55,760 nucleotides of DNA from positions 1-55,760 of the forward strand of contig JBNJHD010000004.1 in NCBI GenBank assembly GCA_051819805.1. Reading direction: 5' to 3'. This DNA is from Nanobdellota archaeon. Its GTDB lineage: Archaea > Nanobdellota > Nanobdellia > Woesearchaeales > SKGA01. Positions 1-55,760 of this stretch are shown here, piece after piece (positions within the stretch are counted from its first letter, which is position 1; every line of letters begins with the position of its first letter). The notes beneath the pieces were generated by a model. It made no database searches, was not told the DNA's origin, and saw only the letters and a list, made by a program, of their open reading frames with translations. A program made the translations under genes and the position numbers.

Positions 1-1
1 A

Positions 2-106
2 GCAATCGTCCGTGCGATAAAAGCTCTCAAAGAAAATGCGTTTTCAGGAACACAAATTCCGAAAAAACTTATTCCAAAAGACTATGTCAAGATATATGGC
101 TATTAA
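2..106 (+). CDS. 3' end of a small ORF (partial at window edge), resembling the N-terminal half of an archaeal RelE-like protein; possibly truncated
   Basis: Frame reads AIVRAIKALKENAFSGTQIPKKLIPKDYVKIYGY*. The L.ENxFxGxQIPKKLIPKxY motif is recalled from small DPANN RelE-like proteins. Confidence 0.4.
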   Translation, partial: AIVRAIKALKENAFSGTQIPKKLIPKDYVKIYGY

Positions 107-131
107 TTAAAGAATTGATTAAAGAAAAAAA

Positions 132-1391
132 TCATTTCCACCTAGCGTATAGTGCCTGTTTACCGAGTTCTTCTTCAATGCGCAGCAGTCGATTATACTT
201 AGCGATCCTGTCGCTTCTGCATGGCGCTCCGAGCTTGATCTGACCACTACCAAGCGCAACTGATAAATCAGCGATGAAGTCATCTTCAGTCTCGCCGCTC
301 CGGTGCGAGACCATGACCTTCCAGCCCGCTTCCTTTGCCACTCGAGCCGCTTCAAGGCTTTCTGTGATGCTTCCTATCTGGTTGATCTTGAGAAGGAGTG
401 CGTTGCAGAGTTTCTGATCCACAGCCAGTTGCACTCGCGCCGGATTGGTCACTGTCAGGTCATCGCCCACGATCTGGAACTTGTCAGCATATGCAGCTGT
501 GAATCTCTTCCACGCCTCGAAATCATCTTGTTCGAACGGATCCTCTAGTGAAATCAGCCGATAATCACGAGACAGCTTACCATAATATGCCTTGAGTTTC
601 TCTGCCGTCCACTTCTTGCTCGTGTACGTTCCGTCCTTGTTGTAGAACTCGCTTGATGCAGGGTCCATGGCGAACGCTATCTTGCCGTCATACCCTGCTT
701 TTTTCACTGCAAGGGATAATATCTTGAGCGCTTCTCTGGCATCTTCGACTGGTGGTGCGAATCCTCCTTCATCCCCGACGCTTGTCGCGTCCTTTCCATA
801 CTTCTTTGCGATGATGGTCTTGAGCTCATGGTATGTCTCCACCACCATCTGCACTGCCTTCGAGAAATTCGGTGCCTTGTATGGTACGATCATGAATTCC
901 TGCATCTCAAGCTTGTTTCCGGCGTGCACTCCGCCGTTGATGACATTGGCGAACGGCACAGGCAGCAAGGATTTCTTCGTGCTTATGATTCCGGCAAGAT
1001 ACTTGTATAAGGGCATTTTCTTCGAGTCCGCATGTGCTCGTGCGAATGCCATGCTCACTGCCAGTATCGCATTCTCTCCGAGCCGTGCTTTCTGCGTCGT
1101 ACCGTCGAGTTCTATAAGGAATGTATCCAGCTCCTTGAGTGTCTTGAATTCCTTGCCGACAATCGCTTTCAAGATAGTAGTATTGATATTGCGGATTGCT
1201 TTTTGCACACTTTTCCCGTGATACGCCTTATTTCCATCCCTGAGCTCGAGCGCTTCATGGATTCCAGTTGACGCTCCACTTGGCACGATCGCCTTCCCGA
1301 AACCAGTAGTCAGAGTGACTTCCGCTTCTACTGTAGGATTTCCTCGTGAATCGAGGACTTGCCGTGCATGGACCTTCTTGATCTTTACCAT
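132..1391 (-). CDS. eno: Enolase (phosphopyruvate hydratase)
   Basis: DSRGNPTVE, VPSGASTG, GDEGGFAP, VGDDL, SHRSGET motifs; AGGTGA RBS upstream of ATG at 1391. Confidence 0.97.
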   Translation of the reverse strand: MVKIKKVHARQVLDSRGNPTVEAEVTLTTGFGKAIVPSGASTGIHEALELRDGNKAYHGKSVQKAIRNINTTILKAIVGKEFKTLKELDTFLIELDGTTQKARLGENAILAVSMAFARAHADSKKMPLYKYLAGIISTKKSLLPVPFANVINGGVHAGNKLEMQEFMIVPYKAPNFSKAVQMVVETYHELKTIIAKKYGKDATSVGDEGGFAPPVEDAREALKILSLAVKKAGYDGKIAFAMDPASSEFYNKDGTYTSKKWTAEKLKAYYGKLSRDYRLISLEDPFEQDDFEAWKRFTAAYADKFQIVGDDLTVTNPARVQLAVDQKLCNALLLKINQIGSITESLEAARVAKEAGWKVMVSHRSGETEDDFIADLSVALGSGQIKLGAPCRSDRIAKYNRLLRIEEELGKQALYARWK

Positions 1392-1414
1392 TCTTGTAAT
1401 CACCTATATGAAAC

Positions 1415-1462
1415 TCATGTTCTATTAATAGTATATGCTCGAACCAAATATTGTTTTACCAG
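1415..1462 (-). repeat. Diverged duplicate of the last ~15 codons of glgP
   Basis: Reads LVKQYLVRAYTINRT*, versus glgP MAKQYLVRAYTVTRD*; changes within KQYLVRAYT are synonymous. Confidence 0.8.
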
Positions 1463-1525
1463 CCAGTCACGTCCAGGCACACGAGGCGAGGATGAAGCTT
1501 CGCTTCACCGCACCAATATTCTTGA

Positions 1526-3265
1526 TCAGTCTCGCGTAACGGTGTACGCTCGGACTAAGTATTGTTTTGCCATACGGTGCGTGTTGAAGTAACTCGCGTT
1601 GATCGCGATCGCGTTTCTCATGACTTCAGCGTATTTCTTCGGATCATCATAATACAATGGCAGTATCTTGTCAGCGAGCTGCGTGTACAGATCATCTGCA
1701 TCCTTGCCATCCACAGTCTCCCTATCATGCTCAGGTCTGTTTTCCGGCCCTATGCTCCAGCCAGTCACTCCTTCGATGAGCCCTTCAATCCACCAACCAT
1801 CAGGTATTGACAAGCTCGGTATCCCGTTGTGCGCTGCTTTCATCCCGCTCGTTCCGCTCGCTTCAAGCGGTCGTTGCGGAGTGTTGAGCCAGAGGTCGAC
1901 TCCGCTCGTGAGCAGTTGCCCGAGGTGCATGTTATAATTCTCGAGGAACACGAACCTTACCGCAGGTTCCAAATCGTTTCCGAGTTCTTTGATATGTTGT
2001 ATGATCTTCTTCCCGTGCTCATCCCGAGGATGGGCTTTACCTGCGAAGACGAGTTGTATCTTGCCGACTTTGCGGCTTATCTCTTTGAAACGTTTCACAT
2101 CCCTGAAGAGCAGTTCCGCTCGCTTGTACGCTGTCGCTCGCCTGGCGAACCCTATCGTGAACGTGTCAGGATCGAATCCTTTGTTCATTGTCGTATTGAT
2201 ATACTCTATAAGTTCTTCTTTCGCTTTCTTGTGAGCTTCAAGCAGTTCCCCTCGCGGTATCTTGAGTGCGCTTCGTAGCTCTAGCGGGTTCGTCCGCCAG
2301 TCGATGATATGCTTGTCAAAGAGTGATGCGATGTGCTTTCCAGTCCACGTCGTGCTATGCACTCCGTTCGTGATATAATCGATCTCTTCGCCGGGAAACA
2401 TCTGTTTCGTGACTATTTGGTGTTTTCTTGCTACAGCATTCGTGTATGAAGTAGTTGCCAGAGCAAGTTTTGTCATGCTGAAATTCTCACCTTCATATGC
2501 TGAACCTGCGATGGTCTCGTCATAGACCTCTCCGAGCGCTTTCTTGACTTCAACTATAGGAAAAGAATCATGTCCTGCCTTGACCGGCGTGTGCGTGGTA
2601 AATGAGATTGATTTTCGAACCAGTGCTTGACAATCATGCGTTTGCACATTGGCATCGCAGAGTCGTCGTGCCAACTCAAATGCAATAAACGCTGCGTGTC
2701 CTTCATTGAGATGATATTTCCTTGGAGTATAACCGAGCGCTTGAAGCATCCTCGCTCCGCCGATACCAAGCACCACTTCCTGAAGTAACCTATAATGGAC
2801 GTCTCCCCCGTAGAGATGCCCAGTAAGTTTCTGATCCTCATCATTGTTCTCTTCAAGATTCGTATCGAGAAATAGTATCGGAATCGTATGACCATCAAGT
2901 CCTTCAAGATCGTATCTCCACACTCCGACCTTGACAGCCCTGCCTTCGATGTTAACAGTGATTGTCGTATCGAGTTTCGTGAGCTGTTCTTCAGGATTCC
3001 ACTTGTAATCCTCTTCATATTGGTGTCCATGTTCATCGAATTTCTGATAGAAATAGCCTTTCTCGCTGAGCATCGTGACCGCTACGACATCAACACCTAT
3101 ATCAGCCATTGACTTGAGCGTATCACCTGCCAGGATGCCGAGTCCACCACTGTATGTGGGTATCTCCGGCTTGAACCCTATCTCCATGCTGAAATACGCT
3201 ATTTGGTGCGGGTCTGCTGCTTTTGTCAAGTGCTCCTGCTCTGTTCTCTCCTGCTCTTGTGCCAT
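1526..3265 (-). CDS. glgP: Alpha-glucan (glycogen/maltodextrin) phosphorylase
   Basis: AYFSMEIG, YSGGLGILAGD, HLNEGH, GFARRATAYKR, EASGTSGMK (PLP lysine). Confidence 0.96.
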   Translation of the reverse strand: MAQEQERTEQEHLTKAADPHQIAYFSMEIGFKPEIPTYSGGLGILAGDTLKSMADIGVDVVAVTMLSEKGYFYQKFDEHGHQYEEDYKWNPEEQLTKLDTTITVNIEGRAVKVGVWRYDLEGLDGHTIPILFLDTNLEENNDEDQKLTGHLYGGDVHYRLLQEVVLGIGGARMLQALGYTPRKYHLNEGHAAFIAFELARRLCDANVQTHDCQALVRKSISFTTHTPVKAGHDSFPIVEVKKALGEVYDETIAGSAYEGENFSMTKLALATTSYTNAVARKHQIVTKQMFPGEEIDYITNGVHSTTWTGKHIASLFDKHIIDWRTNPLELRSALKIPRGELLEAHKKAKEELIEYINTTMNKGFDPDTFTIGFARRATAYKRAELLFRDVKRFKEISRKVGKIQLVFAGKAHPRDEHGKKIIQHIKELGNDLEPAVRFVFLENYNMHLGQLLTSGVDLWLNTPQRPLEASGTSGMKAAHNGIPSLSIPDGWWIEGLIEGVTGWSIGPENRPEHDRETVDGKDADDLYTQLADKILPLYYDDPKKYAEVMRNAIAINASYFNTHRMAKQYLVRAYTVTRD

Positions 3266-3309
3266 ACTATCACGTCTTCGGGATTGTGGTATTTATAATT
3301 CTTTGCCAG

Positions 3310-3462
3310 TCACTTCGTGACGAGGATGACGATACCACTGACAATCGTGAGTATGTTGACAATAGTTACTAGCATCCCGAAACCGATTCCCAGAAACGGC
3401 AGCATTCCGATGATGATAAGAAATATCCCTATGAATTTGTGCATATCAAATTTCTTAGCCAT
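3310..3462 (-). CDS. Small two-helix membrane protein (50 aa)
   Basis: MAKKFDMHKFIGIFLIIIGMLPFLGIGFGMLVTIVNILTIVSGIVILVTK*; GAGGTGA RBS; below the ORF-track size cutoff. Confidence 0.7.
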   Translation of the reverse strand: MAKKFDMHKFIGIFLIIIGMLPFLGIGFGMLVTIVNILTIVSGIVILVTK

Positions 3463-3609
3463 AGTAGCAATTCACCTCGTTTGACAAGTCAAGCGTTAAA
3501 GGCTTGACTGCTCTATATTAAGAGTAATGATATTTTTAAATGTATCGAGGAAATGAATAAGAACAAAAACGAAAACAGGACTAGAAAAAGAAATGAAAAA
3601 TAAAAAAAA

Positions 3610-6237
3610 CTAATTCTCTTCTTTCAATTTCGCATGAGCAGCTGCAAGACGCGCAATAGGCACACGATAAGGAGAACAACTGACGTAATTCAATCCAGTC
3701 CTATGGCAAAATTCCACGCTTGATGGTTCGCCGCCATGCTCGCCACAGATGCCTACTTTGAGATTCTTATTGACACTACGACCTTTCTTCACACCCATCT
3801 CAACGAGCTGTCCGACACCAGTCTGATCGAGCACCTGGAACGGATCGTACTCGAGTAAGCCTTTATCGATGTATTGCGGCACGAACGTGCCGACATCATC
3901 GCGTGAGAAGCCGAGTGTCATCTGCGTGAGATCGTTCGTTCCGAAGCTGAAAAACTCCGCTGATTCAGCGACCTTATCTGCAGTGAGCGCTGCACGAGGC
4001 ACTTCGATCATCGTTCCGATCTTATAGCTCACAACATCACTTGAAGAGATAGTCTCCTCAGCGATCGTTTTCACGATATCTTTCTGGTTGTCGAATTCTT
4101 TGACATTCCCTATGAGAGGAATCATTACTTCCACTTCAATCGTGTTGCCATCAGCTGCTACTTCCTGTGCTGCTTCAAAGATAGCAACGGACTGCATCTC
4201 GGTGATTTCCGGATAGGTGATACCGAGCCGGCAGCCACGATGTCCGAGCATAGGGTTGACTTCCTCAAGTTTTTCGATGAGTTCATGGATCTTTTTCTCG
4301 CTCACTCCCTGCTCGTGTGCCATCTGCTTGATATCCTCTTTCTCTTTTGGCATGAACTCGTGAAGCGGTGGATCGAGCAGTCGTATCGTGATCGGCTTTC
4401 CCTTCATGATCTCGAAGAGTTGCTTGAAGTCATCTTTCTGGAATGGCTTGATCTTGTCAAGAGCAGCTTTCCGTTTCTCCTTAGTATCTGACAGGATCAT
4501 CTCACGAACCGCTTTGATGCGTTCTCCTTCAAAGAACATGTGTTCAGTCCGGCACAATCCGATACCTTCCGCTCCGAACTCGAGCGCTTTCTTCGCGTCC
4601 CGTGGCGTTTCTGCGTTGGTTCTCACCTTCATGGTCCTGTGCTTGTCAGCCCACTCCATGATCTTCGCGAATGAACCTGAGAGGTCAGGATCGACTGTCG
4701 GCACTTGTCCTTCATAGACTGTTCCTTCAGTTCCATCAAGACTCAAGTAGTCTCCTTCGTTGAATGTCTTTCCATCGAAGGTCACTGTCTTAGCAGACTC
4801 ATCGACTTGCGCGTCACCGCATCCTGAGATGCAGCATTTTCCCATACCTCGAGCGACGACTGCCGCGTGGCTTGTCATGCCGCCTTTCGCTGTAAGTATT
4901 CCTTTTGCAGCATCCATTCCGATGAGGTCTTCAGGGCTCGTATCGTTTCTGACGAGAATGACATTCTCCCCTGCTTCTTTCATCTTCACAGCCGCATCGT
5001 TTGAGAACGCTATCTTTCCCACTGCGGCTCCAGGGCTTGCCGGCAAGCCTTTACCGAGTGTCTTATGCTTGTCTTTAGCCACCTTGTCGAGTTGTTGGTG
5101 AAGGAGCTGATCGAGTGCTTTCGGATCGATGCGCAGCACTGCAGTCTTTTCATCGATAAGTCCTTCATCGACCATGTCTGCTGCAATCTTGACAGCCGCG
5201 TGCGCTGTCCGTTTCCCATTTCTGGTCTGGAGCATGTAAAGCGTTCCTTCTTGGATGGTGAACTCCATGTCCTGCATGTCCTTGTAGTGGCTCTCGAGAT
5301 TCTTGTAGATAGTAACCAATTGGTCATAGACTTCAGGCATCAGATCCTTGAGTGTGGATATCGGTTTTGGTGTACGTATTCCTGCAACGACATCCTCTCC
5401 TTGTGCGTCCATGAGGTATTCGCCGTAAAAGACGTTCTCCCCGGTTGATGGATCGCGTGTGAATGCCACTCCTGTCCCGCTTGTCTTGCCCATGTTTCCG
5501 AAGACCATCGCCTGCACGTTGACCGCTGTTCCTTTGAGTCCTGTGATGTTGTTGAGTCGTCGGTATGCGATCGCACGATCATTATTCCACGAGCCAAAGA
5601 CCGCATCGATCGCTTTGAAGAGTTGCTCGCGCGCATCTTGCGGGAATGGTTCTCCAGCATTCTCTTCGATGATCGTCTTGAATTGCTTGACTGCGTTTTT
5701 CAGATCATCGACATCAAGATCCTTATCGAACTGCACTCCTTTTGTCTCTTTGATCTGTTCAAGGACGTGTTCGAACTTGCTTGCCTTGACTTCGAGAACG
5801 ACATCTCCGAACATCTGCAGTAGTCGTCTGTATGAGTCCCATGCGAATCGTTCATTGCCTGACTTTTCTGCCAGTCCTTTGACGACCTCATCGTTGAGCC
5901 CGAGGTTGAGGATCGTATCCATCATCCCCGGCATCGATTGTGCAGCTCCGCTTCGCACAGAGAGAAGTAGCGGTTCGCTCCTGCTACCGAGACTTGCTTT
6001 CATCTCCCCCTCGAGTGTCTTGAGATGATCGAGAATCTCGCTTCTGGTTTCTTCAGGTAGCGTGTTGTTGTTATTGTTGTATTCTTCACAGGTTTCCGTG
6101 GTGATCGTGAATCCAGACGGTACTGGAACGCCGATGTTTGCCATCTCTGCTAAGTTTGCGCCTTTGCCGCCAAGAAGACTTTTCAATTCCCGTCTTCCTT
6201 CTGTCTTATTGTTGCCGAAAAAATAGACGTGTTTCAT
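3610..6237 (-). CDS. ppdK: Pyruvate, phosphate dikinase
   Basis: LLGGKGANLAEM, SVRSGA, GGMTSHAAVVAR (phospho-His), FSFGTNDLTQ, GICGEHGG. Confidence 0.97.
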   Translation of the reverse strand: MKHVYFFGNNKTEGRRELKSLLGGKGANLAEMANIGVPVPSGFTITTETCEEYNNNNNTLPEETRSEILDHLKTLEGEMKASLGSRSEPLLLSVRSGAAQSMPGMMDTILNLGLNDEVVKGLAEKSGNERFAWDSYRRLLQMFGDVVLEVKASKFEHVLEQIKETKGVQFDKDLDVDDLKNAVKQFKTIIEENAGEPFPQDAREQLFKAIDAVFGSWNNDRAIAYRRLNNITGLKGTAVNVQAMVFGNMGKTSGTGVAFTRDPSTGENVFYGEYLMDAQGEDVVAGIRTPKPISTLKDLMPEVYDQLVTIYKNLESHYKDMQDMEFTIQEGTLYMLQTRNGKRTAHAAVKIAADMVDEGLIDEKTAVLRIDPKALDQLLHQQLDKVAKDKHKTLGKGLPASPGAAVGKIAFSNDAAVKMKEAGENVILVRNDTSPEDLIGMDAAKGILTAKGGMTSHAAVVARGMGKCCISGCGDAQVDESAKTVTFDGKTFNEGDYLSLDGTEGTVYEGQVPTVDPDLSGSFAKIMEWADKHRTMKVRTNAETPRDAKKALEFGAEGIGLCRTEHMFFEGERIKAVREMILSDTKEKRKAALDKIKPFQKDDFKQLFEIMKGKPITIRLLDPPLHEFMPKEKEDIKQMAHEQGVSEKKIHELIEKLEEVNPMLGHRGCRLGITYPEITEMQSVAIFEAAQEVAADGNTIEVEVMIPLIGNVKEFDNQKDIVKTIAEETISSSDVVSYKIGTMIEVPRAALTADKVAESAEFFSFGTNDLTQMTLGFSRDDVGTFVPQYIDKGLLEYDPFQVLDQTGVGQLVEMGVKKGRSVNKNLKVGICGEHGGEPSSVEFCHRTGLNYVSCSPYRVPIARLAAAHAKLKEEN

Positions 6238-6502
6238 TCTATAATATACCCCTCACTATATACACATCACCTCCAATTCTCACTCTTTTATATGTGTTAT
6301 GGTGATGAGAATTGTGCTCGAAATGGACAAGACAGATATTACTTTAAGAGAATAGTATGAGAACAGTTGAGCGCGAGATGTAATAACTCCAGCATTATAG
6401 TGCGAGTGTTCGGATCAAGTTTCACTGTTGGATGCGATGAAAGATTCTGGCAACGTAAAACCACAACCTTTTATAAAAGAACGCTGCCTACCAGATAGTA
6501 TC

Positions 6503-7501
6503 ATGGGAGACTTACCCTTCGAACGCATGGACAGACAAGTGCTTGTCAGACAGGAATCAAAAACAAGTCTTGACTTCGGGAAATCACCTGACAATTACAC
6601 GATCAAAGAACTGCTTGAATGTGGCATTATCAATGTTGATAAGCCGAGCGGACCGACAAGCCATCAGGTGAGCGCGTTCGTCCAGAAGATTCTTGATATC
6701 GATAAGTCAGGCCATTCAGGAACGCTCGACCCTAAAGTCACAGGAGTCCTTCCTGTCGCTCTCGACAAGGGAACCCGTGTCGTCCAATCACTTCTCACGG
6801 CAGGTAAGGAGTATGTGTGTCTCATGCATCTCCATGAACCTTTTGATGAAACCAAGCTCAGGGAAGTCATCAAGAACCAGTTCACCGGTAAGATCAAGCA
6901 GATGCCACCAGCAAAGTCTGCTGTCAAGCGTCGTAATCGTTTCAGAAAAATCTATTATTTCGAGATTCTCGAGATCAAGAATCAGGATGTCCTGTTCAGA
7001 GTAGGCACACAGGCAGGAACGTATATCCGTAAGTTGTGTCATGACATAGGCGTTGCAATGGGATCAGGTGCTCACATGGCCGAGCTTCGTCGTACGAAGG
7101 CAGGACCATTTCAAGAGTCAGAAGAGTTGTGCACCTTGCAGGATCTCGCTGACGCGTATCATTATTATAAGGAAAACCAGGATGAGACAAAGCTCAAGAA
7201 GCTCATCCATCCTATCGAGTTCGGCGTCCGCCACTTGCCTAAAGTATGGGTGACCGACACGACTGTCAACACCTTGTGTAATGGTGCAAGCCTGAAAGTA
7301 CCTGGCATCGCTAAAGTGGAGAGTGACATCCAAGTCGGAGAGCCAGTCGCTATCATGACGCTGAAAAACGAGCTTATCAGCGTTGCTGAAAGCATGATGA
7401 TTTCTAAAGATATGGTGTCAAAAGATCGTGGCATGGCATGTAGACCCCAACAAGTGTTCATGAGACCTGGTTTGTATCCTAAGATCGAGAAGAAGAGTTG
7501 A
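6503..7501 (+). CDS. cbf5: H/ACA RNA-guided pseudouridine synthase Cbf5 (TruB family with PUA domain)
   Basis: DKPSGPTSHQV, GHSGTLDPKVTG, GTYIRKLCHD, C-terminal PUA domain. Confidence 0.95.
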   Translation: MGDLPFERMDRQVLVRQESKTSLDFGKSPDNYTIKELLECGIINVDKPSGPTSHQVSAFVQKILDIDKSGHSGTLDPKVTGVLPVALDKGTRVVQSLLTAGKEYVCLMHLHEPFDETKLREVIKNQFTGKIKQMPPAKSAVKRRNRFRKIYYFEILEIKNQDVLFRVGTQAGTYIRKLCHDIGVAMGSGAHMAELRRTKAGPFQESEELCTLQDLADAYHYYKENQDETKLKKLIHPIEFGVRHLPKVWVTDTTVNTLCNGASLKVPGIAKVESDIQVGEPVAIMTLKNELISVAESMMISKDMVSKDRGMACRPQQVFMRPGLYPKIEKKS

Positions 7502-7666
7502 TCATTTCCTAATAGATTTCTTTCAATATAAGATATTCTAGTTGAAAATATATACAAATAACGTTTCTAGAAAAAAGCATTCAAGAAGAAATGAGAACTA
7601 CCATTCAAGAATGTGCTAGACTAAAATAAATAAAGAAAATAAAAAAGAGTGGTTGTGCGTGCAACC

Positions 7667-10018
7667 TTATTTCTTAGCCGGAGGATGTGCCGCTCCGTAG
7701 ATGAGATATCCGATACCGACGAGAAGTCCTACGACAACCAAGATCAGTAGCACCATGTAGCCAGTGCTTGATCTGAAGTTAGAGAATGTCGAGACTTCTT
7801 CACCATAGACCGGATTCGGAACAGGCTGACCTGTAGCACCATCACTTCCATCATCAGGGTTAGTGACTACAACACCATTATCACTACCTTCGCCATCAGT
7901 ATAGTCGTCATCATCTCCGGAACCAGTTCCGCAGACGACATCCAGAGCGATCGTTTTCTCATCGGAAAGCTCGTCATCATCGTAATATACTTCAATATCT
8001 ACGAAGTACGCTCCTTCTCGGAGATCATCTGGAAGTGAAATAGTGACTGTTTCAGTCTCGTCATCCCCTTCATCTATTTCGATATCCCTGATTCGCTTGT
8101 ACCAATCCAGTTCTCCTTTTTTACTCACTATATTGAGCATCACTTCATCCTCATCGTTTTTACCGATATTTTTCATCGTGACTTCAAGATCGACTGTTCG
8201 GTCGTTACAATCAACAGGATCTCTTGAGAATTCCCAATCTTCAATGATGATTTCATGAGATTCTTTATCGATTTCCATATTGAATTCAAATTCATCATAG
8301 TGTTCAAAACCATGATCCCCATCATCAGCAAATGCTTCGATGATGATTCGTGAATCTTCTTCATCAGCATCGTCAGGGACAGTGAAAGTCACTTCAAAGG
8401 TTTCATCATCATCTTCTTTGATATCTTTCTCTGAAGATTCTTCATCAATCTCCCAATCTTCATCATCATAGACTTGGAAGAACGCATCTTCGAGTTCGAT
8501 ATCATCAGACGAACTATACCTATTCTCAAGCGTGACTGTAAGAATCACTGTATCTCCTATTTTCACATCAAGGTCTTCGCCATCACTGACAGTTTCATCA
8601 TCACCATCTATTTCAGCAACGACTTTATCGATCTTGAGCATGCTTTGCGCTTGCATGAGCACATCAATAGTATCTGTGACAGTAACAACATCACCTTGAG
8701 CAGCAACCTTGACTCGACCTATTTCTTTCTCACGAGCACTCGCATCAGCAGGTATGGTAAGCGTGACACTGACAGTAGTTGATTCTCCTGGAGCTAGTGA
8801 TGTTGCACTCGTGAATATTGAAGCTTCGTAATCCTCGTCCAGTTCAGAACCTGAAGTGCTTACTACTTCCACATCAATTCCAGTGATGGTTTGTGAACCA
8901 GTGTTTTCAAGAGTAAGATACTCAGTATATGTATCTCCCCGGTCAGCATTGGAGCCACCGAAAGTGACAGTATCAGAATCAAACTCAATATTTGGAACAT
9001 CTCTTTTTACCTCTACATCAAAAGATGCTTGAGTAGTAGAGTATCCGTCACTCACATTGACAGAGATTGTTTCAGTAGAGATAGCTGTCGGCATCCATCC
9101 GCTCAAGAGTCCCTCACTGCTCATCGCAAGACCTTCAGGTCCGGAGACAAGTGTGTATACGAGTTCTTGTCCTTCAGGATCATTAGAGACTGCAGCCACA
9201 TCATATGTGAATTCTTCTCCAATAACAACAACTTGGTTTTCAACATTGACAACTGGAGCTTCATTCGTGAGTTCTACAGTAATGTCTCCAATGTCAGTCA
9301 CTTCATCACTATTATCAAGATTGACTACCTGAAGAGTTCCAGTGTATGTTCCTGGTGTTTGTGAAGCATCAGTGGCCACAGTAACTTTCACATCATCATA
9401 TGTCATTCCTTTGCTTAAAGGAATTGTTGATGAAGGAAATACTGCATTGCTCATATCAATAGTTTCTGATTCTCCTTCAAGAGTAAGGTCAGTCGCTTGC
9501 AGTTGAATATCTGCATTGAGATCGCCAGTGTTTGACACGCTTCCGGATTGCATTTCTGCTTCTCCAGGATACATTGATAATGAATAGTCAGTTCCAGAGA
9601 ACGCGTATTCAAGAGCATGAACAGCGACGATGGAAAAACCCTCATCATTTGTCGCATTTGCATCGTCAGCTCCGTTTACGGTTATCTTGAACGTGTAATC
9701 ACCTTCAGAACTATAGGTGTGTGTCTGGAAGATGTATGTTTGATCATTCTCGTCAAGTGGAGGTAAAGGAACTGAAGAATACGTTCCATCTCCGAATGAG
9801 ATGTTCAGATGGTCATCCGCACCTGGAGAGACAGTCTCGTTTCCGATATTTCGGATAGTCGCGTTGAATCGGATTGATTCTCCGACTGTAGGATCAACAG
9901 TCTCTACATTGACCGAATCCACTGCCAAATCCCAATAGCCTAGTGCAAGACCAGGAACGAGCAGTGTGAAAAGCACCATTAATGGTAAAATTTTTGATGT
10001 CATTGTTTTCAACCTCAT
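7667..10018 (-). CDS. Acidic cell-surface/S-layer-like protein with CARDB/Ig-like repeats and a C-terminal membrane anchor
   Basis: Signal peptide; repeated (V/L)xNxG beta-sandwich motifs; cadherin-like DPEGQELVY..VSDG unit; very D/E-rich; C-terminal TM helix. Confidence 0.75.
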   Translation of the reverse strand: MRLKTMTSKILPLMVLFTLLVPGLALGYWDLAVDSVNVETVDPTVGESIRFNATIRNIGNETVSPGADDHLNISFGDGTYSSVPLPPLDENDQTYIFQTHTYSSEGDYTFKITVNGADDANATNDEGFSIVAVHALEYAFSGTDYSLSMYPGEAEMQSGSVSNTGDLNADIQLQATDLTLEGESETIDMSNAVFPSSTIPLSKGMTYDDVKVTVATDASQTPGTYTGTLQVVNLDNSDEVTDIGDITVELTNEAPVVNVENQVVVIGEEFTYDVAAVSNDPEGQELVYTLVSGPEGLAMSSEGLLSGWMPTAISTETISVNVSDGYSTTQASFDVEVKRDVPNIEFDSDTVTFGGSNADRGDTYTEYLTLENTGSQTITGIDVEVVSTSGSELDEDYEASIFTSATSLAPGESTTVSVTLTIPADASAREKEIGRVKVAAQGDVVTVTDTIDVLMQAQSMLKIDKVVAEIDGDDETVSDGEDLDVKIGDTVILTVTLENRYSSSDDIELEDAFFQVYDDEDWEIDEESSEKDIKEDDDETFEVTFTVPDDADEEDSRIIIEAFADDGDHGFEHYDEFEFNMEIDKESHEIIIEDWEFSRDPVDCNDRTVDLEVTMKNIGKNDEDEVMLNIVSKKGELDWYKRIRDIEIDEGDDETETVTISLPDDLREGAYFVDIEVYYDDDELSDEKTIALDVVCGTGSGDDDDYTDGEGSDNGVVVTNPDDGSDGATGQPVPNPVYGEEVSTFSNFRSSTGYMVLLILVVVGLLVGIGYLIYGAAHPPAKK

Positions 10019-10050
10019 TGTTGGTTTTTTCTCACATTACCTTAGTAATA

Positions 10051-11532
10051 TTATTTGTTGAGGAGCTTCTTCGTGATATCTTGAGCTCCGTATTGGATTT
10101 TCATGAAGTACATTCCGTCAGTGAAGTCTTTTGTGAAGTCAACATTCATCTTACCGTTATTGACCATATGTGATCCGTTATAGACTTGTTGTCCTTGGAT
10201 GTTGTACATGCTGACAGTGACCATTTTTCTAGAAACGGTCGGATCATTGAAATCAACGTGCACTTTATCCTTGAAAGGATTCGGATAGACATTCGCTTCA
10301 AGTCCGTCAGGATGATCCGGAAGCGCATCATCAATGTCTGTCGATTGGTCAAGAACGTAGGTAAGCACAGTATCGCTTGCTAGTGTCACTGTATCAGCGA
10401 CCGGTTCAAAATCATCGTTTGTGATGTTGAATATCCGTTCAATAGAATCTTGTGACGTAATCGCTTCATAGCGGAACGTGCCATTTGCAGTGGAATCATC
10501 TTGTATAGTATCACCATTCATTGCAGTGATGATATAACGTGCATCAATTGGATTACCATCATGATCCATCACCTGTCCTGTTACTTCAAAGACATTGATA
10601 TCTGGTAGTGAATCAAGTCTCAGATCAACTGTATCTTGTTCTCCAGGAGTGAAATTGAATAGTGTGTCACGAGTCTGGTAGGCATTACCCGATGCGATAA
10701 AATTGATAGGAACCTCATTAGTATCAGTCTCATAGACTATCGTCGTATCTCCTGCTTGTGAAAAGAATGTATTGAGGATAGTGTCATTTTTTGCAGTATT
10801 GATCCCTAGAATATTTGTCCCTTCATTAAATGCGATCGGAATCGTATATGAGTAAGGGTCAAGATCGCCGTTGCCTGTCGTATCGATATATGCGTTGAAT
10901 TTCAGCGTGTCAAGATCAGAAAGAGTCATTGTTTTCATCGTATCAAGACCTAATCCCTCATTATGGATTCGCATAGTGAATTCTTCAGAAGACCCTTCCG
11001 TGACGTAGTCAGTGAGCCATTCTTTCGTTGAATCAACAGTCGTATTCCGGATAACCCCACCATCGAGAAGCACGCTCGCTTGGGATCCTTCGTTTGCGGT
11101 CGCTTGGAACACATAAGTACTGATATCAGATGATCCTTCTGTGAAACTATCTAGGAACCTTCTTGTGCTATCCATGACTTCTTGCTCTTCATCAGTATAT
11201 CCTACATTGATATATTGACTTTTCTCTCCAAGATTGAGTGTTGTGTCAGTATTTCCGAAGACAATGTAATTTGCCCTGTCAGGAGCATCATCTTTGAATG
11301 CATAAAAGTTCTCCTTATCATTGTCAACATAGGACGAATTGAGAAGGACTAATCCTTCAGGTAGTTGTGATAGTTGTTCTGTCTGCATGCTGTCAGGCAG
11401 GTAACCTAGATTCTTCATGCTCTGGATAGTAACGTCATTTTGAGAAAGTGCTGATCCAGCAACGAATCCTCCAAATAGTGTCAAGAAAGCATTTTGCGCA
11501 AATTTTTTTATTGAGTGTTTCATTGTATCCAT
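10051..11532 (-). CDS. Secreted protein with T9SS type A (Por secretion) C-terminal sorting domain
   Basis: C-terminus NVYPNPFKD...MYNIQGQQV...DGMYFMKI...TKKLL; N-terminal signal peptide ending ALS|Q. Confidence 0.8.
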   Translation of the reverse strand: MDTMKHSIKKFAQNAFLTLFGGFVAGSALSQNDVTIQSMKNLGYLPDSMQTEQLSQLPEGLVLLNSSYVDNDKENFYAFKDDAPDRANYIVFGNTDTTLNLGEKSQYINVGYTDEEQEVMDSTRRFLDSFTEGSSDISTYVFQATANEGSQASVLLDGGVIRNTTVDSTKEWLTDYVTEGSSEEFTMRIHNEGLGLDTMKTMTLSDLDTLKFNAYIDTTGNGDLDPYSYTIPIAFNEGTNILGINTAKNDTILNTFFSQAGDTTIVYETDTNEVPINFIASGNAYQTRDTLFNFTPGEQDTVDLRLDSLPDINVFEVTGQVMDHDGNPIDARYIITAMNGDTIQDDSTANGTFRYEAITSQDSIERIFNITNDDFEPVADTVTLASDTVLTYVLDQSTDIDDALPDHPDGLEANVYPNPFKDKVHVDFNDPTVSRKMVTVSMYNIQGQQVYNGSHMVNNGKMNVDFTKDFTDGMYFMKIQYGAQDITKKLLNK

Positions 11533-11739
11533 TCAACCCCCTTTGTATCGATACATAGTGGAAAATATTGTTTGTTATCACTTTGAAGTGAAGTTTATTA
11601 TATAAATGTTTCTTTTTCAGACTACTCTTCAGATACGGCAATTCATATTTTTAACTGCAATAGTGCATATGAATATATATAAACCTGCCCATATACCATG
11701 CAAGCGATCTCATCAGAAATGCAGGATTAAACTATAAAA

Positions 11740-11809
11740 GGACCTGTCCAGAAAGGAACATATTTCTATTATCGATCAAGCAGTAGTGTAAATCATTCTG
11801 GATACAACC
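11740..11809. mobile_element. Degenerate short relative of the 163-bp MITE (ends only)
   Basis: Left end GGACCTGTCCAGAAAGGAA and right end CATTCTGGATACAACC match the MITE termini with 2-3 mismatches; no clean TSD. Confidence 0.45.
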
Positions 11810-11896
11810 ATAAAAAGCAAAACTTTAAAAATGAATGAAAAGTATATCGGTATAGATTTTCCTAAACTGAGATACATAATTAATAGGTGAACACGT

Positions 11897-13036
11897 ATGA
11901 GCCAAGATATGAATACACTCACAGAAACATTGTTCAATAGCGGACTTGCAGGGAGTCCTGGAGAGGCCCGTCGCATGGCAGAAGAAATGCTTTCCACAAG
12001 CAAGAAAGTAGCAGAATCTTCTGAAGAGAACCAACAGACGAATTTTGCGGTAAAGCGATACAAGCGTCCTGAAAAAAAACCAGAAGAGAGAACAGCAGAA
12101 CAACAACCTACAGACAATGAGACCGCAGGATATTCTTCATCACTTGATCCTCAAAAGCGTGAATCATACAATAAAGAGTTCCGTGACAGAGCATTATCAA
12201 ACAGACCTATTGATGTACAGGTCGAATTTGACACTCCTCGCCGAAACGCTGAAGCGACAAAAAATAAATATCTTGAAACACAAAATGCTGAAAAGTATAA
12301 ACAACAATTCCAAGCAAGCGACATTCCCGACACTCATTCCGAATACAAATCCCCTGAAACAAGCAGAGCGCCAAACAGTGAAGATCAATCAATAGATAGG
12401 ATGAACACAACAGCAGAGCAGTTCACAGATCACAGTGCAGCAGAGCAGACTCAAGAGCACAATGCAGCAGAGCAGAAAGTAGCGCACAGTGAAACTGAAG
12501 AACCCACACCTCAATTCTCGAACCAGACATTCTCTACAGGAAGCCTTCTCGATCAGGCAATCCGCAGAGTTGAAAGTTCGAAATCCTCAGACAGCATAAG
12601 TCCTGAAGAGTATTCCAGCAAGAATATAGAAGAAGAGAACACCAGCGATCCAGTGCAACAGCCAGAACACAGCACAACAGACAACCATCCACAGTTTTCC
12701 GAACACACTACAGCAGAACAAACTTCAAATCTTTCTTCAAACGCCTTCTTCCCGGATAAAAACAGTGAAGCAGAAAATAATATACAGGACACGGATTTCA
12801 AGTCCCAATTCACTGCATCCAGTCCTCAGATGACAGCACCGCAGAACCAGCATCACAGTACAACCGACTCTAACGCTCACACCCCTGAAAATCAGGATGC
12901 GAATACTGAATCCTTATCTTCAGATGCTAAATCCCAATCCCGTACAAGTGGTCAGCGAAGAGAGATGACTGAAGAAGAGAAAAAGCAGCAAGAAGAAGTG
13001 GATTTGACAAAACACTTCAACTTCTCGAACAATTGA
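11897..13036 (+). CDS. Hypothetical, largely disordered S/T/Q/E-rich protein with short structured ends
   Basis: 379-aa ORF; AGGTGA RBS; N-terminal LFNSGLAGS..EA..MAE and C-terminal VDLTKHFNF. Confidence 0.8.
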   Translation: MSQDMNTLTETLFNSGLAGSPGEARRMAEEMLSTSKKVAESSEENQQTNFAVKRYKRPEKKPEERTAEQQPTDNETAGYSSSLDPQKRESYNKEFRDRALSNRPIDVQVEFDTPRRNAEATKNKYLETQNAEKYKQQFQASDIPDTHSEYKSPETSRAPNSEDQSIDRMNTTAEQFTDHSAAEQTQEHNAAEQKVAHSETEEPTPQFSNQTFSTGSLLDQAIRRVESSKSSDSISPEEYSSKNIEEENTSDPVQQPEHSTTDNHPQFSEHTTAEQTSNLSSNAFFPDKNSEAENNIQDTDFKSQFTASSPQMTAPQNQHHSTTDSNAHTPENQDANTESLSSDAKSQSRTSGQRREMTEEEKKQQEEVDLTKHFNFSNN

Positions 13037-13052
13037 GATGTGAACACTTTTT

Positions 13053-13574
13053 TTATTTCAATTTGAATTCTTTAATTATCGTATAGATAGGTCCTTCAGG
13101 AGTGATCGTGCTTTGGATGAGTTTGAATGAATTGACATTGATTGACGTCCTAGCAACAGGTTGGCGTTTTGCTTGAATGGAAGTAGAACCCATCATCCTC
13201 TTCCTTCTCGCTATAGTGACATGCGGTATGAATCGTTTCTGCGGTTGAATTCCAAAAGAGGTAAGCTGTTTTGTGATCTGTCGTTGAAGTATGGACACTA
13301 TCTCTTTCTCCTTTATTCCCACCCAGAATATATCTCGTTTTCTCTTGATAGAAAAGAAGCTAAGATGATCAAAGGTCATCCGGAATGATTTTCCGCTAAC
13401 ATTATCGAGAGATCGTATTAATTTATTGAGTTTTGATTCGGATTGATTGCCGAGAAAAAGCAATGTCAAATGGAATGTGTCAAGTGACCGTGCATCCGAA
13501 GGCACATACGTAGCCTGTAATCGAGAAAAATACTTCTCAAGGTCATTGCAGTCAATCGCTATGAAAAGACGCAT
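13053..13574 (-). CDS. thpR: RNA 2',3'-cyclic phosphodiesterase (2H family, LigT)
   Basis: MRLFIAID start; two HxT motifs (HLTLLFLG, PHVTIAR). Confidence 0.9.
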   Translation of the reverse strand: MRLFIAIDCNDLEKYFSRLQATYVPSDARSLDTFHLTLLFLGNQSESKLNKLIRSLDNVSGKSFRMTFDHLSFFSIKRKRDIFWVGIKEKEIVSILQRQITKQLTSFGIQPQKRFIPHVTIARRKRMMGSTSIQAKRQPVARTSINVNSFKLIQSTITPEGPIYTIIKEFKLK

Positions 13575-13656
13575 ATAACACAGTAATGGTAGAAACAAGT
13601 TTTAAATGTTTGTATTGAAAAATGAAAAATAATAAAGAAAGCAGTTATGTGCTTTT

Positions 13657-13944
13657 TTATTTAGGAATCTTTTCAAGAACAATCTCTATAGTCGAGACAT
13701 GAACATCTTTTCCTTCCTTATTCTTGAACTCTTCAGAATCAATAGTGATATCTTTCACACGGATCTGATCTTTAAGAAACCGTTTGAGCGCAATCTCGGA
13801 GACATCAACTGCTCGACTTATGAATTTTCCCCTTGCCTTGACAAACACTTCATCCGCTCCTTTCGTCGTGAACTGGATAACGACACCAGTAACATAATTC
13901 ATGAACGGTTTTGTACCAACAAAAATAGAGTTATCCTTTTCCAT
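13657..13944 (-). CDS. albA: DNA/RNA-binding protein Alba
   Basis: IFVGTKPFMNYV, KARGKFISRAVDV, VSTIEIVL. Confidence 0.95.
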   Translation of the reverse strand: MEKDNSIFVGTKPFMNYVTGVVIQFTTKGADEVFVKARGKFISRAVDVSEIALKRFLKDQIRVKDITIDSEEFKNKEGKDVHVSTIEIVLEKIPK

Positions 13945-14005
13945 CACTTATCACTCCTTGAGTTGTTTCTTGAACACTTACTCCAGAAAAACAAAGTAAC
14001 AAAAA

Positions 14006-14206
14006 TCAGACTTCATCACGAAGATCCCTTATTTTCATTCGTGTAGTATATCCTGCTACAACATTTCGAATCTTCTTGGAAGCACCATCTTCTACTTCTT
14101 TGATGATTTCCTTGTTTTTCGTGAAGTCGGTCGTGAACCGATCCTTGTATTTCTGGTATACTTCAGCTGTTAATGCTTTGATGAGTTTTGTCTTGATTCG
14201 TCCCAT
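14006..14206 (-). CDS. rps17e: 30S ribosomal protein eS17
   Basis: MGRIKT..IK, FTTDF..NK, SKKIRN.VAGY.TR. Confidence 0.95.
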   Translation of the reverse strand: MGRIKTKLIKALTAEVYQKYKDRFTTDFTKNKEIIKEVEDGASKKIRNVVAGYTTRMKIRDLRDEV

Positions 14207-14257
14207 GTAATATCACGTTCCAAGAGGAATACATCTAGGATTTATAAAAATAGCGCT

Positions 14258-14650
14258 TTAGAATCCCAAATCAAGTAATGATTGGACAAAACGATTCACT
14301 TCCTTATCGTTTCTGATTCGTCGTGTCAGATTGACATCGTAACCTACAGGAACCTCATTACTGAACTCAGGAACTGCTTTTACAGGACTACATTCATCAG
14401 CAGCCCCTTTACCGCTCAAATATTGTTTGAGAAAATGCATTTGTACCCCTAATTCTTCAGGAGTGTCCGATCGCGAAAGCTCTGCAGGTCCAAGACCACG
14501 TAATCCTCGCCTATAATTATCAATATCTGCATTCCCATTTGTTGATACTGCGCATACATAAACGGGATGAGGCTTTTCATTATATATCGTCTTTGGTTCC
14601 AACACGAAGTAATCAATATTGATTATATCAGGATTTCTTGTTGAATGCAT
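14258..14650 (-). CDS. Hypothetical protein
   Basis: Open frame with GGAGGT RBS before ATG 14650; no recognisable motif. Confidence 0.6.
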   Translation of the reverse strand: MHSTRNPDIINIDYFVLEPKTIYNEKPHPVYVCAVSTNGNADIDNYRRGLRGLGPAELSRSDTPEELGVQMHFLKQYLSGKGAADECSPVKAVPEFSNEVPVGYDVNLTRRIRNDKEVNRFVQSLLDLGF

Positions 14651-14961
14651 TTGTAACCTCCAAAAATCACTACTAAGTAGACTGCAAATACGATGCAGAA
14701 TATAAATATTAGTATATGACATTATGAAGTGATGAAAAAAAAGAAAAGATCAAAAAAACAATTAAATGGAAATTAAAGAACAATTATGGATTAATCGAAA
14801 GAAAAGAAACAAAAAAAACAGCTTATATACGAAAATGAGTTGAATAAAGCCGTTTTAAGGTATTTGATCTTATTTAAATATATAGTATTGACACCCAATA
14901 TATATTTAAATAAAAATCAGTTTTAGAATTTTTGGTGTTTATTGCGAGGTGTTTAGATACT

Positions 14962-15156
14962 ATGACAGCAGAGTATGAAAACTGCGATATTGATCGGTTT
15001 TCGCGTAAAGTGACGAAATTGCTTTCAAAACATGATGGCAAGAATTTTTTTGACATATTAAAAGAACGAACCAATATCAAAGACGAGTTCCGTTCTCTTC
15101 TCGATCTCGGTAATAACGAGCTTGAAGAATACATTGATAAGGCGCTTGCTAACTAG
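14962..15156 (+). CDS. Small hypothetical helical protein
   Basis: GAGGTG RBS; 64-aa charged ORF. Confidence 0.55.
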   Translation: MTAEYENCDIDRFSRKVTKLLSKHDGKNFFDILKERTNIKDEFRSLLDLGNNELEEYIDKALAN

Positions 15157-15167
15157 AGCGTCATGGT

Positions 15168-16757
15168 TTAGTCATCTCTTTTTTGTCGTTTGCTTCTCAA
15201 TAGTCGATGATAGCTTACACCGAAACGGTGAGCTTCATCACGCACATACATTAGTGTTCGCATCATCAATGAATCCTTCTTGAATCGCTTTGCGACCGAT
15301 TCATGGGGAAAATAGAGTTCTTCTTCTTTTTTGGCAAGACCGATCAGAGGAATATCAATACTTAGTTTCTCGAGTGCCTTGACGGCGAAATCCACTTGTA
15401 TTGCACCCCCATCAATAAGGATCAAGTCAGGAAAAGGCATCGTCTCTTCTTTCAGTCGGGAATATCTTCGGGCAACTACTTCTTCCATCGCCCTGAAATC
15501 ATCAATCCCATCAATAGTTTTTATCTTGAATCGGCGATAATATCCCTTGACCGGCTGTCCGTCCCTGAAATAGCTCATCGACCCCACCATCTCAGTTCCT
15601 GAAAGGTGCGAGATATCAAAGCATTCGATGGTCCTCACTGGATGGTCAAGCTCGAGTTTCTCTTGTATCTCTTTTGCAAGTAACTCTGCCTCACTGAACT
15701 TCGCGTCAAGATTGCTCTCTACCATCAAGAGCAGTTCTTTCTTGAGCCCTCGTTTCGGCACTGTCAGCGTCACCTTATGCCCTGCTTTCTCGTTCAAGTA
15801 CTCACCGATGGACTCATCCTCAAGCTCGTGCGGCAATATTACTTCTGATGGTAGCGGTGCGACTTCGTAGTATCGCTTGAGAAACTCATCAAGCACCGAT
15901 CTTTCATCAGCTATAGTGAATTGTTCTCTATCTTGCAATACGCCATTTCGAAATGAGAAGAGAATGATATAGACTTTTTCGAGATGATCCTTTTTATCCT
16001 TATAGCGCTTGTAGCCGATGACATCCTGTTCTTCGAGCCGGTTGTTCTCAACCAGCATCCTTTTTTGCAGGTAGCCGAGCGCTTCAATCTGATCCTTTCT
16101 CTCACTGGCCTTTTCGAACTCAAGATGTTCTGAATACTCCTGCATTTCACTTTCAAGCTCCTTGATAAGTTCCTCATTATCTCCCTTGAGATACCTCTTT
16201 ACCACCTTGACATACGTCATATACTCCTCGTGTGACTGGTAGTTGACACATGGCGCTTTACAGATCTCGATGTGATATCGCAGGCAGGGTTTTTTAGGGA
16301 ATTTCCTGCACGTCCGTATGAAGAATTTCTTTTGCAGCGTCTCGATGAGCGTTCGCCGTAGTCGTCCGCTGGTAAACGGACCGAAGTATTCCCCCTCCAT
16401 CTTTTTCGATCGTGCAGTTAGCAGTCTCGGATACTCTTCGTTTGTCAACAGTATCCATGCGTAGCGCACTCCATATTTCAGTTCGATATTGTATTTTGGC
16501 TTGTGCTTCCTGATGAGATTCGATTCGAGAAGCAACGCTTCCACTTCATTCTTTGTCACGATAACATCAATATCTCTGATTGCCTCCACAAGGGACGCCG
16601 TCTTGCTGTCAAGCAGGTCTTTTGCGAAGTAGCTGGACACACGTTTCTTGAGATTCTTCGCCTTTCCTATATAGATAGTCTCTCCACTGATATCCTTGAA
16701 GAAATAGCATCCTGGTTTTGATGGCAGTTTAGAGAGTGAAAACGGCGCTTGTGGCAT
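15168..16757 (-). CDS. uvrC: Excinuclease ABC subunit C
   Basis: GIY-YIG (PGCY..YIGKAKNLKKRV), UVR helix, IECFDISH, DDF, LIDGG, RDEAHRF; ends without the C-terminal HhH. Confidence 0.95.
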   Translation of the reverse strand: MPQAPFSLSKLPSKPGCYFFKDISGETIYIGKAKNLKKRVSSYFAKDLLDSKTASLVEAIRDIDVIVTKNEVEALLLESNLIRKHKPKYNIELKYGVRYAWILLTNEEYPRLLTARSKKMEGEYFGPFTSGRLRRTLIETLQKKFFIRTCRKFPKKPCLRYHIEICKAPCVNYQSHEEYMTYVKVVKRYLKGDNEELIKELESEMQEYSEHLEFEKASERKDQIEALGYLQKRMLVENNRLEEQDVIGYKRYKDKKDHLEKVYIILFSFRNGVLQDREQFTIADERSVLDEFLKRYYEVAPLPSEVILPHELEDESIGEYLNEKAGHKVTLTVPKRGLKKELLLMVESNLDAKFSEAELLAKEIQEKLELDHPVRTIECFDISHLSGTEMVGSMSYFRDGQPVKGYYRRFKIKTIDGIDDFRAMEEVVARRYSRLKEETMPFPDLILIDGGAIQVDFAVKALEKLSIDIPLIGLAKKEEELYFPHESVAKRFKKDSLMMRTLMYVRDEAHRFGVSYHRLLRSKRQKRDD

Positions 16758-16864
16758 AGGAGTTTAGAACCAGCAGCGATTTTTAAAGATTTGGCATGGA
16801 AACACACATTGGATCAAGCGTACTCCAAAAGATATATTAATGCAGATATATTTGATTTGGACAT

Positions 16865-17710
16865 ATGGCTGATCCTGTACAACCTCAAAAGACCGACCCG
16901 CACCTTCGTTTTGACCTGTTCAAGAAGGCTGAAGGGCGGCTTCTGGAGAATCTTCGTGAGCATGAGCGTGAGATCAAACGTCTCATGGCCGAACTCGAGA
17001 CCATAAGGAATCTTCTTGAGGAAGCGAGTGATGATATCGAGGAGAAGGATCAGGAGCGTCTTGAGAACGAACGTGAGCGTGTCGAGGAGCAGCGTCGCGC
17101 CCTTGAAGAGGTAGTCAACGAATCTTCTGAGATGCGCCGTGAAGGCGAGAACGAAAGGCAAGCACAGGAATTGCCTGATAATTACACTCCTGTGACTGCC
17201 CAGCGCTTGACGATGGCAGCGAGCTATTCCACTCGTCAGGAATTGTATCAGCTTCAAAATAAAGAAGAGTGGACCCCTGATGATGCGTACCGTTTCTTCG
17301 AGATCTCCAATGCTGTCCAGACGACACAACAGTACAGTTTCTCTGCTCCAATCCAGGAAAATATTACCCAGACCTATGATCTTATCCGTAATGTTGCAGA
17401 CCAGCAGCGCAACCAGATTGAAATGAACTATGACTCTTCACTTGCCGATCGCATACAAACATATCAGAGCCCAACAACCAGCTCACAATTCTCAGCGTCC
17501 AGTACAGCAGACAACAGACCCCAAAGCCCAGATATAACGCAGAATTATACAACACTCGACACACAATTATCACCAGAACCCAACACCCAGCACACCGGTT
17601 CAATCCCTCAGAACCCTGAACCCAGTACAGCAGACAATACCCTCGATACATCTGAAGATCTGAAAAACAAATACAAGCCGAACAAGCTTGATCTGGATAA
17701 GGAAAGCTGA
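16865..17710 (+). CDS. Hypothetical protein, N-terminal coiled coil and S/T/P-rich tail
   Basis: 281-aa ORF with E/R-rich heptads; divergent from uvrC. Confidence 0.75.
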   Translation: MADPVQPQKTDPHLRFDLFKKAEGRLLENLREHEREIKRLMAELETIRNLLEEASDDIEEKDQERLENERERVEEQRRALEEVVNESSEMRREGENERQAQELPDNYTPVTAQRLTMAASYSTRQELYQLQNKEEWTPDDAYRFFEISNAVQTTQQYSFSAPIQENITQTYDLIRNVADQQRNQIEMNYDSSLADRIQTYQSPTTSSQFSASSTADNRPQSPDITQNYTTLDTQLSPEPNTQHTGSIPQNPEPSTADNTLDTSEDLKNKYKPNKLDLDKES

Positions 17711-17743
17711 TCGGAAACGATTTCTCGAACAAGTTACGCTCCA

Positions 17744-17906
17744 GGCTCTGTCCAGAAAGGAATACTTTTGTATACTAAACAAAAAAATCGAATTTACGTT
17801 TGCTCTATAAATGGAAGAAAAACCTCTCAACGAGAGGTTTTGGGGAGGTGTGGGGCGAACATGGTAATATGCAAACGGTTCACATATGGTCATTCTGGAC
17901 AGAGCC
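17744..17906. mobile_element. MITE copy 1 (163 bp)
   Basis: Perfect 14-bp TIR GGCTCTGTCCAGAA/TTCTGGACAGAGCC; 8-bp TSD ACGCTCCA at 17736-17743 and 17907-17914; near-identical copy at 43501. Confidence 0.92.
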
Positions 17907-18011
17907 ACGCTCCAGTAAGATTTATAAAAAGGATGTCATTCCGTGAAGGCTGCTGTAATTCAACATTACACACAGAATATCATACTAATAGAATATCAGG
18001 TGATGATTACT

Positions 18012-18494
18012 ATGGGAAAAGAAAATATTGAAGTCCTGATCACAGGCGGTAAAGCGACCGCAGCTCCACCTCTTGGTCCTGCTCTAGGTCCTATGGGTGT
18101 TAATATAGGCCAGGTTGTTGGTGATATCAACAAGAAAACTGCCGATTTTGCAGGAATGCAAGTTCCAGTGACTGTCACGATCGATACAGACACGAAAGAA
18201 TACACTATCACTGTCGGTACTCCTCCAGCTTCTGCTCTTATCAAGCAGGAAGCTAATCTCAAGAAAGCAGCTCAGACGCCAGGTACTGAAACTGCAGGAG
18301 ATATCTCTTTTGACAAAGTTCTAAAGATCGTTCGTATGAAACAAGATAATCTTCTCGGTATAAACAGTAAGGAGATGGCTAAAGAGATCATTGGCACATG
18401 CCGTAGCATGGGCATAACCGTTGAAGGCAAACTTGCTGATAAAATCACTGCCGCTATTAACAAGGGCAGTTATGATAGTCAATTCAAAGAATAA
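18012..18494 (+). CDS. rpl11: 50S ribosomal protein uL11
   Basis: GGKATAAPPLGPALGPMGVN, GTCRSMGITVEG; AGGTGA RBS. Confidence 0.96.
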   Translation: MGKENIEVLITGGKATAAPPLGPALGPMGVNIGQVVGDINKKTADFAGMQVPVTVTIDTDTKEYTITVGTPPASALIKQEANLKKAAQTPGTETAGDISFDKVLKIVRMKQDNLLGINSKEMAKEIIGTCRSMGITVEGKLADKITAAINKGSYDSQFKE

Positions 18495-18565
18495 GTCTTA
18501 TTTTTATTTTTCTCTTCACTTCTTTCATTATGGAAATGATTATGATATGATGACTGGTTCTAATT

Positions 18566-18700
18566 CTAGGAGTGTTCTTCCAATTCATCAATATTAGCAT
18601 CTTGATCGTGGTCATAAAGGACTTCTCTATAGATAGTGATAAAACCCACTTCATTGTCAAGCTTGTATTTGTAGCGTTCAATCCGGACGTCAAAAGACAT
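18566..18700 (-). CDS. Possible small acidic protein (44 aa)
   Basis: MSFDVRIERYKYKLDNEVGFITIYREVLYDHDQDANIDELEEHS*; GAGGGGGT RBS. Confidence 0.4.
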   Translation of the reverse strand: MSFDVRIERYKYKLDNEVGFITIYREVLYDHDQDANIDELEEHS

Positions 18701-18814
18701 CTTCTTTTACCCCCTCTGGACTAGTACTAATTATTTTGAAGGTTCTTATACTTGTGGTATATACAAGATATATCTGCATGAACAGTTATTTTCCTGAAGA
18801 ATAAGTGAAAAAAA

Positions 18815-19375
18815 TCATTTAACGAAAAAAAGGTGTTTCTCCTTACCGCTGAGTTCTTTGATAATCCTGCTCACAATGAGTTTTTCAGGGCTTGAGATAA
18901 GTTTTATTCGCTTCTTGATATCATCAAAGCTCTCAAAAGGATCTCCACGACGTTCTTCGATAATCTCCCACATATGCTTTTTACCTAGACCTGGAAGTAG
19001 CTCTAGCGAGTGCATCCTTGTACTTAGTGGCTGACTCTTGTTGAAGAATTTGACAAAATCTTCTTCTCGGTCCTTAATAATTTGCATAAGGACATGATCG
19101 AGTTCTGAGCGTGCTGTGGGCGTGAGTTTCTCAAGAGGAATCTTTCCGACAACGTGATGGATCTTTTCCCTCTTCTGATCACCGACATAAACCTCTTCAT
19201 AAGGTTGTAGGAAGACCTCCTTTCTCGGTACCAGTTCAAGGAGAGCGAGATTATTCCTTCCTATAGCTTGCGCTATTGAAGTCTTCCTATGGCTAGGTCT
19301 TGAATCAGACATATACCCATTAGGTAAGTAGTCCAGTATAATGGCCTGCTCTTCTCGTTTTACCTCTCGGTTCAT
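18815..19375 (-). CDS. DUF655 family putative RNA-binding protein (OB fold and HhH)
   Basis: ILDYLPNG, AQAIG, RMHSLELLPGLGKK, FESFDDI; usual neighbour of rpoF. Confidence 0.92.
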   Translation of the reverse strand: MNREVKREEQAIILDYLPNGYMSDSRPSHRKTSIAQAIGRNNLALLELVPRKEVFLQPYEEVYVGDQKREKIHHVVGKIPLEKLTPTARSELDHVLMQIIKDREEDFVKFFNKSQPLSTRMHSLELLPGLGKKHMWEIIEERRGDPFESFDDIKKRIKLISSPEKLIVSRIIKELSGKEKHLFFVK

Positions 19376-19594
19376 CCTTATTCCCCTCTCTAAATGATTT
19401 TTGGCTATAGTCGCTTAAAAAGCTTTGCATTTCAGGACTTGCCAGCATTATTTGTTATGAGAACTTCCTGTGTGAAGGACGGAGTCTTCAAAAAAGCGCA
19501 TGTACGAACCTTTTTTTTCAGAACGCTTTTTTAGAAATGAGACGTTTCAAGGTGTTGCCTTGTCGTCCGCTTCCAGCCCTTGATGCTCAACACA

Positions 19595-19948
19595 TCATTT
19601 CACAGGAAGGAACTCTTCAACAACATCCATGATTTTTTTCAGGTTCTCCTTCGTGACCGTCAAGTTGAAGCCACTGAGAAGCACCTTGAGTTGTTCCTGT
19701 GATTGCGGCATCAGATCAACAATCTTGAGAATCTGATGATCCTTGAGCCGTGGAACATCGAGTTCGTGCATTTTTTTCACGAGCTCTTTGGTCTTGGTCT
19801 TTGACAAAGTAGCTACATCGTTGACATAGTCTTCAGTCTTTCCTGCACGGAACGACAGTTCACCATCTCGTTCATGGATTTTCTTGATGATGTCTTTGAC
19901 TTCCGCGATCGAGACCGGCTGTTTGTCAATAATATTCGGCTTTGCCAT
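19595..19948 (-). CDS. rpoF: RNA polymerase subunit F (Rpo4)
   Basis: VSIAEVK.I, ELSFRA.KT.DY, KIVDLMP; located between rpl21e and DUF655. Confidence 0.85.
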   Translation of the reverse strand: MAKPNIIDKQPVSIAEVKDIIKKIHERDGELSFRAGKTEDYVNDVATLSKTKTKELVKKMHELDVPRLKDHQILKIVDLMPQSQEQLKVLLSGFNLTVTKENLKKIMDVVEEFLPVK

Positions 19949-19994
19949 GTGGAACAACCCTGTTAGTTTTAGTAGTTTTGATAAAAATGAAAAC

Positions 19995-20294
19995 TCAAAC
20001 TTTTGCGAGCTTAGAAAGATGCACTGGGTGGATAATCAAGTTCTTTTCTTTGTTGAAATCTTTGATCTTGACCTCGTAGCATCGTCCGACTTGCTTGCCT
20101 ACAACTCCTACTTTTCCGTGGAAGCGAGGGAAGTACATTCCTTGTTGATAGGATGCATCAGCTCCAAGGATAACTTTTTCTCCATTCTCAAAGGTCTGGA
20201 AGTATTTCCTCTGACTAAGCTTACCTCTACTTCGGACGTTCTTTCGGAACTTGTAGCGTGTCTTTCTCCTGAAACCACCTACTCTGTCTACCAT
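19995..20294 (-). CDS. rpl21e: 50S ribosomal protein eL21
   Basis: GFRRKTR.KF, GM..PRFHGKVG.V, IIHPVHL. Confidence 0.95.
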   Translation of the reverse strand: MVDRVGGFRRKTRYKFRKNVRSRGKLSQRKYFQTFENGEKVILGADASYQQGMYFPRFHGKVGVVGKQVGRCYEVKIKDFNKEKNLIIHPVHLSKLAKV

Positions 20295-20416
20295 AAGCGC
20301 CAAGGAATGACAGACCATTTATAAAAGTTGCTGTTGGTATTCACTTGGGAAAAAAGAGAAACAATGAAAAATCAAGCCGTCAAGTTTTTAAAAGATGCCG
20401 TGGCTACATTGGTTCC

Positions 20417-21703
20417 ATGGCAGATTTCGATCCGAAGAGTGTTCTCAAGCGCATCAAACCTTCACACGACGAAGAGCAGCGTATCAGCGACGCGATCGCT
20501 CGCATGAAAGAGCTCATTGAAAGCAAAGCACGAGAAGAGAACTATGATGTTGAAGTCGTAGCTGGTGGCAGTACTGCCAAAGGCACCTTTCTCAGAGGAG
20601 ATTTCGATATAGATATGTTTGTCAGGTTCAGAAATGAATCTGAAGATATCTCTCAGGATCTTGAATTCCTCCTCTCATCAATCTCTCAGGACGAAGGTTT
20701 TGTTCTCGAGCGTATCCATGGTTCCCGTGATTATTTCAATTTCGTCTACAACGAATATTTTTTCGAGATCATTCCTGTCAAGTACATCCGAAGCATTGAT
20801 GAAGCGAAAAACGTCACTGACATGTCACCCCTTCACGTTTTCTGGGCAGATAAGAAACTCAGTCAAGAACTCAAAGATGATATTCGTCTGGCAAAGCAGT
20901 TCTGTAAAGCATGTACTGTCTATGGTGCTGAGAGTTATATCAATGGTCTTTCAGGTCATGTTCTTGATATTCTCACCATCCATTATGGTGGTTTCAAAGA
21001 GCTTCTTGAAGCAGCATCCCAATGGGGTGAAAAGGAGATTATCGACCCTAATAAGGCCCACGATAATCCGCTTACAGCACTCAACAAAGCCAAGCAAGTC
21101 TCGCCGCTCATCGTCATCGATCCGGTGGATCCATATCGTAATGCTGCTGCTGCTCTTTCTCAAGAGAAATATCTCTTGTTCAAGAAGAAAGCGAAACAAT
21201 ATCACGAATATCCTTCAGAAAGTTTTTTCATCATTCCAGAATTAGATAAGGAGAAACTCAAGAAGCAACGAAAGAAAGGAGAAGCATTGTTCATCATCAC
21301 AGTCAAGCCACAAGTGGGCAAGAAAGACATAGTGGGAACAAAAGTGCTTAAAGTCTACGAATTCATCAAACGGCACTTGCGCCTTCATGACTTCAAGCTC
21401 AGGCACTCGACGTGGTGGTTTGATAAGAAAGAATCACATCTGGTCTTTTTTATCGATAACACTACTCTTTCTGAAACAGTTCTCCGACAAGGACCTCCTA
21501 TCAACAAGAAGATTCCTGCCAGAAGGTTCCGTGAAGTCCACGAGGAAGTTATTGAGAAAGACGACCGATTATATGCTGAAGTTCCTCGACAATTCACAAC
21601 ACCATACGATTGCATCTCTCATCTCCTTAACCAACCATATGTTTCAGAACGAGTCACCGACTACGAAATTGAGAAGCATAAAGATAATAACATCAAGAAG
21701 TGA
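20417..21703 (+). CDS. cca: Archaeal class I CCA-adding enzyme
   Basis: GSTAKGTFLRGDFDIDMF, YGAE...GLSG, DPVDPYRNAAAA, GPP. Confidence 0.93.
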   Translation: MADFDPKSVLKRIKPSHDEEQRISDAIARMKELIESKAREENYDVEVVAGGSTAKGTFLRGDFDIDMFVRFRNESEDISQDLEFLLSSISQDEGFVLERIHGSRDYFNFVYNEYFFEIIPVKYIRSIDEAKNVTDMSPLHVFWADKKLSQELKDDIRLAKQFCKACTVYGAESYINGLSGHVLDILTIHYGGFKELLEAASQWGEKEIIDPNKAHDNPLTALNKAKQVSPLIVIDPVDPYRNAAAALSQEKYLLFKKKAKQYHEYPSESFFIIPELDKEKLKKQRKKGEALFIITVKPQVGKKDIVGTKVLKVYEFIKRHLRLHDFKLRHSTWWFDKKESHLVFFIDNTTLSETVLRQGPPINKKIPARRFREVHEEVIEKDDRLYAEVPRQFTTPYDCISHLLNQPYVSERVTDYEIEKHKDNNIKK

Positions 21704-21720
21704 CCAACGCACAATACCGA

Positions 21721-22023
21721 TCAATCTTCCAGTTGCGCTTCCAGTTTCTTGAGAACATTATCAAGACCTATAAAAAGGTTGAACTCCACATCATCAGAAT
21801 TGTAGATTTTTCCATTGATATCGAGTTTTGATTTTATTTCGTATTTAGAAGGCTCTTCAGTCGTCTGGTGTATCGGTTTGAGAGTTACTGTAAGATTCTG
21901 CATATTCTTCCTTTCTGAAAATCGTCGTGCATAATTACCTACAACCTTCTTGACAACAACAAATTCTGCATAACCAAGATCCTTGAATCCAACCAACGTG
22001 ATGTTTCCGCCTAATTCTATCAT
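21721..22023 (-). CDS. Hypothetical protein, HPF/RaiA-like fold suspected
   Basis: beta-alpha-beta-beta-beta-alpha pattern ending NLFIGLDNVLKKLEAQL, similar to the D.Y.AID....KLE.QL helix of HPF. Confidence 0.6.
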   Translation of the reverse strand: MIELGGNITLVGFKDLGYAEFVVVKKVVGNYARRFSERKNMQNLTVTLKPIHQTTEEPSKYEIKSKLDINGKIYNSDDVEFNLFIGLDNVLKKLEAQLED

Positions 22024-22208
22024 GATATCCCACTCACTGCAAGCATACACTCAAACAACTACTATGATGATTATGATGAATGAACTTTTTAAATGTTACT
22101 ACAATCATTTATAAAACAACTATTATAGTAAGAAAAAATATGATGCATCAGCATCAACAAGCCACCACAGGATTTATAAATGAACTTTGATTCTCAAAAG
22201 CCATTCAA

Positions 22209-22251
22209 CCGTTCCTGAATGTGGGCGTTGGCTTGCCTGAACGGGAAACGG
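22209..22251 (+). promoter_or_regulatory. Candidate structured 5' leader of rpl15e
   Basis: TTTATAAA box at ~22173; stem CCGTTCCTG/CGGGAAACGG enclosing GGGC/GCCT, with two CTGAA motifs. Confidence 0.55.
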
Positions 22252-22279
22252 AACATAGAATAATGGAGGCCAAAGTACA

Positions 22280-22852
22280 ATGGGAATGTATAAGTATATC
22301 AGGGAAACCTGGAAGAAACCTAAAGAAGGATTGAAAGAAGAGCGTTCTAAACGCTTGTTTGAATATCGACGACAGCCAACCACCCTTCGTATTCATCGAC
22401 CAACACGTCTTGATAGGGCAAGATCGCTCGGTTACAAGGCAAAATCAGGATTTATCGTTGTTCGCCAGCGTGTTCTTCGTGGTGGTCACATGAGAGAAAA
22501 GTTCAAAGGTGGTCGCCGTCCTAAGGCATATGGTCGGAAGAAAGTTGTCGGAAAATCATACCAGCAGATTGCTGAAGAGCGTGTAGCTCGACAGTTCACT
22601 AACTGCGAAGTTCTTAATTCGTATGATCTCTTGAAAGATGGTAAGTATTACTGGTTTGAAGTTATCCTTGTTGATCGGACGAATCCAAGTATCCTCAATG
22701 ATAAGAACATCAACTGGATTTCTTTGGAGAAGAACCGTGTATTCCGTGGAAAGACCAGTGCTGGTAAGAAAAGCCGCGGTCTGAGAAACAAAGGCATAGG
22801 TGCTGAAAAAGTACGTCCTTCTCAGAAGAGCAACAAGAACAGGCTTCACTAG
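22280..22852 (+). CDS. rpl15e: 50S ribosomal protein eL15
   Basis: [40 protein letters not shown]. Confidence 0.97.
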
Positions 22853-23000
22853 AAAGCCATTTTTTCTTTCTCTTTTTTTCACATATGATTCTATGAGTAT
22901 CAGTAGGTATTGACCCAGATGATTGGTTTTTAGTATACCATAAGAATACAAGATATTTCTTTGAAAACATTTAAAAGCTTTACAACTACACACCACGAGC

Positions 23001-23633
23001 ATGGTGAGTGGAAAGCGAGTCAGCAGGAAAAAATCTAATTCTCAAACTCCTAAACAAAAGTCTCGATTTCATCGTTGGGTCTCTGAAGCAGGTCTTGGCT
23101 TGTGGATAATGATTCTCATCCTCATCATCTTCGGTTTTCTTTACATCTTTGATATTGAGCAATTAGCAAAAAACATGGTTCTCCAATACGGAATTGTAGG
23201 AGTATTTATTTTCGCTATCATCACAGACCTTCTCGTTCTTCCTGTCGGAGCAGATGTTCCTCTCATTCTAGCTCTCTTCATTCCCGATCTCAACAATGTC
23301 ATAGCACTAGTCCTTGTTTTTTGCGCATCTTATATCGCATTGACCATAGCGTATTTCATAGGTCGTACTGCAGGTCTTGAGGGTCTTGAGCTTCTCCTCT
23401 CTAAAAAAGTAATGCGTAAAATCACGAAAATCCGCAAATACAAGAAATACGAGCGTTGGGGAATGTTCATCACAACACTTAGTCCATTACCATATGTTCC
23501 TTACCTTGCAGGAGTCTTTGAATTTTCGTTCATGGATGTCGTTAAGTACATCGCTCTCCCGAGAACACTTAGATATCTGATTGTTTTCACCTTGACCTTA
23601 ACGCTCGGCTCGAAAATTCTTAGTTTCATCTAG
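23001..23633 (+). CDS. DedA/VTT (SNARE-associated) family membrane protein
   Basis: Several TM helices; LPVGAD, AYFIGR, SPLPY...AGV, RTLRY. Confidence 0.7.
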   Translation: MVSGKRVSRKKSNSQTPKQKSRFHRWVSEAGLGLWIMILILIIFGFLYIFDIEQLAKNMVLQYGIVGVFIFAIITDLLVLPVGADVPLILALFIPDLNNVIALVLVFCASYIALTIAYFIGRTAGLEGLELLLSKKVMRKITKIRKYKKYERWGMFITTLSPLPYVPYLAGVFEFSFMDVVKYIALPRTLRYLIVFTLTLTLGSKILSFI

Positions 23634-24198
23634 ACAGAGAATCTTGCCGTGAAAATTCGTAGCTGATAAGCGGTGTTTGTCCGATCCAGACAGTTCTTCC
23701 TTTCTTGACACCTTCTGGCAGGAAGACTCCTTGATACACATACAGCGTTCCTGAGAATTCATTCTTTAGTTTTTCGATAAACATAGGTGTAAAAAAGTGG
23801 TCAGCGTAAGAGAACAGCACTGTCGCTTTCGAATAATCATAGTGTTCATAATCGCTTGCAATGAACTCAGCTTCGAATCCTGTCTTCAAGGATGCAAGTT
23901 TACTCTCATGTACTAGCTCTTCATCGTATTCTATCCCTATCGCTTTACAGAAAAGACTCGCAATCATTGTCACTCGACCATCTCCACTTCCAAGATCGAT
24001 AAACACATCCTGTTCGAACAGACCTATCTTGTTAAAAAAATCAAATACTGTCTTCACATCGCTCACGCCGAAGATTCCTTTCGGTGTATCGTGGACTAGC
24101 GACCCTTTTTCAGAGAGTTTTCTCTTGTCAAGTGTCTCATAATAGTCTCGTATCACATGGAATCCTAGTTCATAGTCTTGACTTGAAATCATTGTCAA
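23626..24198 (-). CDS. Class I SAM-dependent methyltransferase
   Basis: FIDLGSGDGR motif I, GIEYD motif II. Confidence 0.85.
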   Translation of the reverse strand: MTMISSQDYELGFHVIRDYYETLDKRKLSEKGSLVHDTPKGIFGVSDVKTVFDFFNKIGLFEQDVFIDLGSGDGRVTMIASLFCKAIGIEYDEELVHESKLASLKTGFEAEFIASDYEHYDYSKATVLFSYADHFFTPMFIEKLKNEFSGTLYVYQGVFLPEGVKKGRTVWIGQTPLISYEFSRQDSLSR

Positions 24199-24254
24199 TC
24201 TCTCGAGAACAAGTTAGGTTTTATTAATATGTAGGGAACAAAATAAAAAAATAA

Positions 24255-24608
24255 TCAGTTAAGATTCGGACTTCCGAAATACACATTTTCAGGAGCAGGA
24301 ATATTTTTTACTGACGTGAGGTATTGTGCGATTGCAGATTCTTCACGGACAGGGATTTTCTGAAGAAGATATTCTTTTTGTCCTGAATCATGATCTGATT
24401 TTTCTGAATTGATGAATCCTCTAACGATAGCAGCCTTTTGCTTGTTCACAGACACTTCAGTCACATAAATTCGTTGACCGTTATAGTCGAGACCGCCTTC
24501 AGCAGTTAATGAAACTTGCTCAGGAACCCCTTCTATGAGTTCATAGAAGTAATCAAATTCTTTTTCTTTATAGCTATAAATTGTTTCTTCAACGCCCATA
24601 TCAACCAC
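24255..24608 (-). CDS. Hypothetical protein
   Basis: 117-aa ORF, no recognisable motif. Confidence 0.6.
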   Translation of the reverse strand: MVDMGVEETIYSYKEKEFDYFYELIEGVPEQVSLTAEGGLDYNGQRIYVTEVSVNKQKAAIVRGFINSEKSDHDSGQKEYLLQKIPVREESAIAQYLTSVKNIPAPENVYFGSPNLN

Positions 24609-24700
24609 CGATTGAATTGATGTCTTTTTCTAGTGAGAACTTCTTTTTAATGATTGCGATACTATAGTCAACAACAGAAGTCTTTTGTACTCTCACATAC

Positions 24701-24874
24701 ATGGTGTTTGCAGGGTCGTCTCTATCGCCACGTGGCGATAGCCAGACTGACAATCAACCGGTTCGAACGAGCTAAAAAAAAGCTAAATTGTTAGTCGCAC
24801 CTGATTAGCTGCTGTGAATGGATGGGATTGTACGATTGTATACGTTACTGTTATCAGCAACCACCATACAATCG
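24701..24874. ncRNA. Candidate structured non-coding element
   Basis: Nested helices: ATGGTGTTTGC/GCAACCACCAT, CTATCGCCACGTGGCGATAG palindrome, GACTGACAAT/ATTGTTAGTC, CGATTGTAT/ATACAATCG. Confidence 0.4.
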
Positions 24875-24929
24875 AGATCCGAACAGTAGCGACAACCTTT
24901 AAAAACAACAAGGTATTGGTAACAGTAGA

Positions 24930-25361
24930 ATGGCATCGTCAAGACCTTCTTGGAAGAGTTCCTTTCGCAAAGCGAGTACAGGATTCACGAAGTCACTTCC
25001 CATCATCATCGGCGTTATCTTTCTTATCGGACTTTTTCAGACTCTCATCACAAAGCAGATGATTCTCTCTGTTTTTTCAGGAAGCGAGCTGACTAATATC
25101 CTCATAGGAAGCTTGTCAGGAAGCGTTCTTGCAGGAAATCCTATCACGAGTTATGTCATCGGTGGTGAGCTCCAGAATCAAGGAGTAGGACTTCTTGCCA
25201 TCACTGCATTCCTTGTCTCATGGACGACTGTCGGTCTCGTTCAGTTCCCTGCTGAAAGCAAGATCCTTGGCAAGCGCTTTGCGACATATCGTAACATCTC
25301 ATCATTTATTCTTTCATTCATTGTCGCTCTGGTGACTGTGTTGGTGGTGGGATTGTTATGA
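24930..25361 (+). CDS. Predicted permease (DUF318/ArsP-like half)
   Basis: 4 TM helices; GSVLAGNPITSY..GG.L, SWTTVG.VQ.PAE...LG..FA..RN. Confidence 0.8.
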   Translation: MASSRPSWKSSFRKASTGFTKSLPIIIGVIFLIGLFQTLITKQMILSVFSGSELTNILIGSLSGSVLAGNPITSYVIGGELQNQGVGLLAITAFLVSWTTVGLVQFPAESKILGKRFATYRNISSFILSFIVALVTVLVVGLL

Positions 25362-25879
25362 AACAGCAACAGAAGAACCAATCTTGGAAGCCTTGGATAT
25401 TCCCTCTTTCAGTCATCATGGTCTATGGCATCATCAGCTTGTTCAACAGTAAGCTCATCACATCCAGTCTTAGCAAGACAGGCACAATCTTCTGGAACTT
25501 GCTTCCTGCATTTATCCTCGTCATCATCCTCATGGGAGTGACAAACAAGTTCCTCGATCAGAAACGTCTGGCAAGGATTCTCGGTCGCCATTCAGGAGTA
25601 AAAGGAACTCTTGTTGCTATCGGAGCAGGCATCATCTCTTCAGGAGCTATTTATATGTGGTATCCATGGCTTGCTGATTTGCAACAGAAAGGAGCTTCGT
25701 GGAGTCATATCAGTATGTTCCTCTATAACCGTGCTGTCAAGATTCCCTTATTGCCAGTCATGATATCATATTTCGGCACTGTATTCGTTATCGTTCTCAT
25801 GGTCGTGATGATTGCAGCTTCCATCCTGCAAGGTCATATTATTGAAGCGATTCTTGCCAAGGAGACATCCTCACAATGA
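25358..25879 (+). CDS. Predicted permease (DUF318/ArsP-like half)
   Basis: LG..SG.KG, GIISSG.IYMWYP.L..L..KG, FLYNRAVKIP; ATGA overlap with upstream gene. Confidence 0.8.
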   Translation: MKQQQKNQSWKPWIFPLSVIMVYGIISLFNSKLITSSLSKTGTIFWNLLPAFILVIILMGVTNKFLDQKRLARILGRHSGVKGTLVAIGAGIISSGAIYMWYPWLADLQQKGASWSHISMFLYNRAVKIPLLPVMISYFGTVFVIVLMVVMIAASILQGHIIEAILAKETSSQ

Positions 25880-26322
25880 AATTCAAGCTCATTTGCTTCG
25901 GCAAAGTCAAGGATAAGCATGTCAAATCCCTTATTGACGAGTATGAACGCAGATTAGTTCATCACAACATCCGCTATTCCGTTATCGAATGGAGTGATAG
26001 CGATCTGAAAAAGCAGCAGGAACGCATCAAATCCTATGTCAACACACATCCTGAAAAAACCTTTTTCTTGCTTGATGAGTATGGCATGACACTAACTACC
26101 ACAGGATTCGCTGACAAGCTCGAAAACGAAAAAAAATCTGATCGTGATGTCGTGTTCATCCTCGGTGACGCCCACGGTTTTGATGAGAGTTTCAAGAAGG
26201 ATTTTTCCGGCCGTTTATCGCTCTCTCCCATGACCTTTCCTCACGAGCTTGCTCGACTTCTGTTAACTGAGCAAGTATACCGCGTAGTGACCTTGTGGAA
26301 CCGCATCCCATATCATAAGTGA
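25876..26322 (+). CDS. rlmH: 23S rRNA m3-pseudouridine1915 methyltransferase (SPOUT)
   Basis: GKVK, LDEYG, FILGDAHGF, LSLSPMTFPHELARLLLTEQVYR, PYHK. Confidence 0.92.
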   Translation: MKFKLICFGKVKDKHVKSLIDEYERRLVHHNIRYSVIEWSDSDLKKQQERIKSYVNTHPEKTFFLLDEYGMTLTTTGFADKLENEKKSDRDVVFILGDAHGFDESFKKDFSGRLSLSPMTFPHELARLLLTEQVYRVVTLWNRIPYHK

Positions 26323-26325
26323 GAA

Positions 26326-27705
26326 TTATTTTTTCATCGCCAACTTGAATCGTGTCAGCGAAATGTCTCGTTCCTGCGTGTGGTTAACAACGGGTTTAGG
26401 ATAACCATCCACAGTCGTATTCTCGATGTCATGGATCTGTTTCGGAGTGAGATCGCTAAGTTCTGGAAGCCATTTCGTTATATATTCTGTATGCTTGTCA
26501 AATCGCACTTGCTGTCGCCACGGATTGAAAATGCGAAAATATGGTTGTGCGTCACAGCCAGTGCTTGCCGCCCATTGCCAACTGCCGTTATTGACTGCCG
26601 GATCGTAATCGACAAGGTGCTTTGCGAAGAACTTTTCCCCCCACCTCCAGTCGATGTGCAGGTCTTTTGTCAGGAAACTCGAAACGATCATACGAACACG
26701 GTTGTGCATATAGCCCGTTGTCACTAGTTCTCTCATACCAGCGTCAACTATAGGAAATCCTGTCATTCCGTTGCACCATGTTTTGAAAAGTTCCACATCA
26801 TTATTCCACAGCCCATTCTCGTCGACTTCTTTGAATGTCTCGCCCATGACATGCGGGAAGTGATACGTTATTGTCGTGAAGAAGTCTCTCCAGTAGAGTT
26901 GCCTGACTAGTGGATGCTCATTGCCGAATGCTTTGCTGATCGCACGATAGCTCTCCCTGATGGAGATGTTTCCGAACTTGTGATGCGCAGACAATTTTGT
27001 TGTCGCATCTAGTGCTGGAAAGTCACGCTCCATGTCATACTCGTTGTATCGTTTGATATTCTTGAGCATCTCAAGCGCTTCTGTCCGTCCTCCATTGACA
27101 GCCAAGTCTTCATTTTTTGTCGTGAACAGTTGCGATATGATATCGTTCAACTGGTTCATGCCTTTGACTGTATAAAAGCGAGCATCAACTGGAAACGGTC
27201 GTGGTTTTCTGACGGGAAACAGCTTTGCGTTCCTGAAAAAAGGAGTGAAAACAGTGTATGGTGTTCCGTCTTGTTTCAAGGTCTGTTCTGATGGTTGGAG
27301 AAGATGATCGTCCACGATATGGCATTCGATCCCGTGCTTCTCGCACAGTCTGCAGAGCTGTTCCTCACGTTGTTTGGCGAATGGAGTGTAATCCTTGTTC
27401 ATGAAGAGCGCATCCGCGCCACTTCGTTCTATCAGTTCCGCGATGGTTTTTTCCGGCGTGTCATACGCTACATTCAGCCATGCTCCCTGATCATGTAATC
27501 TCCTGTCAAGATCTTCAAGCGATGTTATCATGAACTGGAACGCATTACTGCTGAAGTACTCGTGACCACCAGCTTGTTTCGGGTTGAAGATGAAAAGTGG
27601 AATAACTGACTTTGATTCCCTTAATGCTTTGAGAAGTCCTGAGTTATCATCAAGCCGAAGATCTCGTGTGAATAAGAAAATACTAACATCGTATCGTGCA
27701 ACCAT
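26326..27705 (-). CDS. phrB: Deoxyribodipyrimidine photolyase (class I CPD/cryptochrome family)
   Basis: RDLRLDDN, YTVFTPF, QLYWRDF, GMTGFPIVDAGMREL, HNRVRM, DYDPAVNNGSWQW, YFRIFNP. Confidence 0.93.
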   Translation of the reverse strand: MVARYDVSIFLFTRDLRLDDNSGLLKALRESKSVIPLFIFNPKQAGGHEYFSSNAFQFMITSLEDLDRRLHDQGAWLNVAYDTPEKTIAELIERSGADALFMNKDYTPFAKQREEQLCRLCEKHGIECHIVDDHLLQPSEQTLKQDGTPYTVFTPFFRNAKLFPVRKPRPFPVDARFYTVKGMNQLNDIISQLFTTKNEDLAVNGGRTEALEMLKNIKRYNEYDMERDFPALDATTKLSAHHKFGNISIRESYRAISKAFGNEHPLVRQLYWRDFFTTITYHFPHVMGETFKEVDENGLWNNDVELFKTWCNGMTGFPIVDAGMRELVTTGYMHNRVRMIVSSFLTKDLHIDWRWGEKFFAKHLVDYDPAVNNGSWQWAASTGCDAQPYFRIFNPWRQQVRFDKHTEYITKWLPELSDLTPKQIHDIENTTVDGYPKPVVNHTQERDISLTRFKLAMKK

Positions 27706-27779
27706 GAGTTAGTCAACATTTCAGATATTTATAAAATCTCTGTAACAAAAGAAAAGAAAGAAAAGAAGTATTACAGGAC

Positions 27780-29195
27780 TCAATCTCTTTGTTGCATGTT
27801 CTCAGCAGTGCTGACCTCAATGAATGAAGCTCCATGATTAAGTCCGAAACTGCCCGCTAGAATGACTATCAGATCCTTATTCTCAAAACAGCCTTGTTCG
27901 ACAAGTTTAGGAATCGCTCGTTTGAGAAAATCGCTAACTCCATTCGCTCCTGAGAGAAAATCTGCATACACTCCGTAGGAAAGCGAGAGTTGTCGCATGA
28001 CATTATTATCGTAGCAATAAGCGAACACAGGTTTCTTTCCGCGGTATGTCGCTAAGTATCGAGCAGTCCGTCCACTCATCGTGTCGATGACAATCGCTTT
28101 GACAGGTAGTTTGAGTGTTGCCCTTATTGCAGCTTTAGCGAGGTATGCTGAAATCTCATTGTTGATCTTTCGTGCGGCAATATCATTTATAGGTTCTATT
28201 TGCGCTTCAACTTGAGTTGCGATACGTGACATCGTCTTGACCGCTTCAACAGGATATTTTCCATACGCAGTCTCTCCGCTGAGCATAATAGCATCTGTAC
28301 CATCATAGATCGCATTTGCCACATCACTGACTTCCGCTCTTGTCGCTCGTGGATGATCTATCATCGAGTGCATCATCTGTGTTGCTATAATGACTGGTCG
28401 TCGTCTTGCGAGACATTTCTCGACAAGTTTTTTTTGGATTCCGGGGATTTTTGCTGCTTCTATCTCTACTCCGAGATCTCCTCGTGCCACCATCACACCA
28501 TACGCGTGATCAAGTATTTCATCGATATTGTCAACCCCCTGCTTGTTCTCTATTTTTGCGATGATCTTGATGGGACTCTCATGCTTATCAAGGATTTCCT
28601 GAACAGCCAATACATCCTCTTTCGTCCTGACAAATGAGTGTGCGATGAAGTCAATTTCATTGTTGACCGCGAACTTGATATACTCCTTATCTTTTTGCGT
28701 GAGAGAAGGTAAGGATAGATTCGCTTCTGGAACATTGACACTTTTTCTCTTCTTGATAACACCACTGTTATCTACTCTGCACACTAGATAATCATCTTTT
28801 TTGTCCTTGACAGTCAGTTGCATCTCTCCATCATCAATAAGGATGCGATTACCTATTGAAACATCATGGCAGAAATTTTCGTGTGACATGCAAATACACT
28901 CTTGAGAACACACAGTGTCAAATCCTCCCTTGACCTTGATTTCCTGTCCTTCTGTGACTTCGATCGGTTGATCGCAACTTGTCGTCCTTATTTCAGGGCC
29001 CTTCGTATCAAGGAGTATTCCGATACGATCGGAAACCTTCTTTACATCATCAATGACTTTTCTCGTCTGCTCGTGATTCTGGTGTGCCGTGTTGAGTCTG
29101 ACGACATCCATGCCATTGTTGTGAAGTTCTGTGATAAATTCAGGGTCACAATTGAGATCAGATATTGTCGCTACTATTTTTGTTTTCTTTACCAT
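27780..29195 (-). CDS. pyk: Pyruvate kinase
   Basis: KTKIVAT, DTKGPEIRT, IAKIEN, VARGDLGVE, ATQM, MLSGETA. Confidence 0.97.
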   Translation of the reverse strand: MVKKTKIVATISDLNCDPEFITELHNNGMDVVRLNTAHQNHEQTRKVIDDVKKVSDRIGILLDTKGPEIRTTSCDQPIEVTEGQEIKVKGGFDTVCSQECICMSHENFCHDVSIGNRILIDDGEMQLTVKDKKDDYLVCRVDNSGVIKKRKSVNVPEANLSLPSLTQKDKEYIKFAVNNEIDFIAHSFVRTKEDVLAVQEILDKHESPIKIIAKIENKQGVDNIDEILDHAYGVMVARGDLGVEIEAAKIPGIQKKLVEKCLARRRPVIIATQMMHSMIDHPRATRAEVSDVANAIYDGTDAIMLSGETAYGKYPVEAVKTMSRIATQVEAQIEPINDIAARKINNEISAYLAKAAIRATLKLPVKAIVIDTMSGRTARYLATYRGKKPVFAYCYDNNVMRQLSLSYGVYADFLSGANGVSDFLKRAIPKLVEQGCFENKDLIVILAGSFGLNHGASFIEVSTAENMQQRD

Positions 29196-29368
29196 TGGGC
29201 AACTCAGAGTTCATATTCTTTTTATAAATTGAACGGTGAGTATAAGAGAACTATCCTATCATCAAAAACTATAAAAACAGGAAGCGTTCTCGCAAAGCGC
29301 TCGGTCAATACATTGACTTGCAGCAATAGATGGTGAATAGTGATGGTTGTAGAAGCAGTTGGAAGCGA

Positions 29369-29938
29369 GTGGATATTTACATGATCATCATGCCGATAAT
29401 TATTCTCATAGCTAGAATTCTCGAGATGACATTAGGTACTATGCGTGTTGGTATGGTCGCTAAGGGTTTTAAGAATATAGCGCCGATGATAGGTTTCATA
29501 GAAATGATCATTTGGGCATTTGTCGCAAGAAAAATAATGGGCGATCTCGGTAATGCGGTGTGGATAATTGCATATGCGGCAGGTTTTGGTTTAGGCACAT
29601 ATATCGGCATGACACTTTCTGAAAAGATTTCTTTGGGTAAAGTCCTTATCAGAGCAATAACAAAAACTTCCCCTGCTGCTCTGCAAAAAGAGTTGAAAGA
29701 AAAAGGATTCGGTTCTACTGTTGTTGATTCTGCAGGTTCGAAAAGCAAGTCCACGATCATCTTCACGATCGTGCAATCGAAAAAAATCAAAGAAGTGGTC
29801 AACATCATCCTCAAGCATAATCCCAGAGCATTCTATACGATTGAAGAAGTTCGTCAAGTGAATGAAGGAACATTTCCTGAAAACCCTAATAAGTTCAAGT
29901 ACGCTCTTGGTATCTTTCCGTTCCGACGAGGACGATAA
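29369..29938 (+). CDS. UPF0316/DUF2179 family membrane protein
   Basis: ARI.EMTLGT.R, GFIE..IW, AYAAGFG.G.YIG, P.AFYTIEEVR; start uncertain (29330, 29369 or 29381). Confidence 0.85.
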   Translation: MDIYMIIMPIIILIARILEMTLGTMRVGMVAKGFKNIAPMIGFIEMIIWAFVARKIMGDLGNAVWIIAYAAGFGLGTYIGMTLSEKISLGKVLIRAITKTSPAALQKELKEKGFGSTVVDSAGSKSKSTIIFTIVQSKKIKEVVNIILKHNPRAFYTIEEVRQVNEGTFPENPNKFKYALGIFPFRRGR

Positions 29939-29943
29939 TTCCT

Positions 29944-30975
29944 TTATTGTTCGGGATGATTGATACGATAAACAAGTCGGTTAAGTAACTGCATCTGATC
30001 GACAGTCGGTCTGTATTGGTCAAATGAGGATCCAATCCAAGGTGTTGCTACCTGAAATGGGTAGAGTCTCATCCTAAGTGATGACTGATCGTCAAAGACG
30101 AAGATTGGTCGGTTATTTCTCCATGGTTTTTGGTTACCATCTCGCGAGTATCCACTCATCCACATATTTTGGGTAAGCCACACATTACCATAACCTTGTT
30201 GGATCGTAGTGAATAACGAGTCCGCATATATATCCCGTTCAACATCATCTATTACTCTCTGAGAGAGCGGTTTCTTGAATTCAATGATGAACTCATTATA
30301 ATTAGTCGCTACAGAACGCTCTTTATACCCACTGATCGTTTCAGGATTCTCTTCATACCTTCTCTTCCATAAATCATTACGAGTGTACAGCCGACTGACT
30401 GTCCGAGGCAAGTCTTCAGAATAAAGGCTTATCGTCCTATCACGTTCATGACCTTCAATCTTGACAAAATCGGTTGGAGCTATAGATTGACCATGTTCAT
30501 TGACTATAGGGAATTCATCAAGTGTCCCTGTCAGTTTCGCATAGAGAGGATAGATTTGTGCGAAATAATTAGCGAAGTTATACACTGCCCGCGATAGTTT
30601 TCCTGGCACAAGGATTGTGTGTTCATTCATACGGAGAATATCAACCATGTTCTCTTTAGTGAGATAGTCATTGATAGCAACCTCTCGATCGAGGGGTTTG
30701 CTGAACCTCGCCCCTTGTTCAAAGGTGTGAAGCAATTCTTGGTCGGGATCATCAGCAGGATCGTATCCCGTTTCATCTCTTGTCAACAGCGAATAGAATT
30801 CATCTGGTGGAATATCATATGTTTCAATCAGCCGGTTCATCAAACCTCTTGAAATATGATCTATAGTACCTTCTTTAAGTGCATCAAGATATTTTCTTGA
30901 TGTTTTCAGCGCAGAGATATTCCCATTTCGGGGAATATAGTTTTCCAATATTACTGAGAGTGATCGTAGAACCAT
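29944..30975 (-). CDS. Hypothetical protein
   Basis: 343-aa ORF, no recognisable motif. Confidence 0.7.
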   Translation of the reverse strand: MVLRSLSVILENYIPRNGNISALKTSRKYLDALKEGTIDHISRGLMNRLIETYDIPPDEFYSLLTRDETGYDPADDPDQELLHTFEQGARFSKPLDREVAINDYLTKENMVDILRMNEHTILVPGKLSRAVYNFANYFAQIYPLYAKLTGTLDEFPIVNEHGQSIAPTDFVKIEGHERDRTISLYSEDLPRTVSRLYTRNDLWKRRYEENPETISGYKERSVATNYNEFIIEFKKPLSQRVIDDVERDIYADSLFTTIQQGYGNVWLTQNMWMSGYSRDGNQKPWRNNRPIFVFDDQSSLRMRLYPFQVATPWIGSSFDQYRPTVDQMQLLNRLVYRINHPEQ

Positions 30976-31069
30976 ATTAAATTCTAATTAACAAAGATAT
31001 TTAATGATTTCCCTTGTTAGTAGTAGATGATCATGCCAAAGAGTTTATAAATAATAGTTTTTGAAGAAC

Positions 31070-32080
31070 ATGATGATGAAGCACACTCAGCAGTTCAACA
31101 AGAATCTGGCGACACTCCTTCTTATCGTAGTCCTGGGTTTTCTCGCGTATGCTGTCTGGCCGTATGCCAAAGGTCTTCTCGGTGCGTTCATCCTCTTCGT
31201 GCTTTTCAAGCCATTATACCTTCATCTTTCAAAGAAGAGATGGTGCTCGAAAGTACTGGCTGCAACTATTATTATTATCATCTCGTTCATGATCCTCATC
31301 ATCCCATTCTCATTCGCTATCAAATCGCTTGTCGATCAGGTCGGTAACACGCTTGATAGCAAGGAAGCTATCATAGAGGGAGCGAAAAACCTTGAAGAGA
31401 TATTTGCAGACGCCAACATCACAGGTGTTGTCAATGACGTGTTGAGCAAAGCAAGCAGTTTTATCAGCAATATGCTCCTCTCGGCAGTGAATAATATCAC
31501 GAGAATGATCATCACATGGATGATCATGTATTTTGTCCTGTATTACATGCTTATCAATCATCAGTTTTTGTCGGAAAAAATCAAGGAATTCGTCCCATTC
31601 AACAATAAGAATAGGGAGAAATTGTTTGATGAGTTCAAACGAGTGACCACATCCACAGTTATCTCCACTGGGCTTATCGCTCTTCTTCAAGGTGTTTTCT
31701 TAGGACTTGGTTTTGTAATTTTTGGTATTGAAGGTGCACTGTTCTGGGGATTTGTAGGGTTTATATTCTCACTTCTTCCTATCGTCGGTGTCCCTATGAT
31801 ATGGATTCCTACAAGCATATACCAGGTTTTTGTCGAGCAGAACATGCTTGCTGGTTTCGGTATTCTCATTTGGGGTTCAATCCTTGGATTCAGTGATTAT
31901 TTGACCCGTCCTTACTTGCAGAGAAAGTTCGGCGAGATCCACCCTCTCATCACGCTCGTCGGTGTCTTTATCGGTCTTCCTATCTTTGGTATTCTCGGTC
32001 TGATTCTCGGGCCACTGCTTCTCTCTTACGCTTCACTCATCACGAAGATGTACATGGAAGAGTATGTCGATTCTGACTAG
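31070..32080 (+). CDS. AI-2E family transporter
   Basis: Multi-TM; SLLPIVG..IWIP, DY..RP, IHPLITLVGV.IGL..FG..GLILGP. Confidence 0.9.
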   Translation: MMMKHTQQFNKNLATLLLIVVLGFLAYAVWPYAKGLLGAFILFVLFKPLYLHLSKKRWCSKVLAATIIIIISFMILIIPFSFAIKSLVDQVGNTLDSKEAIIEGAKNLEEIFADANITGVVNDVLSKASSFISNMLLSAVNNITRMIITWMIMYFVLYYMLINHQFLSEKIKEFVPFNNKNREKLFDEFKRVTTSTVISTGLIALLQGVFLGLGFVIFGIEGALFWGFVGFIFSLLPIVGVPMIWIPTSIYQVFVEQNMLAGFGILIWGSILGFSDYLTRPYLQRKFGEIHPLITLVGVFIGLPIFGILGLILGPLLLSYASLITKMYMEEYVDSD

Positions 32081-32162
32081 GATTCTTACGAGTCTTATTC
32101 TATGTTGAATGAAAATTATGAAGTAGAGATAAAGAAGAAGACAATTGAAAAGAAAAAAAGTA

Positions 32163-32762
32163 TTATTGATAGCCACAGTAGAAGATGCTCTCGACCTTCA
32201 CATCAGCAGGTGCTGTCTTGTTACGATCGATAGGCTTGTCTTCAGAAGCACTCTGTGAACTGGAGTTCTGCTGTGCAGTGTTATGAACACCGTTATCTGC
32301 TGCACCGTACCCAGGGGTCTGGGTGCTGGTATCTGGGGACTGCGTTCGGGGTTCGACATTCTGTTGTGCCTTGACTTGCGCTCTCTGATTGCTCTTGAGC
32401 GTTTCCATCTGCTGCTTTATGTCATTAAGTTCTTTGATTGCATCACTAAGTCCTTTTTCAAGAGCTGAAATCCGCTTGTCTGAATAATTCTTGAATCGTG
32501 AGAACATTCTCTGCTGGTCATCTAGTTGAATGCGTAGATAGTATTCTTGCGATTGTGAAGAAGACTCTTGTGAAGCCACTTGTTCACTACCACGAACTTC
32601 CGCATGGTCGAATCGTCCAGTCTGCGATTCAGGAACGATGTGCTGTGCACCGTTGTGCGTCACTACAGAAGTCGATTTTATCGCGTTGATCGAATCTTGT
32701 GTCAGACCACAGTTGACGAGGTCCCGTTCTGTTTGAAAATCAGCATACTGTGAAGGATCCAT
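32163..32762 (-). CDS. Hypothetical protein with coiled coil and disordered linker
   Basis: ATG 32762 follows a TTTATAAA box; C-terminal DVKVESIFYCG. Confidence 0.75.
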   Translation of the reverse strand: MDPSQYADFQTERDLVNCGLTQDSINAIKSTSVVTHNGAQHIVPESQTGRFDHAEVRGSEQVASQESSSQSQEYYLRIQLDDQQRMFSRFKNYSDKRISALEKGLSDAIKELNDIKQQMETLKSNQRAQVKAQQNVEPRTQSPDTSTQTPGYGAADNGVHNTAQQNSSSQSASEDKPIDRNKTAPADVKVESIFYCGYQ

Positions 32763-32835
32763 TGTACTACTATTTATAAATACATAATTTATAAACTTTT
32801 CGCTTCTTATGTATCTCAGTATACAATTTTCCACT

Positions 32836-33825
32836 TCATGTAAAGGGGTGTTTTTCAAGTGATATTTTGATCTCTGAAAGTGACTTCGCTTCATTGATTT
32901 CCCTGAGAAGCAGCTTTACATCGCTGATTCCTTTGAGCATCATCATGATATTGCGTTTGGCAGTCTTTGCGGGAAGCTCGTTTCTCATGGAAATATCGAT
33001 AAAATCCTTTATCGCATAGAGTTTTTCTTGAGCACAGTATGTCTTACCATCTTCTCTTGTTTCAAGCGAAGGATCATTTATCAGCGGTGCGAACTCCTGA
33101 GTCCGTGATGGAACTTCATTTTTTATATGTTCAAATACGAGTAGATTGTGAAGAGCCGCCCGTCCAATCATCAAAGTATGGCAACCAGTCTCGTTCATGA
33201 CCTTGCTAGCGGCAGCATAACTATCCACATCACCATTGACGATGAATTCAACATCAGGATGATGTGTAATAACTTCTTTAATCGGAGCGTAATCTGCAGG
33301 AAGATGATAGCCCTGTCCTAGCCGCCTTGCATGCACATAGATCTTCTTGATACCAGCTTCTTCAAGCACACTAGCGTAATCTTCCAACGTGTCCCTTTCG
33401 TTGTCCGGCCCAAGCCGCACCTTTACACTTGGTGTCACCCTGTGTAATCTACACGCATCAACAAGCGCACCAGCTATACGACTCATCGCTTCAATATCCT
33501 TGAGCAGCCCTCCGCAGGAGACTTCGCGGACCAGTGTCGATTGCGGACATCCCATGTTCATATTGATTTCAGGAACATCTGGGTGGCTCTTGGTAACGTA
33601 TTCGACCATTCGCGCGACTGCTTTTGCATCTCCGCTTCCTATCTGCACGATCGTTCTCGCCTCATCCCCTTTGATGATAGTGAGCTTGTTTCGCTTCTCC
33701 TGATTATCGAAGAGGTCTCGTTCGAGAATGAGTTCTGTAAATACATGATCAGCGCCATGTTTGAGAAGGAAATGCCTGAAGGCATGGTTGCCGAGCAGGT
33801 TGATAGGTGCGAAATAGAGTATCAT
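32836..33825 (-). CDS. dus: tRNA-dihydrouridine synthase family protein
   Basis: FAP, INMNMGCP, SVKVRLG, VHAR, NGDV, MIGRAA. Confidence 0.9.
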   Translation of the reverse strand: MILYFAPINLLGNHAFRHFLLKHGADHVFTELILERDLFDNQEKRNKLTIIKGDEARTIVQIGSGDAKAVARMVEYVTKSHPDVPEINMNMGCPQSTLVREVSCGGLLKDIEAMSRIAGALVDACRLHRVTPSVKVRLGPDNERDTLEDYASVLEEAGIKKIYVHARRLGQGYHLPADYAPIKEVITHHPDVEFIVNGDVDSYAAASKVMNETGCHTLMIGRAALHNLLVFEHIKNEVPSRTQEFAPLINDPSLETREDGKTYCAQEKLYAIKDFIDISMRNELPAKTAKRNIMMMLKGISDVKLLLREINEAKSLSEIKISLEKHPFT

Positions 33826-33830
33826 ACTAT

Positions 33831-34175
33831 TCAGAAGGTATTCTTATACTCATTAAGAAGTTTTTCATCTAAGGAATCACGAATATATCTACGATCTTCT
33901 GAAAACATGATAAAATCATCAACCTCGTTAAGGATAACATATGCCTCAACCCGATTCAAACGATTGAGAACAATATGATCATTCACGTTTTCAGCATTAT
34001 ATAATTCAGGACTTATGATTGGATCATTTGCACCTGCCATATTCATACTCTGTAAAGGAACGACATATTGTTCGCTAGTGAATCTCTTATGATAGATGAG
34101 AAAGGACATCTCTATAGCATCATAGATAGCCTTTGTTGAAGTATCTTCCAATAACAAATAGTTTTTGAGTGTCAC
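33831..34175 (-). CDS. Hypothetical protein
   Basis: 114-aa ORF immediately upstream of dus. Confidence 0.55.
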   Translation of the reverse strand: MTLKNYLLLEDTSTKAIYDAIEMSFLIYHKRFTSEQYVVPLQSMNMAGANDPIISPELYNAENVNDHIVLNRLNRVEAYVILNEVDDFIMFSEDRRYIRDSLDEKLLNEYKNTF

Positions 34176-34217
34176 TTCTTAAGAGGAGAACCAGTTCAAA
34201 TATAAAAAATCTCCGAA

Positions 34218-36737
34218 TCACTCATTCAGAATCTCAAGAACAAGTTCATAGACTTCAGGGTATTCTTCGGGCTTGACCAGTCTTGTATGCATCGTATCCT
34301 CAAAAAAGCTATCAGGACAAGAGCCATTGACAAGATAGTTCGTCGCGAAGTCCAGCGGCACGTTCTCAGCGAGTATTACTCCATCGCCATCCCTACCATC
34401 ATCCATTTCACAACCACTCCCTCTGATCGTATACACTTCAGTTCCTGAAATACCATCTTGCTGAGCTGCATTGAGTCGTCGTAGGAACAAACTACCTGTT
34501 CCCATATCCTCACATTCCTTTGATGCCCCTGTAACTGAACAGTATTTATTTACAGAACCTTCAATACCGTAATTCGGCGTTCCTATCATCACAAGCGTAT
34601 CCACATCCTCCGAGCCGAAAAGTCGCAAGTATTCTCTTGACACAAGCCCCCCCATTGAGTGGGAGATGATAATGACTTTATCACTACTGGATCTGTATTT
34701 GACGAGATCAACGAGTTCCTTGAGTCGCAGGGCGTAATTCTCTATCCTTTCAGTCTTTTGTGTGACGATAGCACTATCACCAATATCAAAATGAGACATG
34801 TAATAATAGCTCACCCTTACACTAATCGGAGTATCGACTCGTCCCCAATCATTTTCAGGTATAGTGAACAATTCTGATTCGTCAGCGATTTCTCCTGCAT
34901 TGATGTATCCTTCATCCTGGAGCGCATCCTGCATCTGCGAGAATGCTATCAATGAGAGTTCTGGACTGTTGTACTTGCTTAAAGCATGGCCGTGGACGAA
35001 TATAATAGGATGATTGTTCTCACAATTCCCGTTAGCATCACAGCAGGTCGTGCAATCATTTTTAAAGCAGCACCGTGGTTCGTTTTCAGGAACCATTTGA
35101 GGTAGAGAAGAAGAGACAGTGACATTTTCCACCATTACTGGTTTGTACGAATCGATAATAATCTCGTGTAAGAATCCATCATCATAAGTATAATTACTCG
35201 TGCAATAGTAGAGTTGATGTTCGGGAATGAGTCGTGATCCATCGAGCAGGCAGAGCCGTTCAAACTCCTTATCAGTGATTGTTGAATAGTTGAACACGCC
35301 ATAACCGTCAATTGTTATGTTCTCATAACTCTCATTGAGCTCGAAATTCTCAGTTGTTCCGTTGGTGACATCGAGATACAAATGATCCTGATAGTATGTA
35401 CAGACCTCTTCGGTTACGGTCGTATTATCGAGATATGGTCTTGTGGTGGTTTGATAATGCACTGCATCCAAGTTATGCTTTTCCATCGCTTTAACGAGTT
35501 CTTGTTGAGCACCGCAGACGTTTGATAGATTACTCGTGTCAAAAGTCAGTTCTTGTGCGAGCGTTGAATTGTATTCTTCGATAACATCAAGTGCGATAAT
35601 GTTTGTTGTGTTGATTCGTTTCAGGAAATGATTCTTTCTCTGCGTATGATTAGTGAGAAAATCTTCGACCTGCGATAAATGCGAAGAGAGATTATCAGAA
35701 AAATCTTCAAGCGTTCCTACTTTACCATCTAGCGGTGCTGTTGCCAGTCTCGTGACATTGCGTTTCAGCACGAGTCCGTTGTTATACATTGATGAATTGA
35801 GCGATTTCTTATAGAACGTCTGCACTTCGTTGAACAAGACATCCTTATCGTGTAAGTAATCTAGCAGCTTGATGCTCTGATTCCATTTTGAAGTGATATA
35901 ATAAAGGGTAGTTTTGAGATCATCAGCTTCTCGCGAGAGTGTTGCTGTCTGAGTTGCTAGTTCCATATTCTTCTGTGGACTGATATCAAGGTAGCGCTCA
36001 TGCTCCCAAAGTTCAAGTGTTGAGATGATGTTGTTCAAGAATTCAGCGTGAACACGTTCTACTTGATCGCTTGTGTTCTGCAGTTGTTCTAGTTCAGAAG
36101 GCGTTTCGTGTTCCAGTTGTTCAGAGATATCTATAGAGAGTATTCTCGCTTGTTCAAGGATTGTGAGAACGACACTTTCTTCATCAATGGCTTGTTGTAG
36201 AACCGGAAGAATAGATTTTTTCCATAGTTGTTCTTCTTCGCTAAGATTATAATTGACAATTACAAGGGATGTTTTCCGATATATCTTTTCTGAAGACCTG
36301 CATAAATCAGTTTTTTTACTCTGACAACTGACTTGGAATTGATAGATCTTCTGCCCACTACCATATTCTGGAGTGGGAAGATCATATGTGGATTTATGAT
36401 GTTGAGGATCAGTAGTGTTCCTTGTTTCAATCACTTGTCCAGTTGAGAGATCAATGAATTGGTGTCTACAGTAAGCTTTACACACTACAGGTGTATCGGC
36501 AGTATATGTGAATGTCACAGACGAGGTATCATCATTGACTATAGAGTATGAATTCTCAGAAGGATCCATATCAAGATTCATCTCTTCATTGAAGATGAAG
36601 TGGACTTTCAGTCCGAAAACTAAGTATATGGCCAGTAATAGCATAATTACCCCTACAATACAAAACAATATTTTCTTCACACGCTTCGCAGAGGAATTTT
36701 TCTTCTTGGTTTTTTTGGTCTTCGTGATAATACCCAC
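34218..36737 (-). CDS. Membrane-anchored protein with long stalk and C-terminal alpha/beta hydrolase (lipase/PGAP1-like)
   Basis: Basic N-terminus plus one TM; helical middle; CCxxxxCxxCC linker; IIFVHGH, ISHSMGG, IGTPNYG, DGVI, late His. Confidence 0.82.
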   Translation of the reverse strand: MGIITKTKKTKKKNSSAKRVKKILFCIVGVIMLLLAIYLVFGLKVHFIFNEEMNLDMDPSENSYSIVNDDTSSVTFTYTADTPVVCKAYCRHQFIDLSTGQVIETRNTTDPQHHKSTYDLPTPEYGSGQKIYQFQVSCQSKKTDLCRSSEKIYRKTSLVIVNYNLSEEEQLWKKSILPVLQQAIDEESVVLTILEQARILSIDISEQLEHETPSELEQLQNTSDQVERVHAEFLNNIISTLELWEHERYLDISPQKNMELATQTATLSREADDLKTTLYYITSKWNQSIKLLDYLHDKDVLFNEVQTFYKKSLNSSMYNNGLVLKRNVTRLATAPLDGKVGTLEDFSDNLSSHLSQVEDFLTNHTQRKNHFLKRINTTNIIALDVIEEYNSTLAQELTFDTSNLSNVCGAQQELVKAMEKHNLDAVHYQTTTRPYLDNTTVTEEVCTYYQDHLYLDVTNGTTENFELNESYENITIDGYGVFNYSTITDKEFERLCLLDGSRLIPEHQLYYCTSNYTYDDGFLHEIIIDSYKPVMVENVTVSSSLPQMVPENEPRCCFKNDCTTCCDANGNCENNHPIIFVHGHALSKYNSPELSLIAFSQMQDALQDEGYINAGEIADESELFTIPENDWGRVDTPISVRVSYYYMSHFDIGDSAIVTQKTERIENYALRLKELVDLVKYRSSSDKVIIISHSMGGLVSREYLRLFGSEDVDTLVMIGTPNYGIEGSVNKYCSVTGASKECEDMGTGSLFLRRLNAAQQDGISGTEVYTIRGSGCEMDDGRDGDGVILAENVPLDFATNYLVNGSCPDSFFEDTMHTRLVKPEEYPEVYELVLEILNE

Positions 36738-36805
36738 CTTGATAGTGTATGAGGAGAACGAGTTTATAAAGTTTAGTAGACGAAAATAAAAAATATCTTA
36801 TTGGA

Positions 36806-37039
36806 TCAGTCTAAGTATTCGATCCACCCTTCTGATTCGAAAGTCTCGCGTGCTTCTTTGGGGAGAAGTATGGCGTGACCATGAACCAAAAGCAAGCAAT
36901 ACTTATCATTGTCATACTCTGGAATGCCATCCTCAGCAACATTCTTGGTGATCACTTCTTTCTCGAGCGTGTCCATATAGTTGAAGAGGTTCTCCTCAGT
37001 GCCATCTATCGTATCGAATTCTCGTCCGTCGAGTTTCAT
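36806..37039 (-). CDS. Small acidic hypothetical protein
   Basis: 77-aa ORF with its own TATA-like box. Confidence 0.65.
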   Translation of the reverse strand: MKLDGREFDTIDGTEENLFNYMDTLEKEVITKNVAEDGIPEYDNDKYCLLLVHGHAILLPKEARETFESEGWIEYLD

Positions 37040-37090
37040 TGTGGAACTAAGATAATAAGGACTAGAATAAAAAACTGTTGGTCAAAGTAT

Positions 37091-39592
37091 TCAATCAATG
37101 ATCGGTTTGATAAGAGACTCTCTTCCATCTTGATATTCGACAGGATCAGGAATATTTTTCATTACAGCAACGTATCCTTGCTGATATAGTGCTGCAAGAA
37201 GACAGTAATCAGTACTGTTATTTTTGAAAGCACTATCATAAGTGCAACTATTTTCCAATCTACAATCAGGAAGTTCATCAGAATCACATTTATCAAAAAG
37301 AAGACCCGGCTCCCAAGCGGCAGGAAGAGGAATTTCTAGCATGAAAAATGTTATCGAATCATTGTTATAAACATCTTCTTCAGTAAGAGTGAAGTTAAAC
37401 GTATTCGCTCCTTGAAGCCATGTAGTGAAATTTTGTTCAGGATATGTGACATCGTCAGTTTCGTATTCCTCAATATGAATCAGGTCATTATATAAGAGAG
37501 TCAAATCAACAGTGTAGTTTCCCGGAACAAACTGCATAGTATGCGATTGCAATTTATCTAATTCTTCTTCGGAAGTATTCACCAAGTCTTGTTTAGCGTA
37601 GTCAATGCTTTCCTTAGCTAGATTCAGTTCATCATCGGATACTTTCCCTTCCAAGTACGATTGTTCAAGATGTCCATCTACATCTTCTCCAAGCGTGTTT
37701 AATGACTGGTTCATGTTTGCAAATGCTGAAGAATTCTGTCCGACAAACTGTGCAAAACCAACAACTGGAACAGGAGTCTCGTATGCAGAGGTAGGTTGTC
37801 GTTTAACTGAAAAGAATGCTGTTTGTGATGGGTTCAGAGCACTAGCAGCAGTTTGGTAATTCAACATGAAATTCTGTGGATCATTCTCCAATTGAGAAAC
37901 ATTATGCGGAGATCTTACTTTCAGATAAAGCTCTTTTTCTTCTAGGGGCCAAAGACTAACTTCGAATTCTTCATTAAGACCATCATCTCGGTTGTTATAC
38001 TGTATGGAAGTTCCCATATAACCGAATTTTTTGAACGTTATAAAACCACCGAACTGACAGTAAGGGAATCTGTCAGTCAATACTGCATCATTATTTTCGA
38101 AAGTAGTTGCGCCAATATCGTATTCATCACCACAAGTATAGCTTACCGAAACTCCTTCAAGAGGCTCCCCAGTTCTTTTGTCAAAAGACTTTATTGTTAT
38201 GTTCTGTTTTGGTCTAAGATCATAACTTCCGATATTACTTTGGAATTCAACAGGATAAGATGGTTGAGTGAAATTCCTGTATGCAATCTGATTATCACGT
38301 ATGTTCACTTCTAAAGCGAACTGAAAAGTATATCCGTTACCATTGAATGCTTCAGGATCCTCAATTTCTATAACTATAGGATAACTGACATCGTATGAGA
38401 ATCTATAATCTTTCATGACAAAACTAATAATATCCATGAATAGATTAAGCATATCCTGCACTCCACCTTCACCATCACCTTCAGGAACTAATTTTTTTCC
38501 TTGTATGAGTTGGTCACCATCATCGATCATCAGGTGGATTGGTGAAAAAGTATATTTGTGGAACACATTAAAAGAGTAACTTGTTTTTGAAGGTGCGAAT
38601 AAGAATCCTTTGTAGATTCCTTGAACGTAGGGATTATAAGAATCAGAATCATTTTTCTTATTGATAGTCATTGGATTATTCGAATTCGCGACAGACATGA
38701 GCATCATATAAGGAAGAACTTCATTTTCCATCAAGAGTTTGACATTCTCATGTATCCAAACAGGATTTTTTCTATCGACAATCATCAATTCAGAAGTAGG
38801 AGGTAACTGTTGATCAAGTCCAGAATACATATTGATGAGATCCAATGTTTTTCCTTCATAGATGTTGTGTTCTCGTTCATAAGCTACAATCTCATCAGCC
38901 AGTCTATACATATTTACGAGATCAACATCGAAACTCGCCCTGAATCGTTCGACTTCTTTTTTGTTTCCTTCTTGAGTGAGTGAACGAATCTCGATAGGAT
39001 AGTTAAGGACAAAGTCAGTTTTTCCATTGGCAAGAATCACATTGACTTCAGGTTCTCCATTCTCTTCGATTTCATACATCTCAAGAGAGGAGAAACCATC
39101 AATACAAGTACCTATATTATCAAGTACAAAAGATTCAAGGTTCTCTTCAACACTCGATGAAGACGTCCTTGAACGAGGCATATAATTACACGTTTTAGAG
39201 ATGGAATCACACAAACCCGGTTGTTCTGTCGCGTCGCAACCTGATGGGGAGGAACATTGATCATCGGTCAAGTGTCGCCAGTAAGGTACTGAGAACGGAG
39301 TATAATCAACTGCTTCTCCTTTGTGCGCAGGATAGCTTACCTCTAGAGGTTGCGTATATCCTCCTTGTTGTCCTACTTTGTATAGTGCTTCTTTAGCAGT
39401 TGAATCAAGGCATTGAGATACTAATTCGATAACAGGTCGTGCTTCAAGAGAGACATCCGGAACGTCAACTGCAGGTTTTTCACTTTGAATGTCCTGACTC
39501 AGGAAAATGAATAGTCCTACTCCTAGAAGCAGGATTGCTCCTATAATGACAAAAATTGTTATTTGACCTTTGTTGTGAAAATGTTGTTTCAT
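37091..39592 (-). CDS. Large protein with class III (type IV pilin-like) signal peptide
   Basis: NKG|QITIFVIIGAILLLGVGLFI, followed by V..CL...A..AL..VG.QGGY. Confidence 0.8.
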   Translation of the reverse strand: MKQHFHNKGQITIFVIIGAILLLGVGLFIFLSQDIQSEKPAVDVPDVSLEARPVIELVSQCLDSTAKEALYKVGQQGGYTQPLEVSYPAHKGEAVDYTPFSVPYWRHLTDDQCSSPSGCDATEQPGLCDSISKTCNYMPRSRTSSSSVEENLESFVLDNIGTCIDGFSSLEMYEIEENGEPEVNVILANGKTDFVLNYPIEIRSLTQEGNKKEVERFRASFDVDLVNMYRLADEIVAYEREHNIYEGKTLDLINMYSGLDQQLPPTSELMIVDRKNPVWIHENVKLLMENEVLPYMMLMSVANSNNPMTINKKNDSDSYNPYVQGIYKGFLFAPSKTSYSFNVFHKYTFSPIHLMIDDGDQLIQGKKLVPEGDGEGGVQDMLNLFMDIISFVMKDYRFSYDVSYPIVIEIEDPEAFNGNGYTFQFALEVNIRDNQIAYRNFTQPSYPVEFQSNIGSYDLRPKQNITIKSFDKRTGEPLEGVSVSYTCGDEYDIGATTFENNDAVLTDRFPYCQFGGFITFKKFGYMGTSIQYNNRDDGLNEEFEVSLWPLEEKELYLKVRSPHNVSQLENDPQNFMLNYQTAASALNPSQTAFFSVKRQPTSAYETPVPVVGFAQFVGQNSSAFANMNQSLNTLGEDVDGHLEQSYLEGKVSDDELNLAKESIDYAKQDLVNTSEEELDKLQSHTMQFVPGNYTVDLTLLYNDLIHIEEYETDDVTYPEQNFTTWLQGANTFNFTLTEEDVYNNDSITFFMLEIPLPAAWEPGLLFDKCDSDELPDCRLENSCTYDSAFKNNSTDYCLLAALYQQGYVAVMKNIPDPVEYQDGRESLIKPIID

Positions 39593-39607
39593 GCGAATCC
39601 TCTTTTT

Positions 39608-42600
39608 TTAGTCAAACGAATAATCGGATAAAGTGCCTTTTGCAGTAGATTTACTTCTAGTCGTATCAGGATCAAGATAATCAGCAGGTGCTCTGCTACC
39701 AGTATCAAAAGCACTAACACCAGTAGAATCAACTTTTAAAGGTCGGCAAAATGTATCCTCAAGGTTAGATTTTCCAGGAGGAAATGGTCTATCGAATTCC
39801 GCGCAAATCTGATTATATGTCGTGTTAGCTTTGAAGGCTTCTTGGATTCTCAATATGGAATGGAAAGGCAAAGTTATCTTGTCAGAATCTTCACTGGAGA
39901 AGTATTTACGGTTTTCTCCATCAAGATAGAGTTCGAAGGTGATGTCTTCAACATTTTCGTTAGCAGGAACAACATTTCCTGCGTGGAAAACAATAGTATA
40001 GACGTATTTTGAGTTGAACTTTTCAGCAGTCTCATCATCTAATTTAAATCCTTCCCCTGCCATTGTCAGTACAGGCATACACATCCCTCCTTCGCATTGA
40101 ACAACCGATCCTGAACCTTCTTCTTCAACTCCAGATGTCATCCTGCCAAAATTACATACTTTACTCGACCAAGTTTCCATATCCAGATTTTCTGAAATCC
40201 ATTCACTTGCACCAGGGAATATATTAGATAATGATATGAATTCATCGATATTAGTATTGTCAATGAGAACCGAGACTCCTACATCAACTGCCCAGTTGAT
40301 AGTCTCTTGCACAGCATCATCATTTTCCTTTTTATTCGCTTCCCACTCATTACAAATTCCATCATCATTTTTTTCACAATATTTATCTATATCTTCAGAA
40401 TCGCTATTTTCAAGTTTCTCATCCCATTCTTCTTTATCTTTCTCATAATTCTCTCGAGCTTTCTTATCATTTTCATATTCTAATTCATAATCGGCATAAA
40501 TATCCGTATATTCAATAGGAACACCCTCAGAACGGGCCAAATCAAGGGATGGATCATTCAATGCCATAGATTCAGCATAATCTGAAGCACCCTGATAATT
40601 CTCAAAATCAATATGAGAACTTTCTTCATAATCAGTCATTGAAACAGGTTTATCATATACTTTCTCAAGTAACCCTTCAGGGATTTCAGGTCCTTCAAGC
40701 GCGTTGATGTTGAATGTATATTCTGATTCTTGGCTTATATCAGTTACATAATCAAGAATTCCTGAAATGTCGGAAACCTTTTCATATTCTTTTGCTTCTT
40801 CCACACAACCATCAGGATCCTCTTGTATATCGCAAGTTGCGTATGAACAACGTGCAGAAGCAGTATCAAAATTGAAATTATATGTTGATTGTGTCATTCC
40901 TTCTTCAAGATTTTTTATCTCACCGAACGCTTTTGGAATACGACAAACAAGAATATCAATCCAATCCATGAAATCACCAGAGAACTCTTTGCCTTGTTGA
41001 GAATTACAATAAAAATTATCAAGAACTGCCGATAATAGATTAGGAACGATGTTTTGTAGCATTGCATCAATATTATCCATCAGATTAGATAATATTCTTG
41101 TCGGACCGAACAATTCGACAAGTTCATCAACAACTGCTGTACAAACGTATCTACCATGCATCATTTCACAGGTTGAAATAGATAATCCCATTGATGCTTG
41201 TTGTTTCATACAAATGAGTTTTCCACAAAGCATAGATATGTATTCTGCATAGTGATGGATCATCCCTGGCAAACATAATGTAATAACCGATGAGATGAAA
41301 CTTTCCTCAGGATTCAATGTGAGAACATTTTGAGTCGCTTGCGAACCAAGATCTTGTAATGCTCCACCAACACCATCTTTTTCTGTGCCAGAAGAATCAA
41401 AAGAGATGAAATCATTCACTGAATCAGTCCATTCCCCACTAACATCAGGCATATCACACTTAGCAAGATAGCAACTAGCTTCCATCAATTTTTGTAAGTA
41501 ATTACTTGTTTTTGATGAAGAGATGTCATCAAGAGTATCTTGAACCACACCAAATAATTCTTTAATAACTTTACCAATACTTTGTGTCTGAGGAATTTCT
41601 TCTACAGCCTTACCAACACCTGTTCCAGAAGCAGAAACTCCTTTTGCTGTTTTGATCATCTCATTAAGTTCACACAACATTTGAGCATAACTATGGTATT
41701 CTTTTATAACTTCCAGAGAATCAGCATGACTTTCAAGAGAATCTTCAAGCTCACGGATTTTCTCTGCATAGCGTTCACCAGGTGCAAGGTCGCCTAGGGC
41801 GGAATTCTTGAATTTCAAAGGAATAGCGACTTGGAATTCAGTAGGATTCTGATATACTGTATTAGAGTTCTTATCCCTCACATATGAGGAAACATTACAA
41901 TAGATTGTTGCAGCGTCAGGCAGATAATTAGAATTATCAGAAAATAATATGTCAATTGCATTATCGTTTCGTTCAGGAGTATTTCGAGGATAGTGGTTTC
42001 GTATAATAAAATCATCAAATAACAGTGCAGACACTCGCGATCCATTAGGATACTCCATAATGCAATTTTTCTGGATGGAACTGGATAATACTTCAATATC
42101 ATAACCACCAAACCCTGTATTTATCTGGCGAGTGTAGGTGGCGAATAAGGGAAAGTGAAACCGAGGAGTCGCATCTTGTGCCAGACCTAAAGCTATCCTG
42201 TTATACCCGTCAGGAGCTCCTGATTCTGCTTTCACGTCAGCAAAGAATTTAGGTGTCTCTTGAAGGTCAGCATCATTGACTTTATCAACATAGACTGTGT
42301 TTTTCATCATATACTCATGACCCACCCCATCAACGAACTCGAAAACGATCTCATGTTCTCCAGGAGCGATATCTCTCACTATCCAACTGCAATTATACGC
42401 ATCAACACCTGTCATCTCGGTGCAGGATCCTTTCACGGTCTGGTTTGATCCGATCAATGAGGAGAAATTAGCCTTTGCAGACACTCCAGTCTGATCTTCT
42501 GAAATCAGAACGTGCATCCTTATCGAGTCTCCTTGTTTAGGGTCAGGATATATTTGTGCGTTCGGATGGTTGATCGTGATGAGTGTTCCCACAGCACCAC

Positions 42601-43438
42601 CTGTTCCATTAGTGAATATAGTCTGGTTTCCAGGGTCGAATTCATCGCAGATGACGCTTCGATACAACTTTCCTTCCAAAGGATTCCTAGCATCATCACT
42701 GCTAGCAATACCACCGTAAGAACCTATGTTGAGATTGAGCGAGCTTCCACTGGTGCAATCAGTGCTGAAAATATAGCCGAAACACTGCGATCCGCTACAA
42801 TTCTTTACTTTATGAGCATAATCATCGCTTCCTAGCTTGAAGAAAATGTTCTTCCTGTCAAAAGTTCCAGTGTCATCTTCAATGTCGATGAACACTTTTG
42901 AGCGTTGATTTTTTCCGATATAACAAGTATCATCTTCACAGTAACCGGTTCTCAGATCAGTGACTTGCGGCCTAGTATTATCTACTTCAAATGTTTTGGT
43001 GAAATTCGTTTGGTTGGTTGTCCCATTGATCTTGACTTCTAAAGGAATCGTTATCGTGTCCGAGGTCAGACTCATGACCATATCTTCTTTGGTACAATTA
43101 TATTGATTGACTGTCACACCATCTTCAGCATACACCGCGTAACAATTGGAATCAAGAACTATTTCTTCATAGTCATACTTGTATTGCGGTTCGTTCGTGA
43201 GCGGTGAGAAGTCAGCAGTGATAGAATCCAAACTCTCGTTTTCGACCGGTACTGAGAATGAGATAGTCACCACTTGAGGTTTCTTATAGCTGATCGCTTG
43301 GAGTTCATCGCCAGCTACCGTGAAAGAGACATCTTCTATATCGACAGCTAGAGCTGGAGTTACCGAAAGAATGAGTATAGCAAGAAAGAGCCACACACCT
43401 CTGGATGATATATTCGCTTTCAACCTCACACCACACAA
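39608..43438 (-). CDS. Very large secreted Cys-rich acidic protein
   Basis: 1276-aa ORF; signal peptide (PALA|V); Ig-like N-terminal half; CLPG...C...C Cys-rich helical region; start uncertain. Confidence 0.8.
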   Translation of the reverse strand: MCGVRLKANISSRGVWLFLAILILSVTPALAVDIEDVSFTVAGDELQAISYKKPQVVTISFSVPVENESLDSITADFSPLTNEPQYKYDYEEIVLDSNCYAVYAEDGVTVNQYNCTKEDMVMSLTSDTITIPLEVKINGTTNQTNFTKTFEVDNTRPQVTDLRTGYCEDDTCYIGKNQRSKVFIDIEDDTGTFDRKNIFFKLGSDDYAHKVKNCSGSQCFGYIFSTDCTSGSSLNLNIGSYGGIASSDDARNPLEGKLYRSVICDEFDPGNQTIFTNGTGGAVGTLITINHPNAQIYPDPKQGDSIRMHVLISEDQTGVSAKANFSSLIGSNQTVKGSCTEMTGVDAYNCSWIVRDIAPGEHEIVFEFVDGVGHEYMMKNTVYVDKVNDADLQETPKFFADVKAESGAPDGYNRIALGLAQDATPRFHFPLFATYTRQINTGFGGYDIEVLSSSIQKNCIMEYPNGSRVSALLFDDFIIRNHYPRNTPERNDNAIDILFSDNSNYLPDAATIYCNVSSYVRDKNSNTVYQNPTEFQVAIPLKFKNSALGDLAPGERYAEKIRELEDSLESHADSLEVIKEYHSYAQMLCELNEMIKTAKGVSASGTGVGKAVEEIPQTQSIGKVIKELFGVVQDTLDDISSSKTSNYLQKLMEASCYLAKCDMPDVSGEWTDSVNDFISFDSSGTEKDGVGGALQDLGSQATQNVLTLNPEESFISSVITLCLPGMIHHYAEYISMLCGKLICMKQQASMGLSISTCEMMHGRYVCTAVVDELVELFGPTRILSNLMDNIDAMLQNIVPNLLSAVLDNFYCNSQQGKEFSGDFMDWIDILVCRIPKAFGEIKNLEEGMTQSTYNFNFDTASARCSYATCDIQEDPDGCVEEAKEYEKVSDISGILDYVTDISQESEYTFNINALEGPEIPEGLLEKVYDKPVSMTDYEESSHIDFENYQGASDYAESMALNDPSLDLARSEGVPIEYTDIYADYELEYENDKKARENYEKDKEEWDEKLENSDSEDIDKYCEKNDDGICNEWEANKKENDDAVQETINWAVDVGVSVLIDNTNIDEFISLSNIFPGASEWISENLDMETWSSKVCNFGRMTSGVEEEGSGSVVQCEGGMCMPVLTMAGEGFKLDDETAEKFNSKYVYTIVFHAGNVVPANENVEDITFELYLDGENRKYFSSEDSDKITLPFHSILRIQEAFKANTTYNQICAEFDRPFPPGKSNLEDTFCRPLKVDSTGVSAFDTGSRAPADYLDPDTTRSKSTAKGTLSDYSFD

Positions 43439-43500
43439 TAATACACTATAGTATATAGCTATCTTCCACCGGAGATACTTTATAAAGATTTCGTTAGGAT

Positions 43501-43663
43501 GACTCTGTCCATAAAGGAATACTTTTGTATACTAAACAAAAAAATCGAATTTACGTTTGCTCTATAAATGAAAGAAAAACCTCTCAACGAGAGGTTTTGG
43601 GGAGGTGTGGGGCGAACATGGTAATATGCAAACGGTTCACATATGGTCATTCTGGACAGAACC
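43501..43663. mobile_element. MITE copy 2 (163 bp)
   Basis: 4 substitutions relative to copy 1; 8-bp TSD GTTAGGAT at 43493-43500 and 43664-43671. Confidence 0.92.
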
Positions 43664-43730
43664 GTTAGGATCCTAACGAGAAGCGGATATCATAACTCTT
43701 ATATGTGAATCTTTCTTCCTTACAATTAGA

Positions 43731-44414
43731 ATGGACGTTATGTTTGTAGAAGCGAAACACCCTGTCAGGATCGAACTACCAGAAATTCTTCTTGAGAAAC
43801 TACCTCGGGAAGTCACTCTGTTCACGACAATCCAATTCATCGATAATCTTGATTCTATGAAAACGCAGCTCGAAAAGGCAGGAATAACCACTCACATCGT
43901 GAAGACTCGACGAACGTCTAGGAAAGGCCAGATTCTCGGATGCTCGACGACCACTACTCTAGAGACTGATGCCTTGTATGTCGGCGATGGCGAGTTCCAC
44001 CCGAAAGCTCTTCTCATACGAAATGACAAGATAATCTATACATATGATCCTAAATCCTTAAAACAGAGAGTCTTCACAAAGGATGATGTCAAGACTATTC
44101 TCAAGCGACTCAGAGGAGCGTATGCGAAATTTCTTTCCAGCGAGAACATAGGTATCATGGTCTCTACGAAGTATGGCCAGAACAAACAGCGATTCACAGC
44201 GTATCTCAAAGAACGGTTCCCTGATAAGAAGTGGTATGTGTTTGCGGACAACACATTTGATTTCTCATCATTGCAGGATTTTCCATTCATAGACATGTAT
44301 GTTAACACCTCATGTGAGCGCATAGGACTGGATGATATGACATCTAGAGAGATTCCCATCATCAATGCAGAAGATCTTATCGATCTTACCGACGGAAGAT
44401 TCGATACTGTGTGA
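43731..44414 (+). CDS. dph2: Diphthamide biosynthesis protein Dph2 (short form)
   Basis: TTIQF, GQILGC, YVGDGEFHP, GIMVSTKYGQ, VNTSCERI. Confidence 0.85.
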   Translation: MDVMFVEAKHPVRIELPEILLEKLPREVTLFTTIQFIDNLDSMKTQLEKAGITTHIVKTRRTSRKGQILGCSTTTTLETDALYVGDGEFHPKALLIRNDKIIYTYDPKSLKQRVFTKDDVKTILKRLRGAYAKFLSSENIGIMVSTKYGQNKQRFTAYLKERFPDKKWYVFADNTFDFSSLQDFPFIDMYVNTSCERIGLDDMTSREIPIINAEDLIDLTDGRFDTV

Positions 44415-44608
44415 ACAAGCAAAAAATAGCATCTTAACATCACTTCAAGAGAGAGTTTATAAAACAACAAGCAATTCTAATCAGATAACTCAATAACTCG
44501 CAATTCATCAATAAGTAACTACTTTGAAACACCACTTAATAGAAGCAAAAGTTTTATATATTGTTTACGCATCACACAACAAATACCTACAGGGTGACGG
44601 TGGATTTC

Positions 44609-45550
44609 ATGGAATCATGGTATAAAAAACTCGGATATTATCAAAACCCATTTCTCATCAATCCGATGAAAGAATCAAATGCATTCATAGGACAACAACA
44701 ACATCTCAACGATGCGTTGTATTATATTACTGCAGGGTCCCTTCTAGTCATTGAAGGAGAATCAGGTAGTGGTAAGACACGATTCTTAAGAAAGATAATT
44801 GATGATTTCAAAGGAAGGATAATTTATGTCAATGCGAGAAAACTGACCAAGACGCTTGACATGGAAGAGCTACTCAGAAAAAAGAACGGTCTCTCAGGAA
44901 AACTATTAGGAAACAAGCCGAAAGGAATGATTCTTCTCATCGATAATGCCGAAGAATTATCCGAAGTGAATATTGAGCGTCTCAAGCACTATTTCGATCA
45001 AGGATATCTCCAATCAATAGTGTTCACGACAACAAAGATGAGCGAGTGCGCATTCTCTGACAGCATGTACAATCGTATCGGACGACGAGTCATTCGCATT
45101 GACAAGCTGGATGAAAACACTGCTATCGACATAGCGTTCGAACGCCTTGACGAAGATAAGGATGATGAAGATGCGCTTATCAGCCCTAAAATCGTCAAAG
45201 AAATCTTCAAGAAGTCAGATAAGAATATGAAACGATTCCTTATCAACCTCCACAGGGTTTTCGAGAAAATGTTTGAAGATGACAAGGAGACTGTAGAAGA
45301 GAAACATATCAAGATTATTGATACTAAACTCAGCAATAAAGAACAAGAAGAGCTCGAAACAAATATTTCTACTGAGAAAACGACTGTTGAGAAAGAACTC
45401 TTTGATGAACACGGCAATAAAATCGTGAAAGTCGGCAAGTATTACCGACGACCAGCACATGAAATGTTCTGCAGCAACTGCGGCGCAATCGTCTCTGAAG
45501 ACGATAACGAGTGTCCGGAATGTCATGCAGAGTTCGAAGAGGAGAAATGA
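44609..45550 (+). CDS. P-loop AAA-type ATPase with C-terminal double zinc ribbon
   Basis: Walker A GESGSGKT, Walker B LLIDNAE, CSNCG...CPEC. Confidence 0.85.
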   Translation: MESWYKKLGYYQNPFLINPMKESNAFIGQQQHLNDALYYITAGSLLVIEGESGSGKTRFLRKIIDDFKGRIIYVNARKLTKTLDMEELLRKKNGLSGKLLGNKPKGMILLIDNAEELSEVNIERLKHYFDQGYLQSIVFTTTKMSECAFSDSMYNRIGRRVIRIDKLDENTAIDIAFERLDEDKDDEDALISPKIVKEIFKKSDKNMKRFLINLHRVFEKMFEDDKETVEEKHIKIIDTKLSNKEQEELETNISTEKTTVEKELFDEHGNKIVKVGKYYRRPAHEMFCSNCGAIVSEDDNECPECHAEFEEEK

Positions 45551-45592
45551 ACGTTTCAGCAACGCAATCAGAAATCACAGGTGAAAATCATT

Positions 45593-46312
45593 ATGGCACA
45601 TCAGAAGACATGGTTCGAAAGGTTAGACTACACATACAATCCGTTCACGATCAAACCAGGATTTTTCGATGATGAAGTTATCGGCTACGATAAAGAGATC
45701 GATAGCATTATCAAGATGATCAATGATGGTGAGATAATCTATCTCGAAGGTGATTTCGGTCAGGGAAAAACAACGATTCTCACATATATCATCAATGAAT
45801 TCTCAGGAAAGAACAAGATCGCACGCATCCACCGAAGCAGGAAAGATCGTGCATTCAACTACGAGAAACTACTTATCGGCGCTAATGGAGCTTTAAAAAA
45901 ATCGTTCGGTGTCAAAGCGAAGAATGTCATCCTTATTGTCGATGAAGCTAACACGATGAACGCTAAAGATTGCTCCAAAATCGAAAAATACTATGAAGAT
46001 GGACATTTCAAAGCAGTCTTATTCATGGATAGCGCATTTGCTGATAGTCCTATAAGCGAATCTCTCAAGGAAAAGATAGGAGAAAATATCATTTCTCTCA
46101 AGAAACTCTCACAAAATGATGCTATCGCTCTTGTCAGGAGTCGTCTGGAAGGCGGTGAAGAGCTTGTTTCTGACGACGCGATCAAAAAAGTCTATGAAAA
46201 GTCATTCAAGAATACGAGACGGTTCCTTGAAAATATGGAAGATGTTTGTAGGAACGCTGTTGAGAATGATAGGGACTCAGTGACTGAAAAAGACATCACA
46301 GTCATTTCTTGA
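45593..46312 (+). CDS. P-loop AAA-type ATPase, paralogue of the upstream gene
   Basis: Walker A GDFGQGKT, Walker B LIVDEA; shared W...L.Y..NPF.I.P N-terminus. Confidence 0.85.
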   Translation: MAHQKTWFERLDYTYNPFTIKPGFFDDEVIGYDKEIDSIIKMINDGEIIYLEGDFGQGKTTILTYIINEFSGKNKIARIHRSRKDRAFNYEKLLIGANGALKKSFGVKAKNVILIVDEANTMNAKDCSKIEKYYEDGHFKAVLFMDSAFADSPISESLKEKIGENIISLKKLSQNDAIALVRSRLEGGEELVSDDAIKKVYEKSFKNTRRFLENMEDVCRNAVENDRDSVTEKDITVIS

Positions 46313-46398
46313 ACACTTTTTTTTAATTGAACATTTTTGTTCAGTTATTGTTTTCTCTCAACAATATTTATAAATCGTCATATCATTTCTAACTACAC

Positions 46399-46845
46399 AT
46401 GACCTTCGCTGGCGATCCGGAATATGACGATTGTGCTGTTGTCGGCTTTGTTGAGAAAGTGAGTTGTCTCATCGAAAAAGGAGAACGGATCGTGGAGGCA
46501 AGGATCGATACTGGAGCGACAAAAAGCTCCATTGATGCTTCTCTTGTTGAAGAACTCAATATAGGTCCTGTTGTTGGAGAACGCATCATTCGCAATGCTC
46601 ATGGATCAGAACGTCGCAAGATCGTTCGTGTCAAGATCCGTATTGCGGGCAAGACAATCAATGCAAAGTTCACGATCGCCAACAGGTCACGACTCCGTTA
46701 TCCAATGCTCATCGGACGAAACGTGCTTCGTAAAGGATTCCTTATAGATCCTAATAAGAAAAATGAAACCAAACCCAAAGATCAAACTGATTTATCACAA
46801 CATTTCACAAATTCAAAAAAACAGAAAAATAACATTCAGTTTTAA
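46399..46845 (+). CDS. RimK-associated retropepsin-like protease (DUF785-like)
   Basis: ARIDTGA..SSID, E.R, FTIANR..LRYPMLIGRN. Confidence 0.88.
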   Translation: MTFAGDPEYDDCAVVGFVEKVSCLIEKGERIVEARIDTGATKSSIDASLVEELNIGPVVGERIIRNAHGSERRKIVRVKIRIAGKTINAKFTIANRSRLRYPMLIGRNVLRKGFLIDPNKKNETKPKDQTDLSQHFTNSKKQKNNIQF

Positions 46846-46863
46846 CCACAAGGGGTGGAAACA

Positions 46864-47967
46864 ATGAAAGCAGCAGTAGTAAGTCTTGGCAGCGTGTCAA
46901 GCCAATGGACTATCGAATCAATGAAGAATTACTTCGACAGTGTCGATAATATAAACATCAAATATATTGAGATTACATTCAGCGGAGAAAAAGCAGAAAT
47001 CCTCTACAAAGGAAAACCACTTCCACAATATGATTGTATTTTCGCCAAAGGATCATTCCGATATGCTAATGTCCTCAAAACACTTACAGTACTTACCGGT
47101 AACCAGTGCTATATGCCTATTGAACATCATGCATTCACCATCGCTCACGATAAGCTCTTGACACAGCTTGAACTTCAAAAGAACAATATCCCTATGCCGG
47201 CCACATACATGGCATCCACTATCGGCGCTGCACGTTCCATTCTTGAACGATTGAATTATCCTATCGTGATGAAGTTCCCTCAAGGGACTCAAGGTAAAGG
47301 AGTGTTATTCGCTGATTCCTTTGCTTCAGCATCCTCGATCCTTGATGCATTGTCTTCTCTCAGGCAGCCATTCGTCATTCAGGAATATGTAGAGACAGGT
47401 GGCACTGATATAAGGGCATTTGTTGTTGGCGACAAGGTCGTTGCTGCTTTCGAGCGTAAAGCGACTGTGAAAGAAAAACGAGCTAATGTGCACACTGGTG
47501 GTACCGGTGAAGCCATCGATCTTGATGATCAGACGAAGCGACTCGCTATCAATGCTGCTAAAGCCATCGGTGCAGAGATTTGCGGCGTTGATATTCTCAT
47601 GAGCCATAAAGGCCCTCTTGTTATCGAGATCAACATTAGCCCAGGTCTTCAAGGAATAACTAAATATTCAGGTATTGATGTTTCCACCAAGATCGCTCAG
47701 TTCTTATACAATAAGACGAAAGATCGTCATGAAAAAGAGCACAAACAGACTGCTGACGAGATTCTAGCCAGTATAGATAAGGTTGATCAGGATGATGACG
47801 AGGAGAGTCTCATCACATCTCTTGATTTCAGAGGTTCGAGAGTGCTTCTTCCAGAAGTCGTGACGAAATCTGCCAATCTGAAGGATAATGATAATTACAT
47901 CTTCATCGCAAAGAACGGCGAAGTCAAGATTACACGTTTCGATATTGGCGGTGAAGAATCCGAATAG
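46864..47967 (+). CDS. rimK: RimK family ATP-grasp alpha-L-glutamate ligase with C-terminal extension
   Basis: DKL.T, GTQGKGV, IQEYV, DIRAFVVG, RANVHTGG, GVDI, EIN.SPG. Confidence 0.88.
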   Translation: MKAAVVSLGSVSSQWTIESMKNYFDSVDNINIKYIEITFSGEKAEILYKGKPLPQYDCIFAKGSFRYANVLKTLTVLTGNQCYMPIEHHAFTIAHDKLLTQLELQKNNIPMPATYMASTIGAARSILERLNYPIVMKFPQGTQGKGVLFADSFASASSILDALSSLRQPFVIQEYVETGGTDIRAFVVGDKVVAAFERKATVKEKRANVHTGGTGEAIDLDDQTKRLAINAAKAIGAEICGVDILMSHKGPLVIEINISPGLQGITKYSGIDVSTKIAQFLYNKTKDRHEKEHKQTADEILASIDKVDQDDDEESLITSLDFRGSRVLLPEVVTKSANLKDNDNYIFIAKNGEVKITRFDIGGEESE

Positions 47968-48126
47968 GCAATTTGCCAAATTCAGAAGAGTTCGTCAACA
48001 TAACAAAGTATAGATATTATGCTCGACAGAAATTTGTTGAGTACGACAAAAAAAGGATTCACAGTGAAAAGAAGCTAAAGCAAAACAATACAGACCAGTA
48101 AAAAAACAAAAAAGAGAAGAAAAAGA

Positions 48127-48783
48127 TCAGTCTTCTTTTTTAGCAGAAGAAGAGTTTCCAGCGTTCCGAGAACCACTCGTAGAAGACTCTTCGGCAGACT
48201 TCTTGGAAGTTGTTGATTTCTTTGTTGAAGTCTTCTTGCTGCTAGCAGTCTTCTTTGAAGAAGTTTGCTTAGTGGAACTCTGCTTTTCAGTTGCTGCTTT
48301 TGTTGTTGTTTTCTTAACAACTCCTTTCCCAGCATCCTGTGAAGCAGAAGGCTGACCCTGTGTAGCTGATTTCTGATCCTCTTCCTGCTTAGCAGGCTCC
48401 TTATCTTCTTCTTGTTTAGGACCGCCTTTCGCATCTTGAACCTTCTGCTTGAGCTTTTCCTGCATGCTTGCGTTCTTATCAGGAGTTTTCTCCTTTATCT
48501 TGAAATCAACATATGCATATCCTTCAAGTTCTGCTTTGACAACTCCATCTTTATCTTTTGTTGCTGTAACAGTTACTCGTGCAGGAGGATTCTTTATTCC
48601 ATGAACCCATAGTTTCTCGTTCAGTTTAGGTCCGATCTTGACGTCGTCAGACTTCATGTGTCGTTCAAGGAACGCACGCACAGTCTTGACAGCGCGTTTT
48701 GCTCGTTTGTATCGCGGAACATCAACGAATCTCTTTCGTAGAGGAATCGTGTATGTTCGTGTGAGATTAGTAGTATCTGCCAT
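48127..48783 (-). CDS. rpl31e: 50S ribosomal protein eL31 with long K/S/T-rich tail
   Basis: [31 protein letters not shown]. Confidence 0.93.
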
Positions 48784-48803
48784 ATCATTCAACCCCTGTC
48801 GCT

Positions 48804-48977
48804 TTATGCTTTAATCTTAGTGCGTCGCCATGATCGCTTGACTTCTGTATGGCGTCCAGGATGGATTTTCTTGTTTGCTCCGTAGATTTTTGGAATAGTC
48901 CAGAATGGAGCCCACCTGGTTTGTCGTCCGTGCTTTGCAAGCCGTTTCTTTTTGGATGGATGTGTGTAACGTGCCAT
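48804..48977 (-). CDS. rpl39e: 50S ribosomal protein eL39 (57 aa; not in the ORF track)
   Basis: [26 protein letters not shown]...[11 protein letters not shown]; TGATG overlap with rps19e, upstream of rpl31e. Confidence 0.88.
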
Positions 48978-49408
48978 CAATTATCACCTGCCGGAGTTTT
49001 TGATACGTTCTTGGCAGCTTTCGCGAGAAGGGAAGTTCCTTTAGGAGTCGCCATACGTCCTTTGTGAACGCCAATAGCTTCCTGCTTGATAAGCTCGTTT
49101 GATTCAAGCTGCTGAAGTATTGTCCGGATAATCTTTCCGGAAGCTCGCGCGAACCTGTCCGGACGGAATCCTCTGTTCTGACGTCCTCCATAACGTGTCC
49201 GTAGCTTGCTCACACCTACAGGTCCTCGCTTATAGCAGGTCCGTAGGATTGATGCTGCTCGGATGTACCACCAGTCAGGATTCTTAGGATGCGTTTCCCG
49301 ATGAATTCCTGTCTTGACGAATCGTGCCCATTCAGGCATCTCGATCATTCCTTTCAGCTCTTCGGCTACTGCCAGAACGAGCTTCTCTTGAGATACTTGG
49401 TATATCAT
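48977..49408 (-). CDS. rps19e: 30S ribosomal protein eS19
   Basis: PEWARFVKTG, DWWYIRAASILR, GPVGV..L...YGG, IIR.ILQQLE. Confidence 0.96.
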   Translation of the reverse strand: MIYQVSQEKLVLAVAEELKGMIEMPEWARFVKTGIHRETHPKNPDWWYIRAASILRTCYKRGPVGVSKLRTRYGGRQNRGFRPDRFARASGKIIRTILQQLESNELIKQEAIGVHKGRMATPKGTSLLAKAAKNVSKTPAGDN

Positions 49409-49439
49409 CTGTTATCACCGTTTTTCCAAACGTATTTAC

Positions 49440-49497
49440 CCGGATGTCTTTTTTCAAGCGATTGAGGAAGTATTCCTGTCGCTTATTGATCACCCAG
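49440..49497 (-). promoter_or_regulatory. Candidate structured leader of the rps19e-rpl39e-rpl31e operon
   Basis: On the minus strand: CUGGGUG/CAUCCGG (two G-U pairs) enclosing AAGCGA-AGGAA/UUCCU-UCGCUU; TTTATAAA box at ~49549. Confidence 0.45.
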
Positions 49498-49617
49498 AAA
49501 CCAACGCAATAATAACTATCACGTCACAAGTTCGCAAATCCACTCCCCTTTATAAATATTGTTGCTCGATAACGAGGAAGGACGAGAGAATAAGTTAAAA
49601 ATAAAACCTGTTTTTGC

Positions 49618-49941
49618 TCAAGAGTAATCTCGCCAAGTATAATCGCACTTCTCGCATTTGAAGAATTTCGTTTCCGGCTCATCACCTGCGCGAGTCTGTT
49701 TCAGCCAATAATATGCTTTATCGTGACCGCATTTCGGACACTCAGCATCCGTGAGAGGGTGGACTGCAACGCTGTTCTTATCAACCACTTCAATTTCGTT
49801 GTTTTTCTGCTCGACAGCCTCTGAAATCTTAGCTTCATCTTCTTTGAGCTTGCCAGTATAACCGCAACTGCAGTATTTCACTGGTTTTCCTTTTTGTTGT
49901 TTTGTTTTGAGTAAGGATCCACATTTGGGGCAGAACATCAT
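49618..49941 (-). CDS. tfs: Transcription factor S (TFS/RpoM family)
   Basis: MFCPKCG, CPKCG, QTRAGDEPET.FF.C..C...WR. Confidence 0.93.
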   Translation of the reverse strand: MMFCPKCGSLLKTKQQKGKPVKYCSCGYTGKLKEDEAKISEAVEQKNNEIEVVDKNSVAVHPLTDAECPKCGHDKAYYWLKQTRAGDEPETKFFKCEKCDYTWRDYS

Positions 49942-50052
49942 TGTAATAATCACCTTGAACCGAATACCGAAAACGATGTATATATGTGTTTTAAAAAGTT
50001 TTCGAAAGAAAATTTATCCGAAAAAAAATAATGAAAGTAATTGAAAGGAAGT

Positions 50053-50334
50053 TCAACCCATCGCGAGATCCATGTTAGCGACTTCTGCAATATTGACTCC
50101 TTCTATGTTCGCCATTTCGGCAGTCACTTCGTCGAAGTCCTTCTCATCGCTCATATCATACATCCCGTAGATAAGAATCTGCTTGAGACCGAAAGCTACT
50201 GGTTCGATTTTTGATTGCAGTTCTCCTTTCGCTCCGTGTTTTTGAGCGATGACAAGAGCCTTCTCTTTAATCGGATCAAGATCCGTATCCGGTGATTCCG
50301 GCATGATTTTGAATGTTACGATTGCGTTTCCCAT
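50053..50334 (-). CDS. ef1b: Elongation factor 1-beta
   Basis: KIMPESPDTDL, EPVAFGLK. Confidence 0.93.
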   Translation of the reverse strand: MGNAIVTFKIMPESPDTDLDPIKEKALVIAQKHGAKGELQSKIEPVAFGLKQILIYGMYDMSDEKDFDEVTAEMANIEGVNIAEVANMDLAMG

Positions 50335-50436
50335 TATAACCTACCTGTTCATAGTCGTTAGAATTGTCTTCCTCTCATATCAGCAGTATAGCGAGTCAAT
50401 ACATTGTCAAGAGGAATGAAAACTGTAAATCACTTG

Positions 50437-50610
50437 TTAATTAGGTCCTGTGAAACCACATGCAGGACAAGTGTATTTTACGACGATCTCTCTTGAAGCC
50501 CTTGTCCTATATATCGTGTGTTTACCACAGCTAGGACATGGAAACGATGTTGACCCGTCATCATTTGACAGAGGAGTATGTGTTGCAGTATCATATTCGA
50601 TTGTTGCCAT
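50437..50610 (-). CDS. Zn-ribbon protein, DUF1610/HVO_2753 family (57 aa; not in the ORF track)
   Basis: F.CPSCG...I.R...R.....Y.CPACGFTGP; usual position upstream of EF-1beta. Confidence 0.88.
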   Translation of the reverse strand: MATIEYDTATHTPLSNDDGSTSFPCPSCGKHTIYRTRASREIVVKYTCPACGFTGPN

Positions 50611-50664
50611 TATAAGGCGCGAGAAATAGCAGATTATTTATAAAGCTTTGGTCAGGAGGACAGT

Positions 50665-51288
50665 TCAGGTAATAGAAAACAGTTGTTCTTTCTTTTCCAC
50701 GAGCTTCGATAATCGATCTATCTGGCTCTTGACAGCCTCATACTGATGGTCATCCACTCCTTTCGCTTTTCTGATGAGTTCCAACTTCCTCTCAAGATAA
50801 TCGAGTTGTGTCTTGAGAATAGAGAGTTCATGTGAAGGAGCATCATGGGATGTGGAAGCTGATTTTTGTGAAGATGAATTACGTGTAGCAGGATGAATTC
50901 TTTCTTGAGACAGATGATGTGCTCTTCGCGTAGTGGTCTTCAGAGTGTGCGCGATAGATGAGTGGCTTGATTTCTTTCCGTTTTCCATGAAAGTGTCAAG
51001 CGTTTGCACATAACCGTCGAGTTTCGTGTGCATTGATTGTATAGCGTTTTCTAGGTGCCTCTTGTGACGTTTCTTCTCAATAATATCTCTGGCAAGCTTC
51101 TTGAGAATTTCATCTCTCGTGTGCTTTTCACGATAGCGCTTCACTCTTCGTGTATTCCTGTGAGAAAGCGAGGCTGTTGATGTTAATTCTTGAGATCCGG
51201 ACTTATTACTGATCATAGGTCTCAAATCAATATCTTGCGCTCCCCGTGCAAGTGCGATGAAGAGTTGTCGTGCGAAAAAAGAGTTCAT
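50665..51288 (-). CDS. Hypothetical basic coiled-coil protein
   Basis: 207-aa ORF; ATGA overlap with upstream gene. Confidence 0.7.
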   Translation of the reverse strand: MNSFFARQLFIALARGAQDIDLRPMISNKSGSQELTSTASLSHRNTRRVKRYREKHTRDEILKKLARDIIEKKRHKRHLENAIQSMHTKLDGYVQTLDTFMENGKKSSHSSIAHTLKTTTRRAHHLSQERIHPATRNSSSQKSASTSHDAPSHELSILKTQLDYLERKLELIRKAKGVDDHQYEAVKSQIDRLSKLVEKKEQLFSIT

Positions 51289-52121
51289 TTTCTGAATAAT
51301 CCACTTTTTTTCTTCTTCTCATGTGTTGACGGTGGTGGAGGAGGAAGATCCATATGAGAATCCGCATCATTTCCATATCCCGATGGAGCTGAATTCTGCG
51401 AAGCAGGACCTGACCGAGCGGCACCCTGATTCTGGTTCGGCGGAGGAGGAATGCCTGAACCCTGCGGGGCAGAATCCTGTACATCACTCCCTAGACCCTG
51501 ATTTTGAGCTGGTGATGATATACGTGTTCCCTGCGGAACTGATCCCTGCGCATCATTTCCATATCCTGACTGAGCAGGACTTTGATTGGCCTTACCTTGA
51601 TTCTGTTGGTTTCCCATACCTGGTTGCGGCATCCCCTGCGCATTCAATCCTTGTGGATACTGTCGGGACGAACCGTGGCCTTCTGGAACAGAACTTTGTA
51701 ACCCGTTCACAGCTCCCTGGAAAGCAGAATTCTGCTGTCCGATTGCACCTTGTGGAGTTGTATCTTGACCATTCCCTTCTTGCTGATTTTTCAACATCTT
51801 CGCTACAGCAACGATCCCTTGAGCTATTTTCTCGTTCTGCGAAGAAATCTGACTGAAGTGATCGTGGAGCGAATGTTTCGTGAAATCCTCAATCATACTC
51901 GTCTTTACCGAAGAGAATAACTTGAGTAGCTTATTGATAGAGTCAGTAAGTTGGTTCATCGATCCTATGAGATCTTCAGAATCATGATACTTACCAAGAG
52001 GATTACGCTTTACAGCCTCCACTTCCTTGCGGAGCTTCTCAAGTTCTTCATGTGGCAAAAGCTCATAATCATTATCTTCTTGTAAATTCTCGCCCTTTTC
52101 TTCTTCGTAAGACACCATCAC
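51285..52121 (-). CDS. Hypothetical protein, helical N-terminus and Q/G/S/P-rich repetitive tail
   Basis: YELLPH.E..KL..EV..VK.NP start; SGYGNDA twice; poly-Pro followed by KKKKSGLF end. Confidence 0.75.
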   Translation of the reverse strand: MMVSYEEEKGENLQEDNDYELLPHEELEKLRKEVEAVKRNPLGKYHDSEDLIGSMNQLTDSINKLLKLFSSVKTSMIEDFTKHSLHDHFSQISSQNEKIAQGIVAVAKMLKNQQEGNGQDTTPQGAIGQQNSAFQGAVNGLQSSVPEGHGSSRQYPQGLNAQGMPQPGMGNQQNQGKANQSPAQSGYGNDAQGSVPQGTRISSPAQNQGLGSDVQDSAPQGSGIPPPPNQNQGAARSGPASQNSAPSGYGNDADSHMDLPPPPPSTHEKKKKSGLFRK

Positions 52122-52279
52122 TCACTCTCTTTTCAAACAGCGCTTCAGAGCGCTTATGTAGTAAAAAGACATGAAGAAGAACATATATAAAGCTTATGTC
52201 ACACCTCTTAAGTAGAATATGAAAAATAATTTAAACAGAAATACATTCTCATATCTTGTAGTTTAGGAGGAATAAAGCC

Positions 52280-53881
52280 ATGCCATCACAACAACGAAAT
52301 CAGGATCGCTTGCTTAACGAAGATACTCAACGCAGTCAGGGACGTAGTGCACAACAGATGAACCTTCTCGCTGCAAAGCTTGTCGGGGAGACAGTACGCA
52401 CTACACTCGGACCGCAGGGTATGGATAAGATGATTGTTGATGCACTGGGTGAAGTGACCATTTCTAATGATGGAGCGACCATCCTTCGTGAGATGAACAT
52501 TGAGCATCCTACTGCCAAGATGGTTGTTGAAGTCGCCAAGACACAGGAAGAAGAAGTCGGCGATGGCACAACAACCGCTGTCGTTCTCGCAGGAGAACTG
52601 CTCAGGCAGGCTGAAGAACTTCTCGAGCAGAACATCCATCCTACCATGATCATTAAAGGATACCAGACTGCAGCTACTATTGCTCAACGAATACTTTATA
52701 ACATGAGTGACGAAGTCACGACTAAAGATTTCAAGATACTTAAGAAACTGGCAATGACCGCTATGACAGGTAAAGTCGCTGAAAGCGGTAAAGAACATCT
52801 GGCTGATATCGTTGTCAAGGCCCTCCAGATTGTCAGTGAGGAAAATACTCCTCGTCTCAAGAACATCTCTATCGAACGCAAAGTAGGTTCTTCCATCCAT
52901 AATACTGAGCTTATCAACGGCATCGTCCTTGATAAGGAGAAAGTGAAAAGCGACATGCCTTCTACAGTGCAGAAAGCGAAGATCGCTCTCATCGATTCTC
53001 CTCTGGAGATCCAATCTACTGAAACTGATGCTAAGATTTCGATTACCGATCCTGAAAAATACCAGTCATTCCTTGACATGGAAGAAGACATGCTTCGCAA
53101 GATGGTCAATCGCATCGCTAAAAGCGGCGCGAATGTCGTGTTCTGCCAGAAAGGCATTGATGATGTCGTCCAATATCTTCTTGCAAAGCGCGGCATCTAC
53201 GCTTGTCGTCGTGTGAAACGTTCTGATCTGGCAAGCTTGTCAAAAGCTACTGGTGCTACTATCATCACGAACGTCAACGATCTTGAAGAGCGGCACTTAG
53301 GAAAAGCAGGTCTTGTAGAAGAAGTTTCTATAGGCGATGAGTCCATGACATTCATCAGGGAGTGCAAGAACCCTAAAGCAGTCACTATCCTGGTCCGTGC
53401 GACGACCGAACATGTTGTTGATGAAGTCAAACGTGCAGTGGACGATGCTCTCGGTAACGTCAATTCCGCCTTGAAAGCGAAACGAATCGTTGGTGGCAGT
53501 GGAGCTTCAGAGATTGAACTCTCACGAAACCTCGCTAGTTACGCGCAAAAGCTTTCTGGTAAAGAACAATTGGCAGTCGCAGCATTCGCAAAAGCCATGG
53601 AAATAATCCCTAAAACCCTTTCAGAAAATGCAGGTCTTGATCCTGTTGACATGATTGCTGATCTCAAGGCAGCTCATGATAAGGGTCAAAAGTGGGCTGG
53701 TATCGACGTGTTCACAGGCAAGATCTTCGATGCTGCCAAGAAAGGCATTGTCGAACCGCTTCCTATCAAGACGCAAGCGGTGGCCAGCGCTAGTGATGTC
53801 GCTATGATGATACTGCGCATTGATGATGTCATCATCTCATCTCCTGAACAACAGGGAAAACCGCCAGCATATGAAGAATAA
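52280..53881 (+). CDS. ths: Thermosome (group II chaperonin) subunit
   Basis: [38 protein letters not shown]. Confidence 0.96.
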
Positions 53882-53973
53882 TCCTTCCAAAGATGTTTTT
53901 ATAGCTCTCAGTAGGTGAGTTCGATAAAACTTATAAACATATTTTTTGTTATCTTATTTTGAGTTGATACTCT

Positions 53974-54591
53974 ATGAAAAAGACACTTCTAGTCCACTAT
54001 CTCCCTCGTAAGAAGGATTCTAACACAAGACGGCTTGTTGACGAGTTCAAAAAGCATGTGAAAGGAGAACTTGAGGAAGTCGATCTGACAACCACTGTTC
54101 CGGACATGTTCATCGAGAAGAATCTGAAAGCATATTTCAAGCGCGACTATATGGGTAAAACGCTCTCTCCTTCCGAAAAAAAGCTATTGAGCAGAATGGA
54201 TAAATTTGCGAGACAGATAACAAAAGCTGATGTGATCGCCTTGGCGTATCCGATGTTCAATTTCTCTATTCCTGCGATTGTCAAGGCATATCTTGATTCC
54301 ATCGCTCTCAAGGGAAAGACATGGGATGATAGCGAAGAAGGTATTTATGGAATGCTTGAAGGCAAGAAAGCAATTATCTTGACAACTAGCGGCGGCACAT
54401 ACACTGACGTTGACGGCACTGTTGTCGAGTATTCGACCACGCTCGCCTCGACAATCTTCGGATTCCTCGGTATAGAGGATATTGAGAGTGTCAAGGCCGA
54501 AGGAATGTATTTCTATCCGAAGCAGCAGGAGATGATAATCAAGAAGGCCATGGCGAAGATCCCTATCGTTGCTGGTCGTTGGTATAAGTAG
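53974..54591 (+). CDS. azoR: FMN-dependent NADH azoreductase / NAD(P)H oxidoreductase (flavodoxin_2 fold)
   Basis: PR..SNT, YPMFNFSIPA.VKAYLD.I...GKT, TSGG.Y, FLGI. Confidence 0.82.
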   Translation: MKKTLLVHYLPRKKDSNTRRLVDEFKKHVKGELEEVDLTTTVPDMFIEKNLKAYFKRDYMGKTLSPSEKKLLSRMDKFARQITKADVIALAYPMFNFSIPAIVKAYLDSIALKGKTWDDSEEGIYGMLEGKKAIILTTSGGTYTDVDGTVVEYSTTLASTIFGFLGIEDIESVKAEGMYFYPKQQEMIIKKAMAKIPIVAGRWYK

Positions 54592-54630
54592 ATCCTGTTC
54601 ATTGAACATATATCCAGAGGTGATTGTTTC

Positions 54631-55038
54631 ATGCAACGCTCATTCGAGATATCAACTGACACTCGCGAGAAGCTTTATGATGTGACTGATCATGTCAAGC
54701 GTATCTTGAACGAAAGCAGTGTCAAGGAAGGCAGTGTTCACGTGTACGTGAGAGGTGCTACTGCTGCTATCATGATCCAGGAGAATTGGGATGAGAGCGT
54801 GCAGACCGATGTTATCAACGTTCTGCAGAAAATCGCTCCTCGCGACGTGTGGCTTCATGATCGTCAGGACGGCAACGGTGATTCCCACTTGAAAGCAGGA
54901 CTTATCGGTCCCAGCGAGACGATTCCCATCATCGACAGCGATCTCGGCCTCTCCACATGGCAGAACATTTTCTTGTGCGAATTCGACGGCCCGAGGGAGA
55001 GTAGAGAAATCGTTGTCACGATAACGAATTCTAAATGA
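54631..55038 (+). CDS. yjbQ: YjbQ/UPF0047 family protein
   Basis: TAAI.IQEN, H...DGN.DSHLK, L.LSTWQ.I..CEFDGPR. Confidence 0.9.
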   Translation: MQRSFEISTDTREKLYDVTDHVKRILNESSVKEGSVHVYVRGATAAIMIQENWDESVQTDVINVLQKIAPRDVWLHDRQDGNGDSHLKAGLIGPSETIPIIDSDLGLSTWQNIFLCEFDGPRESREIVVTITNSK

Positions 55039-55111
55039 AGAAAAGCAAAAGCGTAGCTTTTAAAAATAGTCTTGTTCTCCCTGGTGAAGATTCGCAAGAA
55101 TCATTTTTTAG

Positions 55112-55259
55112 TGCCACGGTCGCATACTCGAAAACATTTGTTTTCGGTCGCGCACGTGTATTCATTACAATCATGCCACGGTCGCATACACGACGAAAAA
55201 ATTACGTCTGGTAGGCGACCGGGAACAAAAAGCACACTTTTTAGTGCCACGGTCGCATA
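55112..55259 (+). repeat. Three direct copies of TGCCACGGTCGCATA; the third is the 5' end of tRNA-Ser
   Basis: Exact 15-mers at 55112, 55174 and 55245; spacers of 47 and 56 nt. Confidence 0.9.
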
Positions 55260-55381
55260 ATCCGGTATTGCGCCGGCCTTGAGCGACGGATGAACAATCT
55301 TTGATTGTTATCGAGGTTTGACCTCACGTCCAAAACAGCCGGTTCCTCCGGGAATTCCCGGTTCAAATCCGGGCCGTGGCG
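55246..55381 (+). tRNA. tRNA-Ser(TGA) with 53-nt intron at position 37/38 (55284-55336)
   Basis: Acceptor GCCACGG/CCGTGGC plus G73; anticodon stem CCGGC/GCCGG with CT-TGA-G; long variable arm; T arm CCCGG-TTCAAAT-CCGGG; relaxed BHB; CCA not encoded. Confidence 0.9.
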
Positions 55382-55433
55382 CTTTATCTTATTCTTACGA
55401 GATTGAGGACTTTCTTCGAGTTGGATTTGAACC

Positions 55434-55555
55434 TCCAGTTCATGTTCGGCACTGAAGTGCCGACAGCCTTCGTATGACTCAGGCAATCCGGGCCGCATTA
55501 AGCTTGCCTTAATGCCCAGCATGATTTTGTCTCAAAATTATGTGCGGTGGCGCTT
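55434..55555 (+). repeat. Interrupted copy of the tRNA-Ser 3' end
   Basis: TCCAGTTCA [42 nt] AATCCGGGCC [52 nt] GTGGCGCTT versus tRNA CCCGGTTCAAATCCGGGCCGTGGCGCTT. Confidence 0.75.
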
Positions 55556-55661
55556 CATTTTTCTATGAAGCGGCATTCAGTGAATCTCCGATTCGAACGT
55601 GGTGGCGGCCTTCAAGAAGGAAAGCAATACACTTTGTTTGGAGAAAAAACATCACAATGAC

Positions 55662-55760
55662 TCACAACAGCACGTTCCAGATTATCACTCCGATCGCTAT
55701 GAACAGCCCCAGTATCATCATGATGTCAGCTGCCGTGAGCGCGTAGAACATCAGCACCTG
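55662..55760 (-). CDS. C-terminus of a membrane protein (partial at window edge)
   Basis: QVLMFYALTAADIMMILGLFIAIGVIIWNVLL*; hydrophobic. Confidence 0.5.
   Translation of the reverse strand, partial: QVLMFYALTAADIMMILGLFIAIGVIIWNVLL

Follow-up and report, generated by a model that had tools for sequence, protein, structure and literature searches.

A type A T9SS C-terminal domain on a predicted surface protein encoded beside an S-layer-like gene in a woesearchaeal archaeon

The type A tail in Bacteroidota and on an archaeal contig

[quoted passage not shown] The nearest known examples are Flavobacterium johnsoniae FspA, NucA and RemA (8glj, 8glk, 8gl6), Tannerella forsythia mirolase (8qb1), and the P. 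gingivalis proteins RgpB, PorU and PorZ. Five motifs, A to E, are described for type A CTDs in one account of these systems (PMC10202324). The same account reports that the S-layer subunits of Tannerella carry a CTD, are exported by the T9SS and stay intracellular in T9SS mutants (PMC10202324). A second export hallmark, the Q-rule, is presented as specific to Bacteroidetes in a survey that gives a Gln in 71% of predicted signal-peptide proteins, as a mean over Bacteroidetes species (PMC5837995). T9SS genes are stated in one source to be absent from archaea (PMC11285876).

The gene considered here belongs to a 1.03-Mb genome of the DPANN/Woesearchaeota type (45 contigs, 97% complete). The cell envelope of DPANN archaea consists of one membrane and an S-layer. 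The whole stretch analysed, hereafter the window, is a contig of 55,760 bases rich in archaeal markers, and the open reading frame at positions 10051-11532 of its minus strand encodes a tail-bearing protein of 493 aa. The features of this gene and of its neighbours are:

6428-7501: Cbf5-type pseudouridine synthase, archaeal flank
7667..10018, minus strand: S-layer-like CARDB protein of 783 aa, the conserved partner gene of the cassette
10019..10050, minus strand: spacer of 32 nt, no T run on the sense strand
10063..10290, minus strand: Por_Secre_tail / type A T9SS C-terminal domain, residues 415-490, from HMM, AF2 and Foldseek
10291..11442, minus strand: acidic body of hypervariable sequence, residues 31-414, with no relatives for the first ~250 residues
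11443..11532, minus strand: predicted Sec-type signal peptide, about residues 1-30 (MDTMKHSIKKFAQNAFLTLFGGFVAGSALS), then Gln31; read from the sequence, cleavage site putative
11573..11612, minus strand: conserved candidate promoter/operator element, TATA-like TTTATATAA, then the palindrome TTCACTT-CA-AAGTGA
11897..13036, plus strand: divergently transcribed acidic protein of 379 aa, no Pfam family, conserved cassette neighbour
13657-13947: Alba, archaeal flank
14006-14206: S17e, archaeal flank

Archaeal markers flank the tail-bearing gene on both sides at a distance of at most 3 kb, and L15e, S19e, L31e, TFS, Rpo4 and the thermosome are encoded further along the same contig. The archaeal setting read by a first-pass annotation is borne out, with the Cbf5-type enzyme on one side and Alba and S17e on the other. 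That annotation also placed the gene 33 bp upstream of the S-layer-like gene and in the same orientation; the orientation stands, while the gap measures 32 nt (10019-10050). Its suggestion of a recent transfer from Bacteroidota does not hold up. The closest tails in 1.84 billion representatives reach at most ~42% identity among the matches listed, and bacterial relatives align with the tail only. GC content and codon use of the gene are ordinary for its contig, and the slot and promoter element are common to congeners.

The tail, the Gln junction and the body

The 493-aa archaeal protein ends in a genuine type A T9SS CTD, as had been proposed at first pass. PF18962 (Por_Secre_tail) matches residues 415-490 over model positions 1-73 of 75 (E 6.7e-14, 52.4 bits against a cut-off of 27), and TIGR04183 matches with E 4.1e-11 and 42.7 bits against a cut-off of 23. 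Both scores, the check that the annotation had suggested, are far above the curated cut-offs, whereas the type B model CHU_C remains below its own on the same protein (16.6 vs 27). The Por_Secre_tail family search was positive in 0/14 control genomes. The tail scores 0.97 to PF18962 clusters in the Atlas, and phmmer against the PDB finds 8glj_D (E 0.0044). Only three residues (LNK) separate the domain from the stop codon at 10051-10053, an extreme C-terminal position.

The motifs named at first pass are all present: ALSQND at residues 28-33, TDID at 398-401, VYPNP at 415-419, YNxxGQxV as YNIQGQQV at 443-450, GxYFxKI as GMYFMKI at 473-479, and TKKL at 487-490 (TKKLLNK, 487-493). The YPNP, GxY and basic-end motifs are presumably those lettered B, D and E. 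P33, P35 and G89 of the tail alignment A2 are invariant across its 50 rows. Modelled by AF2 on this alignment, the tail has 7 strands at a pLDDT of 88.4, and Foldseek places the predicted fold at TM 0.76-0.80, normalised to the target, against 8qb1_A, 8glk_D and 8glj_D. Matches at E up to 1e-2 comprise these three together with 6za2 (PorU), 5m11 (PorZ) and 7pq4 (RgpB CTD). The fold is a generic one, with equally high ranks in the Foldseek search for DUF3244 and for an Ig domain of an archaeal S-layer protein; the Haloferax S-layer Ig domain 7ptp_A, at rank 2, is a model-based match compatible with the tail packing among S-layer Ig domains.

The archaeal protein resembles Bacteroidota T9SS cargo in its YPNP and GxYF motifs, its K-rich end, and the position of the CTD at the C-terminus behind a predicted Sec signal peptide. 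It differs in that its carrier is an archaeon without T9SS core matches and its gene is tied to a putative S-layer-like operon. SprA, PorV, PorU and GldM were not found in the 97%-complete genome by a family-profile search (GldK, GldL and GldN lay outside that search), in agreement with the first-pass view of an archaeon devoid of the system; the SprA and GldM searches were positive in no control genome, and these two negatives stand without a positive control. TIGR04189, NF033710 and TIGR03517 had no matches in the genome, and NF033707 matched solely the tail of the 493-aa protein itself. Five other domain-carrying genomes of the phylum likewise yielded no PorV or SprA at family level. Since no T9SS core gene was found in the archaeon, the tail should not be readable by the producing cell as an outer-membrane export or sortase signal.

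At the other end of the protein, the N-terminal stretch is the sole hydrophobic segment. Read by eye and with a crude rule rather than a trained predictor, it has a basic n-region, a hydrophobic core and small residues preceding Gln31. The crude rule places cleavage between VAG and SALSQ, four residues before the junction of ALS and Q preferred at first pass. An SD-like GGGGG lies directly 5′ of the ATG; a second ATG is residue 4, where the database copy of the protein begins.

In the Bacteroidetes Q-rule, signal peptidase I exposes a Gln that is then cyclised by glutaminyl cyclase. Most woesearchaeal domain carriers similarly have Gln at the junction: the [AGS]Q junction occurs in 15/23 woesearchaeal domain-carrying proteins against 36/187 signal-peptide-like ORFs of the archaeon's own genome. 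The rest of the archaeal secretome, unlike that of Bacteroidetes, does not follow the rule, and a strict +1 Gln measure gives 6/47 for the same secretome. The pairing of tail and post-signal Gln, first noticed in this one gene, therefore goes beyond coincidence, and it fits Bacteroidetes ancestry because the Q-rule is specific to that phylum. Glu_cyclase_2 was not found in the genome (the control was positive in 4/14 genomes, and M28-type cyclases fall outside the search).

The protein as a whole is acidic (pI 4.13) and contains no Cys. A word-index search for relatives of the tail-bearing protein recovered only itself (1/6253 candidates), and among the matches listed from the 1.84 billion representatives none extends N-terminal of residue 255. 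Against the Atlas, body residues 30-410 have a best score of 0.76, under any useful level. Residues ~317-385 give a weak CarboxypepD_reg-like hint that is not significant (PF13620, E 0.22). Two candidate relationships were rejected: YwpF reached only E 0.079 in a Pfam scan run at E up to 1, and the relation to LapA repeats (phmmer match P0007, E 1.5e-6, 17 stretches) consists of one weak 30-bit alignment repeated across identical repeats. The AF2 single-sequence model of the whole protein has a pLDDT of 34.3 and is useless for the body. The body shows no excess of N-glycosylation sequons (7 vs 6.6 ± 2.2 expected).

Neither a C-terminal hydrophobic segment nor a Cys lipobox is found in the 493-aa protein. 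PF09721 (exosortase/archaeosortase) was absent from the genome search, in which the M. jannaschii control was positive. The protein differs in both respects, the C-terminal TM helix and the archaeosortase match, from carriers of archaeosortase-type C-terminal anchors (PGF-CTERM and kin).

The putative S-layer-like operon and its variable slot

The product of the partner gene at 7667-10018 on the minus strand has a signal peptide and contains Ig-like domains as well as an acidic repeat region; at its C-terminus stand a TM helix and a basic tail. This protein matches CARDB with 42.9 bits and, partially and below cut-off, the model NF033506 'putative S-layer protein' (83.2 vs 110). CTD-bearing T9SS cargo is likewise linked to a proteinaceous surface layer in the S-layer glycoproteins TfsA and TfsB of T. 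forsythia, as the available account describes them (PMC10202324). In the archaeon, unlike in that system, the S-layer-like protein is TM-anchored and has no CTD, and the tail sits on an accessory protein encoded upstream.

Homologues of the S-layer-like protein occur in 14/14 genomes of the genus, for which the tree was built from the thermosome only, a second marker (PPDK) being present in just 5/14. Five of these genomes, namely G000, G001, G004 (with two tandem pairs), G012 and G013, carry a tail-bearing gene 12-35 nt upstream of, and co-oriented with, the S-layer-like gene. In 6/14 the slot is empty, including in the closest congener, G008, whose S-layer-like protein is 59% identical, and tblastn found no remnant of the tail-bearing gene in empty slots (best E 0.28). 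The tail-bearing protein is thus dispensable, and the S-layer-like protein works without its partner. In G001, G013, G004, G008, G009, G010, G006 and G003, homologues of the divergent 379-aa protein are neighbours of the cassette or of the S-layer-like gene.

The conserved element at 11573..11612 is found 41-80 nt 5′ of the ATG of the tail-bearing gene, and its palindrome occurs once in the genome. In G008 it is identical at 45/47 bases and stands directly 5′ of the S-layer-like gene. Versions with 7-8 substitutions in 40 precede the tail-bearing gene (G001, G013) or the S-layer-like gene (G009, G003). The sequence and position of the element suggest promoter function. Both genes are represented in metatranscriptome libraries of two studies by contigs at least 99% identical to them; these RNA-library contigs end at 10050 and none bridges the 32-nt spacer, and positions 11668-12831 have no coverage in any of the four runs, DNA run included. 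The two genes are probably co-transcribed, with the tail-bearing gene promoter-proximal.

Comparison of the cassette copies separates their constant from their variable parts. PF18962 scores 38-56 bits in the four complete congener copies, and in most pairs of copies the tail can be aligned, the signal peptide sometimes, and the bodies are hypervariable. The two copies of G004 share 38% identity over 91 aa (E 1e-17). G004b and G012 match in the tail (E 5e-6) and at the N-terminus (E 1e-4), and the G000 copy matches the others in the tail only (E 1e-3 to 2e-3), apart from a weak body match to G004b (E 4e-4). G001 and G013 are the exception, aligning over their full length at 44-50%. Constant ends around a variable body are the pattern expected if both ends carry constant functions.

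Beyond the cassette, the domain is present in 9/13 congeners. Por_Secre_tail matches occur in 42/301 sampled genomes of the order and in 47/401 of the phylum (46 without the unpublished genome G427). Among the carriers in the phylum is a one-contig genome holding 4 copies, and tandem arrays occur; one genome of 0.8 Mb has 10 tail matches. Among 17 further tail-bearing genes outside the genus, three have an overlapping downstream gene bearing a signal peptide, and a downstream CARDB S-layer-like gene was demonstrated for none. The pairing with an S-layer-like gene may be specific to the genus.

Possible uses of the tail

The reading that we tentatively prefer, at somewhat less than even confidence, is that the tail is of Bacteroidota ancestry and has been domesticated as the docking module of a variable surface protein co-expressed with the S-layer-like protein. 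The 493-aa product would be a Sec-exported, acidic, fast-evolving surface protein, and its last 80 residues an Ig-like beta-sandwich descended from a Bacteroidota type A T9SS tail, which in the archaeon would no longer serve as an outer-membrane export signal. Its gene would be promoter-proximal in the operon encoding the membrane-anchored S-layer-like protein. As the protein appears to have no anchor of its own, the tail would most likely dock the variable body non-covalently on the cell envelope, perhaps on the S-layer-like protein or its glycans. The body may then be an exchangeable, dispensable outer decoration with a role in adhesion or as a decoy. The genuine C-terminal tail, the lack of another anchor, the cassette, the shared element, the constant ends and the recurrence without T9SS together make docking plausible, though still a little short of an even chance. 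Against it, conservation of the tail could partly reflect a short time since common origin, or constraints of the fold, and the Gln junction and intact CTD motifs are equally predicted if the tail addresses the T9SS of a host.

A simpler history, in which the gene or its ends came from Bacteroidetes T9SS cargo and the tail persists as a passively retained, functionless appendage of a simply secreted protein, is in our view unlikely. The cassette gene is dispensable, its body is an orphan, searches for reader machinery came up empty, and the domain is accompanied by a Gln junction of Bacteroidetes type, as expected of inherited baggage. However, if an end of 80 residues were useless, it should be the first part to be lost by decay or truncation; tails instead score well in the four congener copies and in this protein, while most bodies are beyond alignment. 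Tandem amplification of tail-bearing genes in several small genomes, such as that with 10 matches in 0.8 Mb, also speaks against passive retention.

The tail might instead serve a released or displayed protein by binding a ligand on another cell or polymer, such as a glycan or a host surface, and not on the archaeon's own envelope. Carbohydrate binding is frequent among Ig-like tails, and the tail region of the G012 copy touches the galactose-binding-domain model PF23623 (27.2 bits). In a second woesearchaeal class a related FlgD_ig/Por_Secre_tail-like domain stands close to the N-terminus of long proteins, so that the fold serves there as a general module. Nevertheless, one would expect the variable part to bind the ligand, whereas it is the tail that stays constant; nor would the link to the S-layer operon be explained. 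Such a target-binding role is improbable.

We think it very unlikely that the archaeon lives on a Bacteroidota cell whose PorV and PorU sortase capture the tail-bearing protein and so fasten the symbiont. In favour, the type A motifs are retained along with the C-terminal position and the Bacteroidetes-type Gln junction, the tail stays constant while the rest of the protein varies, and PorV and PorU act at the cell surface. Yet the organism has no known host and nothing ties it to a Bacteroidota partner; to our knowledge, the hosts of cultivated DPANN are all archaea. The cassette is missing from the closest congeners, and T9SS recognition normally begins in the periplasm, out of reach for a protein secreted by another cell. 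That the tail works as a T9SS address for a foreign machine, with PorV capture and PorU ligation fastening the archaeon covalently to Bacteroidota lipopolysaccharide, is accordingly a long shot. Finally, although the assembly is in 45 contigs, chimeric joining or misbinning of bacterial DNA into an archaeal genome is, on these data, almost certainly not the explanation. The composition of the gene is native; it lies within a contig of 55,760 bases, and archaeal markers stand on either side of it, no more than 3 kb away; four other genomes of the genus show the same arrangement; a one-contig relative has 4 such domains; and a 250-base contig of the independent run X1 crosses the gene junction (9858-10107) with zero differences.

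With docking as the preferred reading, the tail fold would have a second, T9SS-independent use, probably in attachment at the surface. A literature search on T9SS or type IX secretion in DPANN or Woesearchaeota, with subscription journals and supplements outside its scope, found no paper on the subject. The present analysis adds the slot in the S-layer operon and the conserved promoter element that goes with it, a presence/absence polymorphism among congeners, the survey of order and phylum, and the measured Gln link. A 'T9SS sorting domain' annotation does not imply that a T9SS is present, a caution for genome annotators. The type A CTD has been read as a label that addresses proteins to a single bacterial machine; here it is kept, amplified and placed in an archaeal S-layer operon, in a lineage without that machine. 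It points to gene flow from Bacteroidetes to Woesearchaeales and offers a clue to the neighbours of these uncultivated cells.

A type A secretion tail on an archaeal contig

The open reading frame at 10051-11532 (minus strand) encodes a protein of 493 residues with a genuine T9SS CTD (C-terminal domain) of type A at its end. Residues 415-490 score 52.4 bits against PF18962 (Por_Secre_tail; cut-off 27), the TIGR04183 model gives 42.7 bits (cut-off 23), and the type B CTD model remains below its own cut-off. The first-pass annotation had recognized this tail from short motifs, all of which are found at the protein end where it placed them, and the scores of both models bear out its assignment. 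None of 14 control genomes was matched in a search with the PF18962 family. A predicted model of the last 109 residues, based on a 50-row alignment, has seven strands (pLDDT 88.4). In Foldseek it matches the CTDs of mirolase (8qb1_A; TM to target 0.76, rmsd 2.2), of NucA in a translocon complex (8glk_D; 0.80) and of FspA (8glj_D; 0.79, identity 25%), with PorU, PorZ and the CTD of RgpB also among the matches. Equally high scores go to generic Ig-like domains, among them DUF3244 and an S-layer domain from Haloferax (7ptp_A, rank 2). A sequence search of the PDB puts 8glj_D first (E 0.0044).

The window is a complete contig of 55,760 bases. The genome it belongs to comprises 45 contigs totalling 1,031,898 bases, with 97.11% completeness and 0.39% contamination. 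The genes of the contig confirm the archaeal context: a Cbf5-type pseudouridine synthase, Alba, S17e, L15e, L31e, S19e, L11, TFS, Rpo4, aEF-1beta, an archaeal CCA-adding enzyme and a thermosome. A record named Candidatus Woesearchaeota archaeon matches the thermosome at 88% identity, and its other matches are DPANN-type records. As anticipated for an archaeon, T9SS went undetected in this genome. SprA (TIGR04189) and GldM (TIGR03517) found no match, two negatives weakened by the silence of both models in the control genomes as well; PorV (NF033710) also found none, and the sole match of the PorU model (NF033707) is the protein's own tail. At the family level, PorV and SprA were found in none of five other tail-bearing genomes of the phylum (G191, G488, G004, G001 and the one-contig genome G033); G033 yielded a 35-residue fragment at 25.9 bits against a 250-bit cut-off.

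Misassembly is ruled out by native composition together with a contig from another run that covers 9858-10107 with zero differences. The GC (0.407), GC3 (0.379) and codon-usage distance (0.06; contig span 0.028-0.242) of the gene all lie inside the range of the contig's 36 genes. Contigs from metatranscriptome libraries of two studies carry parts of the tail-bearing and S-layer-like genes at an identity of at least 99%, which is not proof of transcription because DNA can occur in such libraries. A search of 1.84 billion representative proteins yielded 227 at E <= 0.001. Among the 150 matches listed, excluding the protein itself and one weak, repeated match discarded as a relative (P0007), all match the tail; some reach upstream of it, but no further than residue 286. 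Representative-protein, word-index, Pfam and Atlas searches gave no relative for the first ~250 residues. The recent transfer from Bacteroidota that had been proposed is contradicted by the native composition and by a best identity of ~42% among the matches listed.

The S-layer-like cassette and its neighbours

Downstream on the same strand lies the S-layer-like gene (7667-10018; 783 aa); its co-orientation had been described correctly, whereas the spacer is 32 nt rather than 33 bp. The product has a signal peptide and matches CARDB as well as further Ig-like models; NF033506 ('putative S-layer protein') matches it only in part and below cut-off. Its C-terminus (window 7667-7870), like those of its homologues, carries NP-x-YG ... 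F ... S-x-x-Y ahead of a transmembrane helix and a basic tail, a pattern that may represent an anchoring signal not described before, or simply a transmembrane anchor. Exosortase and archaeosortase families were not found in the genome by family search, and the tail-bearing protein has neither a second hydrophobic segment nor Cys, so the tail is its only recognizable anchor.

All 14 genomes of the genus encode a homologue of the S-layer-like gene. In five of them (G000, the genome under study, and G001, G004, G012 and G013) a co-oriented tail-bearing gene precedes this homologue by 12-35 nt, with two tandem pairs in G004. In the four congeners these genes encode signal-peptide proteins ending in Por_Secre_tail (38.5-56.3 bits in four complete copies). 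The same slot is empty in G003, G006, G007, G008, G009 and G010, a count that leaves out G002, G005 and G011. The closest relative, G008 (S-layer-like protein 59%, thermosome 89%, PPDK 90% identity), has the gene order of the window with a slot of just 344 bases. In a single-gene, midpoint-rooted thermosome tree, tail-bearing genomes fall into three separate areas of the genus, in each case next to empty-slot kin: G000 with G008, G002 and G009 (support 100/100), G001 and G013 beside G003, and G004 and G012 near G006. This scatter would reflect losses on several occasions or, alternatively, several recombination events at one and the same slot.

A promoter-like element, found by sequence comparison, precedes the cassette:

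Window 11573-11612 (minus strand): TATA-like box, then the palindrome TTCACTT-CA-AAGTGA
L123 7914-7953: the element in another genome
L113 13620-13659: the element in another genome
L115 6980-7019: the element in another genome
L124 4230-4269: the element in another genome
L127 5009-5048: the element in another genome

The palindrome is a perfect 6+6 just downstream of the TATA-like box, and the element occurs once in its own genome. In G000, G001 and G013 it stands upstream of the tail-bearing gene, in G008, G009 and G003 upstream of the S-layer-like gene itself; the G008 slot is identical to window 11573-11619 at 45 of 47 positions. The element is almost invariant between genomes whose S-layer-like proteins share just 33-59% identity. 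Placed between this element and the S-layer-like gene, the tail-bearing gene very probably opens the S-layer-like operon and would be co-transcribed with the S-layer-like gene. A regulator of that operon may use the palindrome as its operator.

Other genes of the contig were also recorded. An acidic 379-aa protein (11897-13036, plus strand) consistently flanks the cassette, in eight congeners or more; it matched no Pfam family, and both its N-terminus (…LAGSPGEARRMAEEM…) and its C-terminus (…DVDLTKHFNFS…) are conserved. The PPDK (pyruvate phosphate dikinase) gene (3610-6237, minus strand), an accessory gene of central metabolism, marks a subclade, being detected with the G000 query in only 5 of 14 genus genomes (G000, G008, G009, G002 and G007). 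Overlapping ORFs at 24930-25361 and 25358-25879 (plus strand) match the start and the end, respectively, of the ArsP_1 'predicted permease' model, each with a score below cut-off; a permease gene may have been split or frameshifted here. Two adjacent large ORFs (37091-39592 and 39608-43438, minus strand; 833 and 1276 aa) have no Pfam match at E <= 1e-5; the larger has a signal-peptide-like N-terminus, and next to the pair is an 839-aa protein with a PGAP1-like lipase fold (34218-36737).

Constant ends and a variable middle

The tail-bearing proteins of G001 and G013 are orthologues (44-50% identity). The two G004 proteins share only their last 91 residues (38%, E 1e-17), and one of them (G004b) shares the tail and the first ~60 residues with that of G012. 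The protein studied here matches other copies in the tail only (E about 1e-3), the one exception being a weak match in the body, to G004b (E 4e-4).

Por_Secre_tail is found in 9 of 13 congeners at E <= 1e-3. At E <= 1e-4 it occurs in 42 of 301 sampled genomes of the order (34 above cut-off; 35 of 216 genera) and in 47 of 401 of the phylum (38 above cut-off), the 47 including an unpublished genome, G427, with a match below cut-off. Positive genomes carry 1-10 copies, some in tandem arrays. One array has three equal-scoring matches at an exact spacing of 3009 bases (G238:C35 643-858, 3652-3867 and 6661-6876); another has five within 6 kb (G488:C6 3756-9263), out of ten in the whole 0.8-Mb genome. 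Across the 39 loci listed the domain ends at most 14 residues from the stop in 22 and is followed by more than 90 residues in 16; the remaining locus runs off its contig.

Proteins with an internal domain form a second woesearchaeal class. All four complete ORFs scanned (519-789 aa) have CarboxypepD_reg and a FlgD_ig/Por_Secre_tail-like domain near the N-terminus:

L008 235-1971 (minus strand): second-class ORF
L102 28-2022 (minus strand): second-class ORF
L103 415-1971 (minus strand): second-class ORF
L110 175-2541 (minus strand): second-class ORF
L009, L010, L012, L086, L089, L094, L097, L107: further second-class loci

FlgD_ig outscores PF18962 in two of the four, and PF18962 is sub-cut-off in two; what these scores establish is kinship with the Ig modules, short of proving a CTD. 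From N- to C-terminus, second-class proteins have a signal peptide, mostly with a Gln junction, CarboxypepD_reg, the Ig-like domain and then 360-500 residues, with an HExxH motif near the end in L089, L094 and L103. The N-terminal part presumably resembles the start of Bacteroidetes SusC-type proteins.

Gln after the signal peptide was the second hallmark claimed for the tail-bearing protein. Junctions were scored by two crude uniform measures rather than a trained predictor. In this genome, Gln at +1 follows a strict small-x-small site in 6 of 47 high-scoring candidates and a relaxed one in 14 of 163; among proteins with the domain the count is 8 of 24. Where the hydrophobic core ends, an [AGS]Q dipeptide is found in 15 of 23 domain proteins, 5 of 28 having given no call, versus 36 of 187 signal-peptide-like ORFs of this genome (Fisher p about 1e-5), a statistic weakened by those missing calls, by kin counted as independent and by membrane proteins and shadow ORFs in its background. 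At this level the two hallmarks do co-occur across these archaeal domain proteins. In congener loci the dipeptide is present in 9 of 33, five of them internal-class proteins (leaving 4 of 28), and absent from every S-layer-like protein scored. PMC5837995 describes the Gln-junction rule as specific to the phylum Bacteroidetes, where such proteins average 71% of signal-peptide proteins across species. CTD and Gln junction travelling together point to gene ends of putative Bacteroidetes origin, or to selection for a blocked N-terminus; Glu_cyclase_2 was not found in this genome.

A tail without its secretion system

Database annotations of CTD-type domains in archaeal MAGs probably exist. T9SS has been reviewed, in part in PMC5445135 and PMC10202324; full-text searches of the open literature gave no on-topic paper combining T9SS or 'type IX secretion' with DPANN or Woesearchaeota, and neither did wider searches among the matches listed. 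Domestication is, tentatively, the best-supported mechanism: a Bacteroidetes-derived Ig-like tail would have been taken over as a constant docking end, independent of T9SS. That the tail is a functionless relic is unlikely. Equally improbable is a ligand-binding module aimed at other cells. The boldest rival, capture of the tail by surface components of a host's T9SS, is very improbable. Under domestication, a variable, dispensable surface protein would carry the docking tail and be made together with the S-layer-like protein, its putative partner.

Follow-up and report, generated by a model that had tools for sequence, protein, structure and literature searches.

A conserved hairpin module holding a copy of the tRNA 5' end precedes tRNA-Ser(UGA) in a Nanobdellota archaeon

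Why should a tRNA gene be preceded by two copies of its own 5' end, each followed by a hairpin? The question arises near the end of a 55,760-nucleotide stretch of DNA (hereafter the window), which is contig C4 of a 45-contig archaeal MAG (1.03 Mb, 42% G+C, 97% complete). The 15-mer TGCCACGGTCGCATA occurs in the window at 55112, 55174 and 55245, as one repeat family of three copies with spacings of 62 and 71 nt. A preliminary description of the locus had taken the third copy to open an intact tRNA-Ser, and the Rfam tRNA model (RF00005) and ARAGORN agree with this. The gaps between the copies are 47 and 56 nt and contain no ORF. Over 28 nt, a stretch that takes in the upstream TTTTTAG, copies 1 and 3 are 93% identical. 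Counting both strands of the complete 1.03-Mb assembly, the 15-mer is found just four times, three of them in the array upstream of or at tRNA-Ser(UGA), so the arrangement is far from chance. The fourth copy belongs to contig C18, where the paralogous tRNA-Ser(GGA) lies downstream of it and is likewise preceded by two similar units.

The tRNA-Ser(UGA) gene itself (55246..55382; this and the features below are on the plus strand) has a long variable arm and an intron. RF00005 matches 55246-55381 with 42.7 bits (E = 1.4e-7, gathering score 29), with a long insertion in the anticodon loop of the alignment, and ARAGORN with introns allowed (-i) reports Ser(tga) i(39,53), which places a 53-nt intron at 55284-55336, after position 37. 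Orthologous tRNA-Ser(UGA) genes from four relatives (G008, G009, G012 and G015) have the same intron. Default ARAGORN missed this tRNA, as did an Rfam gathering run over the whole window. By the RF00005 test only the third copy is a tRNA: a search of 54900-55760 with E values up to 10 gave no tRNA match on the two upstream units (55113-55244), and both units are without anticodon, variable and T arms. In the genome as a whole, ARAGORN -i predicts 30 tRNAs, 21 of them with introns. A splicing endonuclease gene is present, as is a candidate RNase P RNA (70.4 bits, E = 6.8e-20, under the family cut-off of 84).

Both upstream copies belong to one conserved module, which we call T1. It opens with tRNA nucleotides 1-14 and AC-N, which lead into a variable helix; after the helix come GGUC and the antisense strand, which is complementary to tRNA positions ~3-11. 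This bears out the anatomy in the preliminary description: the two upstream copies are 5' ends of tRNA-Ser (nucleotides 1-14), a helix takes the place of the continuing D-loop, and GGU and a D-stem-like GCG come next. Unit 1 (55113..55159) is a canonical T1 module. After its copy of tRNA nucleotides 1-14 (55113-55126) come ACU, the helix CGAAAAC/GUUUUCG, and GUC, and its antisense strand GCGCACGUG pairs with tRNA positions 3-6 and 9-11. In the predicted fold (MFE -17.9 kcal/mol, z -3.70), CACG..CGC of the copied 5' end is paired with GCG..CGUG past the apical helix. Unit 2 (55175..55224) is a divergent variant ("T2"): the copy of nucleotides 1-14 (55175-55188) occurs with the helix GACG/CGUC and GGUAG, and the antisense strand GCGACCGG pairs with tRNA positions 2-11. 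Its fold (MFE -24.8 kcal/mol, z -6.17) pairs CC.CGGUCGC with GCGACCG.GG. In these predicted folds, the hairpins are as had been proposed. A close homologue of unit 2 lies upstream of tRNA-Ser(GGA) in a relative (G008:C16).

The remaining parts of the array also recur in other genomes. The two units are joined by a tail, AUUCAUUACAAUCA (55160..55173), that is unpaired in the fold, and kindred tails (CATTCATTACATTCA and similar) stand ahead of the next copy in other genomes from several genera (G014, G013, G016, G054, G080, G149 and L036). Directly 5' of the tRNA is a linker hairpin, AAAAAG-CACA-CUUUUU in the fold, with a T5 run at its end (55225..55244); its ACAAAAAGCACACTTTTCAG recurs ahead of tRNA-Ser(CGA) in G008:C9. 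The next copy of nucleotides 1-14 begins 15 nt after unit 1 and 21 nt after unit 2. No Rfam family matched the T1 units. We also considered C/D-box, H/ACA and K-turn readings of the units and rejected them, as we saw no box motifs by eye on either strand and the internal loop is too small for an H/ACA pocket. As a separate observation, the upstream units of two other tRNAs share a hairpin motif, GCTGATTTCGTYCAGCYGTCCCGA, that is confined to the genus (4 of 401 genomes from the order). Given this restriction, the motif is a young family and is uninformative about T1.

Could the array be an assembly artefact, or a CRISPR-like array? Other scaffolds of this MAG do carry false copies, namely identical 99-nt overlaps around N gaps, and the last 99 nt of the window overlap the end of contig C26. 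However, the window contains no N letters, the layout is present in dozens of genomes, and a separate public assembly (X1) has a 266-nt contig across 55113-55378, with three changed letters and two indels. Although X1 may be the source sample, a contig across both the units and the tRNA argues against an assembly artefact, which had been named as one of the results that would undo the preliminary description. CRISPR arrays have identical repeats of 24-48 nt, unique spacers, and cas genes. Here, what repeats is 15 nt from the end of a tRNA, conserved hairpins take the place of the "spacers", and no Cas1 was found in a genome that is 97% complete. We consider both an artefact and a CRISPR-like array to be hardly credible.

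What makes T1 a module, rather than a set of fragments with hairpins that happen to follow them, is that its structure is conserved. The seed alignment A1 contains 13 units in all, drawn from this locus and from other genera and families. Its structure was drawn by hand, and the covariance model R1 was built on it. In A1, 91.4% of cells are paired, versus 25-45% after sliding the partners by 1-3 columns. Changes on both sides are seen in 9 of the 16 pairs, and the covariation score was not reached by any of 500 shuffles. Independently of the drawn structure, RNAalifold on A1 shows acceptor position 7 and its partner as A-U in six sequences, G-C in five, and G.A in two. Unit 1 matches R1 with 67.4 bits (E = 3.4e-17), a score that it has by construction because it is in the seed alignment; unit 2, from outside the seed, matches with 24.4 bits (E = 2.8e-4). 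The hairpins had initially been called unrelated, and this has to be given up: both units match one model, and compensatory changes are found in many families.

Once more matches to R1 were fetched, 55 sources yielded 63 elements, 60 of them distinct. One of these (L121) is off the anchoring pattern, which leaves 59 for analysis. The consensus core GCAUAC...GGUCGC is invariant, while the apical helix is free in sequence and keeps its pairing. We compared the strand 3' of the invariant GGUC with the copied 5' end, without gaps, and counted both Watson-Crick and G-U pairs. Positions 11, 10 and 9 are paired in ~97% of the 59 elements, position 8 in 61%, position 7 in 93%, and position 6 in 90%; further out, the paired share is 63% at position 5, 68% at position 4, 54% at position 3, and 31% at position 2. 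Across positions 9-3, the paired fraction is 0.752, as compared to 0.579 ± 0.016 (maximum 0.64) in 2000 swaps of partners among the 59 elements. The antisense strand thus follows each lineage's acceptor sequence, and examples of acceptor-matched arms are GCAGTGGC/GCCACTGC in G113 and GAGATCGC/GCGATCTC in G021. With these predicted pairings, a hairpin of roughly 16-20 bp would hold the copied 5' end.

These results also change how the stretch after the hairpin should be read. It had been described as a loose match to the tRNA. Decayed homology to the tRNA may be part of the story but is not all of it, and the stretch is best read as antisense to positions 3-11. As the complementarity includes positions 8 and 9, simple decay of a copy of the strands that these positions face in the tRNA itself does not explain it. 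Whether it follows the tRNA or the unit's own copy can be asked where the two differ, and just six cases are informative: the strand fits the tRNA only in two, its own copy only in none, both in one, and neither in three.

How widespread is T1? Among 151 genomes drawn evenly from the order, 26 have matches to R1 (25 of 150 if we leave out the unpublished G148, which has a weak partial match only) and the other 125 have none. In a class-wide sample, also of 151 genomes, all five genomes with matches are members of the order, and the 132 genomes that belong to other orders gave none. Within the order, the architecture is kept in at least 25 families. The DNA of this locus, used as a query against relatives, matched over the unit region in several genomes, and inspection of the matches revealed T1 modules ahead of tRNA-Ser in further genera and families. 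The modules are found ahead of tRNA-Thr genes as well (G156 and G037). Comparable fragments at other tRNAs and at orthologous loci, which the preliminary description called for, thus turn up both among the R1 matches and in a scan of tRNA flanks in this genome (described below).

The module is tied to the gene that follows it. In 56 of the 59 elements, the first 14 nt recur in the same orientation after a further 4-92 nt; the exceptions are two elements at contig ends and one partial match. From position 1 to position 14, the numbers of mismatches between the unit and the next copy across the 59 elements are 2, 3, 2, 5, 1, 0, 2, 0, 0, 0, 1, 0, 7 and 9. We inspected 24 T1 contexts, and in 22 of them a tRNA-like 5' end that is identical to the unit's own lies within 4-65 nt; the other two reach a contig end. 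The number of units varies from 0 to 4 among relatives, with four in G054. At the orthologous Ser(UGA) locus there are none in G001 and G012, one in G008 and G009, and two here, so T1 is dispensable over short times.

T1 is not the only kind of terminal copy near tRNAs in this genome. A scan of the flanks showed that 13 of the 30 tRNAs have exact copies of at least 11 nt of their own termini within 600 nt. (We left out the adjacent pair on contig C44, as those two tRNAs resemble each other.) Copies of 5' ends lie upstream at five tRNAs, segments from the T-loop to the 3' end lie downstream at 11, and only terminal segments are copied. At tRNA-Ser(UGA), a downstream structured element opens with an inverted repeat, GGATTTGAACC (55423..55433), which is the reverse complement of the tRNA's T-loop segment GGTTCAAATCC; the element that starts with GGATTTGAACC is ~90% conserved downstream of tRNA-Ser(CGA) in G008:C9. 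It is followed by a direct copy of the 3' part of the T-loop/T-stem, AATCCGGGCCG (55485..55495, 100% over 11 nt), and by a near copy of the 3' acceptor strand plus trailer, GCGGTGGCGCTTCATTTT (55544..55561, 83% identical to 55373-55390). Comparable copies of the 3' end, then T runs, occur in G001, G009, G012 and L033. Downstream units are often mirror images of T1, with an antisense segment, a helix, and a copy of the 3' end. When we folded 10 of them, the copy of the 3' end was mostly paired in five (on contigs C3, C10, C25, C26 and C33) and not mostly paired in the other five (C4, C11, C13, C15 and C16); the unit on C2 contains N and was skipped. We also asked if 55400-55560 might encode a tRNA on the minus strand. 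This was rejected: no cloverleaf could be drawn by hand, there was no Rfam match, and the T-loop-like GGATTTGAACC is part of the recurring downstream element.

Are these copies left by integration? On this explanation, the 15-mer would be the identity block of an att site, and the segments between copies would be remains of integrated elements or miniature non-autonomous elements. The 5' and 3' termini of tRNAs are typical att sites in archaea, according to the passages of PMC3293823 that deal with them. In this genome, the flank copies are confined to the termini of tRNAs and are on the expected sides, the array does contain 15-nt direct repeats of a tRNA 5' terminus, and there are two integrase-family genes. 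However, those genes (PF00589) are on contigs C35 and C9 only, and the copies here are just 62 and 71 nt apart with no ORF between them. In none of the 24 T1 contexts are there kilobases of insert or element genes between the unit and the tRNA. An antisense arm that tracks the host tRNA, together with a helix that covaries, is unlike a decaying remnant. In a scan of viral contigs, one of the 80 IMG/VR loci listed for a loose T1 pattern matched R1; this locus is within a coding ORF and is not followed by a tRNA copy. The pattern was too loose (at least 120 stretches fit it), and we take that single match to be due to chance. Repeated insertion or a decoy-att array, as first suggested for this locus, is conceivable as an origin. 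There is no integrase, mobile-element gene or Cas1 associated with the array. We think it unlikely that the units are integration scars or decoys. Separately, a search of this genome for distant tRNA fragments that mark large integrated elements gave one candidate, on contig C20.

If T1 is a module that belongs with the tRNA, is it part of the tRNA's transcript? The only TATA-like box before the tRNA is TTTTAAAAATA (55058..55068), 45-55 nt upstream of unit 1. In a scan for TATA-like 8-mers made up solely of A and T, the array itself contained none, and those ahead of it began 53-55 nt upstream of 55113. At the orthologous loci in G008 and G009, the identical box GCGTAGCTTTTAAAAAT is ahead of the first unit. 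More broadly, 38 of 50 arrays have an A/T-only TATA-like 8-mer 25-75 nt upstream of the first unit, mostly at 31-37 nt, and just 5 of 47 have one inside the array, 25-75 nt before the tRNA. Because the box tends to be ahead of the first unit and is seldom inside the array, the units are most likely in the 5' leader of the pre-tRNA. There is a T6 run just before unit 1 (55105-55110) and a T5 run just before the tRNA (55238-55242), and either could terminate archaeal RNA polymerase.

The pairs themselves give a hint as to the strand. The pairs of the model comprise 30 G-U versus 16 A-C, with 768 Watson-Crick and 71 other. This modest excess of G-U favors an RNA on the tRNA strand. On the other hand, in 48 of 60 elements the more stable fold is that of the minus strand, and MFE structures have 73 G-U pairs on the minus strand and 37 on the plus strand. 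About 60 of those 73 are at one position, so the greater stability of the minus strand is mainly because a conserved A12.C mismatch turns into G.U there. Still, since the minus strand folds more stably, a role at the level of DNA or on the minus strand is possible.

Two metatranscriptome libraries (X2 and X4), which we examined as assembled contigs and which may contain DNA, have no contig on this strain's units. In X2, two 151-nt contigs match at 100% identity (55395-55543 and 55558-55708); these cover the downstream region into the end of the convergent ORF, whereas the units, the tRNA and the genes further upstream have no X2 contigs. X4 has a 139-nt piece at 55424-55562 and a 33-nt piece at 55160-55192, and the loose ends of the latter show the tandem units of a relative. 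As these contigs are unstranded and may reflect carry-over of DNA, they count neither for nor against transcription of the units. In a DNA run (X3), we saw a joint that skips 55068-55246, which might come from a relative without units; one side of the joint is 22 nt and relatives are 90-95% identical, so it is too weak to use.

Putting the position of the promoter-like boxes together with the conserved structure, we give about an even chance to the view that T1 is a conserved structured part of the pre-tRNA leader. As to its function, our best guess is a cis-acting structured leader, possibly one that works as a three-strand switch in folding or processing. The array would be a single transcription unit of tRNA-Ser(UGA) with two T1 copies in its 5' leader: transcription would start from the TATA box upstream of unit 1 and run through the units into the tRNA, and RNase P would then cut at the last copy and free the leader. 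By complementarity, the antisense strand could pair equally well with the copy upstream of it or with the tRNA's real 5' strand. A choice between two neighbors is how a switch of three strands (1:2 versus 2:3) is laid out, and such a switch could gate or proof-read the folding of the pre-tRNA and its 5' processing. Normally the antisense strand would be held by the decoy copy of the 5' end; once released, it would capture the real 5' strand and block both folding and RNase P. The mirror-image hairpins downstream, with their copies of the 3' end, may be the counterpart for 3' processing. This geometry is our preferred guess for why the copied 5' end stays identical to the tRNA. As for origin, T1 may have arisen by partial duplication at a tRNA 5' terminus, with later changes in copy number through unequal crossing-over between the repeats. 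The full proposal, that T1 is an archaeal cis-regulatory switch of three strands in the pre-tRNA leader that gates or quality-checks maturation, is tentative, and we would rate it as rather improbable.

Might the units instead be small RNAs of their own? They could be hairpin RNAs with tRNA-like 5' ends that act in trans, for instance as mimics of the acceptor and D-arm that titrate a tRNA-binding enzyme. The units begin exactly at the equivalent of tRNA +1, they have residues that resemble U8, A14 and G18G19 in tRNA-like places, position 8 is often unpaired (61% paired), and a relative's tandem array of units appears in a contig from an RNA library (X4). However, DNA may be present in the RNA libraries, pairing is absent at positions 1-2, which also drift, and nothing indicates a protein partner. 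We find independent trans-acting RNAs quite unlikely.

A related idea, touched on in the preliminary description, is that the copies are pieces of split or multi-exon tRNAs. They would be alternative 5' exons, which the splicing endonuclease would attach to the downstream body, or would be trans-spliced to pieces from other loci. Introns abound in the tRNAs of this lineage (21 of the 30 predicted here have one, and relatives' tRNA-Ser genes have introns in the D-arm), a splicing endonuclease gene is present, and just 30 tRNAs were detected. But each 5' copy is paired by the sequence that follows it, and when the leader was compared with the genome by BLAST, nothing matched apart from itself and the paralogue on C18, so that no complementary partner turned up elsewhere. 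As an intact tRNA follows every array, any splice between the repeats would give an identical product. A crude scan for bulge-helix-bulge motifs listed 89 loose candidates, none of them convincing, and it also missed the known intron. Split or trans-acting tRNA pieces find no support here, and we consider split tRNAs to be very improbable.

This leaves the possibility that T1 has no function as RNA. Tandem partial duplications could be homogenised by slippage, unequal crossing-over, and gene conversion, and the antisense arm could be kept by template switching at a quasi-palindrome, with the hairpin tolerated. In a variant of this explanation, the hairpin is selected, but only because folding of the tRNA would suffer if the leader contained one of its strands in unpaired form. 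Close relatives do differ in copy number (0 to 4 units), adjacent units are often near-identical (units 2 and 3 of G054, and L036), and the repeat plus the conserved tail provide 25-30 nt of homology. Several arms have perfect antisense complements (8/8 in both G113 and G021), the minus strand folds at least equally well, and varied terminal self-copies flank 13 of the 30 tRNAs in this genome (G000). Gene conversion, not selection, could also be what keeps the 5' copy identical to the tRNA.

On the other side, useless DNA is usually lost from genomes of about 1 Mb, yet an architecture with an invariant GCAUAC...GGUCGC core has been kept in at least 25 families with genomes of ~1 Mb. The sequence of the apical helix varies freely while its pairing stays, and the tRNA strand has G-U pairs more often than A-C (30 versus 16). 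A by-product at the DNA level fits the changes in copy number between close relatives, but is harder to square with an architecture conserved for so long. We regard it as rather improbable.

Why does this matter? Partial tRNA copies beside tRNA genes are normally taken as footprints of integrating viruses or plasmids. T1, in contrast, is a structured module that holds a copy of the tRNA 5' end. Many families of an uncultured order, with genomes of ~1 Mb, have retained it through compensatory changes, and it has been re-tuned to the sequence of each tRNA. If T1 acts as RNA, then it would be an undescribed element of tRNA biogenesis. If it does not, then it would clearly exemplify how short repeats and palindromes in DNA maintain themselves at tRNA genes. 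There are also two practical consequences. First, terminal repeats of this kind coincide with contig ends and false duplications in MAGs. Second, intron-rich tRNAs escape default finders, which has a bearing on how many tRNAs are counted in the phylum and on claims that some are missing or split.

Our search of the literature found no description of leader hairpins like T1. The passages of PMC3293823 that concern Caldiarchaeum subterraneum report a 5' fragment of tRNA-Thr 1.8 kb upstream of its tRNA, and ascribe it to an integrated element. PMC9897764 has tRNA gene fragments as its subject. A preprint on Nanobdellota (10.64898/2026.05.13.725050) discusses tRNA counts and possible split tRNAs, and the passages concerned are silent on flanking copies.

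Of the known systems, the repeats of archaeal integrative elements (the SSV1/pNOB8 type, and tRNA-Thr-F in the relevant passages of PMC3293823) resemble T1 in that a copy of the terminus lies beside an intact tRNA, on the expected side, and multi-copy arrays occur. Unlike those repeats, the T1 copies have no element between them, they come with a conserved covarying hairpin whose antisense strand matches the tRNA, and they are found across families instead of being specific to strains. Split and tri-split tRNA genes reportedly exist in Nanoarchaeum equitans and Caldivirga maquilingensis. These also have free-standing 5' pieces followed by structured complementary sequence, and in a related archaeal phylum; but in T1 the complement pairs with its own 5' end, the piece stops at position 14, and a complete gene lies directly downstream.

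Bacterial leader attenuators and T-box leaders use alternative 1:2 and 2:3 pairings. As in the switch proposed for T1, the middle of three segments can pair with either neighbor, and the leader is upstream of the RNA that it regulates. T1 differs in that it is archaeal, the regulated product would be the tRNA itself, and no terminator logic or ligand is known for it. Finally, tRNA-like mimics can act as processing or binding signals, as in the thrS operator, mascRNA, and the tRNA-miRNA units of herpesviruses. There, too, part of a tRNA is imitated, but within another transcript, whereas T1 imitates only the 5' strand of the acceptor and the D-arm, is fully complemented, and would be in the same transcript as the tRNA that it imitates.

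Upstream units that begin with a copy of tRNA sequence are not confined to the T1 unit (the hairpin module with a copy of tRNA nt 1-14). The MAG that holds the window (G000) has upstream units at two further tRNAs, each copying nt 1-18/19 of its tRNA: on contig C11 (9480-9570) and on contig C15 (20790-20860, minus strand). We read the tRNAs behind them as Thr-GGU and Val-GAC, and ARAGORN calls them Ser. The two units share a hairpin motif, GCUGAUUUCGUYCAGCYGUCCCGA, which, among 401 genomes of the order, is present in just 4, and these belong to the genus of this MAG. In a relative (locus L111, G106:C32, 1550-1800), three or more tandem units, each roughly 110 nt long, come after a T1 unit. They all start with the tRNA-like 5' end and then continue differently (GCCGTCGTCGCATAATCAATGGC...). 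These look like another unit family.

T1 units also lie upstream of tRNA-Ser genes with an extra D-arm intron, inserted between GGUA and UUGCG, which several relatives carry. One is at locus L012 (G054:C45, 1019-1150), and there are others in G105, G095, G104, G111, and G059.

Some apparent copies in this MAG are false. Identical 99-nt overlaps flank the N gaps in scaffolds C2, C11, C13, and C25, and these produce false extra copies of tRNA parts; one example is the second of the 72-nt copies that precede the C11 tRNA. Contig ends hold many of the MAG's tRNAs (C5, C10, C16, C24, C26, and C31). The window itself breaks about 280 nt beyond the repeat-rich trailer of tRNA-Ser(UGA). Its last 99 nt (55662-55760) match the end of C26 (12855-12953) exactly in reverse complement, so the two contigs join there. 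On contig C20, which has a low G+C content (37%), a tRNA 3' end is copied exactly (15 nt) about 4 kb downstream of the tRNA (1910-1924 and 5902-6025). The distant copy may mark a small integrated element, although the contig has no tyrosine integrase match.

The putative leader of tRNA-Ser(UGA) contains T runs, each followed by AG: T6 directly before unit 1 (55105-55110) and T5 directly before the tRNA (55238-55242). T runs like these can terminate archaeal transcription, so partial termination inside the leader is possible. Downstream, 55395-55708 is matched at 100% identity by two 151-nt contigs from one metatranscriptome run, which had no match on the neighboring genes or on tRNA-Ser(UGA). 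The contigs could come from a stable non-coding RNA, or else from the convergent gene that ends at 55662, as its 3' UTR.

Finally, a candidate RNase P RNA (G000:C2:123612-124057) spans 446 nt, as compared to 288 positions in the model, and scores 70.4 bits, below the Rfam cut-off of 84 bits. Its length and score suggest that it has insertions or an unusual form.

Follow-up and report, generated by a model that had tools for sequence, protein, structure and literature searches.

A split copy of the tRNA-Ser(UGA) 3′ end in a Nanobdellota archaeon as a member of a family of small structured cassettes at tRNA gene ends

The last intergenic region (about 55039-55662) of the stretch of DNA analysed here contains a displaced copy, or "echo", of the T-arm and 3′ end of tRNA-Ser(UGA), which is split by structured inserts and is a member of a lineage-wide family of small structured cassettes at tRNA gene ends. 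The whole stretch of 55,760 nucleotides, called the window in the following, is the entire contig C4 of G000, a Nanobdellota archaeon genome of 1.03 Mb and 45 contigs which was scored 97% complete. Its final 99 bases overlap the end of contig C26, by which C4 is continued. Among the sequencing runs searched with sampled words of the window, the best one (X1) reached 0.41 and no run reached half. According to the plan common to the family, a unit begins with a direct copy of a tRNA end and a T-rich trailer, continues with an inverted copy of part of the same tRNA segment and one to three hairpins, the loops of which are conserved while the stems vary freely, and closes with another direct copy. 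Our favoured reading, held tentatively and with somewhat less than even confidence, is that these modules are small, non-autonomous insertion/duplication cassettes which duplicate the local tRNA end.

The displaced copy and the modules around tRNA-Ser(UGA)

The tRNA-Ser(UGA) gene of the window was missed by ARAGORN at default settings and was detected only with the intron option, with which introns were found in most tRNA genes of G000. Its canonical intron shows a textbook BHB motif when drawn by hand (bulges AG|C and AC|A; H helix UUG/CAA; h′ helix GACG/CGUC). The copy follows after a gap of 52 nt, with no 5′ tRNA body ahead of it. As the first-pass annotation had proposed, removal of 55443-55484 and 55495-55546 joins three separate parts into a sequence that matches the T-arm, 3′ end and trailer of tRNA-Ser(UGA) at 26 of 28 positions. 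This colinear match was compared with dinucleotide shuffles of the 278-nt downstream spacer, allowing at most two inserts of at most 60 nt each; none of 300 shuffles reached 26 (mean 19.8, sd 0.96, max 25), and a chance origin of the split copy is excluded. The two-hairpin build described earlier for both inserts was also recovered, with TCGGCAC-TGAA-GTGCCGA at 55446-55463 and GCCT...AGGC at 55466-55484 in insert 1 (42 nt), and GCATTAAG-CTTGC-CTTAATGC at 55495-55515 and CATGATTTTG-TCT-CAAAATTATG at 55520-55542 in insert 2 (52 nt). The same split copy with both inserts is carried by contig C9 of the congener G008 (G008:C9), where the locus is 73% identical over 484 nt; the T-stem copy of the window (TCCAGTTCA) has an A.C mismatch at the position where G008 reads TCCGG. 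New in comparison with the earlier annotation are the inverted arm in front of the copy, the degenerate acceptor-end copy behind it (Table 1) and the genome-wide recurrence of such units. Two ORFs of 93 aa (55241-55522, minus strand) and 68 aa (55540-55746, plus strand) overlap the tRNA and the modules and are most likely spurious. Loci related to a YjbQ-like ORF (54631-55035) are mostly found in bacterial MAGs (63-72%), and the two archaeal matches (Nanobdellota, Candidatus Woesearchaeota) are not syntenic.

Table 1. Features of the tRNA-Ser(UGA) locus, in window positions.
Feature	Position	Strand	Basis
TATA-like element CTTTTAAAAATAG, putative promoter	55057-55069	+	~50 nt before 5′ copy 1; conserved in ortholog G008:C7
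5′ module 1: copy of tRNA positions 1-14 (GCCACGGTCGCATA), hairpin CGAAAACA/TGTTTTCG, imperfect inverted copy GGTCGCGCACGTG	55113-55158	+	RNAfold
5′ module 2: copy of positions 1-14, hairpin, inverted copy GTAGGCGACCGGG, long foldback	55175-55222	+	RNAfold
tRNA-Ser(UGA), functional	55246-55382 (3′ end 55381/2)	+	Rfam RF00005, 42.7 bits, E = 1.4e-7; aragorn -i
Canonical intron of tRNA-Ser(UGA), 53 nt	55284-55336	+	aragorn -i; BHB checked by hand
T-rich trailer/spacer	55383-55422	+	few identical columns in alignment with G008:C9
Inverted T-loop arm GGATTTGAACC (reverse complement of GGTTCAAATCC); 5′ strands of P1 and hpA	55423-55433	+	in 13 of 13 aligned modules
TCCAGTTCA, copy of T-stem 5′ strand and TTCA; 3′ strand of hpA	55434-55442	+	sequence, alignment
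Insert 1, conserved core of R1: hp1 TCGGCAC/GTGCCGA and hp2 GCCT/AGGC with 11-nt loop TCGTATGACTC	55443-55484	+	covariation; R1 73.6 bits
AATCCGGGCC, copy of tRNA positions 58-67; 3′ strand of P1	55485-55494	+	sequence, alignment
Insert 2, acceptor-class two-hairpin cassette (stem with CTTGC loop, CCAG, second hairpin)	55495-55546	+	homologs in G008:C9 and G000:C18
GTGGCGCTT, copy of acceptor 3′ strand, discriminator and trailer start	55547-55555	+	sequence, colinear match
Third cassette: hairpin CGCTTCAT/ATGAAGCG, GCATTCAG, hairpin GAATC/GATTC, AACGTG	55551-55600	+	RNAfold; ~90% conserved in G008:C9
Degenerate third acceptor-end copy GGTGGCGG	55601-55608	+	read by analogy with GGTGGCGC at 55546-55553

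The module that contains insert 1, termed R1 module, folds in RNAfold (55417-55494) as a four-way junction of P1 (UUGGAUU/AAUCCGG), hpA (UGAAC/GUUCA), hp1 and hp2. In an alignment of 13 modules from 12 genomes, which is also the basis of the R1 covariance model, 88.5% of the cells of this structure are paired compared to 74.9% in column shuffles (none of 500 as high), and sliding the pairing partners by one to three columns leaves only 24-49% paired. Compensatory double changes were observed at six of the seven pairs of hp1 and at all four pairs of hp2, with P1 and hpA being nearly invariant. No module copy lacking insert 1 was found, and this insert is more aptly taken as the core that the modules conserve than as an insertion of its own. 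Between G000:C4 and G008:C9 the R1 module is about 92% identical, while the trailer and the canonical intron have diverged beyond alignment.

Such strong covariation with conserved loops, a conservation far above that of the adjoining trailer and intron, and a fixed orientation and distance behind tRNA genes speak for the main rival reading, according to which the modules are cis-acting RNA elements in the leader or trailer of the pre-tRNA, or separate small RNAs. Their inverted arms would pair with the own T-loop, the 5′ strand or the decoy copy and could thereby act on folding, end processing, stability or termination. This appears possible, albeit rather doubtful. Unspliced contigs from two metatranscriptome runs match the modules at 100% identity (55395-55543 and 55558-55708) and leave the neighbouring ORFs uncovered, which suggests an abundant RNA, although RNA libraries can contain DNA and the contigs show neither strand nor ends. 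The wobble cells of the 13-module alignment (13 G.T and 10 A.C) show no strand bias and no excess of G.U over A.C, so that a DNA-level palindrome fits at least as well as an RNA. T-runs after every copy, as well as before 5′ copy 1 (T6) and before the tRNA (T5), could moreover terminate archaeal transcription, and no Rfam family other than tRNA matched 54900-55760 (E up to 10) or four related loci (E up to 1). The two leading accounts, insertion cassettes and cis-acting RNAs, are not mutually exclusive.

Some further candidates were set aside. A C/D-box or H/ACA guide RNA was rejected by eye, the boxes being absent, and a PBS-like primer site was discarded since the acceptor strand lies outside the inverted arm. 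The locus is also no split or permuted tRNA gene, as the gene is contiguous and the arms find their complement inside their own module.

Insert 2 belongs, as a single unit, to another cassette family, whose units are arranged in tandem and bounded by acceptor-end repeats. Homologs of it were found behind tRNA-Ser(GGA) in G000:C18 and in G008:C9, with the CTTGC loop being conserved and the stems differing by compensatory changes. A strain variant in DNA run X3 affects both partners of one base pair of insert 2 (55496 C>T together with 55514 G>A). Among the copies compared, insert 2 was seen only in G000 and G008. It represents a lineage-specific addition, because the 3′ copies of other species (G014, G066, G100, G036, G125 and the tRNA-Cys copy of G009) are contiguous at this point. 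In the third cassette, the first hairpin, which follows GTGGCGC, shares the CGC of the copy before it; related units occur repeatedly in G008:C16, G009:C50 and G009:C25.

The array upstream of the tRNA-Ser(UGA) gene is a mirror image of the 3′ plan. RNAfold yielded -17.9 kcal/mol (z = -2.9) for 5′ module 1 and -23.3 kcal/mol (z = -5.6, none of 200 shuffles as stable) for 5′ module 2. Homologs of module 1 with different, compensating stems are present in G000:C18 (two units), G008:C9, G014 and G009, and the type of module 2 occurs also upstream of tRNA-Ser(GGA) in G008:C16; the genes preceded by homologous 5′ units in C18, G008, G009 and G014 are tRNA-Ser genes. Boxes similar to the TATA-like element (TTTATAAA/TTTAAAAA) lie 40-60 nt ahead of other tRNA genes of G000, and the usual distance between box and tRNA in this genome equals the distance of about 50 nt between the box and 5′ copy 1. 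As this is the only TATA-like box there, the array would be placed either in the leader or as an insertion in the D-loop region, and a position between the sole box and the tRNA, where it is expected to be part of the leader, is a further point for cis-acting RNAs. One contig of DNA run X3 joins 55068 to 55246 and omits the 177-nt 5′ array; its shorter side comprises only 22 letters and it may derive from another organism.

Distribution among tRNA genes and genomes of the order

Copies of tRNA ends were counted for the 29 scorable tRNAs of G000 (of 30 aragorn predictions, one lies at a contig edge), with a downstream reach of 700 nt. The own last 13 nt (at most two mismatches) recurs downstream in ten of them and upstream in none, and the own first 13 nt recurs upstream in five and downstream in none. 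The split copy of the window is not part of the ten, so that the count is a lower bound. In the accessible parts of PMC3293823 and PMC9897764, repeats of the 3′ part downstream and of the 5′ part upstream are described as the classic signature of integration at tRNA genes. The direct repeats found here follow the same rule and would also be expected if the copies were attachment-site scars of larger, integrase-encoding viruses or plasmids, which repeatedly integrated and were lost again and of which the cassettes would be remnants of the element ends. The sublocation classes of integration in tRNA genes described by Williams in 2002 reportedly give this repeat signature as well. In addition, the left half of the T-arm copy is imperfect (TCCAG) as in an attR, and G000 encodes two tyrosine recombinases. 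Nevertheless, we consider such an origin improbable. Matches to PF00589 are confined to C35 and C9, with none on C4 or C26, and no recombinase-bearing element is situated between the repeats, which enclose only 40-170 nt at all loci seen (and 52 nt between tRNA and copy in the window). The repeats consist of local tRNA sequence even where one and the same cassette is found at different tRNAs, and the short interiors, unlike decaying remnants, are found again at different tRNAs and in at least 20 genera, where they show compensatory changes. The possibility raised in the earlier annotation, that the segment is the known end of an integrated element with ordinary terminator hairpins, is not borne out; the recombinases are encoded on other contigs and the hairpins covary across 12 genomes. 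Contig C35 (6.8 kb, 35% G+C compared to a genome average of about 42%) carries one of these recombinases at 1306-1785 along with several ORFs and may be a plasmid or virus. It was also considered as an att-bearing element and rejected, as it shows no tRNA-like att beyond a 13-nt match.

A scan with a covariance model, as it had been suggested in the first-pass annotation, recovered the modules both within and beyond G000. The R1 model has ten matches in the 1.03 Mb of G000, nine of which lie 18-203 nt 3′ of a tRNA gene on the same strand (Ser-UGA, Cys, Trp with three, Val-GAC, Phe, Gln and Ser-GCU). The remaining match lies at the start of C30 and is a duplicate of the Gln match at the end of C16; elsewhere in the genome there are none. 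With a cut-off of E up to 1e-3 under stricter filters, R1 is present in 21 of 151 sampled genomes of the order, corresponding to 20 of 143 genera, a patchiness that speaks against a cis-acting RNA. Ten distant matches from nine other genomes were inspected, eight of which immediately follow a tRNA (Val, Ser five times, Ala, Trp) and terminate in the 3′ end of that very tRNA, often together with its trailer; for the other two, the sequence piece examined contains no tRNA. Identical tandem units occur in G000 (Trp), G066 (three units of 102 nt), G100, G023 and G043. The sequences between the copies form families that several tRNAs have in common, the copies being derived in each case from the local tRNA end; this bears out the earlier claim that the cassettes are specific to tRNA-end sequence. 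A search with the pattern TTTGAACNTNCRGTTCA and one mismatch was discarded (tally 59 of 201 genomes, including the unpublished G148 and G199), as the reversed control also matched.

Behind tRNA-Thr(CGU) in G000:C26 (about 290-345) lies a cassette in which the loop motif of hp2 is inverted (GAGTCATACGA). This suggests that the interior between the inverted arms can flip, and such swapped or inverted interiors are a further difficulty for a cis-acting RNA.

In G000, 30 tRNA genes were detected by aragorn and 25 by Rfam. About 46 tRNAs are expected for an archaeon according to the accessible part of PMC9897764. Not seen were tRNA-Ser(CGA), tRNA-His and several Arg, Leu, Pro and Gly isoacceptors; these may be multi-intron genes or lie in unassembled arrays. 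Scaffold gaps of 100 N (C2, C13, C18, C25) and contig ends (C9/C10, C31, C44) coincide with module arrays, and hence the arrays may contribute to broken assemblies and undercounted tRNA sets.

Inserts, introns and the predicted T-loop intron Z

The first-pass annotation had viewed the inserts as structured, intron-like cassettes that enter tRNA sequence. Their recurrence at the ends of several tRNAs upholds the first half of this idea; the intron nature of inserts 1 and 2 is not supported. With an intact tRNA-Ser(UGA) upstream, neither of them interrupts a working gene as an intron, and a BHB junction, as displayed by the canonical intron and by the insertion Z described below, could not be drawn by hand for either insert. 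An automatic BHB scan gave 16 matches in the window region as opposed to 19.3 in shuffles and missed both true introns. Three RNA-library contigs cover the inserts and all of them are unspliced (few records, no tRNA-specific library).

The only tRNA-Ser(GGA) gene found in G008 contains a 103-nt insertion, Z, at 59/60 between TTCAAA and TCCGGG. The T-stem serves as outer helix (h), followed by a perfect UUCA/UGAA central H helix and 3-nt bulges; aragorn sees no gene with Z and one gene after its removal in silico. From this geometry Z is predicted to be a genuine T-loop BHB intron. The sequence of Z also begins at the same point of the tRNA-Ser(UGA) gene of G008, at a contig end, and is present at the same point of the downstream echo copy in G009:C50. 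A truncated Z (AGTCCAAAGCTGGCAAAGCG...) was noticed outside any T-loop, after the last tRNA-Trp echo copy in G000:C25 (about 12560-12680). By eye only, tRNA-Val(UAC) in G000:C33 (about 5859-5990, minus strand) has an apparent D-loop intron of about 49 nt; its acceptor 5′ strand GGGCCCA sits upstream of aragorn's call.

With a lineage that splices T-loop introns (Z in G008) and probably D-loop introns, with Z at the same point of the downstream copy in G009 and with only 30 (aragorn) or 25 (Rfam) tRNAs for the expected 46 or so, it could be imagined that the copy downstream functions as an alternative 3′ exon. Either inserts 1 and 2 or the proximal 3′ end with its trailer would then be removed as non-canonical introns, and the product would be a tRNA-Ser with multiple introns or with alternative splicing. 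This is highly improbable, as the gene upstream is intact, no 5′ body precedes the copy, its T-stem contains the A.C mismatch, no BHB can be drawn by hand for either insert, copies decay in other species and, as a weak argument, the RNA contigs are unspliced.

A broader idea, which we regard as unlikely, is that the modules constitute a class of mobile cassettes, hitherto undescribed and defined by their structure, which target tRNA loops in DPANN-type archaea and supply the material from which non-canonical tRNA introns arise. A cassette would enter with a harmless duplication of the exon end; a later deletion between short direct repeats (CCGGTTCA in gene and module) could then fuse it into the T-loop as an intron, and the reverse event would remove a T-loop intron. 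If true, the window with its intact gene plus echo and G008 with Z inside the gene would be two states of one cycle, and the arrival of archaeal tRNA introns, the route of which is called still open in the available portion of 10.64898/2026.10.13.758758, would become directly testable.

Proposed insertion with duplication and relation to known systems

Under the favoured reading as insertion/duplication cassettes, the points of entry of the modules would be the T-loop, the beginning of the 3′ strand of the T-stem, the acceptor 3′ strand and the D-loop, and each entry would duplicate the part of the tRNA that lies between this point and the end of the gene. Such a local duplication would leave the gene intact and turn the displaced copy into a landing pad for further cassettes; in the window, the displaced copy would later have received insert 2 and the third cassette. 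Units could be amplified in tandem by unequal recombination, and selection may preserve the hairpins because a folded single strand, of DNA or RNA, is needed either for propagation or for tolerated processing. The chemistry of insertion, the enzyme responsible and the relevance of RNA are those parts of this reading that we infer.

Evidence for it comes from the comparison of species, in which the anatomy of the units, their family membership, covariation and tRNA linkage are observed, as is their presence or absence together with local direct repeats. At the tRNA-Phe locus, the trailers of G000 and G008 are identical (27 of 27) and hp1 differs by two compensatory double changes. G000 contains here an extra cassette of about 49 nt (...GGGTGACCAGAAGAA...TTCTTCGCTG) with a 12-nt local direct repeat, which is absent at the orthologous site of G008. 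This extra cassette, termed cassette b, has CCACCC(A/G)GCCCA as flanking repeat at tRNA-Phe and CCACCCGCGGCG, the own 12 nt, at tRNA-Ser(GCU), and these local repeats together with the absence in G008 are the signature of an insertion with target duplication. Dispersed copies (ten R1 matches) and duplication of local sequence (cassette b) were both found, as in MITE/IS-type elements. Behind tRNA-Phe, a (G)GATTTGAAC...AATCC module with differing interiors is present in all six congeners inspected. The acceptor part of its copy has decayed in G001, G002 and G003, whereas the foldback persists, which fits the copy being a by-product of insertion. The number of 5′ copies also varies between congeners (one or two). 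In sum, the copies are local, the same cassette occurs at different tRNAs, units turn over between congeners or are repeated identically in tandem, R1 is strictly tRNA-linked in G000 and the hp2 loop motif is inverted in the Thr-CGU cassette, all of which argues for cassettes.

Several observations count against this. Among the families searched in G000, no cognate enzyme was found, with no matches each to Y1 transposase (PF01797), TnpB (PF07282), reverse transcriptase (PF00078) and Cas1 (PF01867). The trailers between tRNA and inverted arm differ among tRNAs, and this lack of conservation makes the left boundary of the putative mobile unit unclear. Repeat length varies with the class from about 13 to 22 nt, unlike the result of one fixed staggered cut, and a clean empty site of the R1 module was not found. 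The conservation of modules above that of trailer and intron and the module behind tRNA-Phe in six of six congeners fit a host function and, like the RNA contig coverage pointing to an abundant RNA, favour cis-acting RNAs instead.

Modules of this kind are not described in the accessible parts of the literature searched, which deal with larger integrated elements or introns (PMC9897764, PMC3293823, 10.64898/2026.10.13.758758). Incomplete copies of tRNAs are commonly written off as scars of integrated viruses. Those found here belong to a unit that is conserved, structured and repeatedly amplified, and which accompanies many tRNA genes across an archaeal order with genomes of roughly 1 Mb, where idle DNA is rare. 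Should the modules be mobile, they would be a new kind of tRNA-targeting element that spares its target through duplication of the end of the gene; should they be RNAs, they would add a new layer of pre-tRNA architecture. In either case they adjoin a real T-loop intron and apparent D-loop introns, and they may shed light on the acquisition of insertions and introns by archaeal tRNA genes.

Accretion arrays at tRNA genes are known as CIMEs, and tycheposon islands reportedly form accretion arrays with partial tRNA copies. These systems and other att copies resemble the modules in having repeats of the 3′ part downstream and of the 5′ part upstream, an intact gene and arrays of multiple copies. 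In contrast to att-flanked elements, the units of the modules measure only about 50-170 nt, encode nothing and have no integrase nearby; they include an integral inverted copy and covarying hairpins, and the same interior is found at many tRNAs with local repeats.

Intron transposition in tRNA genes of the Thermoproteales was reportedly described by Fujishima et al. in 2010. Like the cassettes, mobile non-canonical BHB introns are short structured inserts at the D-loop, T-loop and acceptor, with related sequences in different tRNAs, and the likeness extends to Z, which in close relatives is both the predicted T-loop intron and an occupant of the echo copy. Unlike such introns, inserts 1 and 2 reside in a non-functional duplicate and show no BHB when checked by hand, and the duplication of the exon end is not predicted by intron transposition.

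MITEs and REP/BIME clusters consist of small, noncoding, palindromic units in many copies. They share with the modules an alternating orientation, tandem amplification and stems that are kept by compensatory change. The modules differ in being found strictly at tRNA gene ends, with arms that are the target's own sequence, and no RAYT/Y1 is encoded in G000. Casposons, finally, are said to integrate at tRNA 3′ ends with target duplications of 14-15 bp (Beguin et al., in 2016). A long target duplication of the tRNA 3′ end and tandem arrays sharing the repeat are common to both; the modules, however, lack terminal inverted repeats of element sequence, their host G000 has no Cas1 and their units are about 100 times smaller.
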